Shown here: in pieces, positions 1-64,000 of the stretch
Layout of the letters: every line of letters starts with the position of its first letter
How positions within the stretch are numbered: position 1 is the stretch's first letter
NCBI GenBank assembly: GCA_965214705.1
Contig: CBDCCI010000002.1
Location: 672,001-736,000, forward strand
DNA: 64,000 bases
Direction of reading: 5' to 3'
Origin: Alphaproteobacteria bacterium
Lineage (GTDB): Bacteria; Pseudomonadota; Alphaproteobacteria; UBA828
Notes under the pieces: generated by a model
Database searches by the model: none
The model's input: the letters and a program-made list of their open reading frames with translations, nothing else
What the model was told of the DNA's origin: nothing
Made by a program: the position numbers and the translations under genes

Positions 1-561
1 ATGAATGTTCCGGCGGTCGGCATTATCCATGCGGGCTCCGGCTCGCTAACAAGGAGGAGCGGAGAAGGGAGAACGCAGGGTCCGATCCTGCCTTGCCGGT
101 GCCCCCGCCGATAAGCATCGCAAACGGACGGCATCGGAAAATGCAACTGGACGCAAGGGACCGCGTTCCCACCTGACTCGTGAAGAGTATCGCCTGCGGG
201 CGCGCCCCTGCGGAGACACGGAACCATCTGGAGATGTGCGCACGAAACCCAGGCAGCCGGAAGACGGAACGCAACCCCGGCCGGCCACGCCGGGCCCGGT
301 TCCGCGGTCCGCCGCCGGATCCCGGCAGCGGGTTCCGGGGCACGGCTCTGGCCTCGATGACAACGCCGCGCACGAAGAGCCGTGCGCGGCGTTCTGCTTT
401 CCGGAGCGCCGCCGGCGCGCTCATTCCCGTCTCGATATCGGCCTGCCGGACGCGGACGCCGCCGATCTGGCGCCCTAGCTGGCGTGCGAGGCCGAGAAAG
501 CGCGGAACGACAATGATTTGCGCCGGGATCGGGGTGGCGCAAGGCGTGAGGCGTCAGTGCC

Positions 562-592
562 GTTTTGTGCGCGATAGCTTTTGCTATCGCGC
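562..592 (+). repeat. Candidate recombination site A (lox-like palindrome GTGCGCGATAGC-TTTT-GCTATCGCGCAC at 567-594)
   Basis: Perfect 12-bp arms; 30/31 identical to the reverse complement of 1933-1963, which lies on the other side of the Cre-like gene. Confidence 0.8.
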
Positions 593-605
593 ACTATCTT
601 GTCAA
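576..605 (-). promoter_or_regulatory. Putative outward-facing sigma70 promoter inside the candidate invertible segment
   Basis: Perfect TTGACA on - strand at 605-600; weak -10 (AAAGCT, 18-bp spacer) falls inside site A. Confidence 0.4.
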
Positions 606-905
606 TAGGAAGCTGCTCCACGCCGATTTCCCGCAGCAGCCACACGGCGCGAGATTCCGCTGCCGCCGGACATCAAGCCATTGCGTTGCATGGGTTTTCG
701 GAGGATGGAACAAAGCCGTACGGACGGCGGAGCCAGGATTCAGGGTCCGCTGACCCCGTCCAACTTTACGCTCGATAGCATTTTCTGAACTTGCGCCCAA
801 TCGGCGCTCGCGGCCCGCTCTCGACCGCCTTCTTGCAGTCGCGGACAACACTGACCGTCGCGCTATCATAGCTCGACGGCCGCCTCGGCACACCTCCGGC
901 GCGGT

Positions 906-1889
906 TCAGGTCCGCCCCTGAATCTTCGCCAACTGCGCCGCGCCGCTGCGCCGCGCGAGCAGACGCTCGCCGTAGCGGCTGACCATCAGGGTGCACTTCC
1001 ACCGCCCGGCGTGGAGGATCGCCGGCAACTCGATGCCGGCGGCGACCATGTCCTGAGCCGCGCCCACCCGCGCGCTGTGCCCCGACAGGCCGTTCACCAC
1101 CGTTTCCGGCAGGCCGGCCTCGCGCGCCATCGCCTTGAAGATGCGCGCCACCTCGCAGGGATTCAGCCGCTCGCCGATCCGCCCAGCCTTGCCCACCGAG
1201 CGGAACAGCATTCCCTCCCCAATCCCGGCGCGGTCGAGCCAAACGCGCACCAGCTCGATGGTGTCCGGACCGACCCAGACGACCTCGCCCACACCCTCGC
1301 AATCGGTCTTGGACCGGCGCACCAGCAGGCTGCCGTCGCCCTGCAGTTCCTCCATCAGATCAGAGACTTGCAGGGACACCAGTTCCGACCGGCGGAGCAT
1401 CGCGTCGTAGGCCACGGCGAGCAGCGCGCGGTTGCGGTCATCGATCAATCGGTCGCCCGCGGCCTCCATCAGGCGCTGGTGCAGCGGCCATGTCAGTCCC
1501 GTCGCCTGGCCCTGGCGGCGTCCCTTGCGCCGGTACATCCGCTTGAGCGCGAGCCGCACGAGCGGGCTCTTCACCGTCTTCTCCAGACCCAGGGCCCGGT
1601 GGGCGATGCCGATGCTGGTGATATAGCGCCTCACCGAGGCCGGTGCCCGGACCTCGCCCATGGCATCGACGAAGGCCGCGACTGTCTCCGGCTCCGCCGG
1701 CAGCGCCCTTTCCCCCCGTTCGTCACACCACCGGGCATAGATGGCGAGATCGGACTTCAGGGCTCGCTCCGTGTGGCTGCTGAACGCGCCGCACGCCGCC
1801 CGCACGAAGTGCCCGAGCTCGTCCGCAAGCGCCTGTTCCCGGTCCGGTGCCGCCTCCTCCCAGGTGTTGAACGGGGATTCCAAAAACAT
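906..1889 (-). CDS. Cre-like tyrosine recombinase (SAM-like N-domain + integrase catalytic domain)
   Basis: DDRNRALL..MLRRSE (R), SKTD (K), GHSARVG (HxxR), GRW, VSRYG (Y); ATG 1889 preceded by GGAGG; ORF is open to 1916. Confidence 0.9.
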   Translation of the reverse strand: MFLESPFNTWEEAAPDREQALADELGHFVRAACGAFSSHTERALKSDLAIYARWCDERGERALPAEPETVAAFVDAMGEVRAPASVRRYITSIGIAHRALGLEKTVKSPLVRLALKRMYRRKGRRQGQATGLTWPLHQRLMEAAGDRLIDDRNRALLAVAYDAMLRRSELVSLQVSDLMEELQGDGSLLVRRSKTDCEGVGEVVWVGPDTIELVRVWLDRAGIGEGMLFRSVGKAGRIGERLNPCEVARIFKAMAREAGLPETVVNGLSGHSARVGAAQDMVAAGIELPAILHAGRWKCTLMVSRYGERLLARRSGAAQLAKIQGRT

Positions 1890-1932
1890 ACACGGGCCTC
1901 CAGACCATCCGCACACAAGGGCCCCGGATTAC

Positions 1933-1963
1933 GCGCGATATCAAAAGCTATCGCGCACAAAAC
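1933..1963 (-). repeat. Candidate recombination site B (inverted copy of site A)
   Basis: GCGCGATATCAAAAGCTATCGCGCACAAAAC = reverse complement of 562-592 with one mismatch. Confidence 0.8.
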
Positions 1964-2394
1964 CGAAGGCGGAGGCGTATGGATCCGGCCCTGCCGAGTG
2001 GATTGACAGTCGTCAGCCCTGCGTCAGCGGAGCGCGCCTGCGCGCGGACGCCGGTCGCGGGGCGGCCCTTCTCGGACCGGACGGCCCGTGCGGCGCGCGG
2101 TTGATGCCATTGGGGGGGGGGCGGACTTCGCCACATGCCGGGGAACGGTGCGCGGAAGCACGATTTCCGCCTTGCGCCGAATTCCGCCGCCCGCCGTCGG
2201 CCCGGGGTGGATGACGGTTCGTATCCCATCGTCGTCACCAACTCGAAGGGCGCCGTGGCGTCCCCGGACACGTTCGAGGTGACGACGGCGGGACGCGCGC
2301 GCCGGCGGCGAGACCGGCTCGGGATGAACGCGCTGCGCGGGGACGGAAACGCGTGCCGCGGCGGCCTGCGAACGACTAATCACGGTCATGGGGA

Positions 2395-5300
2395 GTGATG
2401 GCAATGCGAACGATTACAGCTGATCTGGGCGCGTTGCGCTCTCCCGCATTGCTCCGCGCCGCGTTCGCCGCCGCCGCGCTCGTCCTCCTTGCGCTCGGCG
2501 CCGGGGCGGCGCAGGCGCAGAGCCCGGTCAAGCTGGTCGGCAATACCGGGCAGACGGTGTCCGGCGACCACACCGTCGGCAAGCCTTCCGGCCTCCACGA
2601 GATCTGGGCGCTGGCACAAGTCTTCACGACCGGCCCCAACGCCGGGGGCTACACGCTCTCTTCGGTCGATGTGCGGCTGGGGTCGGTGCCCGCGGGCGTC
2701 AGCCCGCGGGTGAGCATCCACAGCGCGCCCTTCGGCGGTGGGGGCGTCCGCCTTCATGAGCTGACCAACCCGGCCTCAATCAGGGCGAACGCGGTCAACA
2801 CGTTCACCGCGGCCTCGGGCGCGACGCTCGACGCCAATACGACCTACGCGGTGGTGCTGGAGACACGCCGCGCCGGCGCTCGCTATACGGTCAAGGGAAC
2901 CGCCAGCAGCGCTCAGGACTCGGGCGCGGCGGGTGGATGGAGCATCGCCGACACGCACCGCCAAAACGACAGGCTGTCGTACACCGTCGGATGGGCCCCG
3001 GCCGACCAGGCCCTGATGATCGCGATCAACGGCAGCCCGGGGACGCGCCCCCCGACGCCCCCGCCTCCCCCGCCCGTTTCCTCGGCCGTCACGGTGAGCA
3101 ACCTCGGGCAGACGACCGGAAGCACGTTCTCTTTCAGTTTCGACCTTGCCTCGTCGTTCACCACGGGCAGCGAGAGCTCGGGCTACCTGCTGACCCGCCT
3201 CGACATCCACATGAACAACGTGACGGGGACGCCGGGCTACAGCGTGAGCATCTGGTCGGACTCGTCCGACTTCCCGGGCAGCAGCGTGGGCACGCTGACC
3301 AAACCGGCCTCCCTGAGCGCCGGGCTCAACTCCTTCACGGCTTCGGGCAACGGCATCAAGCTGAACCCCGGGACGAAGTACTGGGTGGTGTTCGACGCCC
3401 AGACCGCGGGCATTACCTCCCGCTCGCTAACGAGTTCGAACGGAGAGGACAGCGGCGCCGCGGCGGGCTGGAGCATCGGGGACAGCTCCCGGGGCCGGAG
3501 TACCGCCCAAAGCACCTGGGGCGCCACTCCTTCCACCCAGCATTTGAGGTTCGCCGTCCACGCCAAGGTGGCGCCCCTCGTGGTGTCGAATGCTCCCTTT
3601 ACCGTCACGGCGGGTCCGCAGGACGTCTACATTCACCTCACCAAGGACATCAGCACCGGTTCCACAGGCAGCCACCCGATGTCGGGCAACCGCTGCCCGG
3701 CGAGCCAGGCCTTCACCCTCAAGGTGAACGGCGTCGCGTCCGGGTCGTGGGCCACCAGGGGTGTCACGGGAGGTCCTACAGGCGGCAACGGCCTGGACGG
3801 CTGGCGGGCCAAGTGCACCGCCCGGCAGATTCACCTGGAGCTGTGGAACGGCCCCGGCTACTACGAGATTCCCGCGGGGAGCACGGTCACCCTGAGCTAC
3901 GACCCGAACCTGGTCTGGACGGGGCCGGAGCGCGGGCGGATCTTCTACACCGACGGCACCGTGATGCCCGCCTTCACCGACAAGGCGGTGCAGAACAACA
4001 CGCCGCATCTGAAGTGGGCGTCGGTGAACGGGACGGACCTGCTCGCGTATTTCGGGTACAGCCTGGCCACGTGGTCGGTGCCGGCGCCCTCGGCGTTCAC
4101 CGTGACGGTGAACGGCACCCGGCGCAACGTCGTCGCGGGCGGCATCAGCTTCTTCGGCAACCACAACGGGGGGGTGAAGCTCGTCCTGGAGTCGGCGGTG
4201 GAGTACGGCGACACGGTCACGTTCGCCTATGACGCGCCGTCGGCCAATCCGCTGCGGGGCACCCGGGGCAACCCGGTCGTGCCGGACCTCACCGTCAGGA
4301 ACGTGAGGAACGACACGCCGGCGCCGGTGGCGCCGCCGCCGCCGACCACCACCGGCTTGGTGAGCAATACCGGGCAGGCGGATGGCGGGGGAACAGGGTT
4401 GTCGCTAATCTGGAATTATTCGCAGGGGTTCACCACGGGCAGCAATGCCGCAGGGTACAAGCTGACCCAGGTGCGCACGGCACTTGATAACACGACCAAC
4501 GGCCAGTCGTCAGCGGCCGTGAGTGTGAGCATCCGGTCGGACTCATCTGGCTCGCCCGGCAGCAGCCTGGGGGCGTTGACCAAACCGGCCAATTTGAGTG
4601 GGCGAGGGACGTACGACACATACACCGCAACTGGCGATGGCATCGACCTAGCGGCCAACACGAAGTACTACGTGCAGGTGGAGAGTCAGAGCGGCGCTCT
4701 CATTGGTAGATGGCGCCAAACTCAATCGACCGACGAGGATTCAGGTGCGGCCGCGGGCTGGTCCATTGCCGACCAACTGCACTTTCGAGTATCAAGCGCT
4801 AACCAGTGGTCACCTATCAGCGTTTTGTTGAAGCTCGCCATCCAGGGCTACGCCAAGTCGGGCGGCGCGGGCGGCGCCTCCGGCAACTCCGGCCCCTCGC
4901 CCACGAGCTCGCAGGTGTCCGGCACCCAGCTCAAGATGACCTTCGACGCGACGCTCTCCCAGGGCTTGGCGCCGCCGGGGGGCAGCTTCAAGGTGACGGT
5001 GGGACCGGGGCCGCAGGGCGGCGCGCGCGGCATCGGCGGCGCGGGCGCGAACGGCGGCGGGTTCGGCGGCGGATTCGGGACCGGCGCGCAGGCGACCTCC
5101 GGCGGCCGCACGACCGACATCCCGGGCACGGGCACGGTGACCGTCGACGGCGCGGACGTGACGGTGACGCTCGCCCGGGCGGTGCCGCCCGGCTCCACGG
5201 TGACGGTGGCCTACACCCCGCCCGACGAGGACGAGAATGCGCTGCGCGACCTCGAGGGCGCGAAGGTGGAGGAGTTCTCAGGGGCGCCGGTGGCGCACGG

Positions 5301-8300
5301 CGCGCAGGCGGCCAACCGGGCGCCGGTGGTGGACGAGGGGTCGCGGCATTACGCGTCCTTCACCGCGTCGGGCAACGCGCCGCGGGGCGTGCTGGTGACC
5401 AAGGACTTCGAGGGCATCTTCAGCGACCCGGACGGCGATGAGCTGACCTACACCGTGGCGCTCTCCGACTCGGGCCAGGCGGCGCTGGTGGAGACGCTCC
5501 ACGTCCTCACGGCCGAGGAGCTGGCGTCAAGCCCGCATCCGGACGTGGTCGCGCACCTGGTGTGGTTCCGCGCCGACACGGAGGCCGACTGGGACGCCAT
5601 GACCCCGGCGGTGCCGGACCCGGTCGAGATTCGGGCGACGGTGACGGCGACCGACCCCGACGGCCTCTCGGCCTCGGTGGAAGGCGTGTTCCAGACGCAT
5701 TGGGGGCCGCCCAGGGTCAAATCCGTGGCGGTGGCCTCGAACGCAGGCGACGACGACACCTACGCGCTCGACGACACCATCCGGATAGCGGTGACGTTCG
5801 ACGATCCGGTGGCGGTGGACACGTCCGGCGGCACGCCGCGCCTTGCCATCGACATGGACCCGGCGGACTGGGGCGCGAAGTGGGCGTCCTATGCGAGCGG
5901 CAGCGGCACCCGCGAGCTCGTGTTCGCCCACGAGGTGGTGGAGCCGAACTACTCGGCGCAGGGCATCGCGGTGCTCGCGGACTCGCTGGAGCTGAACGGC
6001 GGCGGGATCCACCTGGCCTCGGCACACCTGCGTTCGGTGACGGACGGGACGGCCGCGGCGCTCGGGCATGCGGGGCTCGGGCACGACCCGAAGCACAAGG
6101 TGGACTGGGGGCTCGCGCCGGAGCCGGAGCCGGCGCCGCCGGCGGCCGCGCCGGAAGCGACCGGCGTCGCGGTGGTCTCGGACGCAGGGAGCGACGACAC
6201 CTACGGGATGGGCGACGTGATCCGCGTGGCGGTGACGTTCGACGCGGCCGTCACGGTCACGGGCACGCCGGGAATCAGCATCGACATGGACCCGGCGGCG
6301 TGGGGCGAGAAGCGGGCGGCCTACGAGAGCGGCTCGGGGACGGCGACGCTCACCTTCGCCCACACGGTGGTGGAGCCCAACTACTCGACGCAGGGGATCG
6401 CGGTGGTGGCGGACTCGCTGGCGCTCGACGGCGGGACGATCCGCACGGCCTCGGGCGCGGACGCGGCGCTCGCCCATGCGGGCCTCGGGCACGATGCCAG
6501 TCACAAGGTGGACTGGCGGCCCGAGCTCTCGGTGGCGGACGCGGAGGCCAACGAGGGCGCGGACGCGACGGTGGATTTCCAGGTCAGCCTGAGCCGGGCC
6601 TTCGCCAACGCCGAGCACTCGGTGACGGTGGACTACGCGACGGCGGACGGCACGGCGACGGCGGGCGAGGACTATACGGCCACGTCCGGCACGCTCACCT
6701 TCGCGGCGGGCGAGACGGAGAAGACGGTCTCGGTGCCGGTCCTGGACGACGCCCTCGACGAGGGCGAGGAGACGCTCACGCTGAGATTGTCGAACGCGCA
6801 GGGCGCGCGGATCGGCGACGGCGAGGCGACGGGGACGATCAAGAACTCGGACCCGCTGCAGAAGATGTGGCTGTCGCGCTTCGGGCGCACGGTGGCGGAC
6901 CATGTGACGGGGGCGGTTGCCGACCGTCTCTCGAACCCGCTCACGGGCGCGCAGGTGACGGTGGGCGGGCAGACCGTGAACCTCGCGGAGGTCGGCGACG
7001 AGGCGCGGCTGGGCGAGACGCTGACCGCGCTCGCGCGGGCGTTCGGCGCCCCGTCGGATGCGGGGCAGGCTGAAGGATCGGGTCCGGGCCATGCCGGGTC
7101 AGCCCCCGGACCAGGGTCCGGGGCAGGCTCCTGGCCGGGCGCGGGTCTGGGCCTGGGTGACACCCCGACGCTCGACGGCACGACCACGCGCAAGATCGCG
7201 GGCCGCGAGCTGCTGCTCGGCAGCGCGTTCCACCTCGCCAGGGAGGGCGACGGCGGCCGACCGGGCCTTGCGGCCTGGGGCCGGGTGACGGTGGGCGGCT
7301 TCGACGGCGAGGCGCCGGCCGATGACGGCAACGTCCGCATCGACGGCAACGTGACCACCGGCATCCTCGGCGCGGACGCCGAGTGGGGGCGCATGCTGGC
7401 CGGCGTCGCGGTGTCGGTGAGCGAGGGCGAGGGCACGTTCGACCAGCCGGGCGTGGATACGGGCACGGTCGAGAGCACGATGACCACGGTGAGTCCCTAT
7501 GCGCGGGTGAGCCTGAGCGAGCGGGTCTCGGTCTGGGGCCTTGCGGGCTACGGCACCGGCGACATGACGATCGTGCAGAAGGCCAACGAGGCGACCGGCC
7601 AGCCCGAGCGGATCACCCGCACCGATCTCTCGATGCGCCTCGCGGCGCTGGGCGGCCGGGGCGCGCTGCTGACGGCGGACGCGAACGGCGGCTTCGAGCT
7701 GGCGCTGAAGGCGGACGGGTTCTTCGTCGAGACGACGTCGGAGGCGGTCTCGAACGAGGGCGACACCAGCGCCGATGCGAGCCGGGTGCGGCTTGCGCTG
7801 GAAGGCAGCCGCGCGTTCGAGATGGGCGGCGGCGTGCTGACGCCGGGCCTGGAGCTGGGTCTGCGCCATGACGGCGGGGACGCCGAGACCGGCACGGGCG
7901 TCGAGCTCGGCGGGCGGGTGTCGTACGCGGATCCGGAGACGGGCCTGAGCGTGGAGACGAGCGTCCGGGCTCTCATCGCGCACGAGGACTCGAACTACCG
8001 CGAGTGGGGCGCGTCGGGCGCGGTGCGCCTGGCTCCCGGCGAGCGGGGTCGCGGCCTGTCGTTCAGTCTCGCGCCCACCTACGGGGCGCCGGGGAGCGGC
8101 GTGGACCGTCTGTGGTCGGCGCGGGACGCGCGGGGGCTGGCGCCGAACGGCGCCGGCGACTTCCAGCCGGAGAGCCGGCTCGAGGGCGAGCTCGGCTACG
8201 GGCTGCCCCTGCTGGGCGACCGCTTCACCGGCACGCCCAATGTCGGCATCGGGCTCTTGGGCACCGGCGCGCGCGACTACCGCATCGGCTGGCGCCTGAC

Positions 8301-8430
8301 CTCGGCAATGCGGAACGATCCCGGGTTCGAGGTCAATCTCGACGCCATGCGCAGGGAGGCGGCGAACGGCAACGGCGCCGGCGTTGCGCCGGAGCACGGG
8401 GTGATGCTGCGCGCCACCATGCGCTGGTAG
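2395..8430 (+). CDS. Large modular autotransporter/adhesin (signal peptide, three VxNxGQ..FTTG modules, SwmB-like domains, two Ig-like repeats, Calx-beta, C-terminal beta-barrel)
   Basis: AQA signal peptide; Calx-beta VDYATADGTATAGEDY..GTLTFAAGETEKTVSVPVLDD; WLSRFGRTVA linker and barrel ending in W. Confidence 0.85.
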   Translation: MMAMRTITADLGALRSPALLRAAFAAAALVLLALGAGAAQAQSPVKLVGNTGQTVSGDHTVGKPSGLHEIWALAQVFTTGPNAGGYTLSSVDVRLGSVPAGVSPRVSIHSAPFGGGGVRLHELTNPASIRANAVNTFTAASGATLDANTTYAVVLETRRAGARYTVKGTASSAQDSGAAGGWSIADTHRQNDRLSYTVGWAPADQALMIAINGSPGTRPPTPPPPPPVSSAVTVSNLGQTTGSTFSFSFDLASSFTTGSESSGYLLTRLDIHMNNVTGTPGYSVSIWSDSSDFPGSSVGTLTKPASLSAGLNSFTASGNGIKLNPGTKYWVVFDAQTAGITSRSLTSSNGEDSGAAAGWSIGDSSRGRSTAQSTWGATPSTQHLRFAVHAKVAPLVVSNAPFTVTAGPQDVYIHLTKDISTGSTGSHPMSGNRCPASQAFTLKVNGVASGSWATRGVTGGPTGGNGLDGWRAKCTARQIHLELWNGPGYYEIPAGSTVTLSYDPNLVWTGPERGRIFYTDGTVMPAFTDKAVQNNTPHLKWASVNGTDLLAYFGYSLATWSVPAPSAFTVTVNGTRRNVVAGGISFFGNHNGGVKLVLESAVEYGDTVTFAYDAPSANPLRGTRGNPVVPDLTVRNVRNDTPAPVAPPPPTTTGLVSNTGQADGGGTGLSLIWNYSQGFTTGSNAAGYKLTQVRTALDNTTNGQSSAAVSVSIRSDSSGSPGSSLGALTKPANLSGRGTYDTYTATGDGIDLAANTKYYVQVESQSGALIGRWRQTQSTDEDSGAAAGWSIADQLHFRVSSANQWSPISVLLKLAIQGYAKSGGAGGASGNSGPSPTSSQVSGTQLKMTFDATLSQGLAPPGGSFKVTVGPGPQGGARGIGGAGANGGGFGGGFGTGAQATSGGRTTDIPGTGTVTVDGADVTVTLARAVPPGSTVTVAYTPPDEDENALRDLEGAKVEEFSGAPVAHGAQAANRAPVVDEGSRHYASFTASGNAPRGVLVTKDFEGIFSDPDGDELTYTVALSDSGQAALVETLHVLTAEELASSPHPDVVAHLVWFRADTEADWDAMTPAVPDPVEIRATVTATDPDGLSASVEGVFQTHWGPPRVKSVAVASNAGDDDTYALDDTIRIAVTFDDPVAVDTSGGTPRLAIDMDPADWGAKWASYASGSGTRELVFAHEVVEPNYSAQGIAVLADSLELNGGGIHLASAHLRSVTDGTAAALGHAGLGHDPKHKVDWGLAPEPEPAPPAAAPEATGVAVVSDAGSDDTYGMGDVIRVAVTFDAAVTVTGTPGISIDMDPAAWGEKRAAYESGSGTATLTFAHTVVEPNYSTQGIAVVADSLALDGGTIRTASGADAALAHAGLGHDASHKVDWRPELSVADAEANEGADATVDFQVSLSRAFANAEHSVTVDYATADGTATAGEDYTATSGTLTFAAGETEKTVSVPVLDDALDEGEETLTLRLSNAQGARIGDGEATGTIKNSDPLQKMWLSRFGRTVADHVTGAVADRLSNPLTGAQVTVGGQTVNLAEVGDEARLGETLTALARAFGAPSDAGQAEGSGPGHAGSAPGPGSGAGSWPGAGLGLGDTPTLDGTTTRKIAGRELLLGSAFHLAREGDGGRPGLAAWGRVTVGGFDGEAPADDGNVRIDGNVTTGILGADAEWGRMLAGVAVSVSEGEGTFDQPGVDTGTVESTMTTVSPYARVSLSERVSVWGLAGYGTGDMTIVQKANEATGQPERITRTDLSMRLAALGGRGALLTADANGGFELALKADGFFVETTSEAVSNEGDTSADASRVRLALEGSRAFEMGGGVLTPGLELGLRHDGGDAETGTGVELGGRVSYADPETGLSVETSVRALIAHEDSNYREWGASGAVRLAPGERGRGLSFSLAPTYGAPGSGVDRLWSARDARGLAPNGAGDFQPESRLEGELGYGLPLLGDRFTGTPNVGIGLLGTGARDYRIGWRLTSAMRNDPGFEVNLDAMRREAANGNGAGVAPEHGVMLRATMRW

Positions 8431-8718
8431 CCGCCGGGCGGCTGCCGGGACGACGAGCCGATGCGGGGCCGCGGACCGGGGCGCGGCCCACGGCGCCCGG
8501 GCGCCGGCCTGCGTGTGTCGCGACCCCGGCCGTTGCGAAGCGGCGCATGGCGCGCCGCGCAGGGCGAATCCCCGATCATCTTCCAGAAGAACGTGCCGGC
8601 GTGGGGCAGACCTCCCCGGCCGGGCCTGCACTCCGCGCGCGCCGCGTCCCGAGTCCTCCATTGGAGGGCGGCGCGTGCGGAGCGCCATTCACTCGGGACG
8701 GGCAAGGAGGAGTGTTCC

Positions 8719-9440
8719 ATGAGCAGCACCGAAGCGGCGAGAGCCTGGAAATACCTGCGGCGCAACCCGGCCTATGTCGAGGCCCGGGGAACGGCGGCGG
8801 AGACCGCGGCGGAGGAGCCGGCGCCGTTCCCGCTGCGGGCGCAGACGGCGGCCGACCGCGAGGCGGCCGCGTGGGGCCTGCTGGCATGGGAGGACCCGCT
8901 CGGCGGGGCGGGGCCGGCATCGCCGTTCTGGAGCGACGCGCCGATGCTGGAGGCGGCGCCGTCGCCGGAGGCGCCCGCGCTCGCGGAGATGCTGGGCGCG
9001 CCGGGGGTGCGGCTGTCGGGGCTGCGCCTCGAGGACGGAACCGCGATCGTCAAGGTCGAGGACGGCGAGGGTACGGTGCAGATCCGGATCGCCGACGGTG
9101 CCGGGTTCGATCCGGCGGGCGGGATCGACCTTCGATTGCCGACGGTGCTGGATCTGCGGATGCGGCTGCACCGGGCTGCCGAGCTGTGGCCCGTCGGCGT
9201 CGTCGAGACCAAAAAAGACGCGGCCCGCGGATCCCGGACGTGGAGCTGCTGACGGCGCTCGACGGCAGGCTCGGCGGCAAGAGCCTGCGCCGGATCGCCG
9301 TCGACCTCTACGGCGAGGCGAGGGTGGCCGAGGAATGGCGGTCCGACAGCTCCATGCGCGGCCGCGTGCGCTGGCGTGTCAAGCAGGCGCTCAAGCTCAT
9401 GAACGGCGGTTATCGGACCTTGGTGAGCGGCGACTCATGA
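8719..9440 (+). CDS. DUF6499/DUF2285 (FseA/Msi172-171-like) transcriptional activator, split by a -1 frameshift at 9210-9217
   Basis: AWKYLRRNPAY..AWGL in frame of 8719; LLTALDGRLGGKSLRRIAVDLYG..LMNGGYRTL in -1 frame; AGGAGG RBS before ATG 8719. Confidence 0.75.
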
Positions 9441-9446
9441 TGCACC

Positions 9447-9790
9447 CTACATTCGCATGCTTCTGACCTGATACCGCCCCTTGCGCCTCCGGCGTGGGGC
9501 GGCCTCGCGGGCCTCCCTCCGCTCGATCTGGCGCCTGTGCAGCTCTCGCAGCTTCTCCGGGTCGTCGAGCAGGGCGGCGATGCGCTCCTCCCTCCGGCGC
9601 GGGTCGTCACCCTTGCGCTCGGGCACCAGGGCCTCCGCCATCTGGCGATCGTCATCGGCCAGCACCTTGCGCGCCCCCGTCGCAGCGGATCGGAGGCCGA
9701 GGAGCGTCAGGCCCCGGAGGTGGACGCCGTAGCGCATCCGGTCTGCCAGCACGAGTTCTGCGGCCTCCACCGCCCTCTCGGTGTCCCGCC
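9447..9790 (-). pseudogene. C-terminal remnant of a TraA-like relaxase
   Basis: Near-identical to the C-terminus of 28171-33024 (VLADRMRYG..KVLADDDRQMAEALVPERKGDDP..KGRYQVRSMRM). Confidence 0.85.
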
Positions 9791-9855
9791 GCCACGCCGC
9801 CTCGACGGCCTGCTCGTGCGCGGGCCGTACGTCCTCGTATGTCTTCGCTCGGGAG

Positions 9856-10035
9856 ACCTGGCGTCATAGCTTCGCCAGTGGCGGTCTGCTGGTGGGCGAA
9901 GGTCTGCCCATGATCGGCAAGCTGTTGGGCCACACGCAGGTCCAGACCACCGCCCGCTACGACCACCTCGCCAACGATCCCGTCAAGTCGGCCGCGAACC
10001 GCATCGCCAACCGGATCGCAGAAGTGGCGGGATGA
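9856..10035 (+). pseudogene. C-terminal remnant of a tyrosine integrase
   Basis: RHSFAS..MIGKLLGHTQVQTTARY, matching the C-terminus of the integrase at 40054-41232. Confidence 0.85.
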
Positions 10036-10193
10036 AGCTGGAAGGGAGAAGTGACCCCACGACAGGCCGCTACGATGTACTGAATGCCCAGCCGGGCAAG
10101 GACTGCCAAGCCTGGGCCACGTTATCGCCGACGCGTCGGTATACCGGTACACGTCGCTTTCCAGGGGAACCTTGCGGCTCCGGCTTTCCTTGT

Positions 10194-10211
10194 GGTAACA
10201 TTGAGGTTACC
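10194..10211. promoter_or_regulatory. Operator palindrome of TA operon (GGTAAC-N6-GTTACC)
   Basis: Inverted repeat 10 bp upstream of the toxin ATG. Confidence 0.55.
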
Positions 10212-10220
10212 TAGACAGTA

Positions 10221-10550
10221 ATGATCGTCATTCGAGAATACATCGATCTCGACGGCCGCAGTCCCTATGCGAGATGGTTCAACCGGCTCAATGCCCAGGC
10301 AGCGGCCAAGGTGGCGACGGCCCTGGTCAGGCTGGAGCAGGGGAACCTCTCCGGCGTCAAGGGAGTTGGCGCCGGTGTCTTCGAGCACAGGATAGACTAC
10401 GGTCCCGGCTATCGGATCTATTTCGGCAAGGATGGCGCTGCGCTGGTCATCCTCCTGGGCGGCGGAACGAAGAGGCGGCAGCGGCAGGATGTCGAGGCCG
10501 CACGGGGCCGCTGGCGGGACTACAAGCGGCGCAAGAGGCAAGAAGGCTGA
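10221..10550 (+). CDS. Type II TA toxin, RelE/ParE/HigB-like (addiction module killer)
   Basis: GNLSGVKGVGAGVFEHRIDYGPGYRIYFGKDG..LLGGGTK..Q.D signature. Confidence 0.9.
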   Translation: MIVIREYIDLDGRSPYARWFNRLNAQAAAKVATALVRLEQGNLSGVKGVGAGVFEHRIDYGPGYRIYFGKDGAALVILLGGGTKRRQRQDVEAARGRWRDYKRRKRQEG

Positions 10551-10555
10551 GAACC

Positions 10556-10873
10556 ATGCCCCTGACGCGGGACTTCAAGGAAACGATCCAGGCGCGCATC
10601 GAGCGCGATCCGGCCTTCCGTGAGGAGCTGTTCAAGGAGGGAGTCGAGTGCTTGCTGTCGGGCGATGTGGACACCGGCAAGGCGGTCCTGCGCGACTACA
10701 TCAACGCCACGATCGGGTTTCAGGAGCTGGGCGGATTGACCGAGAAGTCGCCCAAGAGCTTGATGCGCATGTTCGGCCCCAACGGTAATCCGCAGGCGAG
10801 GAACCTGTTCGAGGTCATCGGCCGCCTTCAGGAACGCGAAGGACTTCACCTCAAAGTGCAAGCGGTTCGTTAG
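10556..10873 (+). CDS. Cognate HTH antitoxin
   Basis: MPLTRDFKETI..LRDYINATIGF..KSLMRMFGPNGNP; directly downstream of toxin. Confidence 0.85.
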   Translation: MPLTRDFKETIQARIERDPAFREELFKEGVECLLSGDVDTGKAVLRDYINATIGFQELGGLTEKSPKSLMRMFGPNGNPQARNLFEVIGRLQEREGLHLKVQAVR

Positions 10874-11018
10874 GGTCTTCGAGATATCACACAAAGGCTA
10901 GAGACGTTATCTCTACGGACGCAATAGTATCTCCTTAAAGAAAGAAACCATCATGACTCACTTCTGTTTTAGGCACTGCTGTAAGAGAATTTGAAGACTG
11001 AATTGCGAGAACATCCCA

Positions 11019-11879
11019 ATGCCCGACACAACATCAGTCGTTATGAGAAAATTCGCCTTCCAGCATCCCAAGTCAGCGAAATTGGAATATCGAGGAAATT
11101 CCGAATTTCTGGCTATCGACTGTCCATCTACGCTCGCAGCATTTTACGCATTTTGCAATGGACAATCTGCGGACTGGCGAATCTTCCTACGAGGATGCAC
11201 GGAAAACCATGCGACGGCGTACCCTTCACTCTTTCGACGGCTCCCGGTTGACGATTCTGTGTGCGAGCGGACGAGGCGTTGGCAGGCATACAAAGATGTT
11301 CTCCTCAATCTCCAAAACCTTGAAGGACGACGGTGGCGTCGAAAGGACTTGGGCGCGGTTCTCCAACACTATGGTGTCAAGACGCCCTGGCTCGATGTCG
11401 TACGAAATCTCTACTCCGCGATTTGGTTCGCTACACACGAATTGCGGGGAAGCGGGCTTGCCGGCGAAGTGAAGCCAACCGCAAAGGACTACTGTTGGAT
11501 ATCTTTCTTCCGTCGAAGAGCCCAGGCAACAGGGAGGCAGTTGCGAGTGAAGGATATTTCCGCTCATCACTCTTCGGCACATCTCAGGCCGCATGCCCAA
11601 CACGGCAGCTCTCTAGCAATGCAGAAGGACGACGTTGAGACACCCCACCCCTGTCAAGATTTCAGCGCGTTCCGGATCGCGCAAATTCGCATACCTAATG
11701 GCACAGAATGGAAACTTTCGGGCTTCATGGCTTCGACTCCGTTCATGTTCCCGTCGCGTGACTTGGATGATTCACTACAGCGCCTCAGTATTCCTGTAGT
11801 TCAGGAGATATTGGATGGAGCCTGTTCAAAGTTCAGTATCCGCCCCGGAACCCTCGGAAAGATCTCCAGTTATCGCTGA
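11019..11879 (+). CDS. FRG domain protein
   Basis: FLRG, PSLFR, LQHYGVKTPWLD..AIWFA; lower GC than flanks. Confidence 0.8.
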   Translation: MPDTTSVVMRKFAFQHPKSAKLEYRGNSEFLAIDCPSTLAAFYAFCNGQSADWRIFLRGCTENHATAYPSLFRRLPVDDSVCERTRRWQAYKDVLLNLQNLEGRRWRRKDLGAVLQHYGVKTPWLDVVRNLYSAIWFATHELRGSGLAGEVKPTAKDYCWISFFRRRAQATGRQLRVKDISAHHSSAHLRPHAQHGSSLAMQKDDVETPHPCQDFSAFRIAQIRIPNGTEWKLSGFMASTPFMFPSRDLDDSLQRLSIPVVQEILDGACSKFSIRPGTLGKISSYR

Positions 11880-11945
11880 CCACTATCCGTTTGTAGCACG
11901 CAGGTCCAAGTTCTTTCTTTCAATTCTCATCTAAGTTAAGCAGCG

Positions 11946-14043
11946 TCACTTGGCGTGCCCGCTCAGGAAATACTCCGGCAGTTTCGTCCCCCACTCGCTC
12001 ATCAATATGAGGGCGCAGTGAACGGTCTCTCCGGTGTTCTTGACGAGCTCAAGTTCACCGGCTGGCGCGCAGTCGTCCCATGCGAAGTTGTCAGATAGGA
12101 ATGACAGCATTTTGCGCTTATAGGCAGTGTCGAGATTGTCGAGCTGATCGCCCTTGGTCTCGAGAACGACAATACGACTGGTGCTCCCGTCCGTCTGCAT
12201 CGCGAAGATGAAGTCGGGATAGATCTTGTGTCTCTTCCAGCCCTGGATTCCATACTGCGTGCGTGCGACGTTACGGTGCCACCACGTCAGCGCTTTCTCG
12301 CCGTCGAGATGGACGGCCACGTCTCGCTCGTCGCGGTTTAGATCGTTCTCGTAGACCGGCGCGAACAAGCTCTTTTGCAATGGGCCACCCGTTCTGCCTA
12401 CAAGTTGGCGTGCGTTGGCCGGCTCCGTGGTGTCCATATGGAACGGCATTCGCCAATTCCGGCCATCGAGACGCAAGCGGAACTGAATGCGCTCCGCGGC
12501 AACTTCATTCCTGAAGATGGCCTCCGCCAGACGGTCGCGCTCAGCGTCCAACTCCTTGCGCATCTCTTCGACGATTAGGCTTGCGAGTATCCCCAGCTTT
12601 CGGTCGTCGAAGCTTCGTTCATGCAGCGCGGTCAGCAAGCGGCCGACAATCTCGCGCCCTACAAAGGGGTTGGGAACGATATCCAGAATCATGCGTGCCG
12701 CGTAGGCAGGATCGAAAACGAGGACTTCGTTGCTCCCGGCGACTGTCTCGCCCACGAAGGCGTCGTCCCCGCCTTCTGCGAGCCTTATGCGTTGCAGTTG
12801 GCTCTCTGCCGCCTGCGCGTCTTCGGGAATGCGGGCCGCAATGTCCTTCGGGTCGAAGCTCCGCCAATCGATACGGGAGAGAACATCGGTTTCGTAGTCG
12901 AGTTCACGCGCTTCGCCATCGTCCGCGATCATCACCTTCGGTAGGTAAATTTCCGTCGACTTGAAGGCGGGACGCCGATCGATCTTGCGGCTCCCATTAT
13001 CGTCTCCGCCCGTGTCTTCCTGGGACACCTCCAAGATCAAATCGCTGAGGCCGTCCTGCTCGAGTCCCTTCTTGATAGCCCCCACGACGGCACGCGTCTC
13101 AGCGTGATGAGTGATGATGTGGCATTCGTCGAGAGCATCGACGTGAGTCTTCATCGCCCCTGGCTGACGAAGAATGCGACCGACGAGCTGAGTCAATGCG
13201 TGCTGGTTAGTGCTCGCTGCGAGCGCGCAAAGCACGTAGGCGAAGGGGCAGTCCCAACCTTCCTGAAGTGCTTGCTTCGCTATGATCGCCCGCACCCGGT
13301 TCATCGGCGACAGAAGATTCTGGTTCTCCGGCTGACGGAGGTCGTTGCGCTCGGCCGTCTTGATCGCGATTTCAGCCTCGTCGAACCCGGCGGTCAGAAG
13401 CCAGTCCCTCACGTCATCGGCGTGGATATGGCCGCTGTCTCGCTGCTCCTTCCCTGTGCGTTCAACCTGGATCAGCATGATCGGTCGGATGTAGCGATTG
13501 CTATCGGCGCGAAGCTCTTGAGCTGCGGCGCCTAGCGCGTCCAATTTGACGACGGCGGTGTTGAGCGTCGCGCGCCAATCAGTGCCTTGCCGGGGGTCAA
13601 GGTTGAGGGGCATCTTGATCATGCCCTCCAGGTCCAGCTCCCGGCCCGTCACCTCGACCAGTAGATTGGCATAGCGGCCAGGCCTCGGGCTCCTGCCGCC
13701 TCGCGGTTGCACATCCTTCGGGGTCGCCGTCAGCTCCAACACGAAGCACGGGTTGAAGCCGTAGAGCGTATTGAACGCGAGATCGGAGATCGCCCTGTGT
13801 CCTTCATCCAACACAACGATGGGGCGAATGATCCGCAAGGCGTTGCCGAGCGAATCCTTCACCATCGGGAACATGCCGCGATAGGCGTCGAGGTTCGGCG
13901 TCCGGTCCAGCACTTCCTTATGCGCCTGCTGCTCGCCTTCAGGCGGGAAGAAGCCGTGCACATCCCCTCGGTCCTGAAACATCTTCAGCGACTCTTGGGT
14001 CTCCCGGTTCGCCGATTGCAGCATCAGGAGCATGACGCACAAG
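11946..14043 (-). pseudogene. res: Type III restriction endonuclease Res, C-terminal part (interrupted)
   Basis: DEGH, ELTATP, EGWDCP, QLVGRILRQP, YPDFI..ETKG; joins 21120-21153 and 23367-23847 in frame (KTDRLDARDIDNNLCVMLL) once the ISs are removed. Confidence 0.9.
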
Positions 14044-14350
14044 GTTAAGGGTTGGGCAGGCTCTCTCTCGAGAGCCTGCCCAACCCTTTTGAACGAAGCC
14101 GCGGGCCACGAGAGGCGAAGTTGAGCTATGTGGAAAGTGCGCTGATGTCAGCGTCAGGCGGCATCCACCGGCAGCAGAGTTGCGCATAAAATCGACGCTC
14201 GCGCCGGTCTTTCGGCAGGCATGCGGGCGCACGCTGCGAGGACTGAGCGGGGTGTGAGCCGAGGGCTGTCAGCCCGGCTCAAGCGGAGACAGGTTCGGTC
14301 GTGCGTCGGCGCTTTGGCGCCGTTGCGCGGGGCCGAAGCGAGCGGGCGTC

Positions 14351-15403
14351 TCACGGTTTCCCCCTGTGGGTCGGCGGCAGCGCCGGCGGGCCGCGCGTCG
14401 AGCGGGGCTCATGGCGGCGGCGGATTTCGCGGACGAGGCGCATGACGCCGCCGCAGTGGGGGCAGGCCACGGGCGCGGTGCCGATCTCGGGCTCTTCGTC
14501 GGGCTCGGCCCGAGCGCCGTCCACGCTTCCCTCGGGGGCGGCGCAGCCGAGGGCGCCGAGAGCCTGGCGTGCTCTCTCCAGCGTGCTGGCGCGGCAGCCG
14601 TTGGCGAGGATGCCGAAGTAGCGAATGCGGTGCATGCCGTCCGGCAGGACGTGCCTCAGGAAGCGGCGGATGAACTCGTCGGCGCTCACGGTGGCGATGC
14701 CGTAGCGCGGCTTTCTCTGCCCCGGCGCCTTGGGCTTTCGGTGGCGGAAGGAGACCGTCTCGCCGTCGAAGGAGACGATGCGGCTGTCGGAGATGGCGAT
14801 CCTGTGCGTGTAGTGCGAGAGGTACCGGAAGACCTGCTCAGGCCCGCGGAAGGGCCGCTTGGCGTAGACCACCCAGTCCCTGGCCCGGGCGGCGGCAAGC
14901 GTGGCGTGGAACTCGCCGGGATTGGCGAGGTGGGCGAGGGTGCCGTGGAACTCCAGGTCCCCCCGGCCGTGGGCGCGGGCGAGCTCCTCGAGGAAGAGGC
15001 GGCGGAACAGGCTGCCGAGGACCTTGACGGGGGCGAGGAAGGTGGTGCTCCCCGTCTTCCACTCGCCACTGTCTACGTCGAAGCCCGCGTTGGGCACGAC
15101 CACGTGCAGGTGCGGGTGGAAGCGGAGCTTCTGATCCCAGGTATGGAGGACCGCGGTGCCGCCGATGCGCATGCCGCCGTGGCGGGGATCGGCGGCGATG
15201 GTGCGCAGGGTCTCGGCGACGGCCCGGAAGAGGATGTCGAACACCACCCTGCGGTTGCAGAAGGCAATGGCGGCAACCTCCTTGGGCAGGGTGAAGACCA
15301 CATGGAAGTAGGGCACCGGCAGGATGTCCCCGGCGCGCTCCTCGCTCCAGAGGTTGGCGGCGAGACCCTGGCAGGTGGGGCAGTGGCGGTTGCGGCAGGA
15401 GTT
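14351..15403 (-). pseudogene. IS91-family transposase, C-terminal part (N-terminus at 19814-20002)
   Basis: NSCRNRHCPTC, HTW..HPHLH, YLSHY; one visible aa difference from 56226-57467. Confidence 0.9.
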
Positions 15404-15479
15404 CTTATGAGCTCTCTCCGCAAGGCCCGGCTTCATCTACGTCAATGGCATTCGCAATCTCTCCACTCGAATCCGCGGC

Positions 15480-15748
15480 CGATGTCCAGGCAGAACGTCG
15501 TTTCCACGCAGCGATCCGCCACGCTGCTCAGCTCTTATCCGGTTCGGAACTCCGGCGCTTGCCGGCTCCGTGACCCCAATACCGCATCCAAGCGGTGGTG
15601 ACGTTCCGGGAGGCGGGACCCATCTGTAGAACGGTGCCAAGCGGCGACCCAACTCTTGCCCGGTCACACGCCTTGCCCGGCATCCTCCGCGGCCGCGTCC
15701 GACCACGTCGGAACCTCCTGTATTTTCCCGTTCGTTCGGCCGGTGCCC
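15480..15748 (-). ncRNA. Putative bridge/seekRNA of the IS110 element (boundaries approximate)
   Basis: 3' non-coding region contains segments matching both halves of the insertion target (15650-15660, 15625-15634) and the donor junction (15579-15583, 15532-15538). Confidence 0.65.
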
Positions 15749-15935
15749 TCAGGAGACGATGGCGCCCTCAGGCACCAGTCCTTGGGTGGCATAGCGCCAC
15801 AGCGCGATCAGCAGCTTGCGCGCGACCCCCACGATCGCCCGCTTCCTCGCTCGCCGGTCCCTCCCGCCACCGGCATCCCTGGCGACGTAGGCGTGGAACC
15901 ACTTCGTGATCGCGCTTTCCGGTTGCAGCTTCAGC
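15749..15935 (-). pseudogene. IS110 transposase, C-terminal fragment
   Basis: LQPESAITKWF..RARKRAIVGVARKLLIALWRY..G.VPEGA. Confidence 0.85.
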
Positions 15936-16025
15936 GTAAGCGGTATCGGGCCCCCATACTTCCAGCGGATCTGATTTCGGGGCTGACTCTCCGCCTTGAC
16001 CACGAGCCACACAGGAGAGATCGCG

Positions 16026-16451
16026 ATGACAGATTCGATTTTGGCATCTGGCGACGGTGTCGCTGTTGCTTCGGTTGAGATCCCAGCTTCTGAGGGAGCC
16101 GCCCCGGCTCCGTCTGAGCCGGCCCCCATGCGACGCTGGCCGGACGATGAGAAGGCGCGGATTGTCTCGGAGAGCTTTGAGCCGGGCTCTTCGGTTGCGG
16201 CGGTCGCGCGCCGCCATGGCGTCAGCGATACGACCCTGACCAAGTGGCGGCGGCGCGCGCGGGAGGGAACTCTTCCGGGCGCTCGGATTGGTGGCTCTGC
16301 ACCGCCATTTGTTCCCGTGGTGGTTGATAGCGTGACGTCCGAGCGGACGGTGGCGATCGAGGCGCTAGGCGTGGTCGTTCGCCTTCCGGTGGAGAGCGCG
16401 GTCGATCGGATTGTTGCGGTGGCCTCGGGCCTGGGCCGGGCGTCGTCATGA
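16026..16451 (+). CDS. tnpA: IS66 TnpA (HTH_Tnp_1)
   Basis: RRWPDDEKARIVSESFEPGSSVAAVARRHGV..WRR. Confidence 0.9.
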   Translation: MTDSILASGDGVAVASVEIPASEGAAPAPSEPAPMRRWPDDEKARIVSESFEPGSSVAAVARRHGVSDTTLTKWRRRAREGTLPGARIGGSAPPFVPVVVDSVTSERTVAIEALGVVVRLPVESAVDRIVAVASGLGRASS

Positions 16452-16798
16452 TCGCGGCCCCCTCGCTTCGCATCGTGTTGGCGACGCGGCCGGTTGATTT
16501 TCGTCGCGGCCACGACGCGCTTGCGGCGACGGCGGCGGGGGAGCTGGACCTCGATATCTATTCCGGGGTGATCGTGATCTTCCGCTCGCGCCGCGGCGAC
16601 AGGCTCAAGCTCCTTGCGTGGGACGGCAGCAGTCTGGTGATGACCTACAAGCGTCTGGAGCAGGGCCGCTTCGCCTGGCCTCGGATCGAGGATGGTGTGA
16701 TGCGCCTTACGAAGGGCCAGTTCGAGGCCCTCTTCGAGGGTCTGGACTGGCGCCGGGTGAAGGCCCGCCCGGTTCGCCGCCCGCTGGCGGCGGAGTGA
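16448..16798 (+). CDS. tnpB: IS66 accessory protein TnpB
   Basis: PVDFRRGHDAL..FRSRRGDRLKLLAWDG..KRLEQGRFAWP. Confidence 0.93.
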   Translation: MIAAPSLRIVLATRPVDFRRGHDALAATAAGELDLDIYSGVIVIFRSRRGDRLKLLAWDGSSLVMTYKRLEQGRFAWPRIEDGVMRLTKGQFEALFEGLDWRRVKARPVRRPLAAE

Positions 16799-16891
16799 GG
16801 CGGCACGCAGGCGGGGCCGCAGATTTCGGTCGCGGTCCCGCCTGCACTTTTCCCTGGTCATGCATTGGCGAATCGGATTAAGGGGTGGCCC

Positions 16892-18607
16892 ATGCCGAAG
16901 GTCACGCCCTCACCCCTCAGCAGCGCCGGTTCGCCGTCGCCTGCGGTGGTTTCGGCGGCGCTGGCGGCCCTGCATGCGGAGCTTGACGACGAGCGCGCGG
17001 CGCGCCGGGCGACGGAAGCAGCCCTATGCGAAGCGGAGCAGGCACGCGGCGCGGCGGAGGCGGCGAGGCAGACGGCGGAAGCGCGGGCGGCACGGCTGGA
17101 GGCCGAGAACGCGCAGAGCGCGGAGCAGATCAGCCGGCTTGAGCATCTCAACAAGGAGCTCAGGAAGGCGCTGTTCGGTCCGCGCTCCGAGAAGCTCGGC
17201 GAGGACGAGCGCCAGCTTACGTTCGAGGAGTTTTGGGCGGCGATCGCTGAAGCCGGCGGTCGGCCCGAGGCAGATGACCAGGAGCAGGACGAGGGGGCTG
17301 GCGGCAAGCGCCGGCGGCGCTCTTCCCGGGGGTCGCGCAGCGGGGTGCGCTTCGGGCCCCAGGTCGACCGGCGCGAGGAGGTGATCGAGCCGGACACGAT
17401 CATGTGCCCCTGCGGCTGCGGCGAGATGACGAAGATCGGCGAGGACCGCAGCGAGCGGCTGGACTATGAGCCGGCGAAGTTCACCGTCATCGAGACCGTG
17501 CGCCCCCGCTACGCCTGCAACAAGTGCAAGGGGGGCGGGGTGGTGCAGTCGCCGGCGCCGGCCGCTCTGGTCGAGGGCGGCCTTCCCACCGAGGCTCTTC
17601 TGGCGCAGGTGCTGATCGCGAAGTACGGCGATCATTGCCCGCTCTATCGCCAGTCGCAGATCTACGAGCGCTCGGGGATCGAGGTTCACCGTGCGACGCT
17701 GGCGACGTGGGTGGGCCAGGCGTCGTTTCACCTGCGCCCCGTGGTCGCTTGCCTGGAGGATGAGCTGAAGAAGTCGGATCACCTGGGTCTGGACGAGACC
17801 ACGATCCGCGTTCTCGACCCGGGCCGGGGCAAGACGAAGACGGGCTACATGTGGACCCTTGTGCGTGACGAGCGCCACTGGAGCGGCACGGACCCGCCGG
17901 GCGTCGTCTATCGCTATGCGCCCGGCCGCGGCGGCAAGTATGGCGCCGAGCTTATGGAGGGCTTTTCGGGGACGGTGCAGCTCGACGGCTACTCGGGCCA
18001 CAACATCCTGGCGCGGCCGGACCGGGCGGAAGGCCCTGTGACGCGGGCCCTCTGTTGGGCGCATGTAAGACGGAAGCTGAAAGAGGTATACGACTCGAGC
18101 GCATCGCCGATCGCGCTGGCCGGTCTGAATCGGATCGCGAAGCTCTATGCGATCGAGAAGAAGATCCGGGGCAAGCCGCCGGCGGAGCGCCGCGCGATCC
18201 GTTGGGAGGAGTCGGCGCCGATCGTGAACACCTTCGGTGTCTGGCTCGACGAGCAGCGCTCGCGCGTCTCACCGCGCTCGCGTCTCGGCGAGAAGCTGAC
18301 CTATATCGCCAACCAGTGGGACGGGCTGCTGGAGTTCCTGCACGACGGTCGTGTCGAGATCGACTCGAACCTGGTGGAAAACCGAATCCGGCCGCTGAAG
18401 CTCACCGCCAAGAACGCGCTCTTCGCCGGCAACGACGAGGGTGCGCAAGCCTGGGCCCGCATCGCCTCGCTGATCGAGACCTGCAAGATGAACGGCGTCG
18501 AGCCCTACGCCTGGATGCGGAGCACGCTCGAGAAGATCGCCAAGGGCCACCCGCAGTCGGGCATCCAGGAGCTTCTGCCGTGGAACTTCCAGCCCGAGGC
18601 AAAATGA
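16892..18607 (+). CDS. tnpC: IS66 DDE transposase TnpC
   Basis: FGPRSEK, CPCGC zinc finger, KYGDHCPLYRQ, DET, CWAHVRRK, DSNLVEN, ELLPWN. Confidence 0.95.
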   Translation: MPKVTPSPLSSAGSPSPAVVSAALAALHAELDDERAARRATEAALCEAEQARGAAEAARQTAEARAARLEAENAQSAEQISRLEHLNKELRKALFGPRSEKLGEDERQLTFEEFWAAIAEAGGRPEADDQEQDEGAGGKRRRRSSRGSRSGVRFGPQVDRREEVIEPDTIMCPCGCGEMTKIGEDRSERLDYEPAKFTVIETVRPRYACNKCKGGGVVQSPAPAALVEGGLPTEALLAQVLIAKYGDHCPLYRQSQIYERSGIEVHRATLATWVGQASFHLRPVVACLEDELKKSDHLGLDETTIRVLDPGRGKTKTGYMWTLVRDERHWSGTDPPGVVYRYAPGRGGKYGAELMEGFSGTVQLDGYSGHNILARPDRAEGPVTRALCWAHVRRKLKEVYDSSASPIALAGLNRIAKLYAIEKKIRGKPPAERRAIRWEESAPIVNTFGVWLDEQRSRVSPRSRLGEKLTYIANQWDGLLEFLHDGRVEIDSNLVENRIRPLKLTAKNALFAGNDEGAQAWARIASLIETCKMNGVEPYAWMRSTLEKIAKGHPQSGIQELLPWNFQPEAK

Positions 18608-18687
18608 CTCGCGCGCTCACGGCGCTCCTCAAGAAATCCCCGTCGTAGTCAAGCCAGATTCCGGTATGGGGTCTGCGTACCGCTTAC

Positions 18688-19705
18688 GCTTCAGCCAGCG
18701 CCAAGCCATCTGGATCATGTGCTTCCTGACATGCGAGGGGCCGGCCTTGCTGATGCCAAGATCGTGGTCGACATCTCCGCTCGCCCACGGCACCGACGTC
18801 AACCCGGCCCAGCTGCCCAACTCCCGGCGATTGCGGAAGTCCCGATAGAACACCTCGCCAGCCAGCAGTGTGGCGTCATTGAGGCCGATGCCATGGATGC
18901 GCGTAAGCGCCGCGATCATCGCCGTCCCGTCACGATTGGTCGCGTCCTGGGCTTTCCGGCCAGCCTTCAGCAGGGCCCTCTTCTCGGCCTCGATCATCTC
19001 GATATGCTCCTCAACCAGGCGAAGCATCCCCACCGCCCTCTCAATCTCTGCCCGCGCACGCGGCGGCAACGGCGCCCCATAGCCCGTCCGCGCGGTCGCG
19101 AGGCGTTCGAGGAAGTCCGGCTTGCGCGGCGCCAGATCGAAGATGCCGTGCAACTGCAAGAGCCCTTTGATCCGGTTGTTGACGCGGGTACGCTCGCTGA
19201 TCAGCGTGTCCCTCTCGCGCAGCAGGCGCTTGGCATCCTCCTGGTCCACATCGGGCACGCGCACCCAGGACATGGCCTCCGAATCGCCTTGGTCCCATGC
19301 CTTCAGAGCCCGAACCATCCTCCTCGCGTCGATACGGTCGGTCTTTTTCTTCTTGGCGCGCCGGTTCACCCGCAGGCTCGCCGGATCGTTCATGAAGATA
19401 TCGATCTCCGCGTCACGGCGCTCGATATCGCGGGCAAGCCAGAACCCCTCGTAGCCCGCCTCGTAGGTCAGCATCACCCGAGGACGGGCGCCGAGCTCCC
19501 TCGCCACCCGTTCCCGCACCGACCCGACGAGATCCAACAGTCCCGCCGTGTCGGCAGCAGCCAGTGTGTGGATGCTGATGCTGCCACCCGAGGCATCCGG
19601 GCAATGCACGCCAACGATCCACGATTTGAGGCTGATCTCCACCGCGACATAAATCGTGCTACTACTTGCGCCTGTCAGCGCGGTCGTGTCTGGACCATCC
19701 GACAT
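18688..19705 (-). pseudogene. IS110 transposase, N-terminal part
   Basis: VAVEIS, YEAG, KTDRIDA (DEDD-type RuvC domain), GIG, AGLTSVPWASG, GISKAG. Confidence 0.9.
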
Positions 19706-19813
19706 CCGTCCACTCCGTTGTTGACGATTCCGCTCGGAGAGAAGGTGCTGGCCTTCTCTCCGAGCTTGTCTAACCGCCAGAATCGATTCGGTGCCACCGT
19801 GCTCATGGTATCT

Positions 19814-20002
19814 GAAGAGCGGATGCTCGCGCCCGCAGCCCTCGCAGGCGTACATGTGGCCGCCGAGCACGGCGGTGCGGCACGCCTCGATGGCGCCCAT
19901 GACCTTGAGCCGGGCGGCGTCGATGCGCCCTTTGTGGCGCTCACGGAAAGCGGCGCCGGCGCGGCGGAAGATCTCCGCCACGCCCGCGCGTTCGGCCTCC
20001 AC
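19814..20002 (-). pseudogene. IS91-family transposase, N-terminal fragment
   Basis: Identical to the start of 56226-57467 (..CRTAVLGGH..CEGC). Confidence 0.88.
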
Positions 20003-20008
20003 GCGCCG

Positions 20009-20887
20009 TCAGTTGCGCAACGCTGCGAAGCCTGAGATCGGGTGGTCGAGGCCCTCGAACATCTTGCCGGTGACGCGGGCGTAGTGACGGGTCGTGTTCG
20101 CGCTTCGATGGCCGAGCATGTCCCGGATCACCTCGATATCGCCGCCGCGCTCGAGGAGATGGGTCGCCGCCGAATGGCGCAGGCAATGGAAGGTGTAGCT
20201 GCGGTCGAGCTCGGCAATGTCGCGCGCCCTCCTGAAGGCGGCCTGCAAGGTCTCCGTTGCGATGGGCCTGTCGAGCGAGACGCCGTAGAAGAGCCAGCTC
20301 GTCGGACGCGGCCAGATGTTCCTGTAGTAGACGCGCAAGTAGTGGATGACGATGTCCGGCAACGGTGCCATTCTCTCGGTGCCGCCTTTGCCGGAGGGGA
20401 TGTGCAGCAGCTTCTTCTCCGACAGGATGTCGCCGACCTTGATGGCCAAGGTCTCGGAGATGCGGAGCCCGCCGCCATAGCCGGTGACAATGGCAGCACG
20501 GTGGCGGAGGTCGGGTGTCGCAAGGATGAGGTGCTCGACCTCCTGCTCCGACATGTAGCGCGGCAGCTTGCCGGGCTTCTTGCGGGAGCGCAGGCCGGCG
20601 ACATGGTCAGGCCAGCCGAGTGTGTCGATGTAGAGGAAGTTCAGCGCGGCGAAGGAGACGTTGGTCGTGCCCGGACTGAGCCCCTTGTCGATCCGCCCCA
20701 GGTACCACTGGCGCACCTGCTCGGCGTCGAGCTCGTCCGGCGAGGCGTCGTAGTACCTGGCCAGGTTCTTGATCTCGCAGATGTAGGCCTTGGACGTGCT
20801 CGCGGCCAGATTGGCGATGCGGAGCTGCTCCTCCATGCGCTGGCGAAGAGGGGTGACGGTGTTCGTGTCGCACGCGGTCCCGGTCAT
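20009..20887 (-). CDS. Tyrosine recombinase of IS91-like element (copy 1)
   Basis: GLRISE, KGG, HCLRHSAATHLLE, LGH, HYARV. Confidence 0.92.
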   Translation of the reverse strand: MTGTACDTNTVTPLRQRMEEQLRIANLAASTSKAYICEIKNLARYYDASPDELDAEQVRQWYLGRIDKGLSPGTTNVSFAALNFLYIDTLGWPDHVAGLRSRKKPGKLPRYMSEQEVEHLILATPDLRHRAAIVTGYGGGLRISETLAIKVGDILSEKKLLHIPSGKGGTERMAPLPDIVIHYLRVYYRNIWPRPTSWLFYGVSLDRPIATETLQAAFRRARDIAELDRSYTFHCLRHSAATHLLERGGDIEVIRDMLGHRSANTTRHYARVTGKMFEGLDHPISGFAALRN

Positions 20888-21153
20888 TATCGATCTCCCT
20901 GGATCGCGACGGCGCGCCGCCGGACCGATCCGGCGACGGTCCGTCGCAGGGGTCGATGCTAACCACTGGTGATCGGGAGGCTGCTGGGGATCCGCCACCC
21001 GACGGGCGGAGCGCCACTGACGCAACCGGGAAGCGAACGCACAGAACAAACGGCACCCGCGACGCCTCGGAAATGAATGAACTCTACGCCGCTAACTCCG
21101 CGTAGCGGCTTCGTTCAAGTTGTTATCGATGTCCCGCGCGTCGAGACGGTCTG

Positions 21154-23356
21154 CAGGGCGAATTTGTCCAAGCCTGATTTTTGAGTTCTGCGCTACGAGT
21201 TGACCTTGGGTCTGGTCAGCGCGCGCCAACCCTGCTATGGATTGAGGCGACTGGATTCGCGGTGTTCTGCTGCGGATCGGCTTCGAGCAGGGGGACGGTT
21301 TCTACGGTGGATCTTTCCGAGGTCGATGTCGCTGCTGTCCGGCCGGAGGACGAGGCCCGGTTCCGCGCGCTGATGGAGGGGCATCACTACCTGGGTGCGT
21401 CTGCGAAGGTGGGGGCGACGGCGTGGTACGTCGCCCATCGGCGCGGCGAGTGGCTGGCGCTGGCCGTGTTTTCGGCTGCGGCGCGCAAGTGCCGGGCGCG
21501 GGACGAGTGGATCGGCTGGGACTTCCGCACGCAGCACGGGCGGCTGCATCTGATCGCGAACAACGCGCGCTTCCTGATCCTGCCGGGACGGGGTGTTCCG
21601 AACCTCGGCTCGCGGGTGCTGGGGCTTTGCGCGCGGCGCTTGGCGCGCGACTGGCCGGCCCGCTTCGGCCACCCCGTGCTGATGCTGGAAACATTCGTGG
21701 ACGCGGCGAGGTTCCGGGGCACGGTCTACCGGGCGGCTGGATGGCTGGCGGTCGGCCAGACCCGCGGCTTCCGGCGCCACCGCTCGGGCTATGTCGCCGG
21801 CTCGACGCCGAAGCTTGTGCTGCTGCGCCCCCTGGTTCCCGACGCCTGCCGCCGGCTGTCCGCTGCCGGGCTGGATCGGGAGTTGTGGAAGAAAGGAGTT
21901 CCGAGAACCATGATCAGCGCCGCTCAGCAAGAGTCGCTCTACGCCTACTTCAAGGACATCGACGACCCCCGCACGCGCAAGGGACGGCGGCATTCGCTGC
22001 CCAGCGTGCTCGCGCTTGCGAGTGGCGCGACGCTCTGCGGCATGCGAGGCTGGAAGGCCATCTCCGAGTGGGTCGACGATCTCGGCGAGAAGGCGCTGGC
22101 CCGCTTCGGCGTGCGGCTGCGCGACGGGGTGCGCCGGCCGCCTTCGATGTCGACCATCCGCAATGTGGTGATCCGGGTGGACCCGGACCAGTTGGACGAG
22201 GCGTTGCGCAAGTGGCAGGAGGCCCACGGCTCAGGCGACGCGGCGCTTGCCATCGACGGCAAGACCCTGAGGGGGGCCATCGACGAGGACGGGACCCAGG
22301 CTCATGTCATGAGCGCGGTCGGGCACGAGACCAAGGCCACGCTCGCCCAAAAAAACTTCTCCTGAAAGTCGGGGCCGACGAGGAGACAAAGCGCACCAAC
22401 GAGATCGGCACCGTGACGGCGCTGGTGGACCTGATCCCGAACATCGCGGGCAAGACGGTCACGACGGACGCGCTGCTAACCCAGCGCAAGTTCGCCCGCT
22501 ACCTGCTCGACCGGGGCGCGCACTTCATGTTCATCGTGAAAGGGAACCAGAAGACCATGCGGGACGATGTGACGCTGCTCTTCGAAGAGGCGCCGGAGCG
22601 TGAGCCTGACTTCGAGGAGGAGGCCGCGCTGTCGCACGGACGCATCGAGCAGCGGGCAATCTGGACGAGCACGGAGTTGAACGGCTTTCTCGACTTCCCG
22701 GGCGTCGGCCAGGTCTTCATGATCGAGCGCTCCCGCCAGGACAAGAAGACCGGCGAGACCGGCACCGAGACCGCCTACGGGATCTCCAGCCACACGCCCG
22801 GCACGGCCAACGCGCAGAGCCTGCTCGCCCTCAACCGCGGCCACTGGTGCATCGAGAACAGCTCGCACCACTGCCTCGACTGGACCTGGGACGAGGACCG
22901 CAGCCGCATACGCACAGGCTTCGGCCCCGAGAACATGACCCGCCTGCGGCGCTTCGCCATCGGCCTGATCAAGGGCCGGGGGCTCGAGGTCGCCTCGACC
23001 GTGCGCAGGCTCGCCCGCAACGTCCGCGCCGTCCTCGACTTCCTGAAAATGACCGGGAACACCCAGCCGAGGACCGCAAAGCGCGCCGCGCCGGCCTGAA
23101 CCCCGGCGCCCGGCAAGCCGGGCGCAAAGATCGTACCTGCCCTCGCTCCCGACCACGCCGGTGGCGCGATCCATCATGTCGGGGCACCGCCAAATCGCGA
23201 CGGCACCGCCCGCACCGCCCACACGGTAATGCCAGAACCCTCTGACCGAACCGGATGCTCGGCCAGACCCCGCCGCAAACCCCGCAACAAAGCCGATCCG
23301 CACAACCCGTGGCCAGAACTCAACTGCCTACCAGCCGCTTGGACAAATTTGCCCTG
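21154..23356 (+). mobile_element. ISAs1-family element carrying DUF4338
   Basis: 20-bp TIR CAGGGCRAATTTGTCCAAGC; 10-bp TSD AGACGGTCTG (21144-21153, 23357-23366). Confidence 0.93.
21307..23099 (+). CDS. DUF4338 domain in frame with ISAs1 transposase; -1 frameshift at A7C (22349-22356)
   Basis: HHYLG, RDEWIGW, NNARFLILP, ETFVD; DPRTRKGRRH, AIDGKTLRG; then NEI, DALLTQ, VKGNQ, HGRIE, HWCIEN, EDRSR in -1 frame; possible internal ATG at 21911. Confidence 0.85.
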
Positions 23357-23847
23357 AGACGGTCTGTCTTCTCCATGATCCGCACCCGCCCGGCGGCCGC
23401 ACGGTCGAGTGCCTGTCGGTAAGGATGCTGCCGGTCCTGCAGATGCTTGAGCGTCTGGCTATAGATGGCCTCATTTGGGACGATCCACAGCACGAACCCC
23501 GTGTTCCGGTCGAGATATCGCCCGATGATGCGTGAGACGGCGGAGACGGCGAGCCAAGTTTTGCCGCCCCCGGTTGGCACCTTCAGCACCGCATCGGGCA
23601 CCGGGCGCCCGCATCCGTCCGTGCGCGGCGAGAAAGGGATTGCTTCGCGTGACGGTGGCAGCCGGCCCTCCGCCTTCATCTGCTCCCACGCATTGCCGGC
23701 AAAGTCCGGAATTGGCACATCCAGGTCCGGTTCCTGCTCTGCAAGCACGGCCAATCGGTCGGCCCTCGTTTTCTTTTCTTTGAGAACGCCGATATAGGCA
23801 TCGAGAACGGCGAGCGCCCGGTCCTGATAGTCGAGTTGCCGGAACAC
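23357..23847 (-). pseudogene. res: Type III Res, N-terminal part
   Basis: LDYQ Q-motif, KVPTGGGKT Walker A, LWIVPNEAIYSQT; starts 4 bp after mod stop. Confidence 0.9.
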
Positions 23848-23850
23848 GGT

Positions 23851-25650
23851 TCAGGTCCGATCGACGCGGTAGAGCGCGAAGGGGAGCGGCACGAATTCGA
23901 CCGGGATATTCTGCTCGGCCAGCATCTTCTGGCTGACATAGCGTGCCGGGGCGAAGACGAGGTGGCGCTCCTCTGGAGCTGTCTCCGCAAACTCTCTGGC
24001 GCGAGCCCACGTCAATGCAGCATCGGCAGACTTCAGCCATTCCAGATCGGGCTGGTAAATCAGCCAGACGTGCTGCCCGTCGGCCTTGCCGAGATAGCAA
24101 TTGTCCTCCCGCACAGTCGCTGGATCGAGGGCGCGGTTGGTCGCCATGTGGAAGAGCGCCGCGCCGATCGCCTCGTAGGGTGGCAGGGTCTCCCCGCTCA
24201 ACAGCTTGTCTAGTTCTACGGGATCGCCGAGGGTGCAATAGGTGAAAGAGCCACCTAACCCTTCTGTTCGTTTCATTACCGACTTATCGCCAGTCAGGAT
24301 TAATTCGCCGCCTTTGATGGTCCTCTTGATCGCATCGTATTTGTGGCCATGCAAGTCTTCGACATCTTGGACGGCCAGAATCAGTTTATCCGCACGCTTT
24401 AATTTTGACCACGTTATCCTTTCACGCATTAACTCGGTACGCTGCGTCCCCGCAAAGGCATATCCTTTCATAGCACGACGAATTCTCTCCGCCGTTAACC
24501 GATCCGCATGTTCTTCCATCTCAATCAAAATGAAGCGTCGATTACTATTGTTCGCTCGGTTTGTTTCAAGGACAGCATGTGCCGTAGTGCCCGTACCAGC
24601 GAAGGAATCCAACACCCAGCTATCGTGCTTGGTCGATATTTCAATTATCTTCCTGATTAGATTTACCGGCTTCGGAGCATGAATCCTCATATCTTCATCG
24701 TCATACTCGGAAAATATTTCTAACAAATGTTTCTTGGAGGATTCGGTGTTTCCCACCTCCTCGGCGAACCAGAGAGTCATTGGGACCAACCCTCTCGCTT
24801 CGTCTTTGTACTGCTTTATTCTGGGTCTACCACTACCTCCTTGAGGCCAGTAAACGCGGTCCTCCGATTTGAACTTTTCAAACTCCGGCTCGGTGGCACC
24901 CCAGCAACGACCTTTTGGTGGCTTTAGCTTGACGCCAGTTGGAGTTGTGATTGTATAAACTTGATTGTCTCGGTGCCCTTGAGCAGAAAACGGAATAGAA
25001 GCCCACGCTCCGCGAGGGTCATTGTCCGGATTTGAGTATCCGGAAGTAGCCGGTGGTAGAAGATTACGGTAAAGTTTCCATGTATCGCGCAGGGATTTAG
25101 AGTAGACTAGAACGTGATCAAAGCTCGGTGAGAGCACGGCACGGTTTTCTCTAGAAGTCCTTTTTTGCCATACAATTTGTCCAACGCAGCAATTCTCACC
25201 GAAAACTTCGTCGAGCATGTGCCTGGCCCGATGTACTTCATTGTCATCGAGTGTAATCCACAAGCTTCCATTGTCTGATAGGGCTTCATGGAGTAAGCGC
25301 AACCTGGGCCACATCATGGCGCACCACTTGTCGTGGCGGAGGCCGTCCTCTATGCCGACAGGGCTCGCATCCAGCCATTCCCTGATCATCGGGGCGTTGA
25401 CGTTGTCGTTGTAGCACCAGCCCTCGTTACCTGTATTGTAGGGCGGATCGATAAAGATGCAGTCCACCTTGCCGGCATAGAACGGTAGGAGCGTCTTCAG
25501 AGCGTGCAGGTTGTCCCCGTGGATGATCAGATTGCCGTCGAGTGATGGTTCTCCGATACCCTTCTCTGGATGTGTGACCAAGGGCCGGAACGGCACAGAG
25601 AGGTGGTGGTTGTAGACGAATTCCTTACCCTTGAAATTCAACTCGGTCAT
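23851..25650 (-). CDS. mod: Type III R-M DNA methyltransferase Mod (beta class)
   Basis: IHGDNL, IDPPYNTG, PKP, VLDSFAGTGTT; intact ORF. Confidence 0.93.
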   Translation of the reverse strand: MTELNFKGKEFVYNHHLSVPFRPLVTHPEKGIGEPSLDGNLIIHGDNLHALKTLLPFYAGKVDCIFIDPPYNTGNEGWCYNDNVNAPMIREWLDASPVGIEDGLRHDKWCAMMWPRLRLLHEALSDNGSLWITLDDNEVHRARHMLDEVFGENCCVGQIVWQKRTSRENRAVLSPSFDHVLVYSKSLRDTWKLYRNLLPPATSGYSNPDNDPRGAWASIPFSAQGHRDNQVYTITTPTGVKLKPPKGRCWGATEPEFEKFKSEDRVYWPQGGSGRPRIKQYKDEARGLVPMTLWFAEEVGNTESSKKHLLEIFSEYDDEDMRIHAPKPVNLIRKIIEISTKHDSWVLDSFAGTGTTAHAVLETNRANNSNRRFILIEMEEHADRLTAERIRRAMKGYAFAGTQRTELMRERITWSKLKRADKLILAVQDVEDLHGHKYDAIKRTIKGGELILTGDKSVMKRTEGLGGSFTYCTLGDPVELDKLLSGETLPPYEAIGAALFHMATNRALDPATVREDNCYLGKADGQHVWLIYQPDLEWLKSADAALTWARAREFAETAPEERHLVFAPARYVSQKMLAEQNIPVEFVPLPFALYRVDRT

Positions 25651-25905
25651 GCACCGATCCTCGCTCTCTGGCACTCAACGCGTTTATTCGTGCGGGACGT
25701 CTCTGTCGGACTAGGCCTCCCAACCGAAGTCCGCGGCCCTTGGAAGCCGCGAGCCATTCTGTCGCAACCGTAGCGAATCACGAAACGCCATCGGCACTCA
25801 GACGCCACGCAGCTCGCAAGGGGCAAGCGTCAGCCGGGGTTCCCTGATGGCAGGCAAGACCCTCTCTCGGTTGAGACATTGATTGGACGAAGTATGTACC
25901 ACCGT

Positions 25906-27942
25906 CTATCGCGTGGATCGGGGCCAGAACGGTAAGCGACGGCGCGGCGTGGCGAGGTTCCGATCCAGGAAACTCTCGACCGCCTGCAAGTCCAGCACGA
26001 ATTCGGCCGCGCGGCTCTCATGCTCGTGCAGCATGTAGGTCGGAAGGTCTCGCCACTCGAAATCCGGGTGCCCGAAACTGTTGGCCCCCACGCGGACCCA
26101 GATCCTGTCTCCTTCGGCGTACCAGCCCTCGGTGTCTGGAGGCGGGCGCATGGAACGCCGGCGAGCACCATCCAGGAGACTGCCAAGCTGTTCGCGGAGG
26201 GCGTCGTACCGGGTTGATGCGTATGTCTCCCAAGCTATCGGCTTCGCCCATACGGCATCATGCCCGCATTCAGCCAGGAGGCCGGAAAGGACCTCCGAAG
26301 AAAGCAGGAGCCAATCGTCCGCGTCCGTGTCGAGGAGCTCCAAGACTCCCCGCAAGTAGCGCCGGTAGAGATGCGTATTGGGATCAATCGAGGACAGACG
26401 GTCGGACATGGCGATACGGCCGCCTTCGTCCTCGCTCGGAAGCGAGGCCGAGCTGTAGACGAGCAGGCACCGCTTCGCGACCTCGTCGGGGAAGCCGCCC
26501 ATCCTGGCATTCATCGACATGATCGTGCATGGGGCCTCGTCGTGCGGTGTCAGCGTCTCGTCCTTGATGTACTCCGGAGCGTGATCGCGGAACCGTCGCC
26601 AGCCCACGTCGTCGAAGAAGGCAGGCATGCGCCGATACGACGCATCGATCCCGCGCAGGGTCTGGGCCGTCAGCCGGGAGCGGGTGGCGCCCTGGAAGTC
26701 GTCGCCAAACATGAACCTGCCGACGATCTCCACGAGTTGCGTCTTGCCCGAATTCGACTTGCCGTAGACGATCCCCACCTTGGGGAACCGGATGACATCG
26801 CGGCCCTCGAGCGCAGCCCGGCGGCGCAGCGTGCACATCAGGGGCGAGAAGAACATCCAGCACAGGAAGACGAAGTAGTCGCGTTGTAACTTGTCGACGC
26901 GTCCGCGAAACGCTGTGCGATAGGCGTCCCAGAAGGCAACCAAGGATGCGGCGTCTTCGCGTACGCTGTCTTCCGCGCTGTCCAGCGGCCACGGCGATCC
27001 GCACACGGTCGCCTCACGCGACGCCGTGTCCAAGGAGAATGTCGGATGGGTGGGGTCCAGTCGCCGGGTCTGGCGCCGGATGAGCCCGGAGAAGCGTTTT
27101 CGTATCGTCCCGTCGAGTTTGAGCGTCGCCTTTCCAGTGCCCCGCGTCTCCTTCGGCAGCGCCGGCAACACCACGTCATAGAGCTTCTCCACCCGACGGC
27201 CGCGCTCCAGGGAGTCGTCCGTCTCCGCCGGCTGAGCAAGCTGTACGACCTGCGTACCGCGCCCCGGAGCCAGCACCGGCGCTGCCTCTGGCGGCACTTC
27301 CTGGGCCGGATCGAGCCTATCCTCGGCAAGGCTCGCGATCGGCACTTCGGCGGAGGCATGGTCCCGAACCTCAAGATACTGGCCTTCGAAATGCTCCCAG
27401 GCGCGATCGTCGCGAAACCGGATGAGCACCTCGTGCTGGTCGCCGAGCAACGCCGATGTCGAGAAGTTGGCGGAGCCCGTCAGCACGCAGCGATCGCCGT
27501 CCGGCCCCTCCGACAGAAGGAATATCTTCGCGTGCGAGACATGGCCTTCCACCACCCGAACCTGCAGGCGGCCTTCCCGGACGCGCAGGAGCACTTCATC
27601 GCGGCGCTGCGCGGACAGGCTGCGGAGGGCGCTGCGGATATCCTCCATCTGGGCAGTCTGCAGGGCGATGATCGCGGCCATGTCGTTCACGACCCGCGAA
27701 TAGCCGAGCACACACTCGACACGCGCTTCCTCGAACCGCTCAAGAACGGTGTTCAGCATCTGCGTGCTCGAAGAGTAGGTGAGGATCCGGATGCGGCGAT
27801 ATCGCCCGAATTCATCGAGATCGAATTCGCCCACCCCGGTCGCCTCGGCATCGAGAACCTGCGTTCGAGCCCACGCCGCATCGGATGGAAACAGCCCGGG
27901 AGCGATGGCGCGCGGAGCGCCTGAAGGGCCTTGGCGGTTCAT
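25906..27942 (-). CDS. PLD-family (NgoFVII-like) nuclease domain fused to a P-loop NTPase
   Basis: SHAKIFL..TGSANFS..E; GKSNSGKT Walker A; FFDD Walker B. Confidence 0.75.
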   Translation of the reverse strand: MNRQGPSGAPRAIAPGLFPSDAAWARTQVLDAEATGVGEFDLDEFGRYRRIRILTYSSSTQMLNTVLERFEEARVECVLGYSRVVNDMAAIIALQTAQMEDIRSALRSLSAQRRDEVLLRVREGRLQVRVVEGHVSHAKIFLLSEGPDGDRCVLTGSANFSTSALLGDQHEVLIRFRDDRAWEHFEGQYLEVRDHASAEVPIASLAEDRLDPAQEVPPEAAPVLAPGRGTQVVQLAQPAETDDSLERGRRVEKLYDVVLPALPKETRGTGKATLKLDGTIRKRFSGLIRRQTRRLDPTHPTFSLDTASREATVCGSPWPLDSAEDSVREDAASLVAFWDAYRTAFRGRVDKLQRDYFVFLCWMFFSPLMCTLRRRAALEGRDVIRFPKVGIVYGKSNSGKTQLVEIVGRFMFGDDFQGATRSRLTAQTLRGIDASYRRMPAFFDDVGWRRFRDHAPEYIKDETLTPHDEAPCTIMSMNARMGGFPDEVAKRCLLVYSSASLPSEDEGGRIAMSDRLSSIDPNTHLYRRYLRGVLELLDTDADDWLLLSSEVLSGLLAECGHDAVWAKPIAWETYASTRYDALREQLGSLLDGARRRSMRPPPDTEGWYAEGDRIWVRVGANSFGHPDFEWRDLPTYMLHEHESRAAEFVLDLQAVESFLDRNLATPRRRLPFWPRSTR

Positions 27943-28170
27943 CGTTCCCGAACCTTCCTCATCGCCTATCAGACGCCTGGAAGATATCCCTCAACACCAG
28001 CGGGTGCGAGCGAACCTCGACCAAGGCGACCCGTCCACCAGCCGATACAGGACAGGAAGCCGGCATCGAGGGTACCGTCGCCCTTGTTGGCGGAACGGGG
28101 CGCGGTGAGCAAGACCCCCCAGGCTGGGGCCGGGAAGGGATGATCTCGTTGCCGTCCGGTCGCGGACGGG

Positions 28171-31100
28171 CTACATGCGCATGCTTCTGACCTGATACCG
28201 CCCCTTGCGCCGCTGCCGGGCGGCCTTGCGCGCCTCTCTCCGCTCGATCTGGCGCCTGTGCAGCTCGCGCAGCTCCTCCGGATCGTCGCCCTTGCGCTCG
28301 GGCACAAGGGCCTCCGCCATCTGGCGGTCGTCGTCGGCCAGCACCTTGCGCGCGACCGTGAGCGTGGATTGGAGGCCGAGGAGCGTCGGGCTCTGCAGGT
28401 GGATGCCGTAGCGCATCCGGTCGGCGAGGACGCGTTCCGCGGCTTCTACCGCCTTCTCGGTGTCCCGCCGCCACGGATCGTAGGCCTTGCGGTCCAGGAA
28501 GGCCTGCTCGTCCCGCGACCGCCCGGAGTCCGGAACCTCTCGGCGGTCGGCCAGCCGGGCCGCCAGGGCAGCGCCGCGGTCCACGATGCGGTCACGCGCT
28601 CTCTCTGCCGCGCCCAGCGAGCGGATCACGCGGTCGATTTCCGAGCGGACCTCTTCGGGCATGTACGGATCGTCGCGGGCGGCAGTCTTCAACTCACTGC
28701 GTAGCAAGTGGTAGTCGCCGGTGTAGATGACGTGGACGCCCTGCTTCTCCGCACGGTCCACCTGCCGGTTCCATTCCTCCCTAAGCGCCCGCCAGTGTTC
28801 GAGCGAGGCCTGCGTCCCGGCTTCGATCCTCACCTGCTGTTCGCTCTCCGACAGACGCCCGTCCCAGTCGTGGATGCGGCGCAGCCGCCAGAGCAGCCTG
28901 CCTGCCCGCGTGTCCTCGTCGTCGGCGGCCGGCGCCGGGTCCGGTTGCACTACCGCGCCGGCGTTCGCCGCGAACCTGAGGTGGTCCAGCTCTCGGCTCA
29001 GCCGTCGCCGTTCGCGCGCCTCCCGCCGGGCCTCCGTCAGCGCCTCGTCGTCCTCGCGGATGGCCTCACCGAGACCGGAGACCCGGTCCTCTGCGAGCCT
29101 CCGGAGCGAGGAGACGCGGTCGAGATGGGGAGTGCATATGCGGTCGGCGAGGATCGCCTTGCCCTCCCGCAGCAGGCGGTCGGCCGTTTCTCGCCACTTG
29201 CCGTAATCCGGGGTTTGCGTGATCGTCACGCCGCGCTCGTTTGCCGCCTCTTCGAGAGCGGCCCGCCGGTTCCCGTGCCGCCCGGTGGCATCGAGGAAGT
29301 CCTCGACCCGCTTGCATGCCGCGACCTGGCGCGCGCGGCTTTCCAGCAAGGGGACCAGAGACTCCCGCCTGTCGGCCGGGACGTCCGGGTTCTCCGAGAG
29401 CTCCCGGATGCGCGGGATCAGCGCGGCATAGCCTTCGGTGTAGAAGGCGATCGTGCCCGACTGCCGGGCACGATCGATCAGCGCGTTCCACTCCCCTATC
29501 ACCGGCTCCCAGGCGGAGAGCCAGTCAGGCTTCGTCGGTTCCGGGGCAGGCGGCGCCAATTCCTCGGGCGCCTCCCACGCCTCGGCATGTTCCCTTTCCG
29601 TCGGCGGCGGGACGGAGTCGAACCAGTCGGGCGGTACGAGGGATGCCGCCTCGACAGCCTCCATGTGCGCGATCCGCACGTCCTCGCGTGTCTCCGTCCG
29701 GGACACCTGGCTTTCGGTCTCCCGCCGCGTGCGGTGGACTTGCCGCATGGTCGCGGCACGACGGTGGCGGCGGGCCCGCTCGTGCAGCGCCTCGAATTCT
29801 TCGAGGTCGCCGCGCCCGATGCGGGCACGCTCGGCCAGCAGGGAAGCGAAGGCCTCCGGGCGCACCTGGAAGGGCTCGGCCTGCTTGAGCAGCGCCGCAT
29901 GCCGGTCGAGAGTCTCGCGATAGGTATCGCTCAACGCCACCAAATCGCCCTCGGCGCGGCTCCTCTCGCGCAGCTCGTCCCACGCCGCCACCACCTCCTG
30001 CCTGCCGGCGGCAAAGGCGTCCACCGCGGCGCCGTGGCGCCAGGCGAAGGCGGTGCGCTGCACGTCACGCGCGATGCGTGTCAATGCGTTGTCGTTCGCG
30101 GCCGTCCTCGACCCTTCCATATGGGTGTCGCCGGCGCCCCTTTGTCGTCCCATACCGGCGGCGTGCCCACGCTCCCGGGCGCCCTCGGCGAGCTCTTCCC
30201 TCGCGCTGTCCCCCATGTAGTCGAGCGCCGCCTCCTTGGGCGCCGACCGCGACCAGCGTTCCGCCAGGTGCGCGCGGATCTCGGCGTCCATGACCGGCGC
30301 GTCGCGATCGCTGTCGGCCCGCCGGTCGGCCACGTCGAGAGCCAGCGGCACGCGGTTGACGTAGACGTCGATCGCCTCGCGGTGGCGCGTCGCGGCCGGG
30401 TAAATGGTCTCCCGCGCCGGCCGGTCGTCCGCCAGCAGGAAGGTGCGGTCCACGGTCAACCCCTGGGCGGCGGTGATGGTGAATGCATAGCCGTGGTCGA
30501 GACGGACGTTGCCGTACCAGTCGCGGATCTCGTCGTGCCGGAATTGCACCTCTCGCCCGTCGTCGGTGCGGGCCGAAACGAGCACCGGGGGTTCGTGCCC
30601 CGGCTCTCCCGGTTCCGGGCCTTCCGGACCCTGACCCTCCGGCCCGGTCCCGGCCCTGTGACGTTCGACCCGCAAGTCCTCCACTGTGACGACGGTACCG
30701 TTGAAGAGCTGCTTCTCCCAGTGGGTGGCGCCGATCCTGAGGCGGTCGCCGACCGCGATCTCCAGCGGAGACGCCGTGCGGTCGTCCTCGGTGCCCCGGC
30801 TCACCATGACGGTGGCGCGCTTGACGTCCTTCACGTTCTGCCGGGCGAATCTCCTCTCGCGCATCAGGTGCGACAGCACCCGCACTTCGGCGCGGGTGCG
30901 CGCCAGCACCACGGCGCTCTTGTCGGGGTGCTGCTTGGCGTAGCGGTCCCACTCATCCACCAGGGCGGCGAGCGTCCGCTCTTCGTCGTATCCGAGATGG
31001 AACCTGCCCCGCTCGTGCCAAGCCCGGATCGCCGTTTCAGCGTCCCCGTCTCTCAGCGCCTCGGACACCTTGATCTGCCAGGGCGTGAACGCGGGCTTCT

Positions 31101-33024
31101 CCGCCATCGCCACGTATTCACTTAGGATGCGCTTGCGTTCGTCGTCTGCCATCAGCCCGCCCCGGAAGCGCGCCGCCGACGGGGTCTCGCCGTGTACATG
31201 GACCAGGATGTCCTCGAGGTCCGGCTTCTGGCGCCTGATCCGGTCGACGCGGACGCTGCCCACCGCGTCCCGGATCAGCCGCAAGCCCGGCCCCGCCTCC
31301 AACGGCTGCTGCTGGCGGGTGTCGCCCGCGAACACCACGCTCGCCCCGTGGCGCTCTGCCAGCCGCAGGACGTGATGCGCCTGCCTCGTCGACAGCATCC
31401 CCACCTCGTCCACCACTATGACGGTGTTCTCGTCGATCTCTACGCTGCTCTTGGCAGCGAGCTTCAGCAGCTTATCCACGCAGAAGGGGCGGGCATCGAG
31501 GTCGTTGCCGAGCGCCACCGCCGTCCGCCAGGCCACCGCGGTGGCGATCACCGTCCCCCCGTGCTCGCGGCGGAGATCGGCGATGGGCCGTAGCGTCGTG
31601 GTCTTGCCCGAGCCCGCTGCGCCCTCCACGATCGCCACCCGTCCCCCGGAGCCCGTCACCGAGCGGATCGCCGCGGTCTGCTCGTCGCTCAGCGGATAGC
31701 CTTGTTCCTTGAGCGATGCGATCTTCTCCTCGATCGCTTGGGCGGGGAGCGCATGACCGGTCTCCGCCGCCATGCCCGTTGCCATCTCGCGCAGCGCCTG
31801 CTCCATCTCCAGCGTGCGCCCGGTGGTGTAGAGCCTGGTGTGCGCCATATCCGCCCGGCCCTCGGCCGAGCGGGGGATGCGCGTCAGCCGCACCACCTCC
31901 GGATGCCGCAACACCCGCTCGATGGCGGTGGCCACCGCGTCCCGGCCCATCAGCCCGGCGGTGGCGTTGCCCACCCGCTCCACGATGTCCGGAAGCCGGA
32001 ACACCGCCTCTTCCCGGGTGAGACGCTCCGGCAGCGCTTCGAGCGCTTCCGTCAGCTCACGCAACTGCTCGCGGGTGATGTCCTTGGCCTCGCCCATGAG
32101 TGAGGCGATCAGCTCTTCCCGCTCGCAGAAGCCCTCGGCCTCGCCCTGCCAGCGCCGGTGCCTGATCTCGGGATCGTTGTCCGGCGACTTCCCCGCCCGC
32201 GTGATCTTGTTCGCCGCCGCCGCGCGCGCAGCATTTCCCTCGACCCTGAAGCCCATGTCGTTCGCCGCATCGACGATCGCTTGCCGCCGCTTCGACCAAT
32301 GCGCCGCCAAGTCCTCTGGTACGCCCTTGACGCGGGTGAACTCCCCGTCCCGGCCGTACTGCTCAATGGGGACGCCGAGGCTCTGATGGAGGTTCCAGGC
32401 GAGCGCATTGCGGTAGACCGCTCCCGCCGCCTTGGCCCAGCCGTAGACCGGGTGCTGGTGCATGGCCCGCCACTTGCCGTCCTCGTGCGCCCTGGCCGCG
32501 TTGAAGATCAGGCAGTGGGTGTGAAGCTGCGGGTCGTTGTCGCGGCTCGTGCCGTGCTGGAACATCGCCGCCATGAGGTCGGCCGGTAGCACTTGGATCT
32601 GTCCGTCGCGGTCGCGGATGCGGGTCCAGGCGCAGTGGCGGAACACAGTCTCCTCCAGCGCCACGCGCGCGGCGTCGTTGTGCGCCCGCTCGATCCGGGC
32701 GCGCGGCTCAGGATCGGCGATGGCCCACAACGCCGACACGCTCTTGTCTGCCGAGAAGGTCATGTCGAGGCCGGGCGAGCGCTTCTCGCTGCCGGCATTT
32801 CGGGTCAGCCTGCCCGAGCCGTCCGGCGCGAAGCCGTGGTAGAGGCGATGGAAGTGGCCGGAATCCACCTTGCCGCCGTCCTCAAGCCCGAACAGGCCGT
32901 TGGGGTTGAACCATAGCCCGTCGGGCTCCTCGCCCGCCGTGTAGTACTCGTTGGGATGGCGGAACGAGCGCTGGCTCTCCAGGTAGTAGGCCGCGGAGGC
33001 TGCCTGGGCAAGAGTGGCTACCAC
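28171..33024 (-). CDS. traA: MOBF (TrwC/TraA-like) relaxase-helicase
   Basis: YY..YY N-terminus, DMTFSADKSVS, HGTSRDNDPQLHTH, GAAGSGKTT, DEVGM, GDTRQ, HGYAFTITAAQGLTVD. Confidence 0.92.
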   Translation of the reverse strand: MVATLAQAASAAYYLESQRSFRHPNEYYTAGEEPDGLWFNPNGLFGLEDGGKVDSGHFHRLYHGFAPDGSGRLTRNAGSEKRSPGLDMTFSADKSVSALWAIADPEPRARIERAHNDAARVALEETVFRHCAWTRIRDRDGQIQVLPADLMAAMFQHGTSRDNDPQLHTHCLIFNAARAHEDGKWRAMHQHPVYGWAKAAGAVYRNALAWNLHQSLGVPIEQYGRDGEFTRVKGVPEDLAAHWSKRRQAIVDAANDMGFRVEGNAARAAAANKITRAGKSPDNDPEIRHRRWQGEAEGFCEREELIASLMGEAKDITREQLRELTEALEALPERLTREEAVFRLPDIVERVGNATAGLMGRDAVATAIERVLRHPEVVRLTRIPRSAEGRADMAHTRLYTTGRTLEMEQALREMATGMAAETGHALPAQAIEEKIASLKEQGYPLSDEQTAAIRSVTGSGGRVAIVEGAAGSGKTTTLRPIADLRREHGGTVIATAVAWRTAVALGNDLDARPFCVDKLLKLAAKSSVEIDENTVIVVDEVGMLSTRQAHHVLRLAERHGASVVFAGDTRQQQPLEAGPGLRLIRDAVGSVRVDRIRRQKPDLEDILVHVHGETPSAARFRGGLMADDERKRILSEYVAMAEKPAFTPWQIKVSEALRDGDAETAIRAWHERGRFHLGYDEERTLAALVDEWDRYAKQHPDKSAVVLARTRAEVRVLSHLMRERRFARQNVKDVKRATVMVSRGTEDDRTASPLEIAVGDRLRIGATHWEKQLFNGTVVTVEDLRVERHRAGTGPEGQGPEGPEPGEPGHEPPVLVSARTDDGREVQFRHDEIRDWYGNVRLDHGYAFTITAAQGLTVDRTFLLADDRPARETIYPAATRHREAIDVYVNRVPLALDVADRRADSDRDAPVMDAEIRAHLAERWSRSAPKEAALDYMGDSAREELAEGARERGHAAGMGRQRGAGDTHMEGSRTAANDNALTRIARDVQRTAFAWRHGAAVDAFAAGRQEVVAAWDELRERSRAEGDLVALSDTYRETLDRHAALLKQAEPFQVRPEAFASLLAERARIGRGDLEEFEALHERARRHRRAATMRQVHRTRRETESQVSRTETREDVRIAHMEAVEAASLVPPDWFDSVPPPTEREHAEAWEAPEELAPPAPEPTKPDWLSAWEPVIGEWNALIDRARQSGTIAFYTEGYAALIPRIRELSENPDVPADRRESLVPLLESRARQVAACKRVEDFLDATGRHGNRRAALEEAANERGVTITQTPDYGKWRETADRLLREGKAILADRICTPHLDRVSSLRRLAEDRVSGLGEAIREDDEALTEARREARERRRLSRELDHLRFAANAGAVVQPDPAPAADDEDTRAGRLLWRLRRIHDWDGRLSESEQQVRIEAGTQASLEHWRALREEWNRQVDRAEKQGVHVIYTGDYHLLRSELKTAARDDPYMPEEVRSEIDRVIRSLGAAERARDRIVDRGAALAARLADRREVPDSGRSRDEQAFLDRKAYDPWRRDTEKAVEAAERVLADRMRYGIHLQSPTLLGLQSTLTVARKVLADDDRQMAEALVPERKGDDPEELRELHRRQIERREARKAARQRRKGRYQVRSMRM

Positions 33025-33183
33025 CGCGCGGGCTCCATGGCGGATCGGCCGGCGCCGGCTTCGTAGCCGGGTGGCGACTTCCGAGCCCGGACCGGAAGAC
33101 CGCTGATAGCGATTGATGCAAGATTCCTCATGAGCGTCGGAAAGTTACCCGTTTTGCACGAGCGGACTGCCCAAACCACGTCT

Positions 33184-33234
33184 ATACAACCGGCGATACA
33201 TCCGGCAGTACGCACTTTAGTGCAGAGGTGTGAG
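33184..33234. other. Candidate oriT
   Basis: Between divergent relaxase and mob gene; ATACAnCCGGC direct repeats, GCACT-TT-AGTGC hairpin, then TGCAGAGGTGT-GAG resembling MOBF nic sites. Confidence 0.45.
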
Positions 33235-33428
33235 AGACCTGCTTTTCCATCGGATCGCTTGCCGGAGGCATGGCTCGCGTATATCACGGCTGATGTGCCG
33301 GGCACAAGGTCTTGTGGCGTTTCTTCCCGGAATCCCAACATATATGGATTGACGCATTGACATGGCAGGTGGGCCGGTCGATCATGCGCTGGCTGTCAAT
33401 GGCGCTACAGGACGCAGGGGCTCGCATC

Positions 33429-33731
33429 ATGGTCGCGAGGCGCTTCAACGAATCCGATATCGACTTCGAGGCCATCGATGCTGATCTGGCGAAGCTGGCG
33501 CCGCCGAAGCTGTCCCTCAAGGACGTGCTGGACCGCTTGCGCGAGCGGATGCTCGAGCAAAGGGCCAAGGGCGTCACGGTGGCGCAAATGCACGAGGTGC
33601 TGAAGGCGCGGGGGATCGAGATCGGTGAGCGGAGCCTCAAGACGTTCCTCGACAAGGGAGAGCTGCCGGGCCGGAAGGCGAGGACGGCGGCGCAGACGGC
33701 GATGGCGGATCCGGGCCAGGATCCGTTCTGA
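33429..33731 (+). CDS. Small relaxosome accessory/mobilisation protein (putative)
   Basis: Divergent from relaxase; helical, GVTVAQMHEVLKARGIEI; upstream TTGACA within an inverted repeat (33355-33401). Confidence 0.6.
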   Translation: MVARRFNESDIDFEAIDADLAKLAPPKLSLKDVLDRLRERMLEQRAKGVTVAQMHEVLKARGIEIGERSLKTFLDKGELPGRKARTAAQTAMADPGQDPF

Positions 33732-33881
33732 GACAGGCGCCGGACGCATGAGCGGCGGCGGACACGTAGAGGCGCCGCCCCGTGTGATGGCAACACCCGG
33801 TGGCGGGGTAGGAGAAGCAGGTACGTCGTCCCGTGCACGGCTGACATTGCTTCTCACAATTGAGAAGCGGAAGAGCGCGGC

Positions 33882-35273
33882 ATGCTCTGTCTGGTGACCA
33901 AGTCCAAACTGCGCGTCGTGCGGGAGCTCACGGAAGAAGAGGCCGACGCAATCCGAGATCCGCTGCTTGGCGCCTTGTCGGGGAAACTGGCACTGGCCGT
34001 TCTCAGGGAGGGGAGGGAGAACGATCTGTGGCTCCGGTGCGACTGCCGGATCGACATCGACGACGATCCCCTCGTGGCACCGTGCCGCATGGCGGAGGGC
34101 GCCGGGTATTCGTGGCGAAGGCCGCAAGGCGAAAACCGTCCGCAGCACAACGCCGACTGCGTCTTCTACCGGGAGAGCCGCGAAGAGCGCGCCAAGAATA
34201 ATTGGCGTCGAGCGGCGTGGGTGCCGCCGGAGGGGTATTTTGCGGCGCTACGCGCCCGCAAGGACGGCAATTCGACGGAGTTGGATATCAGCGAGGTCGG
34301 CACGGAGCTGACCGACCCCTTGCATGCGTCTGGGGAAGACGGGGACAGAGAACCGGGTCGGCGGCGGATGCCGGCATTGCCGAGGCTCCTGTGCCGGCTA
34401 TTGAAGCCGGCCGGCCTCACGCGGGTGCGGGCGAATGAGCCCCCACCGGGCATCGGTGGGTGGGTGGATGCCATGCGCACCGCTGCGAAGACAATGGAGG
34501 TCGCGCCCGGACACTCCTTGGACGGGCTCCTGTTCCTTTGGCGCGCCGGCTGGGACCGGCGGCGCGCGCATGCGCGGGTCCGGGAGGCCGCAGAGGACTT
34601 CCCGAAGGGCCATGTGCCGCAAGGGTTCGTGTGCTTTCCGGTACGCCACGTGGGAGAGAGGTCCCTGCCGGCGACCAGCAAGTACGGCGAGCTCGAAGTG
34701 GTCACGCGGATCAAGCGGCCGACGATCGGCGGGCGCCCCGTGTCGGGCCCCTGCCTGTTCTTCGGCGTGGTGGCGCTGACCACCAGGCGGCGGGGATACG
34801 AGTGCGTGCGGGGCTGGGCGCAGCCCATCGTGTCGGTCCACCGCCCCGTGCCGGTCGACTCGGACTTCGAGCGCCAGGCCTTCGATACGCTCACGACGAC
34901 GCTGTGGATATTGGACAAGGAATTCCCGGATGCCGAGTTCACGATGGAGAAGCCGGTGTTCGAGATGGACACCAAGCAAGGGCCGTGCCGGCCTGACTTC
35001 CTCATCAAGGCGCGGCGGAAGGGCGAGGTGCGAACCTGGGTGGTGGAGGTGATGGGCTTCGAGCGGCCCGACTACCTCGCCGGCAAGGAAGTCACGCACG
35101 AGCGCATGGAGGAGTTGGGCCCCGTCATCCTCATGGACGGGAAGCGGTTCAAGGCTGAATTGACCAGCGAGGGTCGCAAGGTGACGGAACGGATCCGCGC
35201 CGATCTGGGACCCTCAAGGACGAGCAGCAGCCGAGAGGAGTCGGCGAATGAGCCAACAGACCAGATTACCTGA
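33882..35273 (+). CDS. DUF1173-like protein with C-terminal PD-(D/E)XK-like nuclease motif
   Basis: WLRCDC..H..C.F N-terminus; VDSDFER, PDF..VVEVMG. Confidence 0.65.
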   Translation: MLCLVTKSKLRVVRELTEEEADAIRDPLLGALSGKLALAVLREGRENDLWLRCDCRIDIDDDPLVAPCRMAEGAGYSWRRPQGENRPQHNADCVFYRESREERAKNNWRRAAWVPPEGYFAALRARKDGNSTELDISEVGTELTDPLHASGEDGDREPGRRRMPALPRLLCRLLKPAGLTRVRANEPPPGIGGWVDAMRTAAKTMEVAPGHSLDGLLFLWRAGWDRRRAHARVREAAEDFPKGHVPQGFVCFPVRHVGERSLPATSKYGELEVVTRIKRPTIGGRPVSGPCLFFGVVALTTRRRGYECVRGWAQPIVSVHRPVPVDSDFERQAFDTLTTTLWILDKEFPDAEFTMEKPVFEMDTKQGPCRPDFLIKARRKGEVRTWVVEVMGFERPDYLAGKEVTHERMEELGPVILMDGKRFKAELTSEGRKVTERIRADLGPSRTSSSREESANEPTDQIT

Positions 35274-35766
35274 CGAGCTTGAGATTACTGGTCGGACGGC
35301 TTCCTATACTTACCGCACACCAGGGAAGTATCTGTTAAAGATACCTGCGGGAATGGAAGTACGCGCCAAATTGCAAGGTGCTCAAGGCGGTGGTGGCGGT
35401 GCAGGATTTTCTAGTGCAGGTCAACAGGGAGAAGGTGGGGGACGTATCGTCCCGGGCAATCCCGGAGGATTGGGCGAGTACAAAGAGACCCAGTGGATGA
35501 AGGGTGGAGACGTCATTCCGATCGAAGTTGGGGAAGGTGGAATGGGAGGTCGTGGGGTGGTGGGGCTACATGGAGGAAAAGGTGTCGATGGGTGGGTGCG
35601 TGTCGAGATTCGTCGGATGGGCGTACAAGCGCGGCTACGTTACGCCTCTATCGGACTCTGGAACAGGGGAACTCTGTGGGTCACTTGGCAGAAGGCTGGT
35701 GTCATTGCAAGCATTGTCGCAGCGACAGCAACAGTCATCGCAGTTGCGATAACCATCTATTCATGA
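35248..35766 (+). CDS. Glycine-rich domain protein with C-terminal TM helix
   Basis: GAQGGGGGAG..GEGG.GG..G.DGWVRV; hydrophobic C-terminus; lower GC. Confidence 0.6.
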   Translation: MSQQTRLPDELEITGRTASYTYRTPGKYLLKIPAGMEVRAKLQGAQGGGGGAGFSSAGQQGEGGGRIVPGNPGGLGEYKETQWMKGGDVIPIEVGEGGMGGRGVVGLHGGKGVDGWVRVEIRRMGVQARLRYASIGLWNRGTLWVTWQKAGVIASIVAATATVIAVAITIYS

Positions 35767-35789
35767 ACGTCGCATAGGCTCACCGTTTC

Positions 35790-36027
35790 GGGCACGCCGA
35801 CCTACGGCGTCGACTACACGATCGACGGCGTGAGGGGGTCGAGCGGCTCGGTGACGGTGCGGCCGGGCGAAAAACGCGGCGAGCATCCCGATCAGGATCA
35901 TCGACGACGATTTCGAGGACAGCGGCGAGACGGTGGTGCTGACGATGACAGCGGGCCCGGACTACACGCTGCACGAATGGGGCGCACGGTATGCATCCGG
36001 CGAAGACCGCGGGGTGTCCTGAGCTGA
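35790..36027 (+). pseudogene. Calx-beta/adhesin fragment
   Basis: TYGVDYT..SIPIRIIDDDFEDSGETVVLT.. with frameshift and no start. Confidence 0.55.
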
Positions 36028-36345
36028 GTTTGGCGGCGGGGAATGCCGGTATTGAAGTGCGGAGTGGACTGTCGGCCCAAGCGGCCAGATCGTGCCGCTG
36101 CTCGGGGAACTAATGAGCTCAAAGAGTGTGACGGGCTCCTCTTGCCCTGATTCATTTCCGGTTAGGAGCAGATTCGCCCAGTCTACACTTGCAGGATTCT
36201 CCATGAACCCCGCGTTGACGAAATTCTTGACCTCGCTTGCCAACCTCGCCATTCATTAATCACATGACGGTGCCGCGAGAGGCGTTGCAGGCCTTTCGAC
36301 ACACGACCTGATACTGTGACAGCGCAATATGAAGGTGTCCTGACC

Positions 36346-37050
36346 GTGCGGTGCAACAGGGGGCGAGCAAGTCCAAGTGGAGACACAAGAATCAAGCTCT
36401 TTTCGGATTCTGCTGGTTATTGTCAAAATCCTGGTTGCAACATGCCCTTATTTCCGGAAGCTTCTGAGCGGCACTCCCACTTTGCCGAAATGGCTCACAT
36501 TTTTGCCGCGACCGACGGAGGTCCGCGTACCGACGCTGAAATGACTGCGCCGGAAAGGGCACACTACGACAACCTGATACTATTATGTGCAAATTGCCAC
36601 ACGATAATCGACAAGGAACCGGAAACATTCACTGACGCACTTATAACCCAATGGAAGCGCAATCACAAATTGAAGCTACAGCATCTCTTTGGTGTTCGTG
36701 TTTTTTCGAGCAGACATGAGCTGCGAGCAGAAATTGATCCACTGCTCACCGAAAATCGTGCGATCCACACAGAATTTGGTCCGGACAGGGACTACCAGTA
36801 TAATCCGGAGGCGCCCGAGGCTCAAGCATGGAAGTCGAGGGTCAAATCATGCATCATTCCAAACAGTAACCGTATTCTCATGTTACTAGACTGCAACAGA
36901 GAACTTCTGACAAGATTGGAAAGGGACGTTTTGGAACGTTTTCGAATTCACGTTAAAGGACTGATCTCTTACCATCTGAATGGCGTCAACGACATAAATA
37001 TACTATTTCCTACCGACATGAACACCATATTGTGTGATCGGAGAGAGTGA
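36346..37050 (+). CDS. HNH endonuclease
   Basis: GYCQNPGC, AEMAHI, NLILLCANCHTIID; ORF is open from 36316. Confidence 0.85.
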   Translation: MRCNRGRASPSGDTRIKLFSDSAGYCQNPGCNMPLFPEASERHSHFAEMAHIFAATDGGPRTDAEMTAPERAHYDNLILLCANCHTIIDKEPETFTDALITQWKRNHKLKLQHLFGVRVFSSRHELRAEIDPLLTENRAIHTEFGPDRDYQYNPEAPEAQAWKSRVKSCIIPNSNRILMLLDCNRELLTRLERDVLERFRIHVKGLISYHLNGVNDINILFPTDMNTILCDRRE

Positions 37051-37053
37051 AAT

Positions 37054-37689
37054 ATGTCCAATGACTTTGTGAATGGCGTTTTGTCCGAAATCGATGAGGT
37101 ATCGGACTTGAAATGGTTAAGCGAAAATATAGTGCGAATTACTCGTGACACAAAGAAACCATTCACAGCGGGTGTTTTGTCGAAGAAGCAAGTGTCGTTG
37201 GCAGATGTATCGCCACTGATCGATAGCGGAGTTAGTTTCGTGACAAATGTCCCAAAGGCCGGACTGTGGCTGGGCGAAGCAATTGATGCATGCGAAGACG
37301 GTGACGTGGCGTGGGGTCGATTGGGCGCATTGATGTCCGCATGCGCATACGATGACGAGCCAGAAAGACATGAAGATCGACAAGTGTATTTCGCTGTTAG
37401 GGCGATCAGGCAACATAATCGCGTTACCGACCTGACGTACATTTATGACAAACTGTTTGAGGTCACACTCAACAATGATAACTGCCTACTTGTTGCCGTT
37501 CTTCAGGCCTACGATTTGACCGCTGACGAATTGCGGAACGCTCGGAAGAAGTTGGGGAAATTTGATATTGCACTGAAGAACAATCCCAATGGTAGGATTA
37601 CATCTGATGCACGCGAAGCTGCAGAAGGGATGGGTATTCAAGTGCTTGGAATTGGTGAACTTCTAAGGCACATGGGCAGAGGCGGTTAG
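37054..37689 (+). CDS. Hypothetical protein, tandem degenerate restriction-endonuclease-like folds
   Basis: Two internally similar halves; C-terminal ITSDAREAA..GIQVL..EL resembles the Mrr-like tail. Confidence 0.7.
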   Translation: MSNDFVNGVLSEIDEVSDLKWLSENIVRITRDTKKPFTAGVLSKKQVSLADVSPLIDSGVSFVTNVPKAGLWLGEAIDACEDGDVAWGRLGALMSACAYDDEPERHEDRQVYFAVRAIRQHNRVTDLTYIYDKLFEVTLNNDNCLLVAVLQAYDLTADELRNARKKLGKFDIALKNNPNGRITSDAREAAEGMGIQVLGIGELLRHMGRGG

Positions 37690-37691
37690 TT

Positions 37692-37994
37692 GTGAAAGAT
37701 CTATATGGAGTACTGGCCGCGATCAAGTCGGTAACAGCAGAGTGCGAATCTAAGGGGTGCGAAGCCGAATGGTTTTTGTTTGGCTCTTTTCTGGATCACA
37801 ATATGGTTTCCGACATTGACTTTCTTGTCATTGCACCTGAAGGTGGGTGTATGGAATTCATAAGAGTTGAAGTCGAAAAAGTTCTACCTACATTTCCAGT
37901 GGAGTTGACAATAATGTCACAGGCTGAAGAGGAGGAGTTGAATTTCCTTGCCGTTACAAGGGCTCGTAGCATTGCTGATATTTGTGACGAATGA
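37692..37994 (+). CDS. Minimal nucleotidyltransferase (Pol-beta superfamily)
   Basis: FLFGSF..SDIDFLVI..VEL motif, 100 aa. Confidence 0.8.
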   Translation: MKDLYGVLAAIKSVTAECESKGCEAEWFLFGSFLDHNMVSDIDFLVIAPEGGCMEFIRVEVEKVLPTFPVELTIMSQAEEEELNFLAVTRARSIADICDE

Positions 37995-38054
37995 GGATGT
38001 CATTGTCGGGGGGATGGCACGCTGCGGATTTTCCCAATGTTAATCTTTTATTGC

Positions 38055-39029
38055 TCACTCAAGACCATGATGCCTGCGAACGTGCCCGGACTTCCACGCA
38101 AGCATCGGCATGGCACGGATTCGCGCCCGAATTTCAGGCTCGACATCGAGAAGATCGGCGTCGATCTCACCGCGGTCGAGGACATCATCGAGAAACCTCC
38201 GTTCATTGGCCGAGAGATCGAACAGGAACGTGAGTCGTTCGCGGCAGAGTGCGGCGGTGTGCTCGATCCACGTGCCGATATTCTTACCATCGGCAAGGGG
38301 ACCACGCGGCAGGCAGACGGCGAGGTTCTGACGAAACTCGCGAGGGTCGCACGCAATGGTGTCGGTTGACGCCATTCGCCAATCGCGTCGGTTGCAAACG
38401 CCGATGGCCAGGACGGCGGCCTTGATCCAACCCCAGTTGAGCCCCTCGATCGACAGGATGCGGCGCACGTCGAAGAAGTCGCGTGCGGCGTGCCGGTCGA
38501 AGAGCGCCACGATCTTTCCGGCGACGATCTCATGGAGATCGAGGACGAGAACGCGGCTCGTCCGAGACTCGCCGAAGAGACGGGACTCCATGCGGGTCGC
38601 GCCGAACAGGGGCTGGCGCGCCATGTAGTTCACATCCAGTTCAAGGGAGGCGTTGCCACCGAGAGCGGAAGCATAGCGCAATAGCCATTTGCCGCCGGCG
38701 TGCTCTGTGGGACGGTGCCGGACGGCGTAGCCCTGCGAGGCAAGAAGGCGGTCGATCGCGGCATCGACGTGAGGCCGTTCGCTTTGCATCGTCGTCAGGT
38801 CGAGCGCCCCGATGTAGTTCAGGTCGATGTCCACCGAGAGCCGGTCGAGATCGAGGTGGAAGACATTGAGCGCCGTTCCGCCCTTTAGGACGAGGCGTTC
38901 GGACAGCATCGGGTCTCCAGCAATCTCATCCAGCAAGTCCAGGAGCCGCAGCACCTTTTCCAGCGTGTCCGGCCGGTATCCGGTCTCTCCGGCAAGGCGC
39001 TGCAATGTCTGGACGGTGGGCGGCGCCAT
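38055..39029 (-). CDS. abiEii: AbiEii-family nucleotidyltransferase toxin (type IV TA)
   Basis: LKGGTALN..RLSVDIDLN, E..AGKIVALFDRHAARDFFD. Confidence 0.9.
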   Translation of the reverse strand: MAPPTVQTLQRLAGETGYRPDTLEKVLRLLDLLDEIAGDPMLSERLVLKGGTALNVFHLDLDRLSVDIDLNYIGALDLTTMQSERPHVDAAIDRLLASQGYAVRHRPTEHAGGKWLLRYASALGGNASLELDVNYMARQPLFGATRMESRLFGESRTSRVLVLDLHEIVAGKIVALFDRHAARDFFDVRRILSIEGLNWGWIKAAVLAIGVCNRRDWRMASTDTIACDPREFRQNLAVCLPRGPLADGKNIGTWIEHTAALCRERLTFLFDLSANERRFLDDVLDRGEIDADLLDVEPEIRARIRAMPMLAWKSGHVRRHHGLE

Positions 39030-39839
39030 TCACAGCCCCTCGAACCGGCGTTCGGCGACGTCGGCAGGAAGGATGACGTTCCAGTGCCTGGCCGTCCTTG
39101 CCGATCCAGGTTTGGCGCCCAGCGCATACCGCGGCCGGGAGGGCGCCAGCGCCCGGAGATCTTCTAGCGCACGTTGCGGCACACCCAGCCGCTCTTGTTC
39201 GTGCTCCAGCCAGAAACCGAGTGCGCCGGCAGCCGCGGCGTTGCCGCGCGCGCGCGCATGCCGAACCAATGCCCCGGCGTCAACGCGCGCCACCAAGTCA
39301 AGCGAGTTGAAAAGCTCCTCTGCACCTCCGGCAAGATCGTGACGGTCGAACAGGTCCGCGATGGTACGCTCCAGTGTCGTCACCTTGACATCCAGCCCCA
39401 GGCGATCGACCACCGTCACGCCGTCCGTCGCCGCTCCGTTCGGTCCGGTGAAGCCTCGAGGCGGCCTGACGAACCGGCAGGTAAGGCCGTAGGCCTCGAA
39501 CATGCGCGGTTCACCGGGGGCGATGACCTGCACGTCGTATCCCTCGGAATATGCGTAGCCGTGCAGCTCCAGGGCCGAGTGATAGGCGATCACGCCGCCC
39601 GGGCGAAGCCGCGAGGCCGCCAGGAAGCGGTCAACGGACCATGTTCGCGCATCGGCGTGCTTGGGGACGGACGCAAAGACCTCGCGGGCGATGCGTCGGA
39701 TGTTGCCCGCTTTGAGATGCTGGGCGAGCATCGCCGTGACAACCTTGTCGTTCGGCTCGCGGCCGACGGCAGTGGCGTATTCGGTGCGGCGGAAGACAGG
39801 ATGCGCGCTGAAGAAGGGTGCTGATATGAGCCGGGACAT
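39030..39839 (-). CDS. abiEi: AbiEi-family antitoxin
   Basis: IAYHSALELHG, VTTLERTIADL; abuts toxin. Confidence 0.88.
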   Translation of the reverse strand: MSRLISAPFFSAHPVFRRTEYATAVGREPNDKVVTAMLAQHLKAGNIRRIAREVFASVPKHADARTWSVDRFLAASRLRPGGVIAYHSALELHGYAYSEGYDVQVIAPGEPRMFEAYGLTCRFVRPPRGFTGPNGAATDGVTVVDRLGLDVKVTTLERTIADLFDRHDLAGGAEELFNSLDLVARVDAGALVRHARARGNAAAAGALGFWLEHEQERLGVPQRALEDLRALAPSRPRYALGAKPGSARTARHWNVILPADVAERRFEGL

Positions 39840-40053
39840 GGCGTCTTGTCGAGATTTAGTGAAAGTCGTTCATAACCATATATGAAATCTGGCTTGGTCC
39901 TTCAATGGCGAAACGACCGGCATGCCACCTATTCCGCCGCACCGGCGGCACACAACACATCGAATATGGTTTTCTCCGACCCTGGAAAGCCATTCTCATG
40001 CTTTCCGCCGCTTTCCAGCCGGTTTACGGAATTCAGATGTCGCAAATGGCCGC

Positions 40054-41232
40054 TTACGGCGGGGGACTCTCGCCGTCATCACCCAACAGGTTCCCGCCGA
40101 TGCTCTCGGTGATGCGCGACGCGGCAGTCTGCATGGAGTCCCGCGCCAGGTGAGCATAGCGGGCCGTGGTCTGAACCTGGGTGTGCCCGAGGAGCTTCCC
40201 GATCATGGTCAGGCTCTCGCCGAGCGCCAGCGCCCTGCTCGCGAAACTATGACGTAGGTCATGAATTCGCACGTCCTCAAGGTCCGCCCGCTTGCGGATG
40301 CGCCGCCAGGGTCGTTGAAGGTCGGTGAGGTGAGTGCCGGGCAGCTTGCCCGCGATGACCCACGGATTGTCATCCTCGCGGGGAATGGCTGACAGCACGG
40401 CTCGTGCCTCCGGCCCCAGCGGCACCGCCCTTCCGCCGGTCTTGGCATCGGGAAGCTCGATGCAGTCTCCCTTCACATTCTCCCACTGCAAGTCCCGGAT
40501 CTCCGACATTCGGCACCCCGTAAGCAACAGCAGGCGGAAGGCCGCGACCGCGGACGGCATCTCTTCCTCCGCCTCGCGCAGCACCTCCCCAAGGCGCGCA
40601 ACCTCATCCTCCGACAGGAACCGCTCGCGCTGGTGCTCCTTGTAGCGCTTCACATGCCGGCACGGATTGGAGCCGTCTTGGCGCCAGCCCCACACCTCCG
40701 CGAGGTTGAAAAGCTTCGAGAGAACTCCCAGGGTCCGGTTGGCCTGGTAGGGCTTGTCCCGCAGGCCGTGATGCAGGGCGGCAATGTCCTTGCGCTGAAC
40801 CTCCGAGACCCGCATTTCCCCCATCACGGGGTCGATGAACAGCTTCACCGACCGGCTGTACTCCTGCTGGGTGCTCGGCTTGCAGTGATCGGGCACATAC
40901 TCCTTGAGGAACCGCGCGGTCAGCTCGGCCACAGTCGGCTCGGCCTCGCGCTTGGCCTCCCCGTCCCGGGGGTCGATGCCCTTCTGCGCAAGCGACAGGA
41001 TCTCCAGCGCCCGGGCTCGAGCCCGGTCCGCGCTCACCACCCCGGGGGCGCCGATGGTGTACCAGCGAAGCTTCCCGTCGACGCGGGTCTGGACGACATA
41101 GACCTTTCGCCCTGATCGACGCACCCGCAGCCCGAAGCCGGTGAGTTCGCCGTCCCAGTAGACGGTATCGGTGCCGTCCGCCTTGATGGCGTCGACGGAT
41201 CGCTTGGTGATGCGGGGAATTCGCTTGACCAT
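40054..41232 (-). CDS. int: Tyrosine integrase with N-terminal arm-binding domain
   Basis: YWDGELTGFGLRV, LLTGCRMSE, HDLRHSFAS, LGH, TARYAH; adjacent to tRNA att. Confidence 0.93.
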   Translation of the reverse strand: MVKRIPRITKRSVDAIKADGTDTVYWDGELTGFGLRVRRSGRKVYVVQTRVDGKLRWYTIGAPGVVSADRARARALEILSLAQKGIDPRDGEAKREAEPTVAELTARFLKEYVPDHCKPSTQQEYSRSVKLFIDPVMGEMRVSEVQRKDIAALHHGLRDKPYQANRTLGVLSKLFNLAEVWGWRQDGSNPCRHVKRYKEHQRERFLSEDEVARLGEVLREAEEEMPSAVAAFRLLLLTGCRMSEIRDLQWENVKGDCIELPDAKTGGRAVPLGPEARAVLSAIPREDDNPWVIAGKLPGTHLTDLQRPWRRIRKRADLEDVRIHDLRHSFASRALALGESLTMIGKLLGHTQVQTTARYAHLARDSMQTAASRITESIGGNLLGDDGESPPP

Positions 41233-41350
41233 GCCGCGAGGGCATATCATGCTGGCAAACTATTGGCAAACAGAATCGAACAACTCGGAGACCCCTCCAG
41301 ACCGCTTCAGTCCACAACCGAACGGCCTAAACTATTGATCTATCATGCTT

Positions 41351-41386
41351 CCGTCCCCTCTAGTCCGCTCCAGTCCGTTCTAGTCC
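41351..41386 (+). repeat. 10-bp-period tandem repeats (YAGTCC core), putative integrase arm sites
   Basis: CCGTCCCCTC TAGTCCGCTC CAGTCCGTTC TAGTCC; related copies at ~41294-41315. Confidence 0.55.
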
Positions 41387-41402
41387 ACAAGGGGTTTCGA
41401 AA

Positions 41403-41447
41403 CTCATAACCTGAAGGTCGTAGGTTCAAATCCTACCCCCGCAACCA
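41403..41447 (+). tRNA. 3' half of tRNA-fMet (CAT) = att site (attR-like), not a complete tRNA
   Basis: CTCATAAC anticodon loop, GGTTCAAATCC T-arm, CCGCAACCA end; 5' half absent. Confidence 0.88.
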
Positions 41448-41449
41448 GC

Positions 41450-41490
41450 GAAAACGCCGCTAAGACCACACCTTAGCGGCGTTTTCATTT
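41450..41490. terminator. Intrinsic terminator hairpin after the tRNA fragment
   Basis: GAAAACGCCGCTAAG-7nt-CTTAGCGGCGTTTTC followed by T-rich tract. Confidence 0.75.
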
Positions 41491-41566
41491 TCGGGAAACC
41501 CCTTCCGAAATGGGCTTCGGAATGCCCTCGGAACGGAATTTGGAAGCTCAAGGCGCCAACTTTCAG

Positions 41567-41595
41567 TTGACGCCTGTACGGCACGACCGTACATT
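41567..41595 (+). promoter_or_regulatory. higBA promoter with operator; probably leaderless transcript
   Basis: TTGACG-17bp-TACATT; palindrome TGTACGG-N5-CCGTACA; ATG begins 7 nt after the -10. Confidence 0.7.
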
Positions 41596-41601
41596 GCTGG
41601 C

Positions 41602-41886
41602 ATGGAGATTCGGAGCATCCGCCACAGAGGGCTGAGGCGGCTTGTTGAAGATGACGACACCAGGGGAATCCGGCCCGACTTGACCGTAAGGATACGGAGC
41701 ATCCTGGCCTCCCTCATCAGCGCCGCTGACATGGACGGCGTTGAGGGGCCGCCGGGCTGGCGCATCCATCGGTTGTCCGGCGACCGGGCCGGAACTTGGA
41801 GCATCAGCACCTCCGGCAACTGGCGGATTACCTTCGATATTCAGGATGGGGCAATCGCGAACCTGAATCTGGAAGACTACCACTGA
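41602..41886 (+). CDS. higB: HigB toxin (plasmid maintenance killer family)
   Basis: IRSIRHRGLRRL..PPGWRIHRLSGDRAGTWSI..GNWRITF..LEDYH. Confidence 0.92.
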   Translation: MEIRSIRHRGLRRLVEDDDTRGIRPDLTVRIRSILASLISAADMDGVEGPPGWRIHRLSGDRAGTWSISTSGNWRITFDIQDGAIANLNLEDYH

Positions 41887-41948
41887 CGGGCGAGTGCTTA
41901 TCTCACCGATGACACAGGCCACGATCTGGATATGAAGGACTGTCACCG

Positions 41949-42254
41949 ATGAGCGATGAACGAGTAAGGATCGGCATGACGCCGCCGCACCCTGGCAGCT
42001 TCATCCGCACCGAAATTCTGGATGAGCTGGGTCTCACGGTCTCTCGCGCCGCCGACATTCTCGGCGTGCGGCGGGCAACACTTTCAGATCTAATCAACGG
42101 AAAAGCGAGCCTCTCACCGGAAATGGCGCTCAGGATCGAGAAAGCGTTCGGGGTTTCCATGGACACGCTCTTGCGCATGGGAGCCTGGTACGACAGCCAC
42201 GCGATGCGCCGCCGCGCCGACGAGATTGACGTCAAGCCCTACCAGTCTACCTAG
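41949..42254 (+). CDS. higA: HigA antitoxin
   Basis: PPHPG..LGV.RATLSDLINGKASLSPEMALRIEKAFG. Confidence 0.93.
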   Translation: MSDERVRIGMTPPHPGSFIRTEILDELGLTVSRAADILGVRRATLSDLINGKASLSPEMALRIEKAFGVSMDTLLRMGAWYDSHAMRRRADEIDVKPYQST

Positions 42255-42329
42255 AAACTGAAGGCAACCCTGCAATAGCGTATGGTAGCGAGGCTTGGAA
42301 TAAATTACGTCAAGTACTCAAACGGAGCG

Positions 42330-42975
42330 ACACGGTTTTGTTCATCGGTTCGTGAATTTCGACGTGGTCGGGCCTTCCCTCGTGCCTGGCGCGGTCGAAG
42401 AGTTGGCACGGTTTCTCGAGTCAGCTGGCGTCGATCCTGACCTCGTGAGGGCCGAAGCAAGAAAAGGCGATCTCGTCCAGGCGGCGAGCTACGGACTGGA
42501 CCGCTTGACGAAACAACAGATGGGTGAGTTCATCTGGAGTCCATGTCGGTGCGGGACAGCATGGCCAGAGGAAATCCATCGAAATATCGTCAACCTGGGA
42601 CCACGAGACTACGTCACCACCAACTACGACGACCTGATCGAACAGAGCCTTCGCAAGTGGCATGAGAGCCGACCCTTCCGAACGGTAATAAACCGTCACC
42701 TCACAGAGACGGCTGCCATCGCCCGGACACATGCCAGCGACTACGTGTTCAAGCCGCATGGAGACGCCGGCGACATGGACAGCATCATCATGTCGAGGGA
42801 GCAGTATCGGGCACTACTACCTCAGGGAGGCGATGCGGGCGTCCGGCAGCGCATGCTGCAACGGGTTTACCGCTCCACAAGATTCCGCAGCCCAAACAGG
42901 ACGTGCAAAAGCAACCTATGCCGGCTCCGACGGCGCGATGTGCACTACGATGCTGTCGCCGGTGTGAACGACTAG
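42330..42975 (+). pseudogene. SIR2-like domain protein, degraded
   Basis: VLFIGS then stop; VTTNYDDLIE, KPHGD; homology appears lost after ~42825. Confidence 0.7.
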
Positions 42976-43343
42976 ACTAGGAATTCCAGCGGTCCGAGCG
43001 CGCCAATTGGGACCCTTAGCGCGGCGTCGGCGAAGCCGTCCGGCGGGGTCTTGCGGACGTTCTCGGGGGCGAGCCCGAGCCGGGGGAAGCGGAATCTGCG
43101 GATGCGCGATTCGGCCCTGGGGCGATGCGGTTCATGCCATTCTCCATCGGGGTTGCCTCGGCACGGCGGGGTCGGTCCGCCTGGCCGTCCTCAACGCCTG
43201 CCCCGATCCGACCCCTCCGGCTCCCGAAGGCGTCCCCGCGAGCCTGCGGCGCGAGGCTCAGTGAGACGGAGCCGGGTTTGAGCGAATAGCGGGTCTGGAC
43301 CGAGGGACATTCCCGGGTGGGCGGACCGGTCCAGTTGTGCTAG

Positions 43344-43492
43344 GGAACCTCTGATTTATCAGGGGTTCCCGTGGCACAGGGATGTGCCACCATTTTCGGT
43401 GGCTGTAAGTCGCTGAAAATGTGAGCAAAGCGGAAAGCGCGCTTCCGCCTTGCGCGTCTGAGAAATGCAGGAGGCACTTATTCAGACCTTCC
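43344..43492. mobile_element. 149-bp IS5-type MITE, copy 1
   Basis: TIR GGAACCTCTGATTTA / GGAAGGTCTGAATAA; TSD CTAG; 1 mismatch to copy 2. Confidence 0.9.
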
Positions 43493-43505
43493 CTAGCTGT
43501 TGTTG

Positions 43506-43787
43506 ATGGCCGGACCGACCGGAAACATCGAGGCCGTCGCGCGCGCCGTGTGCGCGAAGAGATTGGCGCACGACGGCAAGACCGAGGAGCAGCTCGCCAC
43601 CGACGTGGAGATGTACAGGCATGTCGTCGCTTCCTATCTGGAAGCCGGCGTGATAGACGAATCCGGGCGAGAGGTCCGGGATCTGAGCTGGGACGAGAAG
43701 CTCGACATCACTGGAGACTGGCTTGGAAGGCTTCCTGAGTCCGCGGCGGCATGGCGGAACGCGCGGTGCGGGTCGACGCTAGCGTGA
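43506..43787 (+). CDS. Small hypothetical protein, first gene of operon
   Basis: Stop overlaps next start (GTGATG); plausible helical protein. Confidence 0.65.
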   Translation: MAGPTGNIEAVARAVCAKRLAHDGKTEEQLATDVEMYRHVVASYLEAGVIDESGREVRDLSWDEKLDITGDWLGRLPESAAAWRNARCGSTLA

Positions 43788-45121
43788 TGGAGCGGCTGGC
43801 CATACGCGAGGTTCCGCGGCTGCGAGTGTCGAAAGAGGTTCGCAGGCCGAAGCAGTACGACCCGGCCAGGGAGTATCGCTTTCGCTACAAGTCGAAGAGG
43901 CACTCGCGACTTCCACATGTGGTGAAATTTTCGGGGGGCCGATCGAGCGGTATGCTGTTGTTCGCGCTTCTGGAAAACGGATTTCTCAATCAAGAACGAG
44001 GGGATGTCATTGTCTTCAACAACACGTCGGCGGAACATCCAGACACATACAGGTTTGTTGGGGACTGCATGCGGACAGCCCGGAACTATGGCATTCCATT
44101 CTTCCAGATAGAGTTCCAGACCTACGAGGATGCCTGGCGGGGCGAGTTTACGAGAATGCCCACGTACAGGCTTGTGAACGACCGGCCGAAGTCGGAGACG
44201 AACCCGGACGGGTTTCATTGGCGGGGCGAGGTGTTCGAAGAGCTGCTGTCCTGGAAGGGTTATGTGCCCAACAGGTTCCAGCGGATTTGCACACAGCATC
44301 TGAAGCTTGACGTTACGCGGAGTTTCCTGAGGGACTGGTTGGCCTCCAAACCGGCGATTCCGAGGCTGGGGCATTACGGGAATGGCTCAAGAATCGATGC
44401 GGACGCGACTTATCGGAGACATCGAGAGAACAGGGGTGAGGTGCCGCGAGAGATATTCGTCGACAAGCGTTCCTATGTTTGGGGACGACCGCATGCGAGG
44501 CCAGAGCAATGCTATCGGGATTTCTGCCCGGATTGGGTGCCGTTCGAGAACGAGGCCTTGAAAGGAAAGACGTTCGGTGACAGGGCGCGGTTCGGGAAGG
44601 GCGGCGTAGAGTATGTAGCGTTCATCGGGTTACGGGGCGACGAGCCTCATCGGATCGAGAGGGTGGAGACCCGGAACGAAGGCGATTCGGGTTACGAGGG
44701 TGAACATGTGTATATGCCGCTCGACGACATGGCGGTTACGCGGGATGACGTGAACAGGTTCTGGGAACGCCAGGACTGGGATCTGGCCCTGCCAAAGGAG
44801 ACGAGCCTGTCAAACTGCGTTTTCTGCTTCTTGAAGGGTTTGGGGAGTCTCCACGATATTCGAGATCGAATGGACGATGCGCAGAATGACAGTATCGAGG
44901 GTTTCGGGACGCTGGAAGAGACGCCGAGTGATCTGGCTTGGTGGGCGCGCGTTGAGTTGAAGTATGGGCGCGATCTGGAGGCGGAGGGGCGGCAGGTGCG
45001 CAGCAGCGCGACCCGGATCGGGTTCTTCGGAAGCGACAAGTTCACCTATGCGGACGTGGCGGAAGGTTCGGTTCCGGGCGAGCTGACCGAAGGCATGTTG
45101 CCGTGCGATTGCACGGAATGA
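43784..45121 (+). CDS. PAPS-reductase/PP-loop family protein (DndC/SspD-related but non-canonical)
   Basis: FSGGRSSG, FNNTSAEH, RICTQHLK, IGLRGDE, SNCVFCFLK, C-terminal PCDC. Confidence 0.85.
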   Translation: MMERLAIREVPRLRVSKEVRRPKQYDPAREYRFRYKSKRHSRLPHVVKFSGGRSSGMLLFALLENGFLNQERGDVIVFNNTSAEHPDTYRFVGDCMRTARNYGIPFFQIEFQTYEDAWRGEFTRMPTYRLVNDRPKSETNPDGFHWRGEVFEELLSWKGYVPNRFQRICTQHLKLDVTRSFLRDWLASKPAIPRLGHYGNGSRIDADATYRRHRENRGEVPREIFVDKRSYVWGRPHARPEQCYRDFCPDWVPFENEALKGKTFGDRARFGKGGVEYVAFIGLRGDEPHRIERVETRNEGDSGYEGEHVYMPLDDMAVTRDDVNRFWERQDWDLALPKETSLSNCVFCFLKGLGSLHDIRDRMDDAQNDSIEGFGTLEETPSDLAWWARVELKYGRDLEAEGRQVRSSATRIGFFGSDKFTYADVAEGSVPGELTEGMLPCDCTE

Positions 45122-46269
45122 CGCCGAGACCGATCTACCTCGACAATCAGGCGACCACACCAATGGACCCGTCGGTGCGCGAGGCCATGTGGCCTTGGTT
45201 GTGCGGGCAATTCGGGAATCCTCATTCGCGCGATCACGGGTTCGGCTGGGAGGCCTCTCAAGCGGTCCGGGAGGCGCGCGCGAGGGTCGCGCAGTTGGTC
45301 AATGCTGATGACGACGAGATCGTGTTCACGTCAGGGGCGACGGAGTCCTGCAACCTAGCGCTGCGCGGCGTGGCTGGGCAGCAAAGAAACGGAGAGCGGA
45401 GCCGTATTGTCACGGTATCGACCGAACACCCAGCCGTCATGGAGACGGTTCACGACCTGGGCAGGTCCGGGTTCGACGCGGTTGTACTGCCCGTCAGAGC
45501 GAATGGCCTGATCGATTTGTCGGAGTTGGAAGAGGCAACCGACGAGCGGACCTTACTGGTGTCGGTGATGGCCGTGAATAACGAGATCGGCGTAGTGCAG
45601 CCTCTGTCCCAAATAGCGAAGCGATGCCGAGAAGTGGGGGCGCTGTTCCATACGGATGCGACCCAGGCGGCAGGAAGATTAGGAATCGACGTAGAGGAAT
45701 GGGACGTGGACCTGCTGAGTCTTTCGGGGCACAAGGTTTACGGGCCGAAAGGCGTTGGCGCACTGTTCGTACGATCCGGCGTCGATTTGAGAGCGATTAT
45801 TACGGGCGGAGGTCAGGAAAGGGGGCTGAGAGGGGGGACGCTGCCTGTCCCGCTCGTGGTCGGGTTGGGCAAGTCCTGCGAAATGGCGTTGGAGAAGCAG
45901 GCCGATGATTGCGAGAGGATGCACACCTTGGCCGGGCGGCTCTACGCCTCGCTTCTCGACATTCGTCCAGACATGCGTCTGTTCGGGGACATGGACAAGC
46001 GCATCGCCGGGAACCTGAGCATAGGGTTCCCGGGGGTCTTGGCGGAGGAGGTGATTGCAGCGGTTTCGGATCGACTGGCCGTTTCAAGCGGTTCGGCGTG
46101 TTCGTCTACGAGCCTGGAGCCGTCGCGGGTGTTGATGGCTCTCGGCTTCGATGAAGAAACGGCTGTGACAGGGCTCAGGATAAGTCTGGGTCGGTTCACG
46201 ACGGACGAGGATATTGACGAAGCGGTGTCTGTTCTGACCAATTCAAAGATCATTTCCCGTAGAAATTGA
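45118..46269 (+). CDS. iscS: Cysteine desulfurase (IscS/DndA-like)
   Basis: IYLDNQATT, FGNPHS, FTSGATE, HTDATQA, SGHKVYGPKG, SSGSACSS; ATGA overlap. Confidence 0.93.
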   Translation: MTPRPIYLDNQATTPMDPSVREAMWPWLCGQFGNPHSRDHGFGWEASQAVREARARVAQLVNADDDEIVFTSGATESCNLALRGVAGQQRNGERSRIVTVSTEHPAVMETVHDLGRSGFDAVVLPVRANGLIDLSELEEATDERTLLVSVMAVNNEIGVVQPLSQIAKRCREVGALFHTDATQAAGRLGIDVEEWDVDLLSLSGHKVYGPKGVGALFVRSGVDLRAIITGGGQERGLRGGTLPVPLVVGLGKSCEMALEKQADDCERMHTLAGRLYASLLDIRPDMRLFGDMDKRIAGNLSIGFPGVLAEEVIAAVSDRLAVSSGSACSSTSLEPSRVLMALGFDEETAVTGLRISLGRFTTDEDIDEAVSVLTNSKIISRRN

Positions 46270-48398
46270 AAGCCATGACAAGGAAAGAGCCTGACCTGCG
46301 CTTCGGTCCGGGAAGCAGCGGGGGTTTCACACCGGCCGGTATCGCGGCCTTCGACAATCTTCGCCCTGCGGCCGTGGTTCGCGAGTTGATTCAGAACGGT
46401 CTGGATGCTGCCAAGAACGCAGACGAGCGGCCGGCTGTCGTGACGTTCAGGCTGGAGCGGAGGCCGCTGGCTTCGATACCGGGTATCGAGAGCTACAGAC
46501 GGGCGTTCAGGAAGGCAGTGGAACGGCAGCGCGAAATGGCCGATGGATCACTGCCGGATCAGGCGGAACTTGTCGTCGCACGGATGACCGATGCGCTCGA
46601 TAGCCAAGAACTGGATTTCCTGACCGTAATGGACAACGGCATTGGGCTGAACGAGCAACGCATGAACGCGTTGCTGAGCGACGGCGTAAGCGTGAAGCCA
46701 GGCGGGGCAACCGGCACGTATGGAAATGGGCATTCGACGGCCATTCCCGTGTCAGATCTCAGATACGTGCTGTACGGGGGCATTTCGGATGGCGGACTGC
46801 GGATCGGATCCGGACATGCGGTTCTCGCGTCTCATGTGGAGGCAGGGGATCGGTATCTGCGCGGCGGCGACGGGTTCTATATCAGGGATTTCGCAGCAGG
46901 CCGCGGCACGCTCTACGACTATGCCCGAAACGGAGAACTGCCGGAGCTGATCGAGGAGGCGTTGGCGGACGTTCGGGAGGCTTGGGGTCGGGGGACAGCG
47001 GTCATCATTCCTGCATTCAACAATTTCCTGGAAGACGAGACACTCTGGGAAATGGTCTCGCATGCTGCGTCGGCGAACTTCTTTGTAGCGATCGATGACG
47101 GCGATCTCGAGGTGGTTGTGGAGGACAGGCGGCCGGGGACAGACAGCGAGAAATGGATAGTGGACAAGGCCCGGCTGGCGTCGGTGCTCGTGACTCACAA
47201 GGAAAAGCGGCGGGCCAGGGCCTTCCTGAACGGGAAGAGGGCATTCGAGGGATACGAGGCCTATCGAAGAGGCAAACGCCAGACGGTGACGACGAGCGCA
47301 GGGAAGATCGGAATTTCCTTGAAGCAGGACGTTAAGGAACCTCTGATTTATCAGGGGTTCCCGTGGCACAGGGATGTGCCACCATTTTCGGTGGCTGTAA
47401 GTCACTGAAAATGTGAGCAAAGCGGAAAGCGCGCTTCCGCCTTGCGCGTCTGAGAAATGCAGGAGGCACTTATTCAGACCTTCCTTAAGGGGATGACGCG
47501 GGTCGACCTGTTTCGCAACGGGATGTGGGTTACAGACAGGATTCCTGGGTTCTACCAGAAGTTCACGGATCGAGTGCCGTTCCATGCGGTGCTCTCGCTC
47601 GATGCCGAGCAGGGTCGCGATCTGCACGACTGGATTCGGATTGCTGAGGGGCCCTTGCATGACGCGATCATCGTGAAGCGATTGCCGCGGGCTAGGCGGA
47701 CAGCCTGCTATCAGGCGCTCAGAGAAGTGGTTGACTGGCTCTGTGCGAACACGGAAACAGTATCCTCGGACGAGTACATGTCGCCGGATTTCCTGACGCT
47801 CGACTTCGGGGATGAGGAAGGCGGCGGGACCGGTCGGGTGCGGAAAGGACGGTTCTGGGGAGCACCAGTTCCTGTCGGCCGGGCGCCTGCGCGCCAAGTG
47901 CCGTTGTTTCGGGTGGACCCGGACTCGGAAGAGACGGAAGAGAGGGAGGAACGCCAAAACCGAAAACGTCGCGAGCGCGACAGGGAACGGAGGCATGATC
48001 GTCAGCGACAGCGGCCTTCCCTGCCCAGGTTTTTTCAGGCTGCATCCTGCCCGACGGGAGAGAACAGGCGCCGGATTGTTGTTGAGTGCGCGCGCGACTA
48101 CGCGAATGCCGAGTTACGGCTGGTGGTCGATGAAGCACTGGATGCGACATGCGAAAGGCACGGCCAGGATGGGTACGCGCCAGCGGTCCTGAGCGGGGTC
48201 ACAATCGATGGCAGGGCTGTGAATAACAGAGAGCTTGTACGCTGGGACGACAAGGTGGTGGGAGTAAGGTTGGGAGACCTCATCGCCGGCAGGTCGGTGG
48301 AGGTGGAGGCCGATTACAGGCTGGATGGCGAGTTTGCGGACTTGCTCACACCTTCGCTCAGGGTTGAGGTTTTCGCCGGGGAGAAGGACGAGGGCTAA
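46266..48398 (+). pseudogene. GHKL (HATPase_c)-type ATPase protein (~659 aa), interrupted by MITE copy 2
   Basis: RELIQNGLDA, DNGIG, GTYGNG, GTAVII; removing MITE + one TSD restores KQDVKGMTRVDLFRNG in frame. Confidence 0.85.
47336..47484. mobile_element. 149-bp IS5-type MITE, copy 2
   Basis: TSD TTAA (47332-47335, 47485-47488); same orientation as copy 1. Confidence 0.92.
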
Positions 48399-48429
48399 GG
48401 CGTCTGCGTTCGTCTCGAATGGGGGGAGG

Positions 48430-49306
48430 ATGAGAAAGCCGTACTCAATTGTTGCGGTTGAGCCCGGGCCGTCGAATGCGATCAGGGCGCATCAGCACCC
48501 GATTCTGGAGCCAGGCAATCTGTCGTTTCCGCAAGGTCGATACGAGCTTGAATTCCTGCCTGGCGAGGATCGGGGGTCTTTTGAGGTGACGCATCTTGTT
48601 AGCGGGGCGCCTCTGATTACGCGGATGCTCGAAGAAACAGAAGCGCAGTGCGTCTGCATAGTGTCCTCACCGATCTCGTCGTATCGAAAAACACACATGT
48701 CGTCGACGGCACGGCAGAAAGTGAGCTGGGACGCGGAGGAACTAGGAGAGCCGCCATTATTTACGCCGATGATTGTATGCGCGGAAGCGCGCGACGTTGT
48801 GCTCAGCTCGTCCCGGGATGGCGTTCATAAGGTATGGGATGGCCAGAGTATATCGTTTCATCGGGGCTCAAGGCTGGCCCTTGGCGAGGTCATACGTTTG
48901 GAATCGTCGATCTTGCAATTGCTGTCGTTGCACGAGATGCCGGGGTTGAAGGATGGCCAGTTCGAGGTCGACATCGAAACAGAGCCGTTCAGGTTCCGGG
49001 TGAACATGAGCAGCTCGCTTCACCGGTTCCTGCGGCATCGAGAGGATGCGCATCGCTGGAATATCATGACGCACATCGTAACTGCATGCCTCGCTAGACT
49101 TCAGAAGGATCATGAGGCGGACGACGGTGAGAGCGGTTGGCAGTCGCATCGAAACCTGAAGGCATTTGCGGATTATCTGGAAGTCAACGGGCTAGAGCAT
49201 TGGACGGATTGCGGAGTTTCGCCCTGAAAAGGTGGCGACGGCGCTCTATCCGCACCTCATGCCGGAGTCAGGTTTCGGCGAAGCTGGCGTGAGCGAAGAA
49301 CAATGA
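48430..49306 (+). CDS. Hypothetical protein (HPIL N-terminal motif); apparent 1-nt insertion near 49210
   Basis: ORF stops at 49227, but +1 frame reads AEFRPEKVATALYP.. to a TGA overlapping the next ATG. Confidence 0.7.
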
Positions 49307-50175
49307 GGGTGCTGGAGAGCCTTAAGGAACTGCGCGACAGTGACTATACGCGGTTCCGGAAAAGTCTGTTGAGGGTCAAGGGAAGCGACCTACAGAGAGA
49401 TTTTCTTGTAGAGGTGCGTTCGGGTGATGGTTTCCTGGAGAGACTTGGGCAGGTCGAAACGATAGGGACCAGGGAAGCCGAGCTGCTGCCCGAGCCGTTG
49501 ACGGAGCCGATGTTCAAGGAACCGCCGGCAGATACCGAGCGGATGTTGTATTCGTCCTGGTCGGCCGTCGCGCCAGCTCTGGCCTGTCGGTCGACCTTCT
49601 GGGCAGCGGTTACGCTCAACCATGTGCGGCATGGGCTTATTGATTCGGCATTTCTGGCGGCGAACGGAGGGAATCTCCCGGGGGGAGCGGAGCGCATCGA
49701 CTTTGCGCTGAATGACGTATCGAACAGCGGCCCGCAGCGGATAGATAACTGCGTGAGGACGGTGCTTCGGCGGCTGGGCGGGCTTCCGGAGGTACGAGGC
49801 AATCGTTCGGTGTACGTGGATTGCCCGTTCGCCAGGGCCTGGTGGCGCGAACGAATGATCGAACAGGCCTCAGCGGGCCGGGACGAAGTGGCGCAAAGCA
49901 TTCGGGCGGCATTTCGCTTCAGTCAGACCTATTGGGAGAAATTCATCGATCGGATTGTGTTCCGGAATTCGACATTCGGGTCGGAGAATATCCGGAGTTC
50001 CTTCGTGCGCGCACTTGCAGGGGCGCTACGGGACCATCCAGGTTCGGCACTGGAAAGTACCGAGGGCCTGCAGCGGGCCTGTCGACGGGCGACTGCATAT
50101 CAAGGGGGTCGGGAACTGAGCATTCTGGCGGATGACGAGCTGGACGAACTGATGAGGTGTGTCGTTCGATTGTGA
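49303..50175 (+). CDS. Hypothetical protein, tentatively DUF6339-like
   Basis: FWAAVTLNH and ARAWW motifs; ATGA coupling. Confidence 0.7.
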   Translation: MRVLESLKELRDSDYTRFRKSLLRVKGSDLQRDFLVEVRSGDGFLERLGQVETIGTREAELLPEPLTEPMFKEPPADTERMLYSSWSAVAPALACRSTFWAAVTLNHVRHGLIDSAFLAANGGNLPGGAERIDFALNDVSNSGPQRIDNCVRTVLRRLGGLPEVRGNRSVYVDCPFARAWWRERMIEQASAGRDEVAQSIRAAFRFSQTYWEKFIDRIVFRNSTFGSENIRSSFVRALAGALRDHPGSALESTEGLQRACRRATAYQGGRELSILADDELDELMRCVVRL

Positions 50176-50237
50176 TCGACGTTGGGCATGCGGTTGAGTT
50201 CTTTTGCCCAATCACAGCTAGATCGGAGTCTTCTTTC

Positions 50238-51572
50238 ATGAGCTGGAACGAGCGACGCGAACCATGGTCCTCGCAAGATGACGACGCGAGGTCGCAGTTC
50301 GACATGGACTACGCGCGAATAGTCCATTCCGCATCATTTCGGAGACTACAGGGTAAGACTCAAATCCTAAACCTCGGCGACAGCGACTTCTACAGAACAC
50401 GGCTTACCCACTCTTTGGAAGTTGCACAAATTGCAGGGGGAATAGTTCAACAGTTGAGAAAAGATTGCGTGAACCATGAAGCACGTTCGCTGTTGCCAGA
50501 GCATAGTCTCATCCAAACGATTGGCTTTGCCCACGATTTGGGTCACCCGCCTTTTGGCCACGGCGGCGAAGTTGCGCTAAATTACTGCATGCGAAATGAC
50601 GGCGGATTTGAAGGCAACGGTCAAACACTCCGTATCCTTTCTAAACTGGAGACTTTTTCCAAGAACAATGGCGCAAATCTGACACGACGCACTCTGCTAG
50701 GCTTGCTAAAGTACCCTGTTTCCTATAGTAGGGCTTCCGCAGAAGTGGAACAAGGGGATATGGAAACACCTGGGTCGTCTATCAAGATCATTGATAGACG
50801 ACGGTTTAAGCCACCCAAGTGCTTTTTGGATACCGAGGAAAGCGTGGTTAGGTGGATTTTGGAACCGCTGAGTCAGAACGATCGAAACACTTTTCTACAA
50901 ACGATCAAGGGGAATGATGGGGATCGTAAACCAGTACACAAGTCCTTCGACTGCACCATCATGGACGTTGCTGATGATATTGCATATGGCGTTCACGACC
51001 TGGAGGATGCAATTGAACTTGACTTGATATCGGAAAACAACTTCAGATGTTTGGTTCATGAGAAAGAATGTGTAACATTTCTGCGGTCTTTAGAACAACG
51101 ATATCCAGAGGAACCGACGGATTACGATTTTCTCGTGAAGAACTTGTTCAAAGAAAGAGCTACCCGCAAGCGTTATATTTCTCGATTAGTGCATCATTTT
51201 ATAGCGGACGTAAAGATGGGGGTCCAAGACAAGTTTTCCGACCCTCTCTTGCAATACCGGACCGGTCTCGATCCGGAGTCGACTACTTTTCTGAACGCAT
51301 TGAAAAGACTGATCCACGAAAGGGTCATCATGAGCCCCAGAGTTCAGCATCTCGAATTCAAAGGACAGCAGATGGTCGTGTCAGTGTTCGAGGCCTTGCA
51401 ATCCGATCCAAAGTCACTTGTACCGCGCGATGCCTTCCCCAATGTAAAGGGCGGAGAGTTGAATGATCGCTACATTTGCGATTATGTCGCTGCGATGACG
51501 GACGGGTCTCTTCTGAAGACATACGAGAGGCTCTTTAGCCCAAGAATGGGATCGGTTTTTGATCGACTATGA
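50238..51572 (+). CDS. dgt: dGTP triphosphohydrolase (candidate anti-phage dGTPase)
   Basis: FRRLQGKTQ, RTRLTHSLEV, AHDLGHPPFGHGGE, FEGNGQ, KYP, ADDIAY..HDLED, DYVAAMTD. Confidence 0.93.
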   Translation: MSWNERREPWSSQDDDARSQFDMDYARIVHSASFRRLQGKTQILNLGDSDFYRTRLTHSLEVAQIAGGIVQQLRKDCVNHEARSLLPEHSLIQTIGFAHDLGHPPFGHGGEVALNYCMRNDGGFEGNGQTLRILSKLETFSKNNGANLTRRTLLGLLKYPVSYSRASAEVEQGDMETPGSSIKIIDRRRFKPPKCFLDTEESVVRWILEPLSQNDRNTFLQTIKGNDGDRKPVHKSFDCTIMDVADDIAYGVHDLEDAIELDLISENNFRCLVHEKECVTFLRSLEQRYPEEPTDYDFLVKNLFKERATRKRYISRLVHHFIADVKMGVQDKFSDPLLQYRTGLDPESTTFLNALKRLIHERVIMSPRVQHLEFKGQQMVVSVFEALQSDPKSLVPRDAFPNVKGGELNDRYICDYVAAMTDGSLLKTYERLFSPRMGSVFDRL

Positions 51573-51658
51573 ATGTACAGATAGGACAATCGCCCTCTGT
51601 CGTCGAGTTCGTTGAGGGCTGGCTGGTCCACGAGTTGAACGGTGTACTAGCGGCGCGG

Positions 51659-52915
51659 TCAGACGACGCGAGCCGGTAGTTCTAGTTCGTGGTTGCCAAC
51701 CTCATTCCTGTACTTCTGGAGCAACTCGGCCTCGGCACGCTCCGATCGGTCCAGCATGTACAAAAGCAATTCAAGGAGAGTGCGCCTCGCGAAACGACGA
51801 ATCGTGCGGGTGGCCGGGTTCCACATCAATCCGGAATACGGGCTGGAGCCTAAGTCCCTCGGGAGTTTCGCCGTTTCCGCGACCGCGTCGACGAGGCCCA
51901 ATTCGTGCGTGAGGCGCGCGATGATGGTGACAAAAACGATCAGACCGGCGGGACGGAACAGGGCGCTCTCGTTCCGGTACCGGCGGACAACTGACTCGGT
52001 ATCCTCAGCGGAGAAGAAGTCACCCAGTTCGGGGAAGCCCTCGGCGAGCGCCTCGAAGAGTTCCCTCGTATGCCGGTAGTACTTGTTCAGGCGGTCGTCG
52101 TCCGGCCGGGACTTCTTCAGTTTGGCGGCCGAGGTGCGCAAGGGAATGTCGGCCAGCGTGTACCAGGTGAGCAGGATGTCGTAGAGATTGACTATGGTGG
52201 TGAGGCTCGTGACGTTGGACTGCGGCATGTTGCTCGAACCGACGAAGGCGATGCGGTCATCGCCGAACATGTCTGGGTTTTCGTCGATTAGCCAGCGGAC
52301 GGTCAACGCCATCACGTCGTCCTCGTCGAGCGCGATGACATCGAACTTGGAGACCGGCTTGGCCGTCTTGTTCAGGGTTGTAAATTGACGCCGGGTCCTG
52401 CGCAGGCCTTCGTCCGACTTCTCGTGCGCCACGAACATGACGGGGACCTCGTCAGTCTGAGCATGGGCGCTTAACTCCTCCACGGCGGCCTTGATTCCGG
52501 ACAGTCGGTGCTGGCCGTCGACCGCAAAAAGACTCTCGTCACCACGCAGGGTGAGGAAGCCGACGGATAGCATGGTGTCAGGAGACAGGGACTCGAGTTC
52601 GTCCGGGGTCCCCTTTTTCTGGACGTTGGTGAGAGGATGCCAGTTGGGCTGGCCGCCGTAGGTGGCGACGACGAGCGCATTGAAGAGGCGGTCCGGTTGC
52701 GTCGTGAGATAGTCGGCAATCTCCCTGGCCCGCTTGTCCTTCAGCTGGCGTTGGATCATCTCGGACAGCCGTTCGCTCTTGTGAAGCTCATCGGCGTAAT
52801 CAACCCGGCTTGCCAGGGTCGGCAAGTCGACTAGGCAGCAGTAGTAGACCCAGTCGCCCATCATGCCGCGGAGGGCGGGGAGCACGATCGAACCGGAAGT
52901 GCTCTCGTCGGTCAC
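51659..52915 (-). CDS. DGQHR domain / DndB-like protein
   Basis: PALRG.MGDWVYY, IQR, VDGQHR, FTTLNKTAKPV. Confidence 0.88.
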   Translation of the reverse strand: MTDESTSGSIVLPALRGMMGDWVYYCCLVDLPTLASRVDYADELHKSERLSEMIQRQLKDKRAREIADYLTTQPDRLFNALVVATYGGQPNWHPLTNVQKKGTPDELESLSPDTMLSVGFLTLRGDESLFAVDGQHRLSGIKAAVEELSAHAQTDEVPVMFVAHEKSDEGLRRTRRQFTTLNKTAKPVSKFDVIALDEDDVMALTVRWLIDENPDMFGDDRIAFVGSSNMPQSNVTSLTTIVNLYDILLTWYTLADIPLRTSAAKLKKSRPDDDRLNKYYRHTRELFEALAEGFPELGDFFSAEDTESVVRRYRNESALFRPAGLIVFVTIIARLTHELGLVDAVAETAKLPRDLGSSPYSGLMWNPATRTIRRFARRTLLELLLYMLDRSERAEAELLQKYRNEVGNHELELPARVV

Positions 52916-53478
52916 GAGAACGCCGCCATCATTGCCTTAGTGTCGGCTTCGATGTCGCCCTTGCAGCAAGGGGGGAGAAACGCGGTGATCAAACGCTGTT
53001 CCATGGCCTCGAGTTCCGCCGTGGTGACCTTGTCGTCGACGGGTGCGAAATGGAATCGCAGGATAGGGTGCCAATTGACGATCATCCACCCTAGTGCCGG
53101 TCGACGTCCCACTTCGCTCGGTTTGAAATAGTCCTGGTATCGGGCGCGCAGCGATCGGCGGGAATGGCGGCCGGCGATGCCGATGTACATGATGTAACCG
53201 TGCGGCGGCAGGAATGTGCGCTGGTCGGCGATGATGAAGGCGTATAGCCCTCGCTGATCGTTGGGAACATGCTGGATCTCGTTCTTGTCGAACCTGATGG
53301 AGTTCCAATGGAAAGGGTTCTCGGAAGGTTCAAGGGCGAGGATGGCGTCGGTGTTCAGGATAAATTTGATCTCGTACGCCCGAATTTCGGCCAGAGCGAC
53401 GTCCCTCTGTCGCGCAAGAGTCTCCATGTTCAGGGAGCCCAGGTCGGCTGGAGTGTCGGCGGACGGTGTGGACGGCAT
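52912..53478 (-). CDS. GIY-YIG-like nuclease
   Basis: GLYAF..MYIGIAG..SLRARY..E..LI..PPC; stop overlaps start of the DGQHR gene; start uncertain. Confidence 0.7.
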   Translation of the reverse strand: MPSTPSADTPADLGSLNMETLARQRDVALAEIRAYEIKFILNTDAILALEPSENPFHWNSIRFDKNEIQHVPNDQRGLYAFIIADQRTFLPPHGYIMYIGIAGRHSRRSLRARYQDYFKPSEVGRRPALGWMIVNWHPILRFHFAPVDDKVTTAELEAMEQRLITAFLPPCCKGDIEADTKAMMAAFS

Positions 53479-53853
53479 AGGCGGGTGTACATCATTCTGC
53501 GGAGTGGGGCCGGGGGGAGGAGCGGACGCGCGACCCGCGCCGAAACGCGGGCTTCGGAGGAAGACCAGGACGACCATGCTCCTCCCGAGAGAGGATCAAT
53601 ATTTGTCCCGGTTCCGTCAAGATACCGTGCTCGCCCGCCCGTGTGCCCGACATCTCACAATCGCAGACCGGGCTCCGCAGGCCCCTCGGTGATTGCTGCA
53701 CCCTCCCTGCGTGCATGAGCAACGGATCAAGGTGTTGCCACTTCCAAGACGCGGGCTCAATGATTCGGGCGAGCACTCAACACCTTGATCATGGCCGGGC
53801 GTGGTTGACCGGCCGCTTGGTGCCAAGAATTCCCGGTGCTGCCCGTTGTCGCA

Positions 53854-55108
53854 CTACAGCCATCCCCGCGCGCGGAATGCGTTGAGATCCACGCCGGGCG
53901 GCGCGTACCAGCCATCCGCCCCGTACCGGGCGCCCATGCTGTACGCCACTTCCTTGTTTCCGTAGGGAATCCGAAGCGGTGTTGGCGAACCCGCACTCGT
54001 CAGTGCCGTTTCGACCGGAGCTTTCGTCCGGACACGCTCCGGCCCGGACGTCCCACGCGAAGCTGTCGCTTTCTGCCTCTCCGTGCCCGGCCGGGTCCCC
54101 CCCCGGCTTGCGCGGCTTCCCGCCCCGTGACGCAGAACCGGCCGTCCCGCCGCCCGAATTCCTTCCCTCCCCCTGCCCGGAGTTCCGCCTCGGGGCATGC
54201 TCATCGAGGAACGCCCGGCAGATCGTGGCGGACTTCGTATAGCCCCTGGGCGGCTTGATCCCCTTGCTCTTCGCGATCGACGCGGCGAACTTCCGCATCT
54301 TCGCCGTCGGCGGCCGGTCCCCGCCGCGGCCATCGGCTTCGCCGAGGATCACGTCTTCTCCATCCGCGCTGCGCTCCCCGAGCCGGCCGATGATGCGCCG
54401 GGCCGAATCGCATACCGCGTCGATCGCCCCCGTCATCTCCTGCCGGCCGGTCAGCACGTCGTCCAGCAGGCACTCGAGCTCCGCCGTCACGCCCGGGTCC
54501 ACCAGCGCGGGATCGGCACGCTTCAGCACGCCGAACAGCGCGAGGCCCCGGTCCGTCGGCACGATGTTCTTGCCCTGCGCCGTCAGGAACCCCTGCTTCT
54601 TCAGGCCCGAGATGATCTCCGCCCGCGTCGCCGGCGTGCCGATCCCCTTGGCCTCCCGCAGCCGCTCGCGGAGCGCCTCGTCCTCGACGAAGCGCCATGC
54701 GTTCTGCATCGCCTCGATCAGCGTGCCTTCCCGGTAGCGCGGCGGCGGACGCGTCTCCTTGTCCTCGATCCCGGGATCGCTGAGCCGCGCGGTCTCGCCA
54801 TCCCGCAACGACGGCAGCGCCTGCGCCGCCTCGCCCTTCTCCTCGTCGGGCCTCCAGTCCGGAAAGGCGCCGCGCCAGCCGGCCTCGATGGGCTGGCGGC
54901 CGGTCGCCCGGAACTCGAATCCCCGCACGTCCAGCGTCACCGTGGTCTGGCGGTAGCGGTAGTCCGGCATGACCGAGGCCAGGTAGGACCGCGCGACCGC
55001 ATCGAACAGCTTCTTCTCGTCCGCCGTGAGACGAGGCCAGACCTCGCGCAGGTCGCCGATCCTGTTCACGTTGGGGACGATCGCGTGATGGCTCGCGCCC
55101 TCCAGCCC
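53854..55108 (-). pseudogene. topB: DNA topoisomerase III, C-terminal part with DUF5710-like tail (frame change at G8, 54097-54104)
   Basis: HHAI, KGIGTPATRAEII, PTAKM; LRIPYGNKE..GWYAPPG in shifted frame. Confidence 0.85.
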
Positions 55109-55340
55109 CTTGAACGAAGCCGCTACGCGGAGTTAGCGGCGTAGAGTTCATTCATTTCCGAGGCGTCGCGGGTGCCGTTTGTTCTGTGCGTTCGCTTCCC
55201 GGTTGCGTCAGTGGCGCTCCGCCCGTCGGGTGGCGGATCCCCAGCAGCCTCCCGATCACCAGTGGTTAGCATCGACCCCTGCGACGGACCGTCGCCGGAT
55301 CGGTCCGGCGGCGCGCCGTCGCGATCCAGGGAGATCGATA

Positions 55341-56219
55341 ATGACCGGGACCGCGTGCGACACGAACACCGTCACCCCTCTTCGCCAGCGCATGGAGGAG
55401 CAGCTCCGCATCGCCAATCTGGCCGCGAGCACGTCCAAGGCCTACATCTGCGAGATCAAGAACCTGGCCAGGTACTACGACGCCTCGCCGGACGAGCTCG
55501 ACGCCGAGCAGGTGCGCCAGTGGTACCTGGGGCGGATCGACAAGGGGCTCAGTCCGGGCACGACCAACGTCTCCTTCGCCGCGCTGAACTTCCTCTACAT
55601 CGACACACTCGGCTGGCCTGACCATGTCGCCGGCCTGCGCTCCCGCAAGAAGCCCGGCAAGCTGCCGCGCTACATGTCGGAGCAGGAGGTCGAGCACCTC
55701 ATCCTTGCGACACCCGACCTCCGCCACCGTGCTGCCATTGTCACCGGCTATGGCGGCGGGCTCCGCATCTCCGAGACCTTGGCCATCAAGGTCGGCGACA
55801 TCCTGTCGGAGAAGAAGCTGCTGCACATCCCCTCCGGCAAAGGCGGCACCGAGAGAATGGCACCGTTGCCGGACATCGTCATCCACTACTTGCGCGTCTA
55901 CTACAGGAACATCTGGCCGCGTCCGACGAACTGGCTCTTCTACGGCGTCTCGCTCGACAGGCCCATCGCAACGGAGACCTTGCAGGCCGCCTTCAGGAGG
56001 GCGCGCGACATTGCCGAGCTCGACCGCAGCTACACCTTCCATTGCCTGCGCCATTCGGCGGCGACCCATCTCCTCGAGCGCGGCGGCGATATCGAGGTGA
56101 TCCGGGACATGCTCGGCCATCGAAGCGCGAACACGACCCGTCACTACGCCCGCGTCACCGGCAAGATGTTCGAGGGCCTCGACCACCCGATCTCAGGCTT
56201 CGCAGCGTTGCGCAACTGA
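55341..56219 (+). CDS. Tyrosine recombinase of IS91-like element (copy 2)
   Basis: One visible aa difference from copy 1; full catalytic set. Confidence 0.92.
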   Translation: MTGTACDTNTVTPLRQRMEEQLRIANLAASTSKAYICEIKNLARYYDASPDELDAEQVRQWYLGRIDKGLSPGTTNVSFAALNFLYIDTLGWPDHVAGLRSRKKPGKLPRYMSEQEVEHLILATPDLRHRAAIVTGYGGGLRISETLAIKVGDILSEKKLLHIPSGKGGTERMAPLPDIVIHYLRVYYRNIWPRPTNWLFYGVSLDRPIATETLQAAFRRARDIAELDRSYTFHCLRHSAATHLLERGGDIEVIRDMLGHRSANTTRHYARVTGKMFEGLDHPISGFAALRN

Positions 56220-56225
56220 CGGCGC

Positions 56226-57467
56226 GTGGAGGCCGAACGCGCGGGCGTGGCGGAGATCTTCCGCCGCGCCGGCGCCGCTTTCCGTGAGCGCCACAAAGGG
56301 CGCATCGACGCCGCCCGGCTCAAGGTCATGGGCGCCATCGAGGCGTGCCGCACCGCCGTGCTCGGCGGCCACATGTACGCCTGCGAGGGCTGCGGGCGCG
56401 AGCATCCGCTCTTCAACTCCTGCCGCAACCGCCACTGCCCCACCTGCCAGGGTCTCGCCGCCAACCTCTGGAGCGAGGAGCGCGCCGGGGACATCCTGCC
56501 GGTGCCCTACTTCCATGTGGTCTTCACCCTGCCCAAGGAGGTTGCCGCCATTGCCTTCTGCAACCGCAGGGTGGTGTTCGACATCCTCTTCCGGGCCGTC
56601 GCCGAGACCCTGCGCACCATCGCCGCCGATCCCCGCCACGGCGGCATGCGCATCGGCGGCACCGCGGTCCTCCATACCTGGGATCAGAAGCTCCGCTTCC
56701 ACCCGCACCTGCACGTGGTCGTGCCCAACGCGGGCTTCGACGTAGACAGTGGCGAGTGGAAGACGGGGAGCACCACCTTCCTCGCCCCCGTCAAGGTCCT
56801 CGGCAGCCTGTTCCGCCGCCTCTTCCTCGAGGAGCTCGCCCGCGCCCACGGCCGGGGGGACCTGGAGTTCCACGGCACCGTCGCCCACCTCGCCAATCCC
56901 GGCGAGTTCCACGCCACGCTTGCCGCCGCCCGGGCCAGGGACTGGGTGGTCTACGCCAAGCGGCCCTTCCGCGGGCCTGAGCAGGTCTTCCGGTACCTCT
57001 CGCACTACACGCACAGGATCGCCATCTCCGACAGCCGCATCGTCTCCTTCGACGGCGAGACGGTCTCCTTCCGCCACCGAAAGCCCAAGGCGCCGGGGCA
57101 GAGAAAGCCGCGCTACGGCATCGCCACCGTGAGCGCCGACGAGTTCATCCGCCGCTTCCTGAGGCACGTCCTGCCGGACGGCATGCACCGCATTCGCTAC
57201 TTCGGCATCCTCGCCAACGGCTGCCGCGCCAGCACGCTGGAGAGAGCACGCCAGGCTCTCGGCGCCCTCGGCTGCGCCGCCCCCGAGGGAAGCGTGGACG
57301 GCGCTCGGGCCGAGCCCGACGAAGAGCCCGAGATCGGCACCGCGCCCGTGGCCTGCCCCCACTGCGGCGGCGTCATGCGCCTCGTCCGCGAAATCCGCCG
57401 CCGCCATGAGCCCCGCTCGACGCGCGGCCCGCCGGCGCTGCCGCCGACCCACAGGGGGAAACCGTGA
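56226..57467 (+). CDS. IS91-family rolling-circle transposase
   Basis: Zn-binding CxxC..NSCRNRHCPTC, HUH (HPHLH), YxxxY. Confidence 0.93.
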   Translation: MEAERAGVAEIFRRAGAAFRERHKGRIDAARLKVMGAIEACRTAVLGGHMYACEGCGREHPLFNSCRNRHCPTCQGLAANLWSEERAGDILPVPYFHVVFTLPKEVAAIAFCNRRVVFDILFRAVAETLRTIAADPRHGGMRIGGTAVLHTWDQKLRFHPHLHVVVPNAGFDVDSGEWKTGSTTFLAPVKVLGSLFRRLFLEELARAHGRGDLEFHGTVAHLANPGEFHATLAAARARDWVVYAKRPFRGPEQVFRYLSHYTHRIAISDSRIVSFDGETVSFRHRKPKAPGQRKPRYGIATVSADEFIRRFLRHVLPDGMHRIRYFGILANGCRASTLERARQALGALGCAAPEGSVDGARAEPDEEPEIGTAPVACPHCGGVMRLVREIRRRHEPRSTRGPPALPPTHRGKP

Positions 57468-57774
57468 GACGCCCGCTCGCTTCGGCCCCGCGCAACGGCG
57501 CCAAAGCGCCGACGCACGACCGAACCTGTCTCCGCTTGAGCCGGGCTGACAGCCCTCGGCTCACACCCCGCTCAGTCCTCGCAGCGTGCGCCCGCATGCC
57601 TGCCGAAAGACCGGCGCGAGCGTCGATTTTATGCGCAACTCTGCTGCCGGTGGATGCCGCCTGACGCTGACATCAGCGCACTTTCCACATAGCTCAACTT
57701 CGCCTCTCGTGGCCCGCGGCTTCGTTCAAAAGGGTTGGGCAGGCTCTCGAGAGAGAGCCTGCCCAACCCTTAAC

Positions 57775-58839
57775 CTTGTCGTGGAAGACGCCGTTCCGAC
57801 CCTTGCGGATCGCCGGCGGCGACGGCACCGGGATATCCGCGTAAGCCCGGCCTGCCCGCAGCCCCGCGACGATCTTCGGCACGTCCGCGGCGGCGCTCTC
57901 CGGCAGGTAGCGCACCTCGGCGCGGGGGTAGGTCAGGATCTTCTTGCCCTCCCCGTCGTAGAGCTCCTGCGCCACCTCCAGCGTCTTCGACGCCGACCAG
58001 CCGAAGCGCGAGCTGCACAGCTTCTGTAGCGACGGCAGGTCGTGCAGACGCGGCGGACGCTGGCGCTTGTCCTCCACCCGCACGCCGAGCGGTCCCTCGA
58101 ATTCCCGCGCCGCCTCGGCGACCGCCTCCGCCCTGCCGCGCTCGACGATGCGCTCCTTCGGCGCGTGCCGCATCCTGAACGCGCCGCCTTCGGCGTGCGC
58201 GGCCGCCACCACCTCGAAATACCCCGCCGGCACGAAGTCCCGGATCTCCAGCTCCCGCCGGCAGGCGATCGCCAGCGTCGGCGTCTTGACCCGGCCGATC
58301 CCGATCACGCCCCGGGAGCCCCGGCCCAGCGTCACCGTCGCGGTGCGAGTGAGCGACAGGTTATAGATCTGGTCCGCCTGCCGGCGTGCCACCGCCGCCT
58401 CGTAGAGCCAGGCGTGCTCGCCGTTCGGCCGGGCGCGCCGGAACGCCGCGCCGATGGTCTCCGCGTCCTGCGCCGTGAACAGCACCCGCAGCACCTCGCC
58501 CCGGTAGCGACAGTGCTCCAGGATCTCCTGTCCGATCAGCTGCCCCTCGCGGTCGCAGTCGGTGGCGAGCCATACCCGGTCGGCCGTCTTCAGCGCGGCC
58601 CGGATCGCCTTCAGCTTCGCTGCCTTGTTGCCGCCGGTGGCAGGCTTGGTGCCGTAGAGCCCGTCCGGCTTTAGCAATGCCGTCGACCAGCGCTTCCAGG
58701 CCGGGTTCACGTCCTCGGGCTCACACAGGTCCAGCAGGTGGCCCTCCGCCGCAAGCACCGTGCCGTAGCGCGAGCCCACGGCGGCCCGCACGTCCTTCGC
58801 CTGGCTCGCCTTCTCGGTGATGACGATCTGGCGCGTCAC
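57775..58839 (-). pseudogene. topB: DNA topoisomerase III, N-terminal part
   Basis: ITEK, GHL, ATDCDREG, GRVKTPTL, AQELY, TYPR. Confidence 0.9.
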
Positions 58840-60815
58840 GGCGCGCCCTCATGCGAGACCCCGCCGTCATCCCCCTCTGTCGCCGCGGCCGCGATGGCGG
58901 CCAGGAACGGCGCGGCGAACTCCTTCAGCTTGGCCGCGCCCACGCCGTTCACCTCGGCGAACTCCGCCTCGGTGCGCGGCCGCCGGCGCACCATGTCGAT
59001 CAATGTCCGGTCCGGGAACACGATATAGGCCGGCACGCCGCGCTCCCGCGCGATCTCCAGCCGAAGCACCTTGAGGGCGCCCAGCAGCGCCGTGTCCTCG
59101 CCGGCCAGGGCCGGCTCCCCGGCATCGCCCCGGGCCGCGCCGGAGGCCCGGGCCTTCGCGGGTCCGTGCGCGATGACCGTGTCCTCGCGGTAGAGGAATT
59201 CGCCGTCGCCGCGCAGCAGGCCCAGCCCCTTCTCCGTGATTCCGATCCCCCCGTAGCCCCCGATATCGATCCGCAGGAACCCCGTCGCCACCATCTGGCG
59301 GATCAGCGAGCGCCACTCGTTCTTGCCGCGCTCCGCGCCCACCCCGAAGGTCGGTATCCGGTCGTGGCCGAAACGCGCGATCTTGTCCGTCCCGGTCCCC
59401 CGCAGGATGTCGATCAGGTGCGCGGCCCCGAAGCGCTGACCCGACCGGTAGGCGGCCGAAAGGATCTTCCGCGCATCCTCGGTCCCGTCGATCCGCTCCG
59501 ACGGATCGAGGCAGACGTCGCAGTTGCCGCACGGCTCGATCCCCTCCCCGAAATACTCCAGCAGCGCCACACGCCGGCAGGCCGGCGCCTCGCAGTAGCC
59601 CAGCAGCGCATCGAGGCGCTTGTGCTCCCGGCGCTTGCGCTCCGGCCCCGCGTCCTCGTCCTCGATGAACTGCCGGCGCATCCGGATGTCCTCAAGGCCG
59701 TACAGCATGTGCGCCTCGGCCGGGGCGCCGTCGCGGCCCGCGCGGCCGATCTCCTGGTAGTAGGCCTCGACGCTGCCCGGCAGATCGGTGTGGAAGACGT
59801 AGCGCACGTCGGCCTTGTCGATCCCCATGCCGAAGGCGATGGTAGCGACGATCACCACGCCCGGCTTCGTCATGAATATGTTCTGGTGCGCCTCCCGCTC
59901 CTCCTTCTCCATGCCCGCGTGGTAGGGCAGCGCGCGCACCCCATTTGCCGCCAGCATGGCGGCGGTCTCCTCGGTCTTGCGGCGCGACAGGCAGTAGACG
60001 ATGCCGCTCTCGCCTTCGTGGCGTGCGATGAAGCTCCCGATCTGGCGCTTCCAGTCGCGCTTCATCTCCACCGCGAGCCTGATGTTGGGACGGTCGAAGC
60101 CGAGCACGAACTGCTCGGCCCGTCCGCCGAAGAGCTTGTCCACGATGTCGTTCCGCGTCACCTCGTCGGCGGTCGCCGTCAGCGCTGCGATGGGGACGCC
60201 GGGGAAGAGCTCGCGCAGCCGGCAGAGGTCCGCGTATTCCGGGCGGAAGGCCGGGCCCCACTGCGAGATGCAGTGGGCCTCGTCGATGGCGAAGAGCGTG
60301 ACCGGCAGACGGGCGAGCGCCGCCAGCATGCGCTCCGTCATCAGCCGCTCGGGAGCCATGTAGAGAAGCTGCGTCCGGCCCTCGGCCGCCCGGCGCCAAG
60401 CCGCGATGTTGGCGCCCCTGTCGTTCGCGGAGTTGATGCAGTCGGCAGCAACGCCCGCCAACCTGAGCGCGGACACCTGGTCCTGCATCAGCGCGATCAG
60501 GGGGGACACCACCACCGTGAGCCCGTCCATGACCAGGGCGGGGATCTGGAAGCAGAGGGACTTGCCCGAGCCCGTCGGCATCACGGTGAGCGCATGGCGG
60601 CCGTCGAGGAGCGCTTCGATCACGGCCTCCTGGCCGGGGCGGAACCCCTCGAAGCCGAAAACCTCCCGCAGCGCCCCGCGTGCCGCGCTCAACGGACCGC
60701 CTGCCGTGCCCGGCGGCCGCGCGGGCGCCCCTGATGACGACTCTGTCGGGCGGCTGGACGGTCCCGGCGGTTCGCTCCCTTCGAGCGTTTCAGGCCGCCG
60801 GTACTCCCTCTCCAT
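58836..60815 (-). CDS. recQ: ATP-dependent DNA helicase RecQ
   Basis: MPTGSGKSLC, DEAHC, ATIAFGMGIDK, QEIGRAGRDG, CGNCDVC, RQC and HRDC domains. Confidence 0.95.
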   Translation of the reverse strand: MEREYRRPETLEGSEPPGPSSRPTESSSGAPARPPGTAGGPLSAARGALREVFGFEGFRPGQEAVIEALLDGRHALTVMPTGSGKSLCFQIPALVMDGLTVVVSPLIALMQDQVSALRLAGVAADCINSANDRGANIAAWRRAAEGRTQLLYMAPERLMTERMLAALARLPVTLFAIDEAHCISQWGPAFRPEYADLCRLRELFPGVPIAALTATADEVTRNDIVDKLFGGRAEQFVLGFDRPNIRLAVEMKRDWKRQIGSFIARHEGESGIVYCLSRRKTEETAAMLAANGVRALPYHAGMEKEEREAHQNIFMTKPGVVIVATIAFGMGIDKADVRYVFHTDLPGSVEAYYQEIGRAGRDGAPAEAHMLYGLEDIRMRRQFIEDEDAGPERKRREHKRLDALLGYCEAPACRRVALLEYFGEGIEPCGNCDVCLDPSERIDGTEDARKILSAAYRSGQRFGAAHLIDILRGTGTDKIARFGHDRIPTFGVGAERGKNEWRSLIRQMVATGFLRIDIGGYGGIGITEKGLGLLRGDGEFLYREDTVIAHGPAKARASGAARGDAGEPALAGEDTALLGALKVLRLEIARERGVPAYIVFPDRTLIDMVRRRPRTEAEFAEVNGVGAAKLKEFAAPFLAAIAAAATEGDDGGVSHEGAP

Positions 60816-61056
60816 CAGCCGCGGACCCGGCAGCGGCCCGGCACGCCGTCGCCGCCGAACCGCCCCGTCATCCGCCGTCCGGCGGCCGTTCGCCGCTGGC
60901 CCCGGGCAGTCGAAGCCGGACTTGCGTCATCGTCCGGTTGACCAGGAAATCCCCTATCCACGACCCGGCGAATCATGGAGGACTCGTACCACGAATCGGC
61001 CCGCTCGGGCGATTTCCGAGAGGCCCCGCGGCGATCGCGGACGCGCTTCGAGCGCA

Positions 61057-61329
61057 TCAGGGGTAGAGGACGGCCTCCGCCTTGCGGATCGGCGTGGCGC
61101 AGCGCCCACAGACGTATTCCGCCGTCTCGTCGCCGACCAATGGGCACTCCGCGACCACGACGTCGGCGAGGTCGACGCACTCCGGGCACGCGAGCGCGGG
61201 CGTCGCTCCTTCGCCCGCCCGGCACACGAGCCACGCATCCCAGGCCTGCCTGCCCGCCGTGCGCAGGGCCGCACGCGCCGCATGGGCATCGTGGAAGCGG
61301 CATGAACCGCGGTCGCTGTCGTCGGTCAT
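61057..61329 (-). CDS. Small putative zinc-ribbon protein
   Basis: CPEC..CGRC; possible RBS. Confidence 0.4.
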   Translation of the reverse strand: MTDDSDRGSCRFHDAHAARAALRTAGRQAWDAWLVCRAGEGATPALACPECVDLADVVVAECPLVGDETAEYVCGRCATPIRKAEAVLYP

Positions 61330-61690
61330 CGGTCGGGTCTCCTTGACGTGGGCGGCCCCTCCCCGGTGACCCGCATCCGCTGCGGCGTCCTGGGGCTGAA
61401 GCCGAGATAATCGACGGTCCCTTCAGGACCCGGATAGGGGGGACAGGCATCGCTCATGGCGTCTCTCCGGCAAGGGACCGGAGCACAGTCAACCAGCCCG
61501 CGGCCGGCACCGGCAGGGAGATATCGACCCCCCTCCCGAATTCTCCCCCCGGCAACCCGGGATTGCCGACCGGTCGCGTCGTCGCAATCGGGTTGGCCGC
61601 CTATCTCACCCTGCCGTCTTCAACGACCGGGCGCGCCATGGCACGATGCGCGCCTCGTTCCCCACCAACAGCCCCGCCGTCATCCCGAAC

Positions 61691-63791
61691 ATGACCATGC
61701 CCGAAGCCGACCTTCTGCAAGCCTGCCTCGACGAGCTCGACGGCCTCGACGACTCCCTCGACCGGAGGGAGCTGGCGGAGCAGCACGCGCCGGTGCTGCT
61801 CGGCAGGCCCGGCATCGCATCGAAGCTCGCCGCAAGCATCGCGCGCAACGATGACCCGGAGCGGAATGCTCCCCTCGACCTGTTCGCGGTCCTGGCCGAA
61901 CGGGCGGAACACGATGCCGAGAACCGCGGCCGCTTCGGCGAGCCCTTCCTCGCCGAGGCGCGCGGCGCCATCGACACGCTGGCCGCCGCCCGCGACCTGC
62001 CGGACCACGCCGCGCTCGGTCTGGCGCGCGCCTTCTTCCGCGCCGGCCTGGAAGCGCCGGAATGCCTCTTCCCGATCTTCGCCGGCGAACCCGGCACCGG
62101 CCAGGCGCTTGCCGCGTTTCCCGGCTTGCTGGACCGGGAAATCGACCGTCTCGCGCGCCATGCGGGCGGGGACGATCATCTGCTGCACGACCTCCTCGTC
62201 AACCTGATGGCGGTCCTTCCGTCCGAGTTCAGGCCGACCTTCGTCCACCATGTTGCGGGGCGCGATGAGGAGCGCTACGGCCGCGCCGCCCTCTACTGGC
62301 TGCTGGACCGCTCGCCCGAGGTTCGCCTGGCCGCCGCCAGCGGCCTCTCCGACCGGGTGCGGCGCGCCGCCATGGAGCCCGCCCTGCCGGCGCTCGTGCC
62401 GCTCATCCGCAACTGGATGCCGGAGGATTCCGCGCGTCCCTTGCTGGATACGGCCCTGCGCGAGGCCCGGCTGCGCGGCCGCTTCCACCCGATGGCGCGC
62501 CCGGCGGGCCGCCCGACGCGTTTCCTCGCCGCCCTGCCGGCCGGCTCAAGCATGCAGCATCTCGCCGCCATGCTCGAATCTGCGGAGGGACCCGCTTGCG
62601 CGGTGGTGGTGGTCAAGGCCGGCCACGGCGTCACCATCGTGCATGTCTTCCGGGGCGACGACGCCCTGAGCACCGTGTCCAACCTCGAGGACGAGCTGGG
62701 TGCGCTCGACGTGCCCTTCGAAGCCTTCGAGACCGCGCTTTCCGCCGCGCTCGCGGACGGTCTTGCCGGAGGGCGGCCTCCACCGGCCCGTCTGATCGAC
62801 GTCGCCGCCGGCTTCGGTCTTTCCGAGCTGCGCCCGCGGGCGATGACGGCGCCGGACTGGCTCGCGGAGCTCGACCCGGGAGGCGCGATCGCCGGCCTGC
62901 CCGACGAAGAGCGGGGCGAGCTGATCCGCCGCAGCACCGCGTGGCCCGACGACCGGCCGATCCTTGACACATGGTTCGAGGGAACGGCGCTGCTTGATGA
63001 CTCCCTTAAGGGCGCGGACGGTCCACGGCAGACGCTCGACGCCTTCCGGGCGCGCCTCGACGAGAGGCGCGTCGACTGGGCCCATCTAATGCTGCGCGCC
63101 GCCCATGTCCTGAAGGCCGCCGGCGACGGCGACTGGCGCTCCTTCGCGGCCGTGGCCTCAGCCCTGCTCGACGGACGCCCCCTCGAGGGCATTCCGGTCA
63201 TGGATAGCATCTTCCTTGCCACCGTCGACGCCTGGCACGAGGAGGAACGCCGGCTTCGCGCCGGCGACGCAGGGCGTCCAGACCCGTTGGCGGCCCTGGC
63301 CGAGGCCGCGGCGTGGCCGGAGGAGGACCTGCACTGCGCTTCTTCGCTGGCCTGGCTCGACGGCTACGTCGCGGCCGCGGTGCTCGCGCCCACGGGAGCC
63401 CCGTCCCGCGGAATGGCTCCACGCGCTCGCGGACGGGGTGCGGGGCATCGGCGGCGAGGGGACCGGGGAGTTCCTGCGCCGCGCGGCCCAGCGCCACAAC
63501 GAGATCGACCGCGCTATCGCGGAGAGCGGCGCCGCCGCAGACACGCTCGGCGGTTTCGGCGACGGCGAGCTGACAGCCTGGGCGCGGGGATTTGCCCAGG
63601 GGGTGCGCATCCTCGACGACGACTGGCCGCGCGACCAGCTCGAAATCGAGGATTACCCCGCGCTGTCGCTGCTCACCGCTCTCGCCGGCGGCGAGACCTC
63701 CGGCCGCGCGGCGCGCGCCGATCTCCCGGCCTACTTCGAGCGGAGGATGCGGATGCGCGTCTCCTCCCTCAACCTTCCCGACGAGGCGTAG
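61691..63791 (+). CDS. Hypothetical helical protein with C-terminal UPF0149/YecA-like domain; 1-nt frame change near 63390
   Basis: Long open frame absent from the ORF track (apparently no stop before the window end); WLDGYVAAAVLAP continues as PAEWL..WARGF in the next frame. Confidence 0.7.
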
Positions 63792-63849
63792 CGCTTCCAC
63801 ACGGGCCGGACGGCACGGCACGGTTCCATACGGGAGGAAGTCCGTACGC

Positions 63850-64000
63850 GGCTGCTGCACGCGAGCTACTTCTCGGCCTCGGACGACGCCGACGCCGACA
63901 GCTACGACACGCAGTCCGCCCGCTTCGACCAGGACGCCATGCACATGACGATCAAGCTGCTCGCCACGGAGGACGAAGCCAGGAAGCACACCATCGCGGA
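63850..64000 (+). pseudogene. Start-less coding fragment running off the window
   Basis: LHASYFSASDDADADSYDTQ.. protein-like sequence with no start after the upstream stop. Confidence 0.35.

Follow-up and report, generated by a model that had tools for sequence, protein, structure and literature searches.

An IS110-family element whose right end encodes a putative bridge/seekRNA directed at a coding motif of IS91-family transposases

Comparison of an IS110-family insertion sequence with its relatives suggests, with a probability of about 0.85, that its right end encodes a bridge/seekRNA that guides the element to the (Y/F)-N-S-C codons of IS91-family transposase genes. The case is a comparative one, in which site specificity, a conserved RNA scaffold and the joint change of guides and targets point the same way. 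The bridge/seekRNA mechanism itself is already known; what is new is the class of target, i.e. coding motifs of other IS families, and the natural retargeting that is visible among relatives.

The element and its insertion site

All coordinates are positions within the window, the 64,000-nt stretch of DNA that was analysed. The first-pass annotation had read 15404-19813 as an IS110/IS1111 element, and both the mapping of the ends and the transposase profiles confirm this. The element proper is 1650 bp long, belongs to the IS110 family with an IS1111-type layout, and lies on the minus strand; the window copy differs from an intact 1650-bp genome copy by a single IS66 insertion, flanked by an 8-bp duplication. 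Outside the nested IS66, of which there are about 50 near-identical copies across the genome, the window element is 100% identical to the intact genome copies. Its exact ends, 15404 and 19813, were fixed against an intact IS91 site. The parts are as follows.

15404-19813, minus: whole IS110-family element with nested IS66 (ends set against the intact IS91 site; comparison with intact copies)
18688-19813, minus: 5' part, i.e. the 108-nt left end and the transposase gene from 19705, codons 1 to about 339 (equals the first 1126 nt of the intact copy)
15936-18687, plus: nested IS66 (tnpA, tnpB, tnpC), which splits the transposase gene (8-bp duplication at 15928-15935 and 18688-18695)
15749-15935, minus: 3' remainder of the transposase gene through the stop codon (comparison with the intact copy)
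15404-15748, minus: 3' non-coding (right) end, 345 nt, encoding the putative bridge/seekRNA (alignment of 20 relatives, consensus fold, pair counts)
14351-15403, minus: interrupted IS91-family transposase gene, downstream part
19814-21049, minus: interrupted IS91-type element, upstream part, with transposase codons 1-60 (19814-20002) and a tyrosine-recombinase gene (20009-21049)
56406-56424, plus: uninterrupted target site in an intact IS91 copy, codons P-L-F-N-S-C

The transposase matches Pfam DEDD_Tnp_IS110 (PF01548) and Transposase_20 (PF02371), both over cut-off, and so has the N-terminal DEDD/RuvC-like domain and the C-terminal domain of the IS110 type; it scores 174.4 bits against NCBIfam NF033542, "IS110 family RNA-guided transposase" (cut-off 140). 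The element is an IS110-family IS of IS1111-type layout, in which a DEDD transposase gene separates a short left end from a long right end. The non-coding region is longer 3' of the gene (345 nt downstream versus 108 nt upstream), and the terminal extensions are exactly 7 and 3 bases, as in the IS1111 group. The sub-terminal inverted repeat of the reference clade is 6 bp long and that of the paralogues 7 bp, with both arms changing in concert in the latter. Assignment to the IS1111 rather than the IS110 group holds only in part, as the sub-terminal repeats are short and the transposase, at 398 residues, exceeds the roughly 330-350 given for the IS1111 group.

When the two pieces of the interrupted IS91 transposase gene (minus strand, 14351-15403 and 19814-20002) are put back together, no base is lost or duplicated and the result is the intact site at 56406-56424, which bears out the pre-insertion target that had been read from that IS91 copy. 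Empty sites also rejoin exactly for v1, a genome copy discussed below, and for three paralogue families. Among the 21 copies with a left end in the genome, 19 occupy one identical position, the IS91 P-L-F-N-S-C codons, in a single orientation and with no target duplication. Two metagenome relatives (L083 and L084; 95% protein identity) retain the reference right guide and occupy the same motif of IS91 relatives; a survey of homologous insertions, proposed as a check in the first-pass annotation, therefore places these two and the 19 genome copies in IS91 N-S-C codons. About a fifth of the IS91 copies are interrupted, and about 70 IS91 sites are still empty.

A group II intron lies 11 bases from the IS110 insertion site in at least four IS91 copies. 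Since the intron hit the same 30-bp IS91 stretch, this suggests that the motif is a hot spot for the convergence of RNA-guided mobile elements.

A putative two-domain guide RNA in the right end

The 3' non-coding end was aligned with 19 relatives (20 sequences), and a consensus fold and pair counts were obtained. The resulting scaffold has 43 pairs, which are 97.4% paired as opposed to 31-47% when the partners are slid, and 15 pairs are changed on both sides as opposed to 2-5; none of 500 shuffles attains these values, although the covariation counts overstate independence because the aligned sequences are kin. Helix 3 is 99.4% paired (one of its pairs is AU in 8 sequences, GC in 8 and GU in 3), helix 4 is 100% paired and helix 5 98.7%, two of its pairs having double-sided changes (in 7 and in 5 sequences). 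The single-sequence fold of the non-coding end is unremarkable (z = -1.23), and the end matches no Rfam family. A search for promoter-like or terminator-like sites for the putative RNA found none, and the contigs from RNA libraries hold relatives of 85-95% only, by which transcription is not demonstrated. The consensus structure divides as follows.

15612-15672, minus: target-binding domain, in which 15662-15672 pairs with 15612-15620 as the closing helix and a small hairpin (15647-15649 with 15633-15635) separates the guides
15651-15660, minus: right target guide, complementary to the target top strand (core and right half), unpaired, on the 5' side of the target loop
15624-15631, minus: left target guide, six bases in the top-strand sense of the left half followed by the core dinucleotide, on the 3' side of the target loop
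15492-15607, minus: donor-binding domain, closed by a long-range helix (15600-15607 with 15492-15499)
15578-15583, minus: right donor guide, which complements the beginning of the left end and whose first bases also serve as the 3' strand of helix 6
15532-15538, minus: left donor guide, in the same sense as the right-end tip and core

Both target guides are unpaired within one internal loop and the two donor guides fall in the second domain, the outcome sought by the folding and covariance check suggested for 15404-15748. The looped placement expected of the segments stood for the most part: the target segments do share one internal loop of the covarying scaffold, but the first two bases of the left guide as originally drawn belong to a short helix, and the donor segments do lie in the second domain, but three of the five bases of the right one are in a short helix.

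The right half of the target is complemented at 10 of 11 positions from 15660 and the left half is matched at 8 of 10 from 15634, while donor segments at 15583-15579 and 15538-15532 match the junction of the two joined ends; all four segments are thus where the first-pass annotation had put them. When the 345-nt non-coding end was shuffled 5000 times by mononucleotide, 41 shuffles attained 10/11 and 339 attained 8/10, and none held both in the observed order within 60 nt. Within the refined boundaries, the right target guide (alignment columns 65-74, unpaired) matches the IS91 site at 9/10, and the left at 4/6, or at 7/9 when the three preceding bases are counted.

Merged, the two target guides read P-F-Y-N-S-C with 3 mismatches in 19 nt to the IS91 site, reproducing the earlier reading. 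Their proposed closeness to the IS91 family consensus is also upheld, as the guide-spelled sequence has 2 mismatches to IS91 relatives with the consensus Tyr codon versus 3 to the resident Phe form. Scanning the whole 7.9-Mb genome with the guide-spelled 19-mer revealed no site at two or fewer mismatches, and the sites at three were solely the IS91 site, in 68 + 2 empty copies.

Covariation of guides with targets and alternative explanations

Sixteen distinct guide sets were scored against cognate and non-cognate flanks. The right guide matches its own right flank at a mean of 7.25/10, reaching at least 7 in 11 of the 16 sets and 6 or fewer in the other five, whereas against non-cognate flanks (240 pairs) the mean is 3.89 and 0.4% reach 7. 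For the left guide the cognate mean is 4.64/6 (n = 11) versus 1.76 for non-cognate flanks (n = 110), and in the reference clade it matches targets at just 4/6. Among paralogues, the right guide aligns best with its flank in registers that differ by one base.

Close relatives make the dependence visible. One (v4, 88% protein identity) differs from the reference at exactly two windows, those of the target guides, and is inserted in istB of IS21; its right guide matches the homologous empty sites there with no change of register. A second (L006, 88%) carries a third right guide that matches its own site in a DDE transposase gene at 9/10. v4, L006 and the paralogues each have another sequence in the right-guide window, one that follows the right flank of the element concerned. 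Comparison suggests that close relatives changed mainly this guide and that their landing sites are conserved motifs, either of IS21 istB or of a DDE transposase. These data support the earlier claim that the guides set the target, as guides and flanks change together both across the 16 sets and in close relatives in other genes. The donor guides behave likewise: the right one co-changes with the left-end sequence between reference clade and paralogues, and the fifth base of the left one co-changes with the last right-end base in the paralogues. The right end thus shows what is expected of a bridge/seekRNA, i.e. a structured RNA with a loop holding target guides for both strands that change with the target, and donor guides that fit the joined ends and change along with them.

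Some copies do not fit their own guides. The relatives L080-L082 have an IS91-like guide yet are located in a DDE site (7/10), and v1 carries the reference guides in an istB site where the right half alone matches (left half 3/9 on our reading of the flank). Together with the weak left-guide fit, such copies could indicate that the transposase protein alone recognises the site and that the matches in the non-coding end are leftovers of past recombination with the target, or chance. We give this very little credence, because transposases 88-98% identical are found in three gene families, each following its own right guide, and because the joint match is absent from the 5000 shuffles, the guides occupy unpaired loop positions of a conserved scaffold, and the protein belongs to the NCBIfam equivalog for RNA-guided IS110 transposases. 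Guidance by an RNA could also operate with no preference for mobile elements, IS91 being hit only as the commonest near-match in an IS-laden genome while the original target was another. The resident site does have three mismatches, a perfect site is absent from the genome, 10 of 17 related targets have no Pfam identity, and one target adjoins a ParB-like gene. We nevertheless consider this unlikely, since the guides read P-F-Y-N-S-C, which is the family consensus, and come within two mismatches of Tyr-bearing IS91 relatives, relatives from other samples lie in the same motif, and every identified target in the close clade is a transposition gene.

It is also conceivable that one or a few original insertions were multiplied otherwise, either as a trans-mobilised IS91-plus-IS110 composite or through gene conversion between IS91 copies. 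Both routes are possible because the IS91 copies are near-identical (99.8-100%) and number about 90; moreover, the IS110 copies are mutually 100% identical and the IS91 haplotypes appear recombinant. Some of the 19 copies may owe their place to gene conversion or to transport of the composite by IS91. As an account of the pattern as a whole this is improbable: the 19 insertions are spread over at least 10 IS91 SNP haplotypes also found in intact copies, and they occur on two diverged IS91 backbones (29 and 31 differences) as well as on a single IS91 relative whose identity of only 78-86% leaves little homology for conversion. The independent metagenome relatives at the same site in other IS91 relatives point the same way, and multiplication leaves unexplained both the guide matches and the other locations of relatives with other guides.

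Proposed mechanism, significance and comparison with known systems

RNA-guided insertion aimed at an IS91 coding motif, as first proposed with three mismatches in 19 nt, is thus supported by sequence comparison. The right end would be transcribed into a two-domain bridge/seekRNA; the internal loop of domain one would present the two target guides, and in domain two the donor guides would base-pair where the ends of the excised circle meet. Circle and target would then be recombined by the transposase, in complex with the RNA, at a two-base core. The element has A-G at this core and the IS91 site has A-A, and G-U and G-T wobble may make the two compatible. The target guides appear set to codons of the conserved IS91 zinc-binding motif (Y/F)-N-S-C, and would therefore direct insertion to one position and one orientation inside IS91 copies, inactivating them.

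A coding motif conserved in other mobile elements can, on this evidence, serve an RNA-guided element as a portable landing site present in many copies, and its use inactivates those other elements. The genome also provides a natural specificity data set, with about 20 on-target events at a three-mismatch site with a mismatched core, one clear off-target event for which the right guide alone is responsible, and close relatives that have been redirected to other genes, which bears on the mismatch tolerance of these recombinases and on which guide is dominant. A more tentative idea, which we think somewhat less probable than its negation, is that the clade consists of dedicated hyperparasites of other insertion sequences. 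Guides tuned to conserved catalytic or zinc-motif codons would then, with tolerance of wobble and a few mismatches, reach an entire IS family including its diverged members, and a switch of host (IS91, IS21, DDE-type) would amount to rewriting mainly the right target guide around a shared xAC-AAC centre. Insertion in the sense direction, in frame for IS91 and istB, would let host transcription and translation enter the element's transposase gene, and the knock-out of about a fifth of IS91 copies would act as a brake on IS expansion.

IS4321/IS5075 and the attC-targeting IS1111 members are IS1111-type elements with a fixed target within another mobile element, and what they hit is non-coding, either end sequences (Tn21-family inverted repeats) or recombination sequences (attC). 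IS621 inserts in REP-type repeats. The present element likewise has a fixed target inside another mobile element, but this target is a coding motif, so insertion inactivates the transposase of the host element. Group II introns that home into mobile-element genes are similar in being RNA-guided and in using another mobile element as a safe harbour; they retrohome by reverse transcriptase and ribozyme, without a DEDD recombinase or a DNA circle.

There is a close likeness to the IS1111-family seekRNA elements ISEc11, ISKpn4/ISPst6 and ISPa11, as described by Siddiquee et al. 2024 (PMC11187229). Shared with these are the DEDD transposase, the long non-coding region 3' of the gene, the absence of target duplication, terminal extensions of 7 and 3 bases outside the sub-terminal inverted repeats, the order of the guides (top-strand complement 5' of bottom-strand complement) and the natural reprogramming of relatives. 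The same text gives transposases of 330-350 residues, as opposed to 398 here, and sub-terminal repeats usually of 11-13 bp (7-17 bp in PMC11208160), as opposed to 6-7 bp. The targets it describes are a short linear site, attC and REP sequences, as opposed to conserved-motif codons in the transposition genes of other IS families. With the IS621 bridge RNA of the IS110 group, as presented by Durrant et al. 2024 (PMC11208160), the putative RNA shares two domains, the same pairing logic and a core dinucleotide common to donor and target. In that account the IS621 RNA is encoded in the left end, the core is C-T and the donor domain is a simple internal loop, whereas the putative RNA here comes from the right end and has its guides in the opposite order, A-G or A-A forms the core, and the donor domain is a multi-branch region.

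Insertion into the IS91 transposase gene and occupancy of the site

The IS110-family element interrupts an IS91-family host element on the minus strand. Two genes belong to this host, one for a tyrosine recombinase and one for a transposase with the Pfam domains Zn_Tnp_IS91 and Y2_Tnp. The features in the window are as follows.

15404-19813, minus strand: insert of 4410 bp that splits the IS91-family element at one point
15936-18687: nested IS66 with an 8-bp duplication; the transposase is broken after residue 339
about 55110-57600: intact copy of the same IS91, the comparison partner for the insertion

Comparison with the intact IS91 shows that the element entered P-L-F-N-S-C (56406-56424 in the intact form) between the codons for Phe and Asn, with nothing lost and nothing duplicated. 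An IS110-family element of 1650 bp, itself disrupted by IS66, makes up the insert; apart from the IS66, the window copy does not differ from intact copies elsewhere in the genome. The intact element consists of a 108-nt left end, a transposase of 398 residues with the Pfam domains DEDD_Tnp_IS110 and Transposase_20, which scores above the cut-off for the NCBIfam 'IS110 family RNA-guided transposase', and a 345-nt right end. IS66 lies in three separate copies of the element at three different positions (window 15936-18687; G000 C3:1714916-1717880; C2:520095-522880, G000 being the source assembly); in the whole genome there are about 50 near-identical copies of IS66 and about 90 of IS91.

In the source assembly (7.9 Mb in three contigs), BLAST locates 21 left ends and 23 right ends. 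The identical reference type accounts for 17 copies. Every one of these 17 occupies the same IS91 position, in one case within an IS91 relative that is only 78-86% identical. The diverged variants v2 and v3 share this position, giving 19 of 21 in total, and the remaining two copies (variants v1 and v4) lie in IS21 istB genes. With 68 full-length IS91 copies still uninterrupted, the element occupies about a fifth of the IS91 sites. Of the interrupted copies, 15 could be paired, and these fall into at least 10 SNP haplotypes common to intact copies, plus two backbones with 29 and 31 differences. Because the interrupted copies are spread over these haplotypes and backbones, several independent insertions into IS91 copies are the simplest reading of these sequences; gene conversion, or an IS91 that moved the composite, may have added some of the copies. 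Two partial structures accompany the complete ones: the final 165 nt of the right end are tandemly repeated directly behind a complete copy (G000 C1:1874702-1874866), and at G000 C2:623309 a remnant of the right end, 89% identical and with another right flank, stands without a left end.

At a distance of 11 bases upstream from the IS110 site, a group II intron sits antisense in no fewer than four copies of IS91; near C1:4025022 one IS91 copy has both intron and IS110 element. The intron is recognized by Rfam as group-II-D1D4-6 (172 bits) and contains reverse-transcriptase/maturase ORFs. The same 30 bp of the zinc-finger region are thus shared by two distinct mobile elements, both RNA-guided. 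The intron loci are as follows.

G000 C1:791408-795526: group II intron (locus L087)
G000 C3:1609611-1615236: group II intron (locus L086)
G000 C3, ending at 2984178: left part
G000 C1, ending at 4037210: left part

Guides and fold of the putative bridge RNA

The first-pass annotation had placed four guide segments, two for the target and two for the donor, in the right end, and we reproduce both their coordinates and their match counts. When the right end is shuffled 5000 times, both target matches in this order and at most 60 nt apart are never obtained (taken singly, the matches arise in 41 and 339 shuffles). A script that takes nine bases from the left guide region and appends the right guide's ten bases in reverse complement yields a 19-mer that again spells P-F-Y-N-S-C, as had been proposed. 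Scanning the genome with this sequence reveals no site at two or fewer mismatches, and the only sites at three are the IS91 site itself in its 68 + 2 empty copies, against an arithmetic chance expectation of about 1.6. One of the three mismatches falls on a synonymous Ser codon position.

Within a sample of the class, Zn_Tnp_IS91 is present in 17 of 301 genomes, and Y-N-S-C-R-N-R-H-C-P is nearly invariant among these proteins. The resident IS91 has Phe in this motif, its nearest relatives have Tyr there, and these lie two and three mismatches from the guide-spelled sequence, so that the guides match the family consensus a little better than they match the resident copy.

Folding and covariance of the right end, which had been suggested as a check, give a consensus (RNAalifold, 20 sequences, 19 distinct) of two domains, with the target guides on either side of an internal loop in the first. 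A closing helix surrounds this loop, with the right target guide 5', a three-pair hairpin in the centre and the left target guide 3'. A long-range helix, two of whose pairs covary strongly, closes the second domain. Inside it are a first hairpin and the right donor guide, part of which forms the 3' strand of this hairpin, along with a second, variable hairpin and the left donor guide, which is unpaired. In the curated structure, which leaves out three pairs between the two donor guides, 97.4% of cells are paired, compared with 31-47% when the partners are slid. Pairs changed on both sides number 15 (2-5 with slid partners), a count that overstates independence as the aligned sequences are kin, and none of 500 shuffles attains these values. 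A single-sequence fold with the right guide in a hairpin loop was dropped in favour of the alignment fold, since its stem is unsupported by the variants.

An Rfam scan of window 15000-20200 with E up to 10 returned chance-level matches only, and a promoter and terminator scan found neither. A -35-like hexamer, some 20 nt inside the right-end tip, is conserved in all paralogues and, less strongly, in the reference clade. Only in the circle, where it would be joined to the left end, could the hexamer contribute to a promoter, as has been reported for this family (PMC11187229). RNA-library contigs from another study (X1 and X6 against locus L001:1300-1850) contain 85-95% relatives of the non-coding end and are mute on transcription and RNA ends; one such relative differs again in its right-guide window, and the same contigs include empty IS91 sites with the Tyr codon.

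Relatives with other guides and other targets

Named targets of the element, its variants and its relatives are listed below.

IS91 transposase: reference, v2, v3, and the metagenome loci L083 and L084
IS21 istB: v4 and v1
DDE_Tnp_1 transposase: locus L006, metagenome loci L080-L082, and the paralogue pB2
another IS110-family transposase: the paralogue pC

On a scaffold otherwise conserved with the reference, the variant v4 (88% protein identity), close to the 3' end of an istB gene, is altered precisely in the two windows of the target guides, and its right guide matches the homologous empty sites in the same register as the reference. An out-of-register site for v4 was rejected, as those empty sites show the same register and the integrated copy is short of one core base. 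L006 (88%) has a third right guide, which matches its own site in a DDE_Tnp_1 transposase gene at 9/10. The expectation that homologous insertions would be flanked by IS91 NSC codons holds for L083 and L084 (95%), where the reference right guide accompanies the same motif in Tyr-bearing IS91 relatives. L080-L082 (three contigs, 93%) occupy the DDE site despite an IS91-like right guide (7/10), which counts against a simple one-to-one rule of guide and target. The variant v1 has the guides of the reference, yet it is inserted, in antisense orientation, at the Walker-A codons of a different istB; to the right of this site the match to the right guide and the bases beyond it runs for 13-14 bases, and the left half hardly matches at all. 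This has the appearance of an off-target insertion led by the right guide.

Paralogues at 53-55% protein identity are present in the source genome and, among 60 related genomes searched, in 12; their right ends can be aligned with the reference on a common scaffold. In a comparison of 16 distinct guide sets, right guides agree with their own right flanks at a mean of 7.25/10, compared with 3.89 for 240 non-cognate pairs, and left guides with their own targets at 4.64/6, compared with 1.76 for 110 non-cognate pairs. A constant register between right guide and core was rejected, since the paralogues require offsets of -1 to +1. In three paralogue families a two-base core A-G stands once in the empty target and at both junctions once the element is inserted; the IS91 core of the reference clade is A-A. 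Donor guides and sub-terminal repeats co-vary with the element ends between clades. Irregular junctions are seen on the right side of v3 and v4 (L004 and L003), where donor and target cores differ, and in v3 the first base past the right end is unlike the IS91 sequence.

For 10 further related elements the longest open frame beside each junction gave no Pfam match to name the target gene, an absence that is weak because this crude choice of frame overlooked the true IS91 frame in the left flank of L083; one of the 10 targets adjoins a ParB-like gene. A scan of a genome contig collection yielded only three relatives, and a distant search of a plasmid collection turned up other IS110 transposase genes, solely as short matches of 65-93%, and no close relative bearing a name.

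Across the IS91 and istB insertions (L001 14-1405; L003; L083; L084) the host frame crosses the 108 nt of the left end without a stop and joins the transposase frame of the IS110 element, and because it stays open, fusion or translational coupling with the host gene is possible. In-frame read-through as a general rule was rejected: the DDE-inserted L006 and L080 have 109 nt before the start codon, and there the frame is closed.

Comparison with known systems

The guides and their IS91 target had been read correctly. A literature search did not find coding motifs in the transposition genes of other IS families as targets of IS110-type elements, although published supplementary bridge-RNA tables may list such cases; the conserved coding motif may have been chosen as a strategy rather than by accident. 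Ends of Tn21-type transposons are known targets of IS1111 members. So are attC sites. Natural reprogramming of guides among relatives has been reported (PMC11187229).

The pairing logic of the present guides is that of the IS621 bridge RNA, in which left guides pair with the bottom strand and right guides with the top strand, core included (PMC11208160). In its location within the right end, in the order of its guides and in the terminal extensions of 7 and 3 bases, the system agrees with the IS1111 family and its seekRNA, as described in PMC11187229. Unlike the usual IS1111 members described there, the element has short sub-terminal repeats and a transposase of 398 residues, a misfit that makes its assignment to the IS1111 group, made on layout, tentative. 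On its sequence, the element is a real and well-defined RNA-guided insertion sequence of a kind already known.

Follow-up and report, generated by a model that had tools for sequence, protein, structure and literature searches.

What does a pair of sulfur-handling enzymes do next to a GHKL ATPase in a bacterial defence island, and which of the surrounding genes belong with it? The question arose from a preliminary description of the window (the whole 64,000-nucleotide stretch of DNA analysed), which had proposed an operon for sulfur modification of DNA comprising a small protein, a PP-loop enzyme, a cysteine desulfurase, a GHKL ATPase, two unassigned proteins and a dGTPase, with a GIY-YIG and DGQHR pair converging on it. 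The open reading frames and motifs listed there were recovered at their positions, and a same-strand operon is seen. Its core is a block of five co-oriented genes (Table 1) for the PP-loop enzyme, the desulfurase, the GHKL ATPase and two proteins without a catalytic signature; the last three are called the trio (A, B and C) below. On balance, we consider it probable that these five genes make up a mobile defence cassette of a restriction-modification-like (or BREX-like) kind whose self mark is most likely sulfur on DNA, and we infer both the mark and the role in phage defence. The literature searched yielded no account of a PP-loop/desulfurase system with a GHKL trio. The cassette looks undescribed as a combined system, its trio part being already the PADLOC candidate PDC-M33ABC, a name that presumably derives from a list of candidate defence systems.

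Table 1. Positions of the cassette genes and of neighbouring features in the window
Feature	Position	Strand	Evidence and remarks
Tyrosine integrase	40054..41250	-	Pfam Phage_integrase 3.2e-22 and Arm-DNA-bind_3; left side of the island, context outside the cassette
Upstream MITE copy, close to the cassette	43344..43492	.	CTAG duplication 43340-43 / 43493-96
95-aa ORF, doubtful reality	43500..43787	+	No family match; outside the conserved unit
Five-gene cassette	43784-50175	+	Co-oriented genes listed below
PP-loop ATP pyrophosphatase, PAPS-reductase type, 445 aa, very divergent	43784..45121	+	Intact; proposed sulfur-inserting "writer"
Class-V (IscS/NifS/DndA-like) cysteine desulfurase	45103/45118-46269	+	Pfam Aminotran_5 3.6e-79; proposed dedicated sulfur donor
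GHKL ATPase (PDC-M33A-like), N-terminal part to the MITE	46266..47335	+	PADLOC PDC-M33A 2.9e-25
MITE in the GHKL gene, 149 nt	47336..47484	.	TTAA target duplication 47332-35 / 47485-88
GHKL ATPase, C-terminal part	47487..48398	+	Conserved RNGMWI and AEGPLH motifs, a charged linker and a C-terminal domain; collinear with intact orthologs by tblastn
PDC-M33B-like subunit, ~290 aa when intact	48430..49306	+	Weak PADLOC PDC-M33B match, 7.3e-5; frame as found 48430-49227
DUF6339-like / PDC-M33C-like subunit	49303..50175	+	Weak Pfam DUF6339 match, 2.1e-4; predicted docking partner
Anti-phage dGTPase, separate known defence gene	50238..51572	+	NF041026 1.5e-161, 538 bits (cut-off 400)
DGQHR-domain protein (DndB-like, not DndB)	51659..52915	-	TIGR03187 111.6 bits (cut-off 58.85); convergent on the cassette
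GIY-YIG-like protein, 188 aa	52912..53478	-	Overlaps the DGQHR gene start; conserved pattern, weak fold matches

Conservation and surroundings of the five-gene cassette

The PP-loop, desulfurase and GHKL genes and the two genes that follow form a real conserved unit, as had been supposed, since a neighbourhood survey of 39 other PP-loop loci found at least one trio gene adjoining the PP-loop gene in 30 of the 31 assessable ones. The remaining assessable locus (L001) carries the enzyme pair without the trio, with 10-kb flanks present, and the other eight are cut by contig ends. These loci came from separate pattern-seeded searches (5 + 31 + 3), and many derive from related sponge- and coral-type metagenomes, so that they are not independent samples. 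All five genes were seen in 18 loci. The sulfur genes stand either ahead of the trio, as [PP-loop, desulfurase][A, B, C], or behind it, as [A, B, C][PP-loop, (DGQHR), desulfurase], and the order within each block stays constant. Homology with the 86%-identical locus L018 spans positions 43780 to 50179, which is exactly the five genes. Overlapping stop and start codons had been described at four junctions; inspection of the reading frames upheld those at 43784, 45118 and 46266, whereas the ATGA overlap at 49303 exists in the +1 frame only, owing to a 1-nt insertion near 49210 in the PDC-M33B-like gene.

A full-length ortholog was found in 3 of 21 same-genus genomes (this genome included), and according to the locus records the hosts of the cassette span several phyla, among them Gammaproteobacteria, Spirochaetia, Ca. 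Poriferihabitans, Poribacteria, Paracoccaceae and Gemmatimonadetes. Its island neighbours in the window are AbiE, a SIR2 fragment, the dGTPase and two integrases; in L015 and L016, too, the cassette has homologous integrases close by.

Two genes of the operon as first drawn do not belong to the unit. A tblastn search for the small upstream ORF came up empty at all 39 related loci, and the homology with L018 starts past most of its region. The dGTPase kept its identity, with a strong NF041026 match, but not its membership, being found at none of the 39 loci; its GC content is 0.52, compared with 0.58-0.62 for the cassette, and the L018 homology stops before it. Its true start probably lies near 50238, without overlap with the preceding gene, since the family match begins at residue 30.

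For the converging pair, the DGQHR identity held through TIGR03187; as a candidate for DndB proper the protein was rejected, with 47.5 bits against a cut-off of 328 for the equivalog TIGR03233. The GIY-YIG label of its neighbour holds in part: the family (65 proteins) shares a conserved RGxYAF..YIMYIG..RSLRxRY..E pattern, and the best fold matches include the GIY-YIG nucleases 2lwf (probability 0.99), Hpy188I, Eco29kI and T4 EndoII, all at E > 0.01, whereas the protein has no Pfam match at E <= 0.1 and no family member has a Pfam domain. The pair recurs at one other locus only (L025, convergent after the trio), which argues against general membership of the unit. It is possibly an occasional accessory, with the GIY-YIG-like protein as a candidate nuclease.

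Several other gene families were found beside the cassette. DGQHR-domain or weakly DndB-like proteins are present at four loci; in L004 and L005 they are proteins of 635-674 aa inside the operon with weak Pfam DndB matches (1.2e-7, over the cut-off, and 1.4e-5, under it). GmrSD/DUF262 proteins with weak SspE matches occur at L003, L004, L030, L042 and L046, and L005 gave a tblastn match as well. Both families, DGQHR/DndB-like and GmrSD/DUF262, are typical of phosphorothioate systems and recur beside the cassette. A ~700-aa HTH protein and a 736-aa SF2 helicase abut the cassette in L018, L020, L022 and L039, and an HNH protein does so in L005, L022, L023 and L025.

Sulfur module and GHKL trio

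The PP-loop protein contains the SGGRSS, NCVFC and C-terminal CDC motifs that had been described, within FSGGRSSGM, SNCVFCFLKG and LPCDCTE, respectively, and the family alignment revealed SGGRSS, C169, C345xxC348 and C441xC443 as invariant. It reaches no curated threshold of the PF01507, DndC or SspD models. PF01507 scored 14.2 bits, short of its cut-off of 22.5 (weak matches in 12 of 15 family members, at best 6.5e-4), PADLOC SspD matched partially (1.3e-9, 36 bits, residues 283-362) and BrxP at 1.7e-3, and the DndC equivalog TIGR03183 found no match across the whole genome. A fold search returned weak local matches to APS/PAPS reductases, with nothing at E <= 0.001, and PDB sequence searches were empty.

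The distance from DndC, the merely partial likeness to SspD and the SGGRSS loop with large insertions relative to the PAPS-reductase core would fit a mark other than backbone phosphorothioate, such as a thiolated DNA base or an RNA, tRNA or nucleotide target in defence signalling; so would the base-modifying activity of Dcm, the alternative partner of the trio (see below). We regard such a mark as unlikely. The swap with the DNA-modifying Dcm suggests DNA, not RNA, as the target, phosphorothioate systems keep similar company (DGQHR/DndB-like and DUF262/GmrSD-like proteins along with a dedicated desulfurase), and we know of no natural enzymatic thio-base in DNA.

The desulfurase is IscS/DndA-like, in agreement with the first assignment (PADLOC SspA 4.1e-145, DndA 6.6e-145, in addition to Aminotran_5), and scored 392 bits with TIGR03235, under the DndA equivalog cut-off of 480. 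It is additional to two further IscS-like genes in the genome (45% and 43% identity). It adjoins the PP-loop gene in 24 of the 39 loci and is not adjacent in six loci with some flank (L033, L035, L038, L041, L048 and L060).

The GHKL gene consists of two same-frame ORF pieces, 46266-47408 and 47457-48398, interrupted by a MITE that adds 153 bases, keeps the frame and brings in stop codons; its removal gives 356 + 303 = 659 aa, the length proposed earlier. An intact ortholog (L015:11898-13868) matched PDC-M33A at 1.4e-34, and the Bergerat motifs (E40/N44, DxGxG and the Gly-rich lid) are invariant in the alignment. The MITE site is empty in L018; X1, X3 and X5 contigs, assembled from runs of two studies, extend from the GHKL gene into the MITE, whereas at this site an X6 contig lacks exactly 153 nt. 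The genome carries 18 MITE copies with 94-100% identity, and the region just upstream of the cassette contains a 155-nt direct repeat 98% identical to 47333-47487.

In the PDC-M33B-like gene, the inserted base ends the frame at 49227, and the +1 frame restores the conserved C-terminus together with the ATGA overlap. The extra base is absent from X6, and X3 and X5 do not differ from the window there. The alignment of this family contains no invariant catalytic-type residue; an ortholog of the DUF6339-like subunit matched PDC-M33C at 1.2e-5. Neither signatures nor alignments revealed a nuclease in any trio subunit. Judged by its reading frames, the trio was recently disabled here by the MITE in the GHKL gene and the frameshift in the next one; both genes are intact in a ~99%-identical lineage. 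Both lesions lie in the trio, and the PP-loop/desulfurase writer pair is intact in this genome.

Apparent exchange of the modifier and predicted docking

An association of the trio with cytosine methyltransferases, mentioned in the preliminary description, was corroborated by a swap survey. Of 15 trio loci without a PP-loop gene, 9 contain Dcm, usually with Vsr, and 2 others an N6-methylase; neither enzyme occurs in the window or at any of the 39 PP-loop loci. This distribution suggests that the modifier of the trio has been exchanged, with Dcm on one side and the sulfur enzymes on the other. At some loci Dcm and Vsr could be parts of an adjacent, ordinary type II system; in L014 they are followed by the gene for a restriction enzyme.

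Complex modelling predicted that the PP-loop enzyme docks on the DUF6339-like subunit, with an ipSAE of 0.78 (runs 0.80, 0.78 and 0.74) compared with 0.04 for the best control. The calibration of this ipSAE mark (58 of 80 solved complexes attain it, as do 2 of 110 mismatched pairs) holds only roughly, since own alignments were supplied and three chains were modelled. The runs share at least 91% of contacts, and the pLDDT of the partner is at least 82. Predicted contacts involve two family-invariant segments of the enzyme, QTYED and RLGH, and, on the partner side, an LTExEF..PP..TE motif plus an insertion, which are present in all 12 PP-loop-linked copies of the DUF6339-like subunit and in none of the 4 methylase-linked copies. 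The docking thus carries the confidence of a model.

These data bear on whether the two modules are independent systems that share an island, the sulfur module being perhaps a spare Fe-S or tRNA-thiolation pair. Defence and integrase genes do cluster here, and L001 has the pair alone. Independence is nevertheless highly improbable and already disfavoured, as it conflicts with the adjacency of the modules in hosts of several phyla, the overlaps between start and stop codons, the L018 homology unit of exactly five genes, the mutual exclusion of Dcm and the PP-loop gene beside the trio, and a predicted interface made of elements specific to the PP-loop-linked trio.

Proposed mechanism and related systems

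In the mechanism that we propose, the desulfurase, placed by its family membership, would draw sulfur from cysteine as a persulfide. The PP-loop enzyme would spend ATP on activating a substrate oxygen and then replace it with sulfur, probably using an Fe-S cluster and the C-terminal Cys-x-Cys tail; the likeness to PAPS reductase, SspD and BrxP and the invariant cysteines suggest this step. The most likely substrate would be the DNA backbone, yielding phosphorothioate as in Dnd, Ssp, Tdp and BREX type 4. Following the predicted docking, the writer would sit on the DUF6339-like subunit of an assembly of the GHKL ATPase and two non-catalytic subunits, and the ATPase, like MutL and MORC, would be expected to spend ATP on clamping and scanning DNA. 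In other lineages, the trio is paired with Dcm, usually plus Vsr, which parallels the PglX-for-BrxP exchange among BREX types. Since no obvious nuclease signature is present in the trio, unmarked DNA would be countered either non-nucleolytically or by variable neighbours (GmrSD-like proteins, the helicase pair or, here, perhaps DGQHR and GIY-YIG-like proteins), and the restriction half of the analogy is without an identified effector in most loci.

It is also possible, if doubtful, that the sulfur module and the trio make up a writer only, with the trio standing in for DndD/DndE, SspB/SspC or BrxC as an ATP-driven scanner or target selector and restriction left wholly to interchangeable neighbours (GmrSD/SspE-like, HTH protein plus SF2 helicase, or DGQHR plus GIY-YIG-like). 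The trio without a recognisable nuclease, the predicted docking of the writer and the variable nuclease and helicase genes abutting the cassette, HNH included, are consistent with this division of labour. According to work on BREX type 4, phosphorothioate synthesis requires a PAPS-domain protein and an NTPase (PMC12914056, available text), and an ATPase-centred Dnd core, DndD-DndE, has been proposed as a scanner that may recruit sulfur enzymes or cytosine methylases (Rakesh et al., 2024, available text). However, many complete cassettes are without a recurrent nuclease neighbour in the sequence at hand (e.g., L002, L016, L024 and L026). Dcm is sequence-specific alone and should not need a scanning ATPase, so a pure writer-helper role would be odd for Dcm-linked trios. 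Moreover, both inactivating lesions hit the trio and spare the writer, as would be expected if a restriction component is the first to go. We favour the restriction-modification-like reading.

SspABCD(-SspE) and BREX type 4 resemble the cassette in their PAPS-reductase-type PP-loop enzyme, in a cysteine desulfurase combined with an NTPase and, at some loci, in DUF262/GmrSD-type neighbours; the sulfur writer of BREX type 4 occupies the methylase's place (PMC12914056, available text), paralleling the Dcm-to-PP-loop swap. In contrast, the NTPase of the cassette is a GHKL (Bergerat-fold) protein with two further subunits, not a P-loop protein, and its PP-loop enzyme aligns to only ~80 residues of the SspD model. 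Beyond the matches given above, a PADLOC scan of ten proteins recognised nothing from the Dnd, Ssp or Brx sets, in line with the earlier claim that the genes do not map onto a described Dnd, Ssp or BREX set. With DndABCDE(-FGH) the cassette shares a dedicated DndA-like desulfurase, a PP-loop enzyme with conserved cysteines and a nearby DGQHR (DndB-like) protein; it differs in that the genome has no DndC and no DndD at cut-off, and the desulfurase and DGQHR proteins fall under the DndA and DndB cut-offs.

The three trio proteins match PDC-M33 A, B and C with identical order and sizes, the B and C matches being weak. In a canonical PDC-M33 locus (L058) Dcm lies directly upstream, and the C subunit of the cassette appears to have gained the motif and insertion absent from methylase-linked copies. 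GHKL ATPases of the MORC and paraMORC1-5 families were placed in restriction-modification neighbourhoods, beside cytosine methylases, Vsr and SF2 helicases (Iyer, Abhiman and Aravind, 2008, available text), and the helicases that follow four of our cassettes resemble this arrangement; the available text of that study does not contain "PAPS" or "PP-loop", whereas a sulfur module is the partner here. Finally, Mza-like loci (L062-L064) encode MzaC-like Z1 and MzaD-like DUF4420 proteins; next come a GHKL protein, with PDC-M33A as its nearest match, and two genes for ~300 and 270 aa, with Dcm and Vsr alongside. The window has no Z1, DUF4420 or methylase gene, and all that these loci demonstrate is a recurrence of the trio architecture alongside other effectors.

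Conservation and distribution of the five-gene cassette

The five co-oriented genes of the cassette, encoding a PAPS-reductase-type PP-loop protein (the candidate writer), a cysteine desulfurase, and a trio made up of a GHKL ATPase (A), a PDC-M33B-like protein (B), and a DUF6339-like protein (C), were compared with other genomic loci by tblastn searches with the window proteins. All open reading frames named in the preliminary description are present between 43.3 and 53.6 kb. The searches yielded 39 other PP-loop loci, with 5 from one-per-species genomes, 31 from metagenomes, and 3 from genomes that share the genus or phylum of the window. The proposal that the PP-loop enzyme, desulfurase, and trio form a conserved unit was supported by this comparison, as at least one trio gene is adjacent in 30 of the 39 loci. 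Locus L001, with 10-kb flanks, carries the PP-loop and desulfurase genes only, without the trio, and eight loci that end within a few hundred to ~2600 bases on the relevant side (L027, L029, L032, L038, L041, L045, L047, and L048) are unjudgeable. The complete five-gene set occurs in 18 loci, the B gene of L005 having been found through clustering. The desulfurase gene is adjacent to the PP-loop gene in 24 of the 39 loci and not adjacent in six that retain some flank (L033, L035, L038, L041, L048, and L060), with nine unjudgeable. Two other genes previously counted as parts of the system, the small open reading frame upstream of the writer and the dGTPase downstream of the trio, were found at none of the 39 PP-loop loci, which argues against their membership.

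Two gene arrangements were observed. In one, the PP-loop and desulfurase genes precede A, B, and C; in the other they come after A, B, and C, sometimes with a DGQHR gene between them. Each module is relocated as a block, with its internal order kept. Homology to L018, a locus with ~86% DNA identity, stops at both cassette ends. A full-length ortholog is found in 3 of 21 same-genus genomes, the window genome counted, and the distribution is patchy; of 401 sampled genomes of the phylum, 8 contain a match to the PDC-M33A model. The PP-loop family comprises 1385 clusters at E <= 0.001, of which every named one is annotated as 'hypothetical', with named hosts from several phyla. The named records (four named cluster rows and five named one-per-species records) are metagenome-assembled genomes, and small fractions of the window stretch occur in runs from sponge and coral metagenomes. 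Together, the style of the genome identifiers and the sponge and coral runs suggest that the PP-loop hosts may be sponge- and coral-type symbionts, in which the PP-loop system may be a major unrecognised epigenetic system.

As a separate observation, the PP-loop and desulfurase genes of L001 are followed (L001:10001-14775) by genes for 346-aa and 274-aa proteins that have neither Pfam nor PADLOC matches and may represent an alternative partner.

Features of the cassette and its surroundings in the window
Feature	Position	Strand	Supporting match or remark
HNH protein	36316-37050		
Nucleotidyltransferase fragment	37692-37994		
AbiEii/AbiEi	38055-39839		
Integrase	40054-41250		
HTH_3 protein	41949-42254		
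SIR2_2 fragment, 207 aa	42352-42975		
MITE, second copy	43344-43492		CTAG duplication
Small open reading frame	43500-43787		
PP-loop enzyme, 445 aa (candidate writer)	43784-45121	+	
Class-V cysteine desulfurase	45103/45118-46269	+	Aminotran_5 PF00266 3.6e-79, 266.9 bits vs cut-off 21.5
GHKL ATPase, PDC-M33A-like (A)	46266-47408 + 47457-48398	+	PADLOC PDC-M33A 2.9e-25 (N-terminal part)
MITE within A	47336-47484		TTAA duplication
PDC-M33B-like (B)	ORF 48325-49227, gene start taken as 48430	+	PDC-M33B 7.3e-5
DUF6339-like (C)	49303-50175	+	Pfam DUF6339 2.1e-4, 21.6 bits vs 23.2
Anti-phage dGTPase	50157-51572		NF041026 538.3 bits vs cut-off 400; neighbour, outside cassette
DGQHR-domain protein	51659-52915	-	TIGR03187 111.6 bits vs 58.85
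GIY-YIG-like 188-aa protein	ORF 52912-53577	-	no family match
Topoisomerase, C-terminal half only	53789-55069		
Second integrase	55179-56219		

Sequence features of the candidate writer pair and the trio

The PP-loop protein scored 14.2 bits (E 0.046) against Pfam PF01507, under the gathering cut-off of 22.5, and nothing in Pfam matched it at E <= 0.01. Weak PF01507 matches recur in 12 of 15 family members (best E 6.5e-4), and on sequence grounds we consider the likeness real, though the curated threshold is missed. The SGGRSS motif is invariant in all 18 family sequences aligned. C169, C345xxC348, and C441xC443 are invariant in the family as well, the last within a C-terminal LPC(D/E)CT(E/D). 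Using the AlphaFold2 model of the protein (pLDDT 79.7), Foldseek returned weak and purely local matches to the APS/PAPS reductases 2goy and 4bwv (probability 0.87-0.94, E 0.03-0.05; none at E <= 0.001), while PDB sequence searches with the protein and its profile gave nothing at E <= 10. The general picture of this superfamily accommodates such features: the enzyme would adenylate with ATP, hold an Fe-S cluster, and receive the desulfurase persulfide on a mobile cysteine tail, and we infer that the PP-loop enzyme works in this manner with the desulfurase encoded beside it. Both genes of the pair are intact in the window.

The partner protein is a class-V (IscS/NifS/DndA/SspA) desulfurase by its PADLOC matches to SspA (4.1e-145) and DndA (6.6e-145), and it falls under every NCBIfam equivalog cut-off (IscS, 452 vs 643; DndA, 392 vs 480). 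The cassette mapped onto none of the described Dnd, Ssp, and BREX systems that were checked: the writer is partly like SspD and BrxP, and none of the partners listed below was matched. The PADLOC SspD model (PDLC02782) scored 36.2 bits (E 1.3e-9) in an alignment of residues 283-362 of the PP-loop protein with model positions 103-176 of 277, which is short of full length, and BrxP matched at 1.7e-3. A genome-wide search with the DndC equivalog TIGR03183 (cut-off 290.4 bits) was empty at E <= 0.001, for the PP-loop gene too, and DndD had no match above its cut-off in the genome. Among the ten proteins of 43500-53577, PADLOC gave no match to SspB/SspC, DndD/DndE, or BrxC/PglZ/BrxL, from a library that may not cover every partner. 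MADS was also considered and was dropped.

The three remaining genes are ordered A, B, C on one strand, as in PDC-M33, with weak B and C matches. Their order and sizes agree with those of the canonical PDC-M33ABC locus L058 (2.2e-91, 2.1e-38, and 8.5e-37), and the orthologs in L015, an intact locus of the same genus, match more closely for A (L015:11898-13868, 1.4e-34) and match PDC-M33C at 1.2e-5 for C. The GHKL protein scores 21.2 bits against Pfam HATPase_c (cut-off 26.4), and its N-terminal part retrieved nothing from the PDB by sequence at E <= 10. Its Bergerat motifs I-III are intact, with E40, N44, D123, G127, G150, G153, and G155 invariant in 15 of 15 GHKL sequences, and the RNGMWI and AEGPLH motifs farther along the protein are likewise kept in these 15. 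Alignments of B and C contain no invariant acidic or histidine residue in either family, and the two proteins are therefore taken as non-catalytic. In protein-atlas searches, B retrieved unnamed clusters only and C gave no usable match. The available part of Iyer, Abhiman, and Aravind (2008) places a number of GHKL families of restriction-modification operons (MORC, paraMORC) next to cytosine methylases, Vsr, and SF2 helicases; neither 'PAPS' nor 'PP-loop' occurs in that text.

The window's genus is also rich in other PAPS-reductase-like open reading frames of ~300-550 aa, with up to 9 matches per genome (e.g., G000:C1:1360775-1361392); their similarity to the PP-loop protein covers both of its halves (E 1e-6 to 1e-13).

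Methylase-linked and PP-loop-linked trios

The trio was further traced to 15 loci without a PP-loop gene, located on 3 plasmids, in 6 genomes, and on 6 viral-collection contigs. The placement of such trios next to DNA cytosine methyltransferases in the preliminary description proved correct: in 9 of the 15 loci Dcm lies beside the trio or close to it, accompanied by Vsr in 7 of those 9, and an N6-methylase occurs in 2 more. Four loci have no methylase within the DNA compared, two of them being cut short. In the canonical locus L058, a C5 cytosine methylase lies directly upstream on the same strand. The methylase of L014 may belong to an ordinary neighbouring system, since Dcm-Vsr in that locus precede a gene for a type II restriction enzyme. 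With the same queries, Dcm, Vsr, and the N6-methylase were found neither in the 39 PP-loop loci nor in the 64-kb window. Sulfur enzymes or methylases are presented as an analogous choice for a DndD-DndE core, not a GHKL core, in the accessible part of Rakesh et al. (2024).

Three of the nine Dcm loci (L062, L063, and L064) are Mza-like, with Z1 and DUF4420 genes. In each, a Z1 helicase-like gene and a DUF4420 PD-(D/E)xK gene are followed by a GHKL gene closest to PDC-M33A and two genes for ~300/270-aa proteins, and Dcm and Vsr are neighbouring genes. An A-B-C architecture may therefore be common to PDC-M33 and Mza-type systems. Separately, 8 of the 15 methylase-type trio loci (L012, L013, L014, L059, L065, L068, L069, and L070) have, immediately upstream of the GHKL gene, a gene for a conserved ~75-aa protein, which the same queries detected in no PP-loop-type locus. 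This protein may act as a controller or form a fourth component.

A predicted complex connects the writer to the trio. B and C from the intact ortholog L015 were co-folded with its PP-loop enzyme, which was the scored partner, with a separate alignment for each protein. The obtained ipSAE was 0.78 (0.80, 0.78, and 0.74 in the individual runs) vs 0.04 for the best of three controls. Among solved complexes, 58 of 80 attained this mark, as did 2 of 110 mismatched pairs; these benchmark counts hold only roughly, because our model used alignments supplied by us and three chains, and the result counts as support, not proof. Contact agreement among the runs was at least 91%, and partner pLDDT was at least 82. 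All confident contacts are predicted with C, whose residues 65-79 and 124-135 face enzyme residues 116-122, 195-199, and 263-267. On the enzyme side, the first two stretches are the family-invariant QTYED and RLGH segments, and 263-267 is variable. The C side consists of a (L/M)(T/S)ExE(F/Y)..PP..TE motif and an NGG..G.ERID insertion; all 12 PP-loop-linked copies compared have both, and all 4 methylase-linked copies lack them. Judging from this conservation of the contact segments, the modelled interface would therefore be made of exactly the features that distinguish the PP-loop-linked subfamily.

The best-supported reading of these data is that the cassette is a modification-based defence system in which a sulfur writer appears to have replaced the cytosine methylase usual with the GHKL trio, and in which the trio, according to the model, would physically carry the writer. 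The trio could either act against unmarked DNA as well or do no more than guide the writer. By analogy, phosphorothioate would be the likeliest mark, because the only characterised relatives of the writer, SspD and BrxP, make it (PMC12914056, available part) and because the recurrent neighbouring genes are typical of phosphorothioate systems. The Dcm-to-PP-loop swap, together with the predicted docking site, would provide a concrete account of one defence core changing its self mark. A conserved writer pair joined to the GHKL machine would also suggest a testable role for PDC-M33 and, by extension, for the GHKL ATPases noted beside methylases since 2008.

A more speculative extension, which we hold to be possible but less likely than not, is that the cassette represents a fifth, mechanistically distinct route of DNA sulfur writing, in which a MORC/MutL-like GHKL clamp with two adaptors carries the writer, the clamp being able to take either kind of modifier, methylase or sulfur writer, as a plug-in. 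In the place of this clamp, Dnd, Ssp, and BREX type 4 have an ABC or P-loop NTPase. If true, the conserved writer pair on a GHKL machine would constitute a fifth phosphorothioate writer family with a different motor; in the boldest form of the proposal, the mark would be a new DNA thio-modification and not phosphorothioate. Four phosphorothioate writer families (dnd, ssp, tdp, and brxPCZL) are recognised in the accessible text of PMC12914056 (January 2026), which names MNT-HEPN and DUF262 as other candidate neighbourhoods and contains, to that extent, no occurrence of GHKL, HATPase, MutL, or Hsp90. Similarly, MORC, HSP90, 'histidine kinase', PAPS, and gyrase do not occur in the available portion of PMC10853773. 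A search of the openly accessible literature, in its main texts, found no published description of a sulfur pair with a GHKL trio.

Recent lesions and genomic surroundings

The cassette is broken in the window genome, and recently so. The two pieces of the GHKL gene are in the same frame and are separated by a 149-nt MITE with a TTAA duplication; another copy lies upstream of the cassette. The MITE family is 149 nt long, with GGAACCTCTGA... / ...TCAGACCTTCC as its terminal inverted repeats and palindromic target duplications of 4 bp (CTAG, TTAA). The genome contains 18 copies at 94-100% identity (two in the window and 16 elsewhere), and the element was therefore active recently. The closest of the relatives whose DNA was compared, L018, aligns at ~85-86% DNA identity with 43780-47337 and then with 47487-50179, the four TTAA bases being common to both segments, and thus represents an empty insertion site. 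The second lesion is one extra base near 49210 in the B gene. The annotated frame runs into a stop codon at 49227; reading in the +1 frame gives the conserved C-terminus and ends in an ATGA that overlaps the C start codon at 49303.

Public sequencing runs confirm both lesions. In contigs of X1 and X3, both from one study, and of X5, from a second, the sequence passes from the GHKL gene into the MITE, and X3 and X5 are identical to the window at 49210. In X6, from a third study, a ~99% identical lineage is represented by one contig that skips exactly the 153 inserted bases and another without the extra base. These contigs, assembled at low depth (2-3x in X6), speak to presence and not to frequency. 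No RNA data set was among the listed runs that contain the stretch, a result with no bearing on expression. Decay of the trio with survival of the writer fits the loss of a costly restriction function, in a single case, and a writer-intact, trio-broken strain beside a ~99%-identical lineage with everything intact offers a natural experiment.

GC content at 43.3-53.6 kb is 0.52-0.64 vs ~0.70 to the right. The DGQHR-domain protein facing the cassette belongs to the TIGR03187 family but is not DndB, given 47.5 bits against the DndB equivalog TIGR03233 (cut-off 328). Its 188-aa neighbour, from a family of 65 proteins, had no Pfam match at E <= 0.1 and no match to a curated model. The invariants of this family (21 sequences) are G77-x-Y79, Y98-I-G100, R108/R113, and E160, and the structural model (pLDDT 70.9) matched folds that we take to be GIY-YIG nucleases at ranks 1, 2, 3, 9, 13, 14, 18, and 46, all with E > 0.01, among the matches listed, with gaps, up to rank 46. 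Motifs and weak fold matches thus point to a putative GIY-YIG nuclease. The previously noted convergence of this pair on the cassette recurs in L025, directly after the trio (53% and 35% identity to the DGQHR and 188-aa proteins), but it is the only recurrence recorded.

Other accessory genes recur at the related loci. Directly next to the cassette, L003, L004, L030, L042, and L046 encode GmrSD/DUF262-type proteins (PADLOC HEC-05, PDC-M55C, and weak SspE), and L005 has a tblastn match. A ~700-aa HTH-domain protein and a 736-aa SF2 helicase are encoded after the cassette in L018, L020, L022, and L039, with a related pair in L015 and L019, and an HNH protein is present in L005, L022, L023, and L025. 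In L004 and L005, the PP-loop and desulfurase genes are separated by a gene whose product (635-674 aa) weakly matches Pfam DndB, one over the cut-off of 29.1 bits (L004, 1.2e-7, 31.5 bits) and one under it (L005, 1.4e-5, 24.7 bits). A ~524-aa protein with a weak match to a SAM-methyltransferase family (Methyltransf_23, 1.9e-4) lies after the cassette and before a ~660-aa protein at L015:15715-17289 and L019:11399-12970.

The cassette is embedded in a mosaic of defence and mobile-element genes (36316-43000 and 53789-56219). Searches for the ends of this island revealed no tRNA gene and no Rfam family within 36-60 kb or 39-55 kb, and no 13-mer common to 39000-43400 and 50100-56000. Next to the first integrase, a non-coding stretch of 140 nt (41400-41539), with no ARAGORN tRNA and no Rfam family, is 90.7% identical to L015:4653-4792 from the same genus, compared to ~69% for the flanking genes, and may be an attachment or regulatory site.
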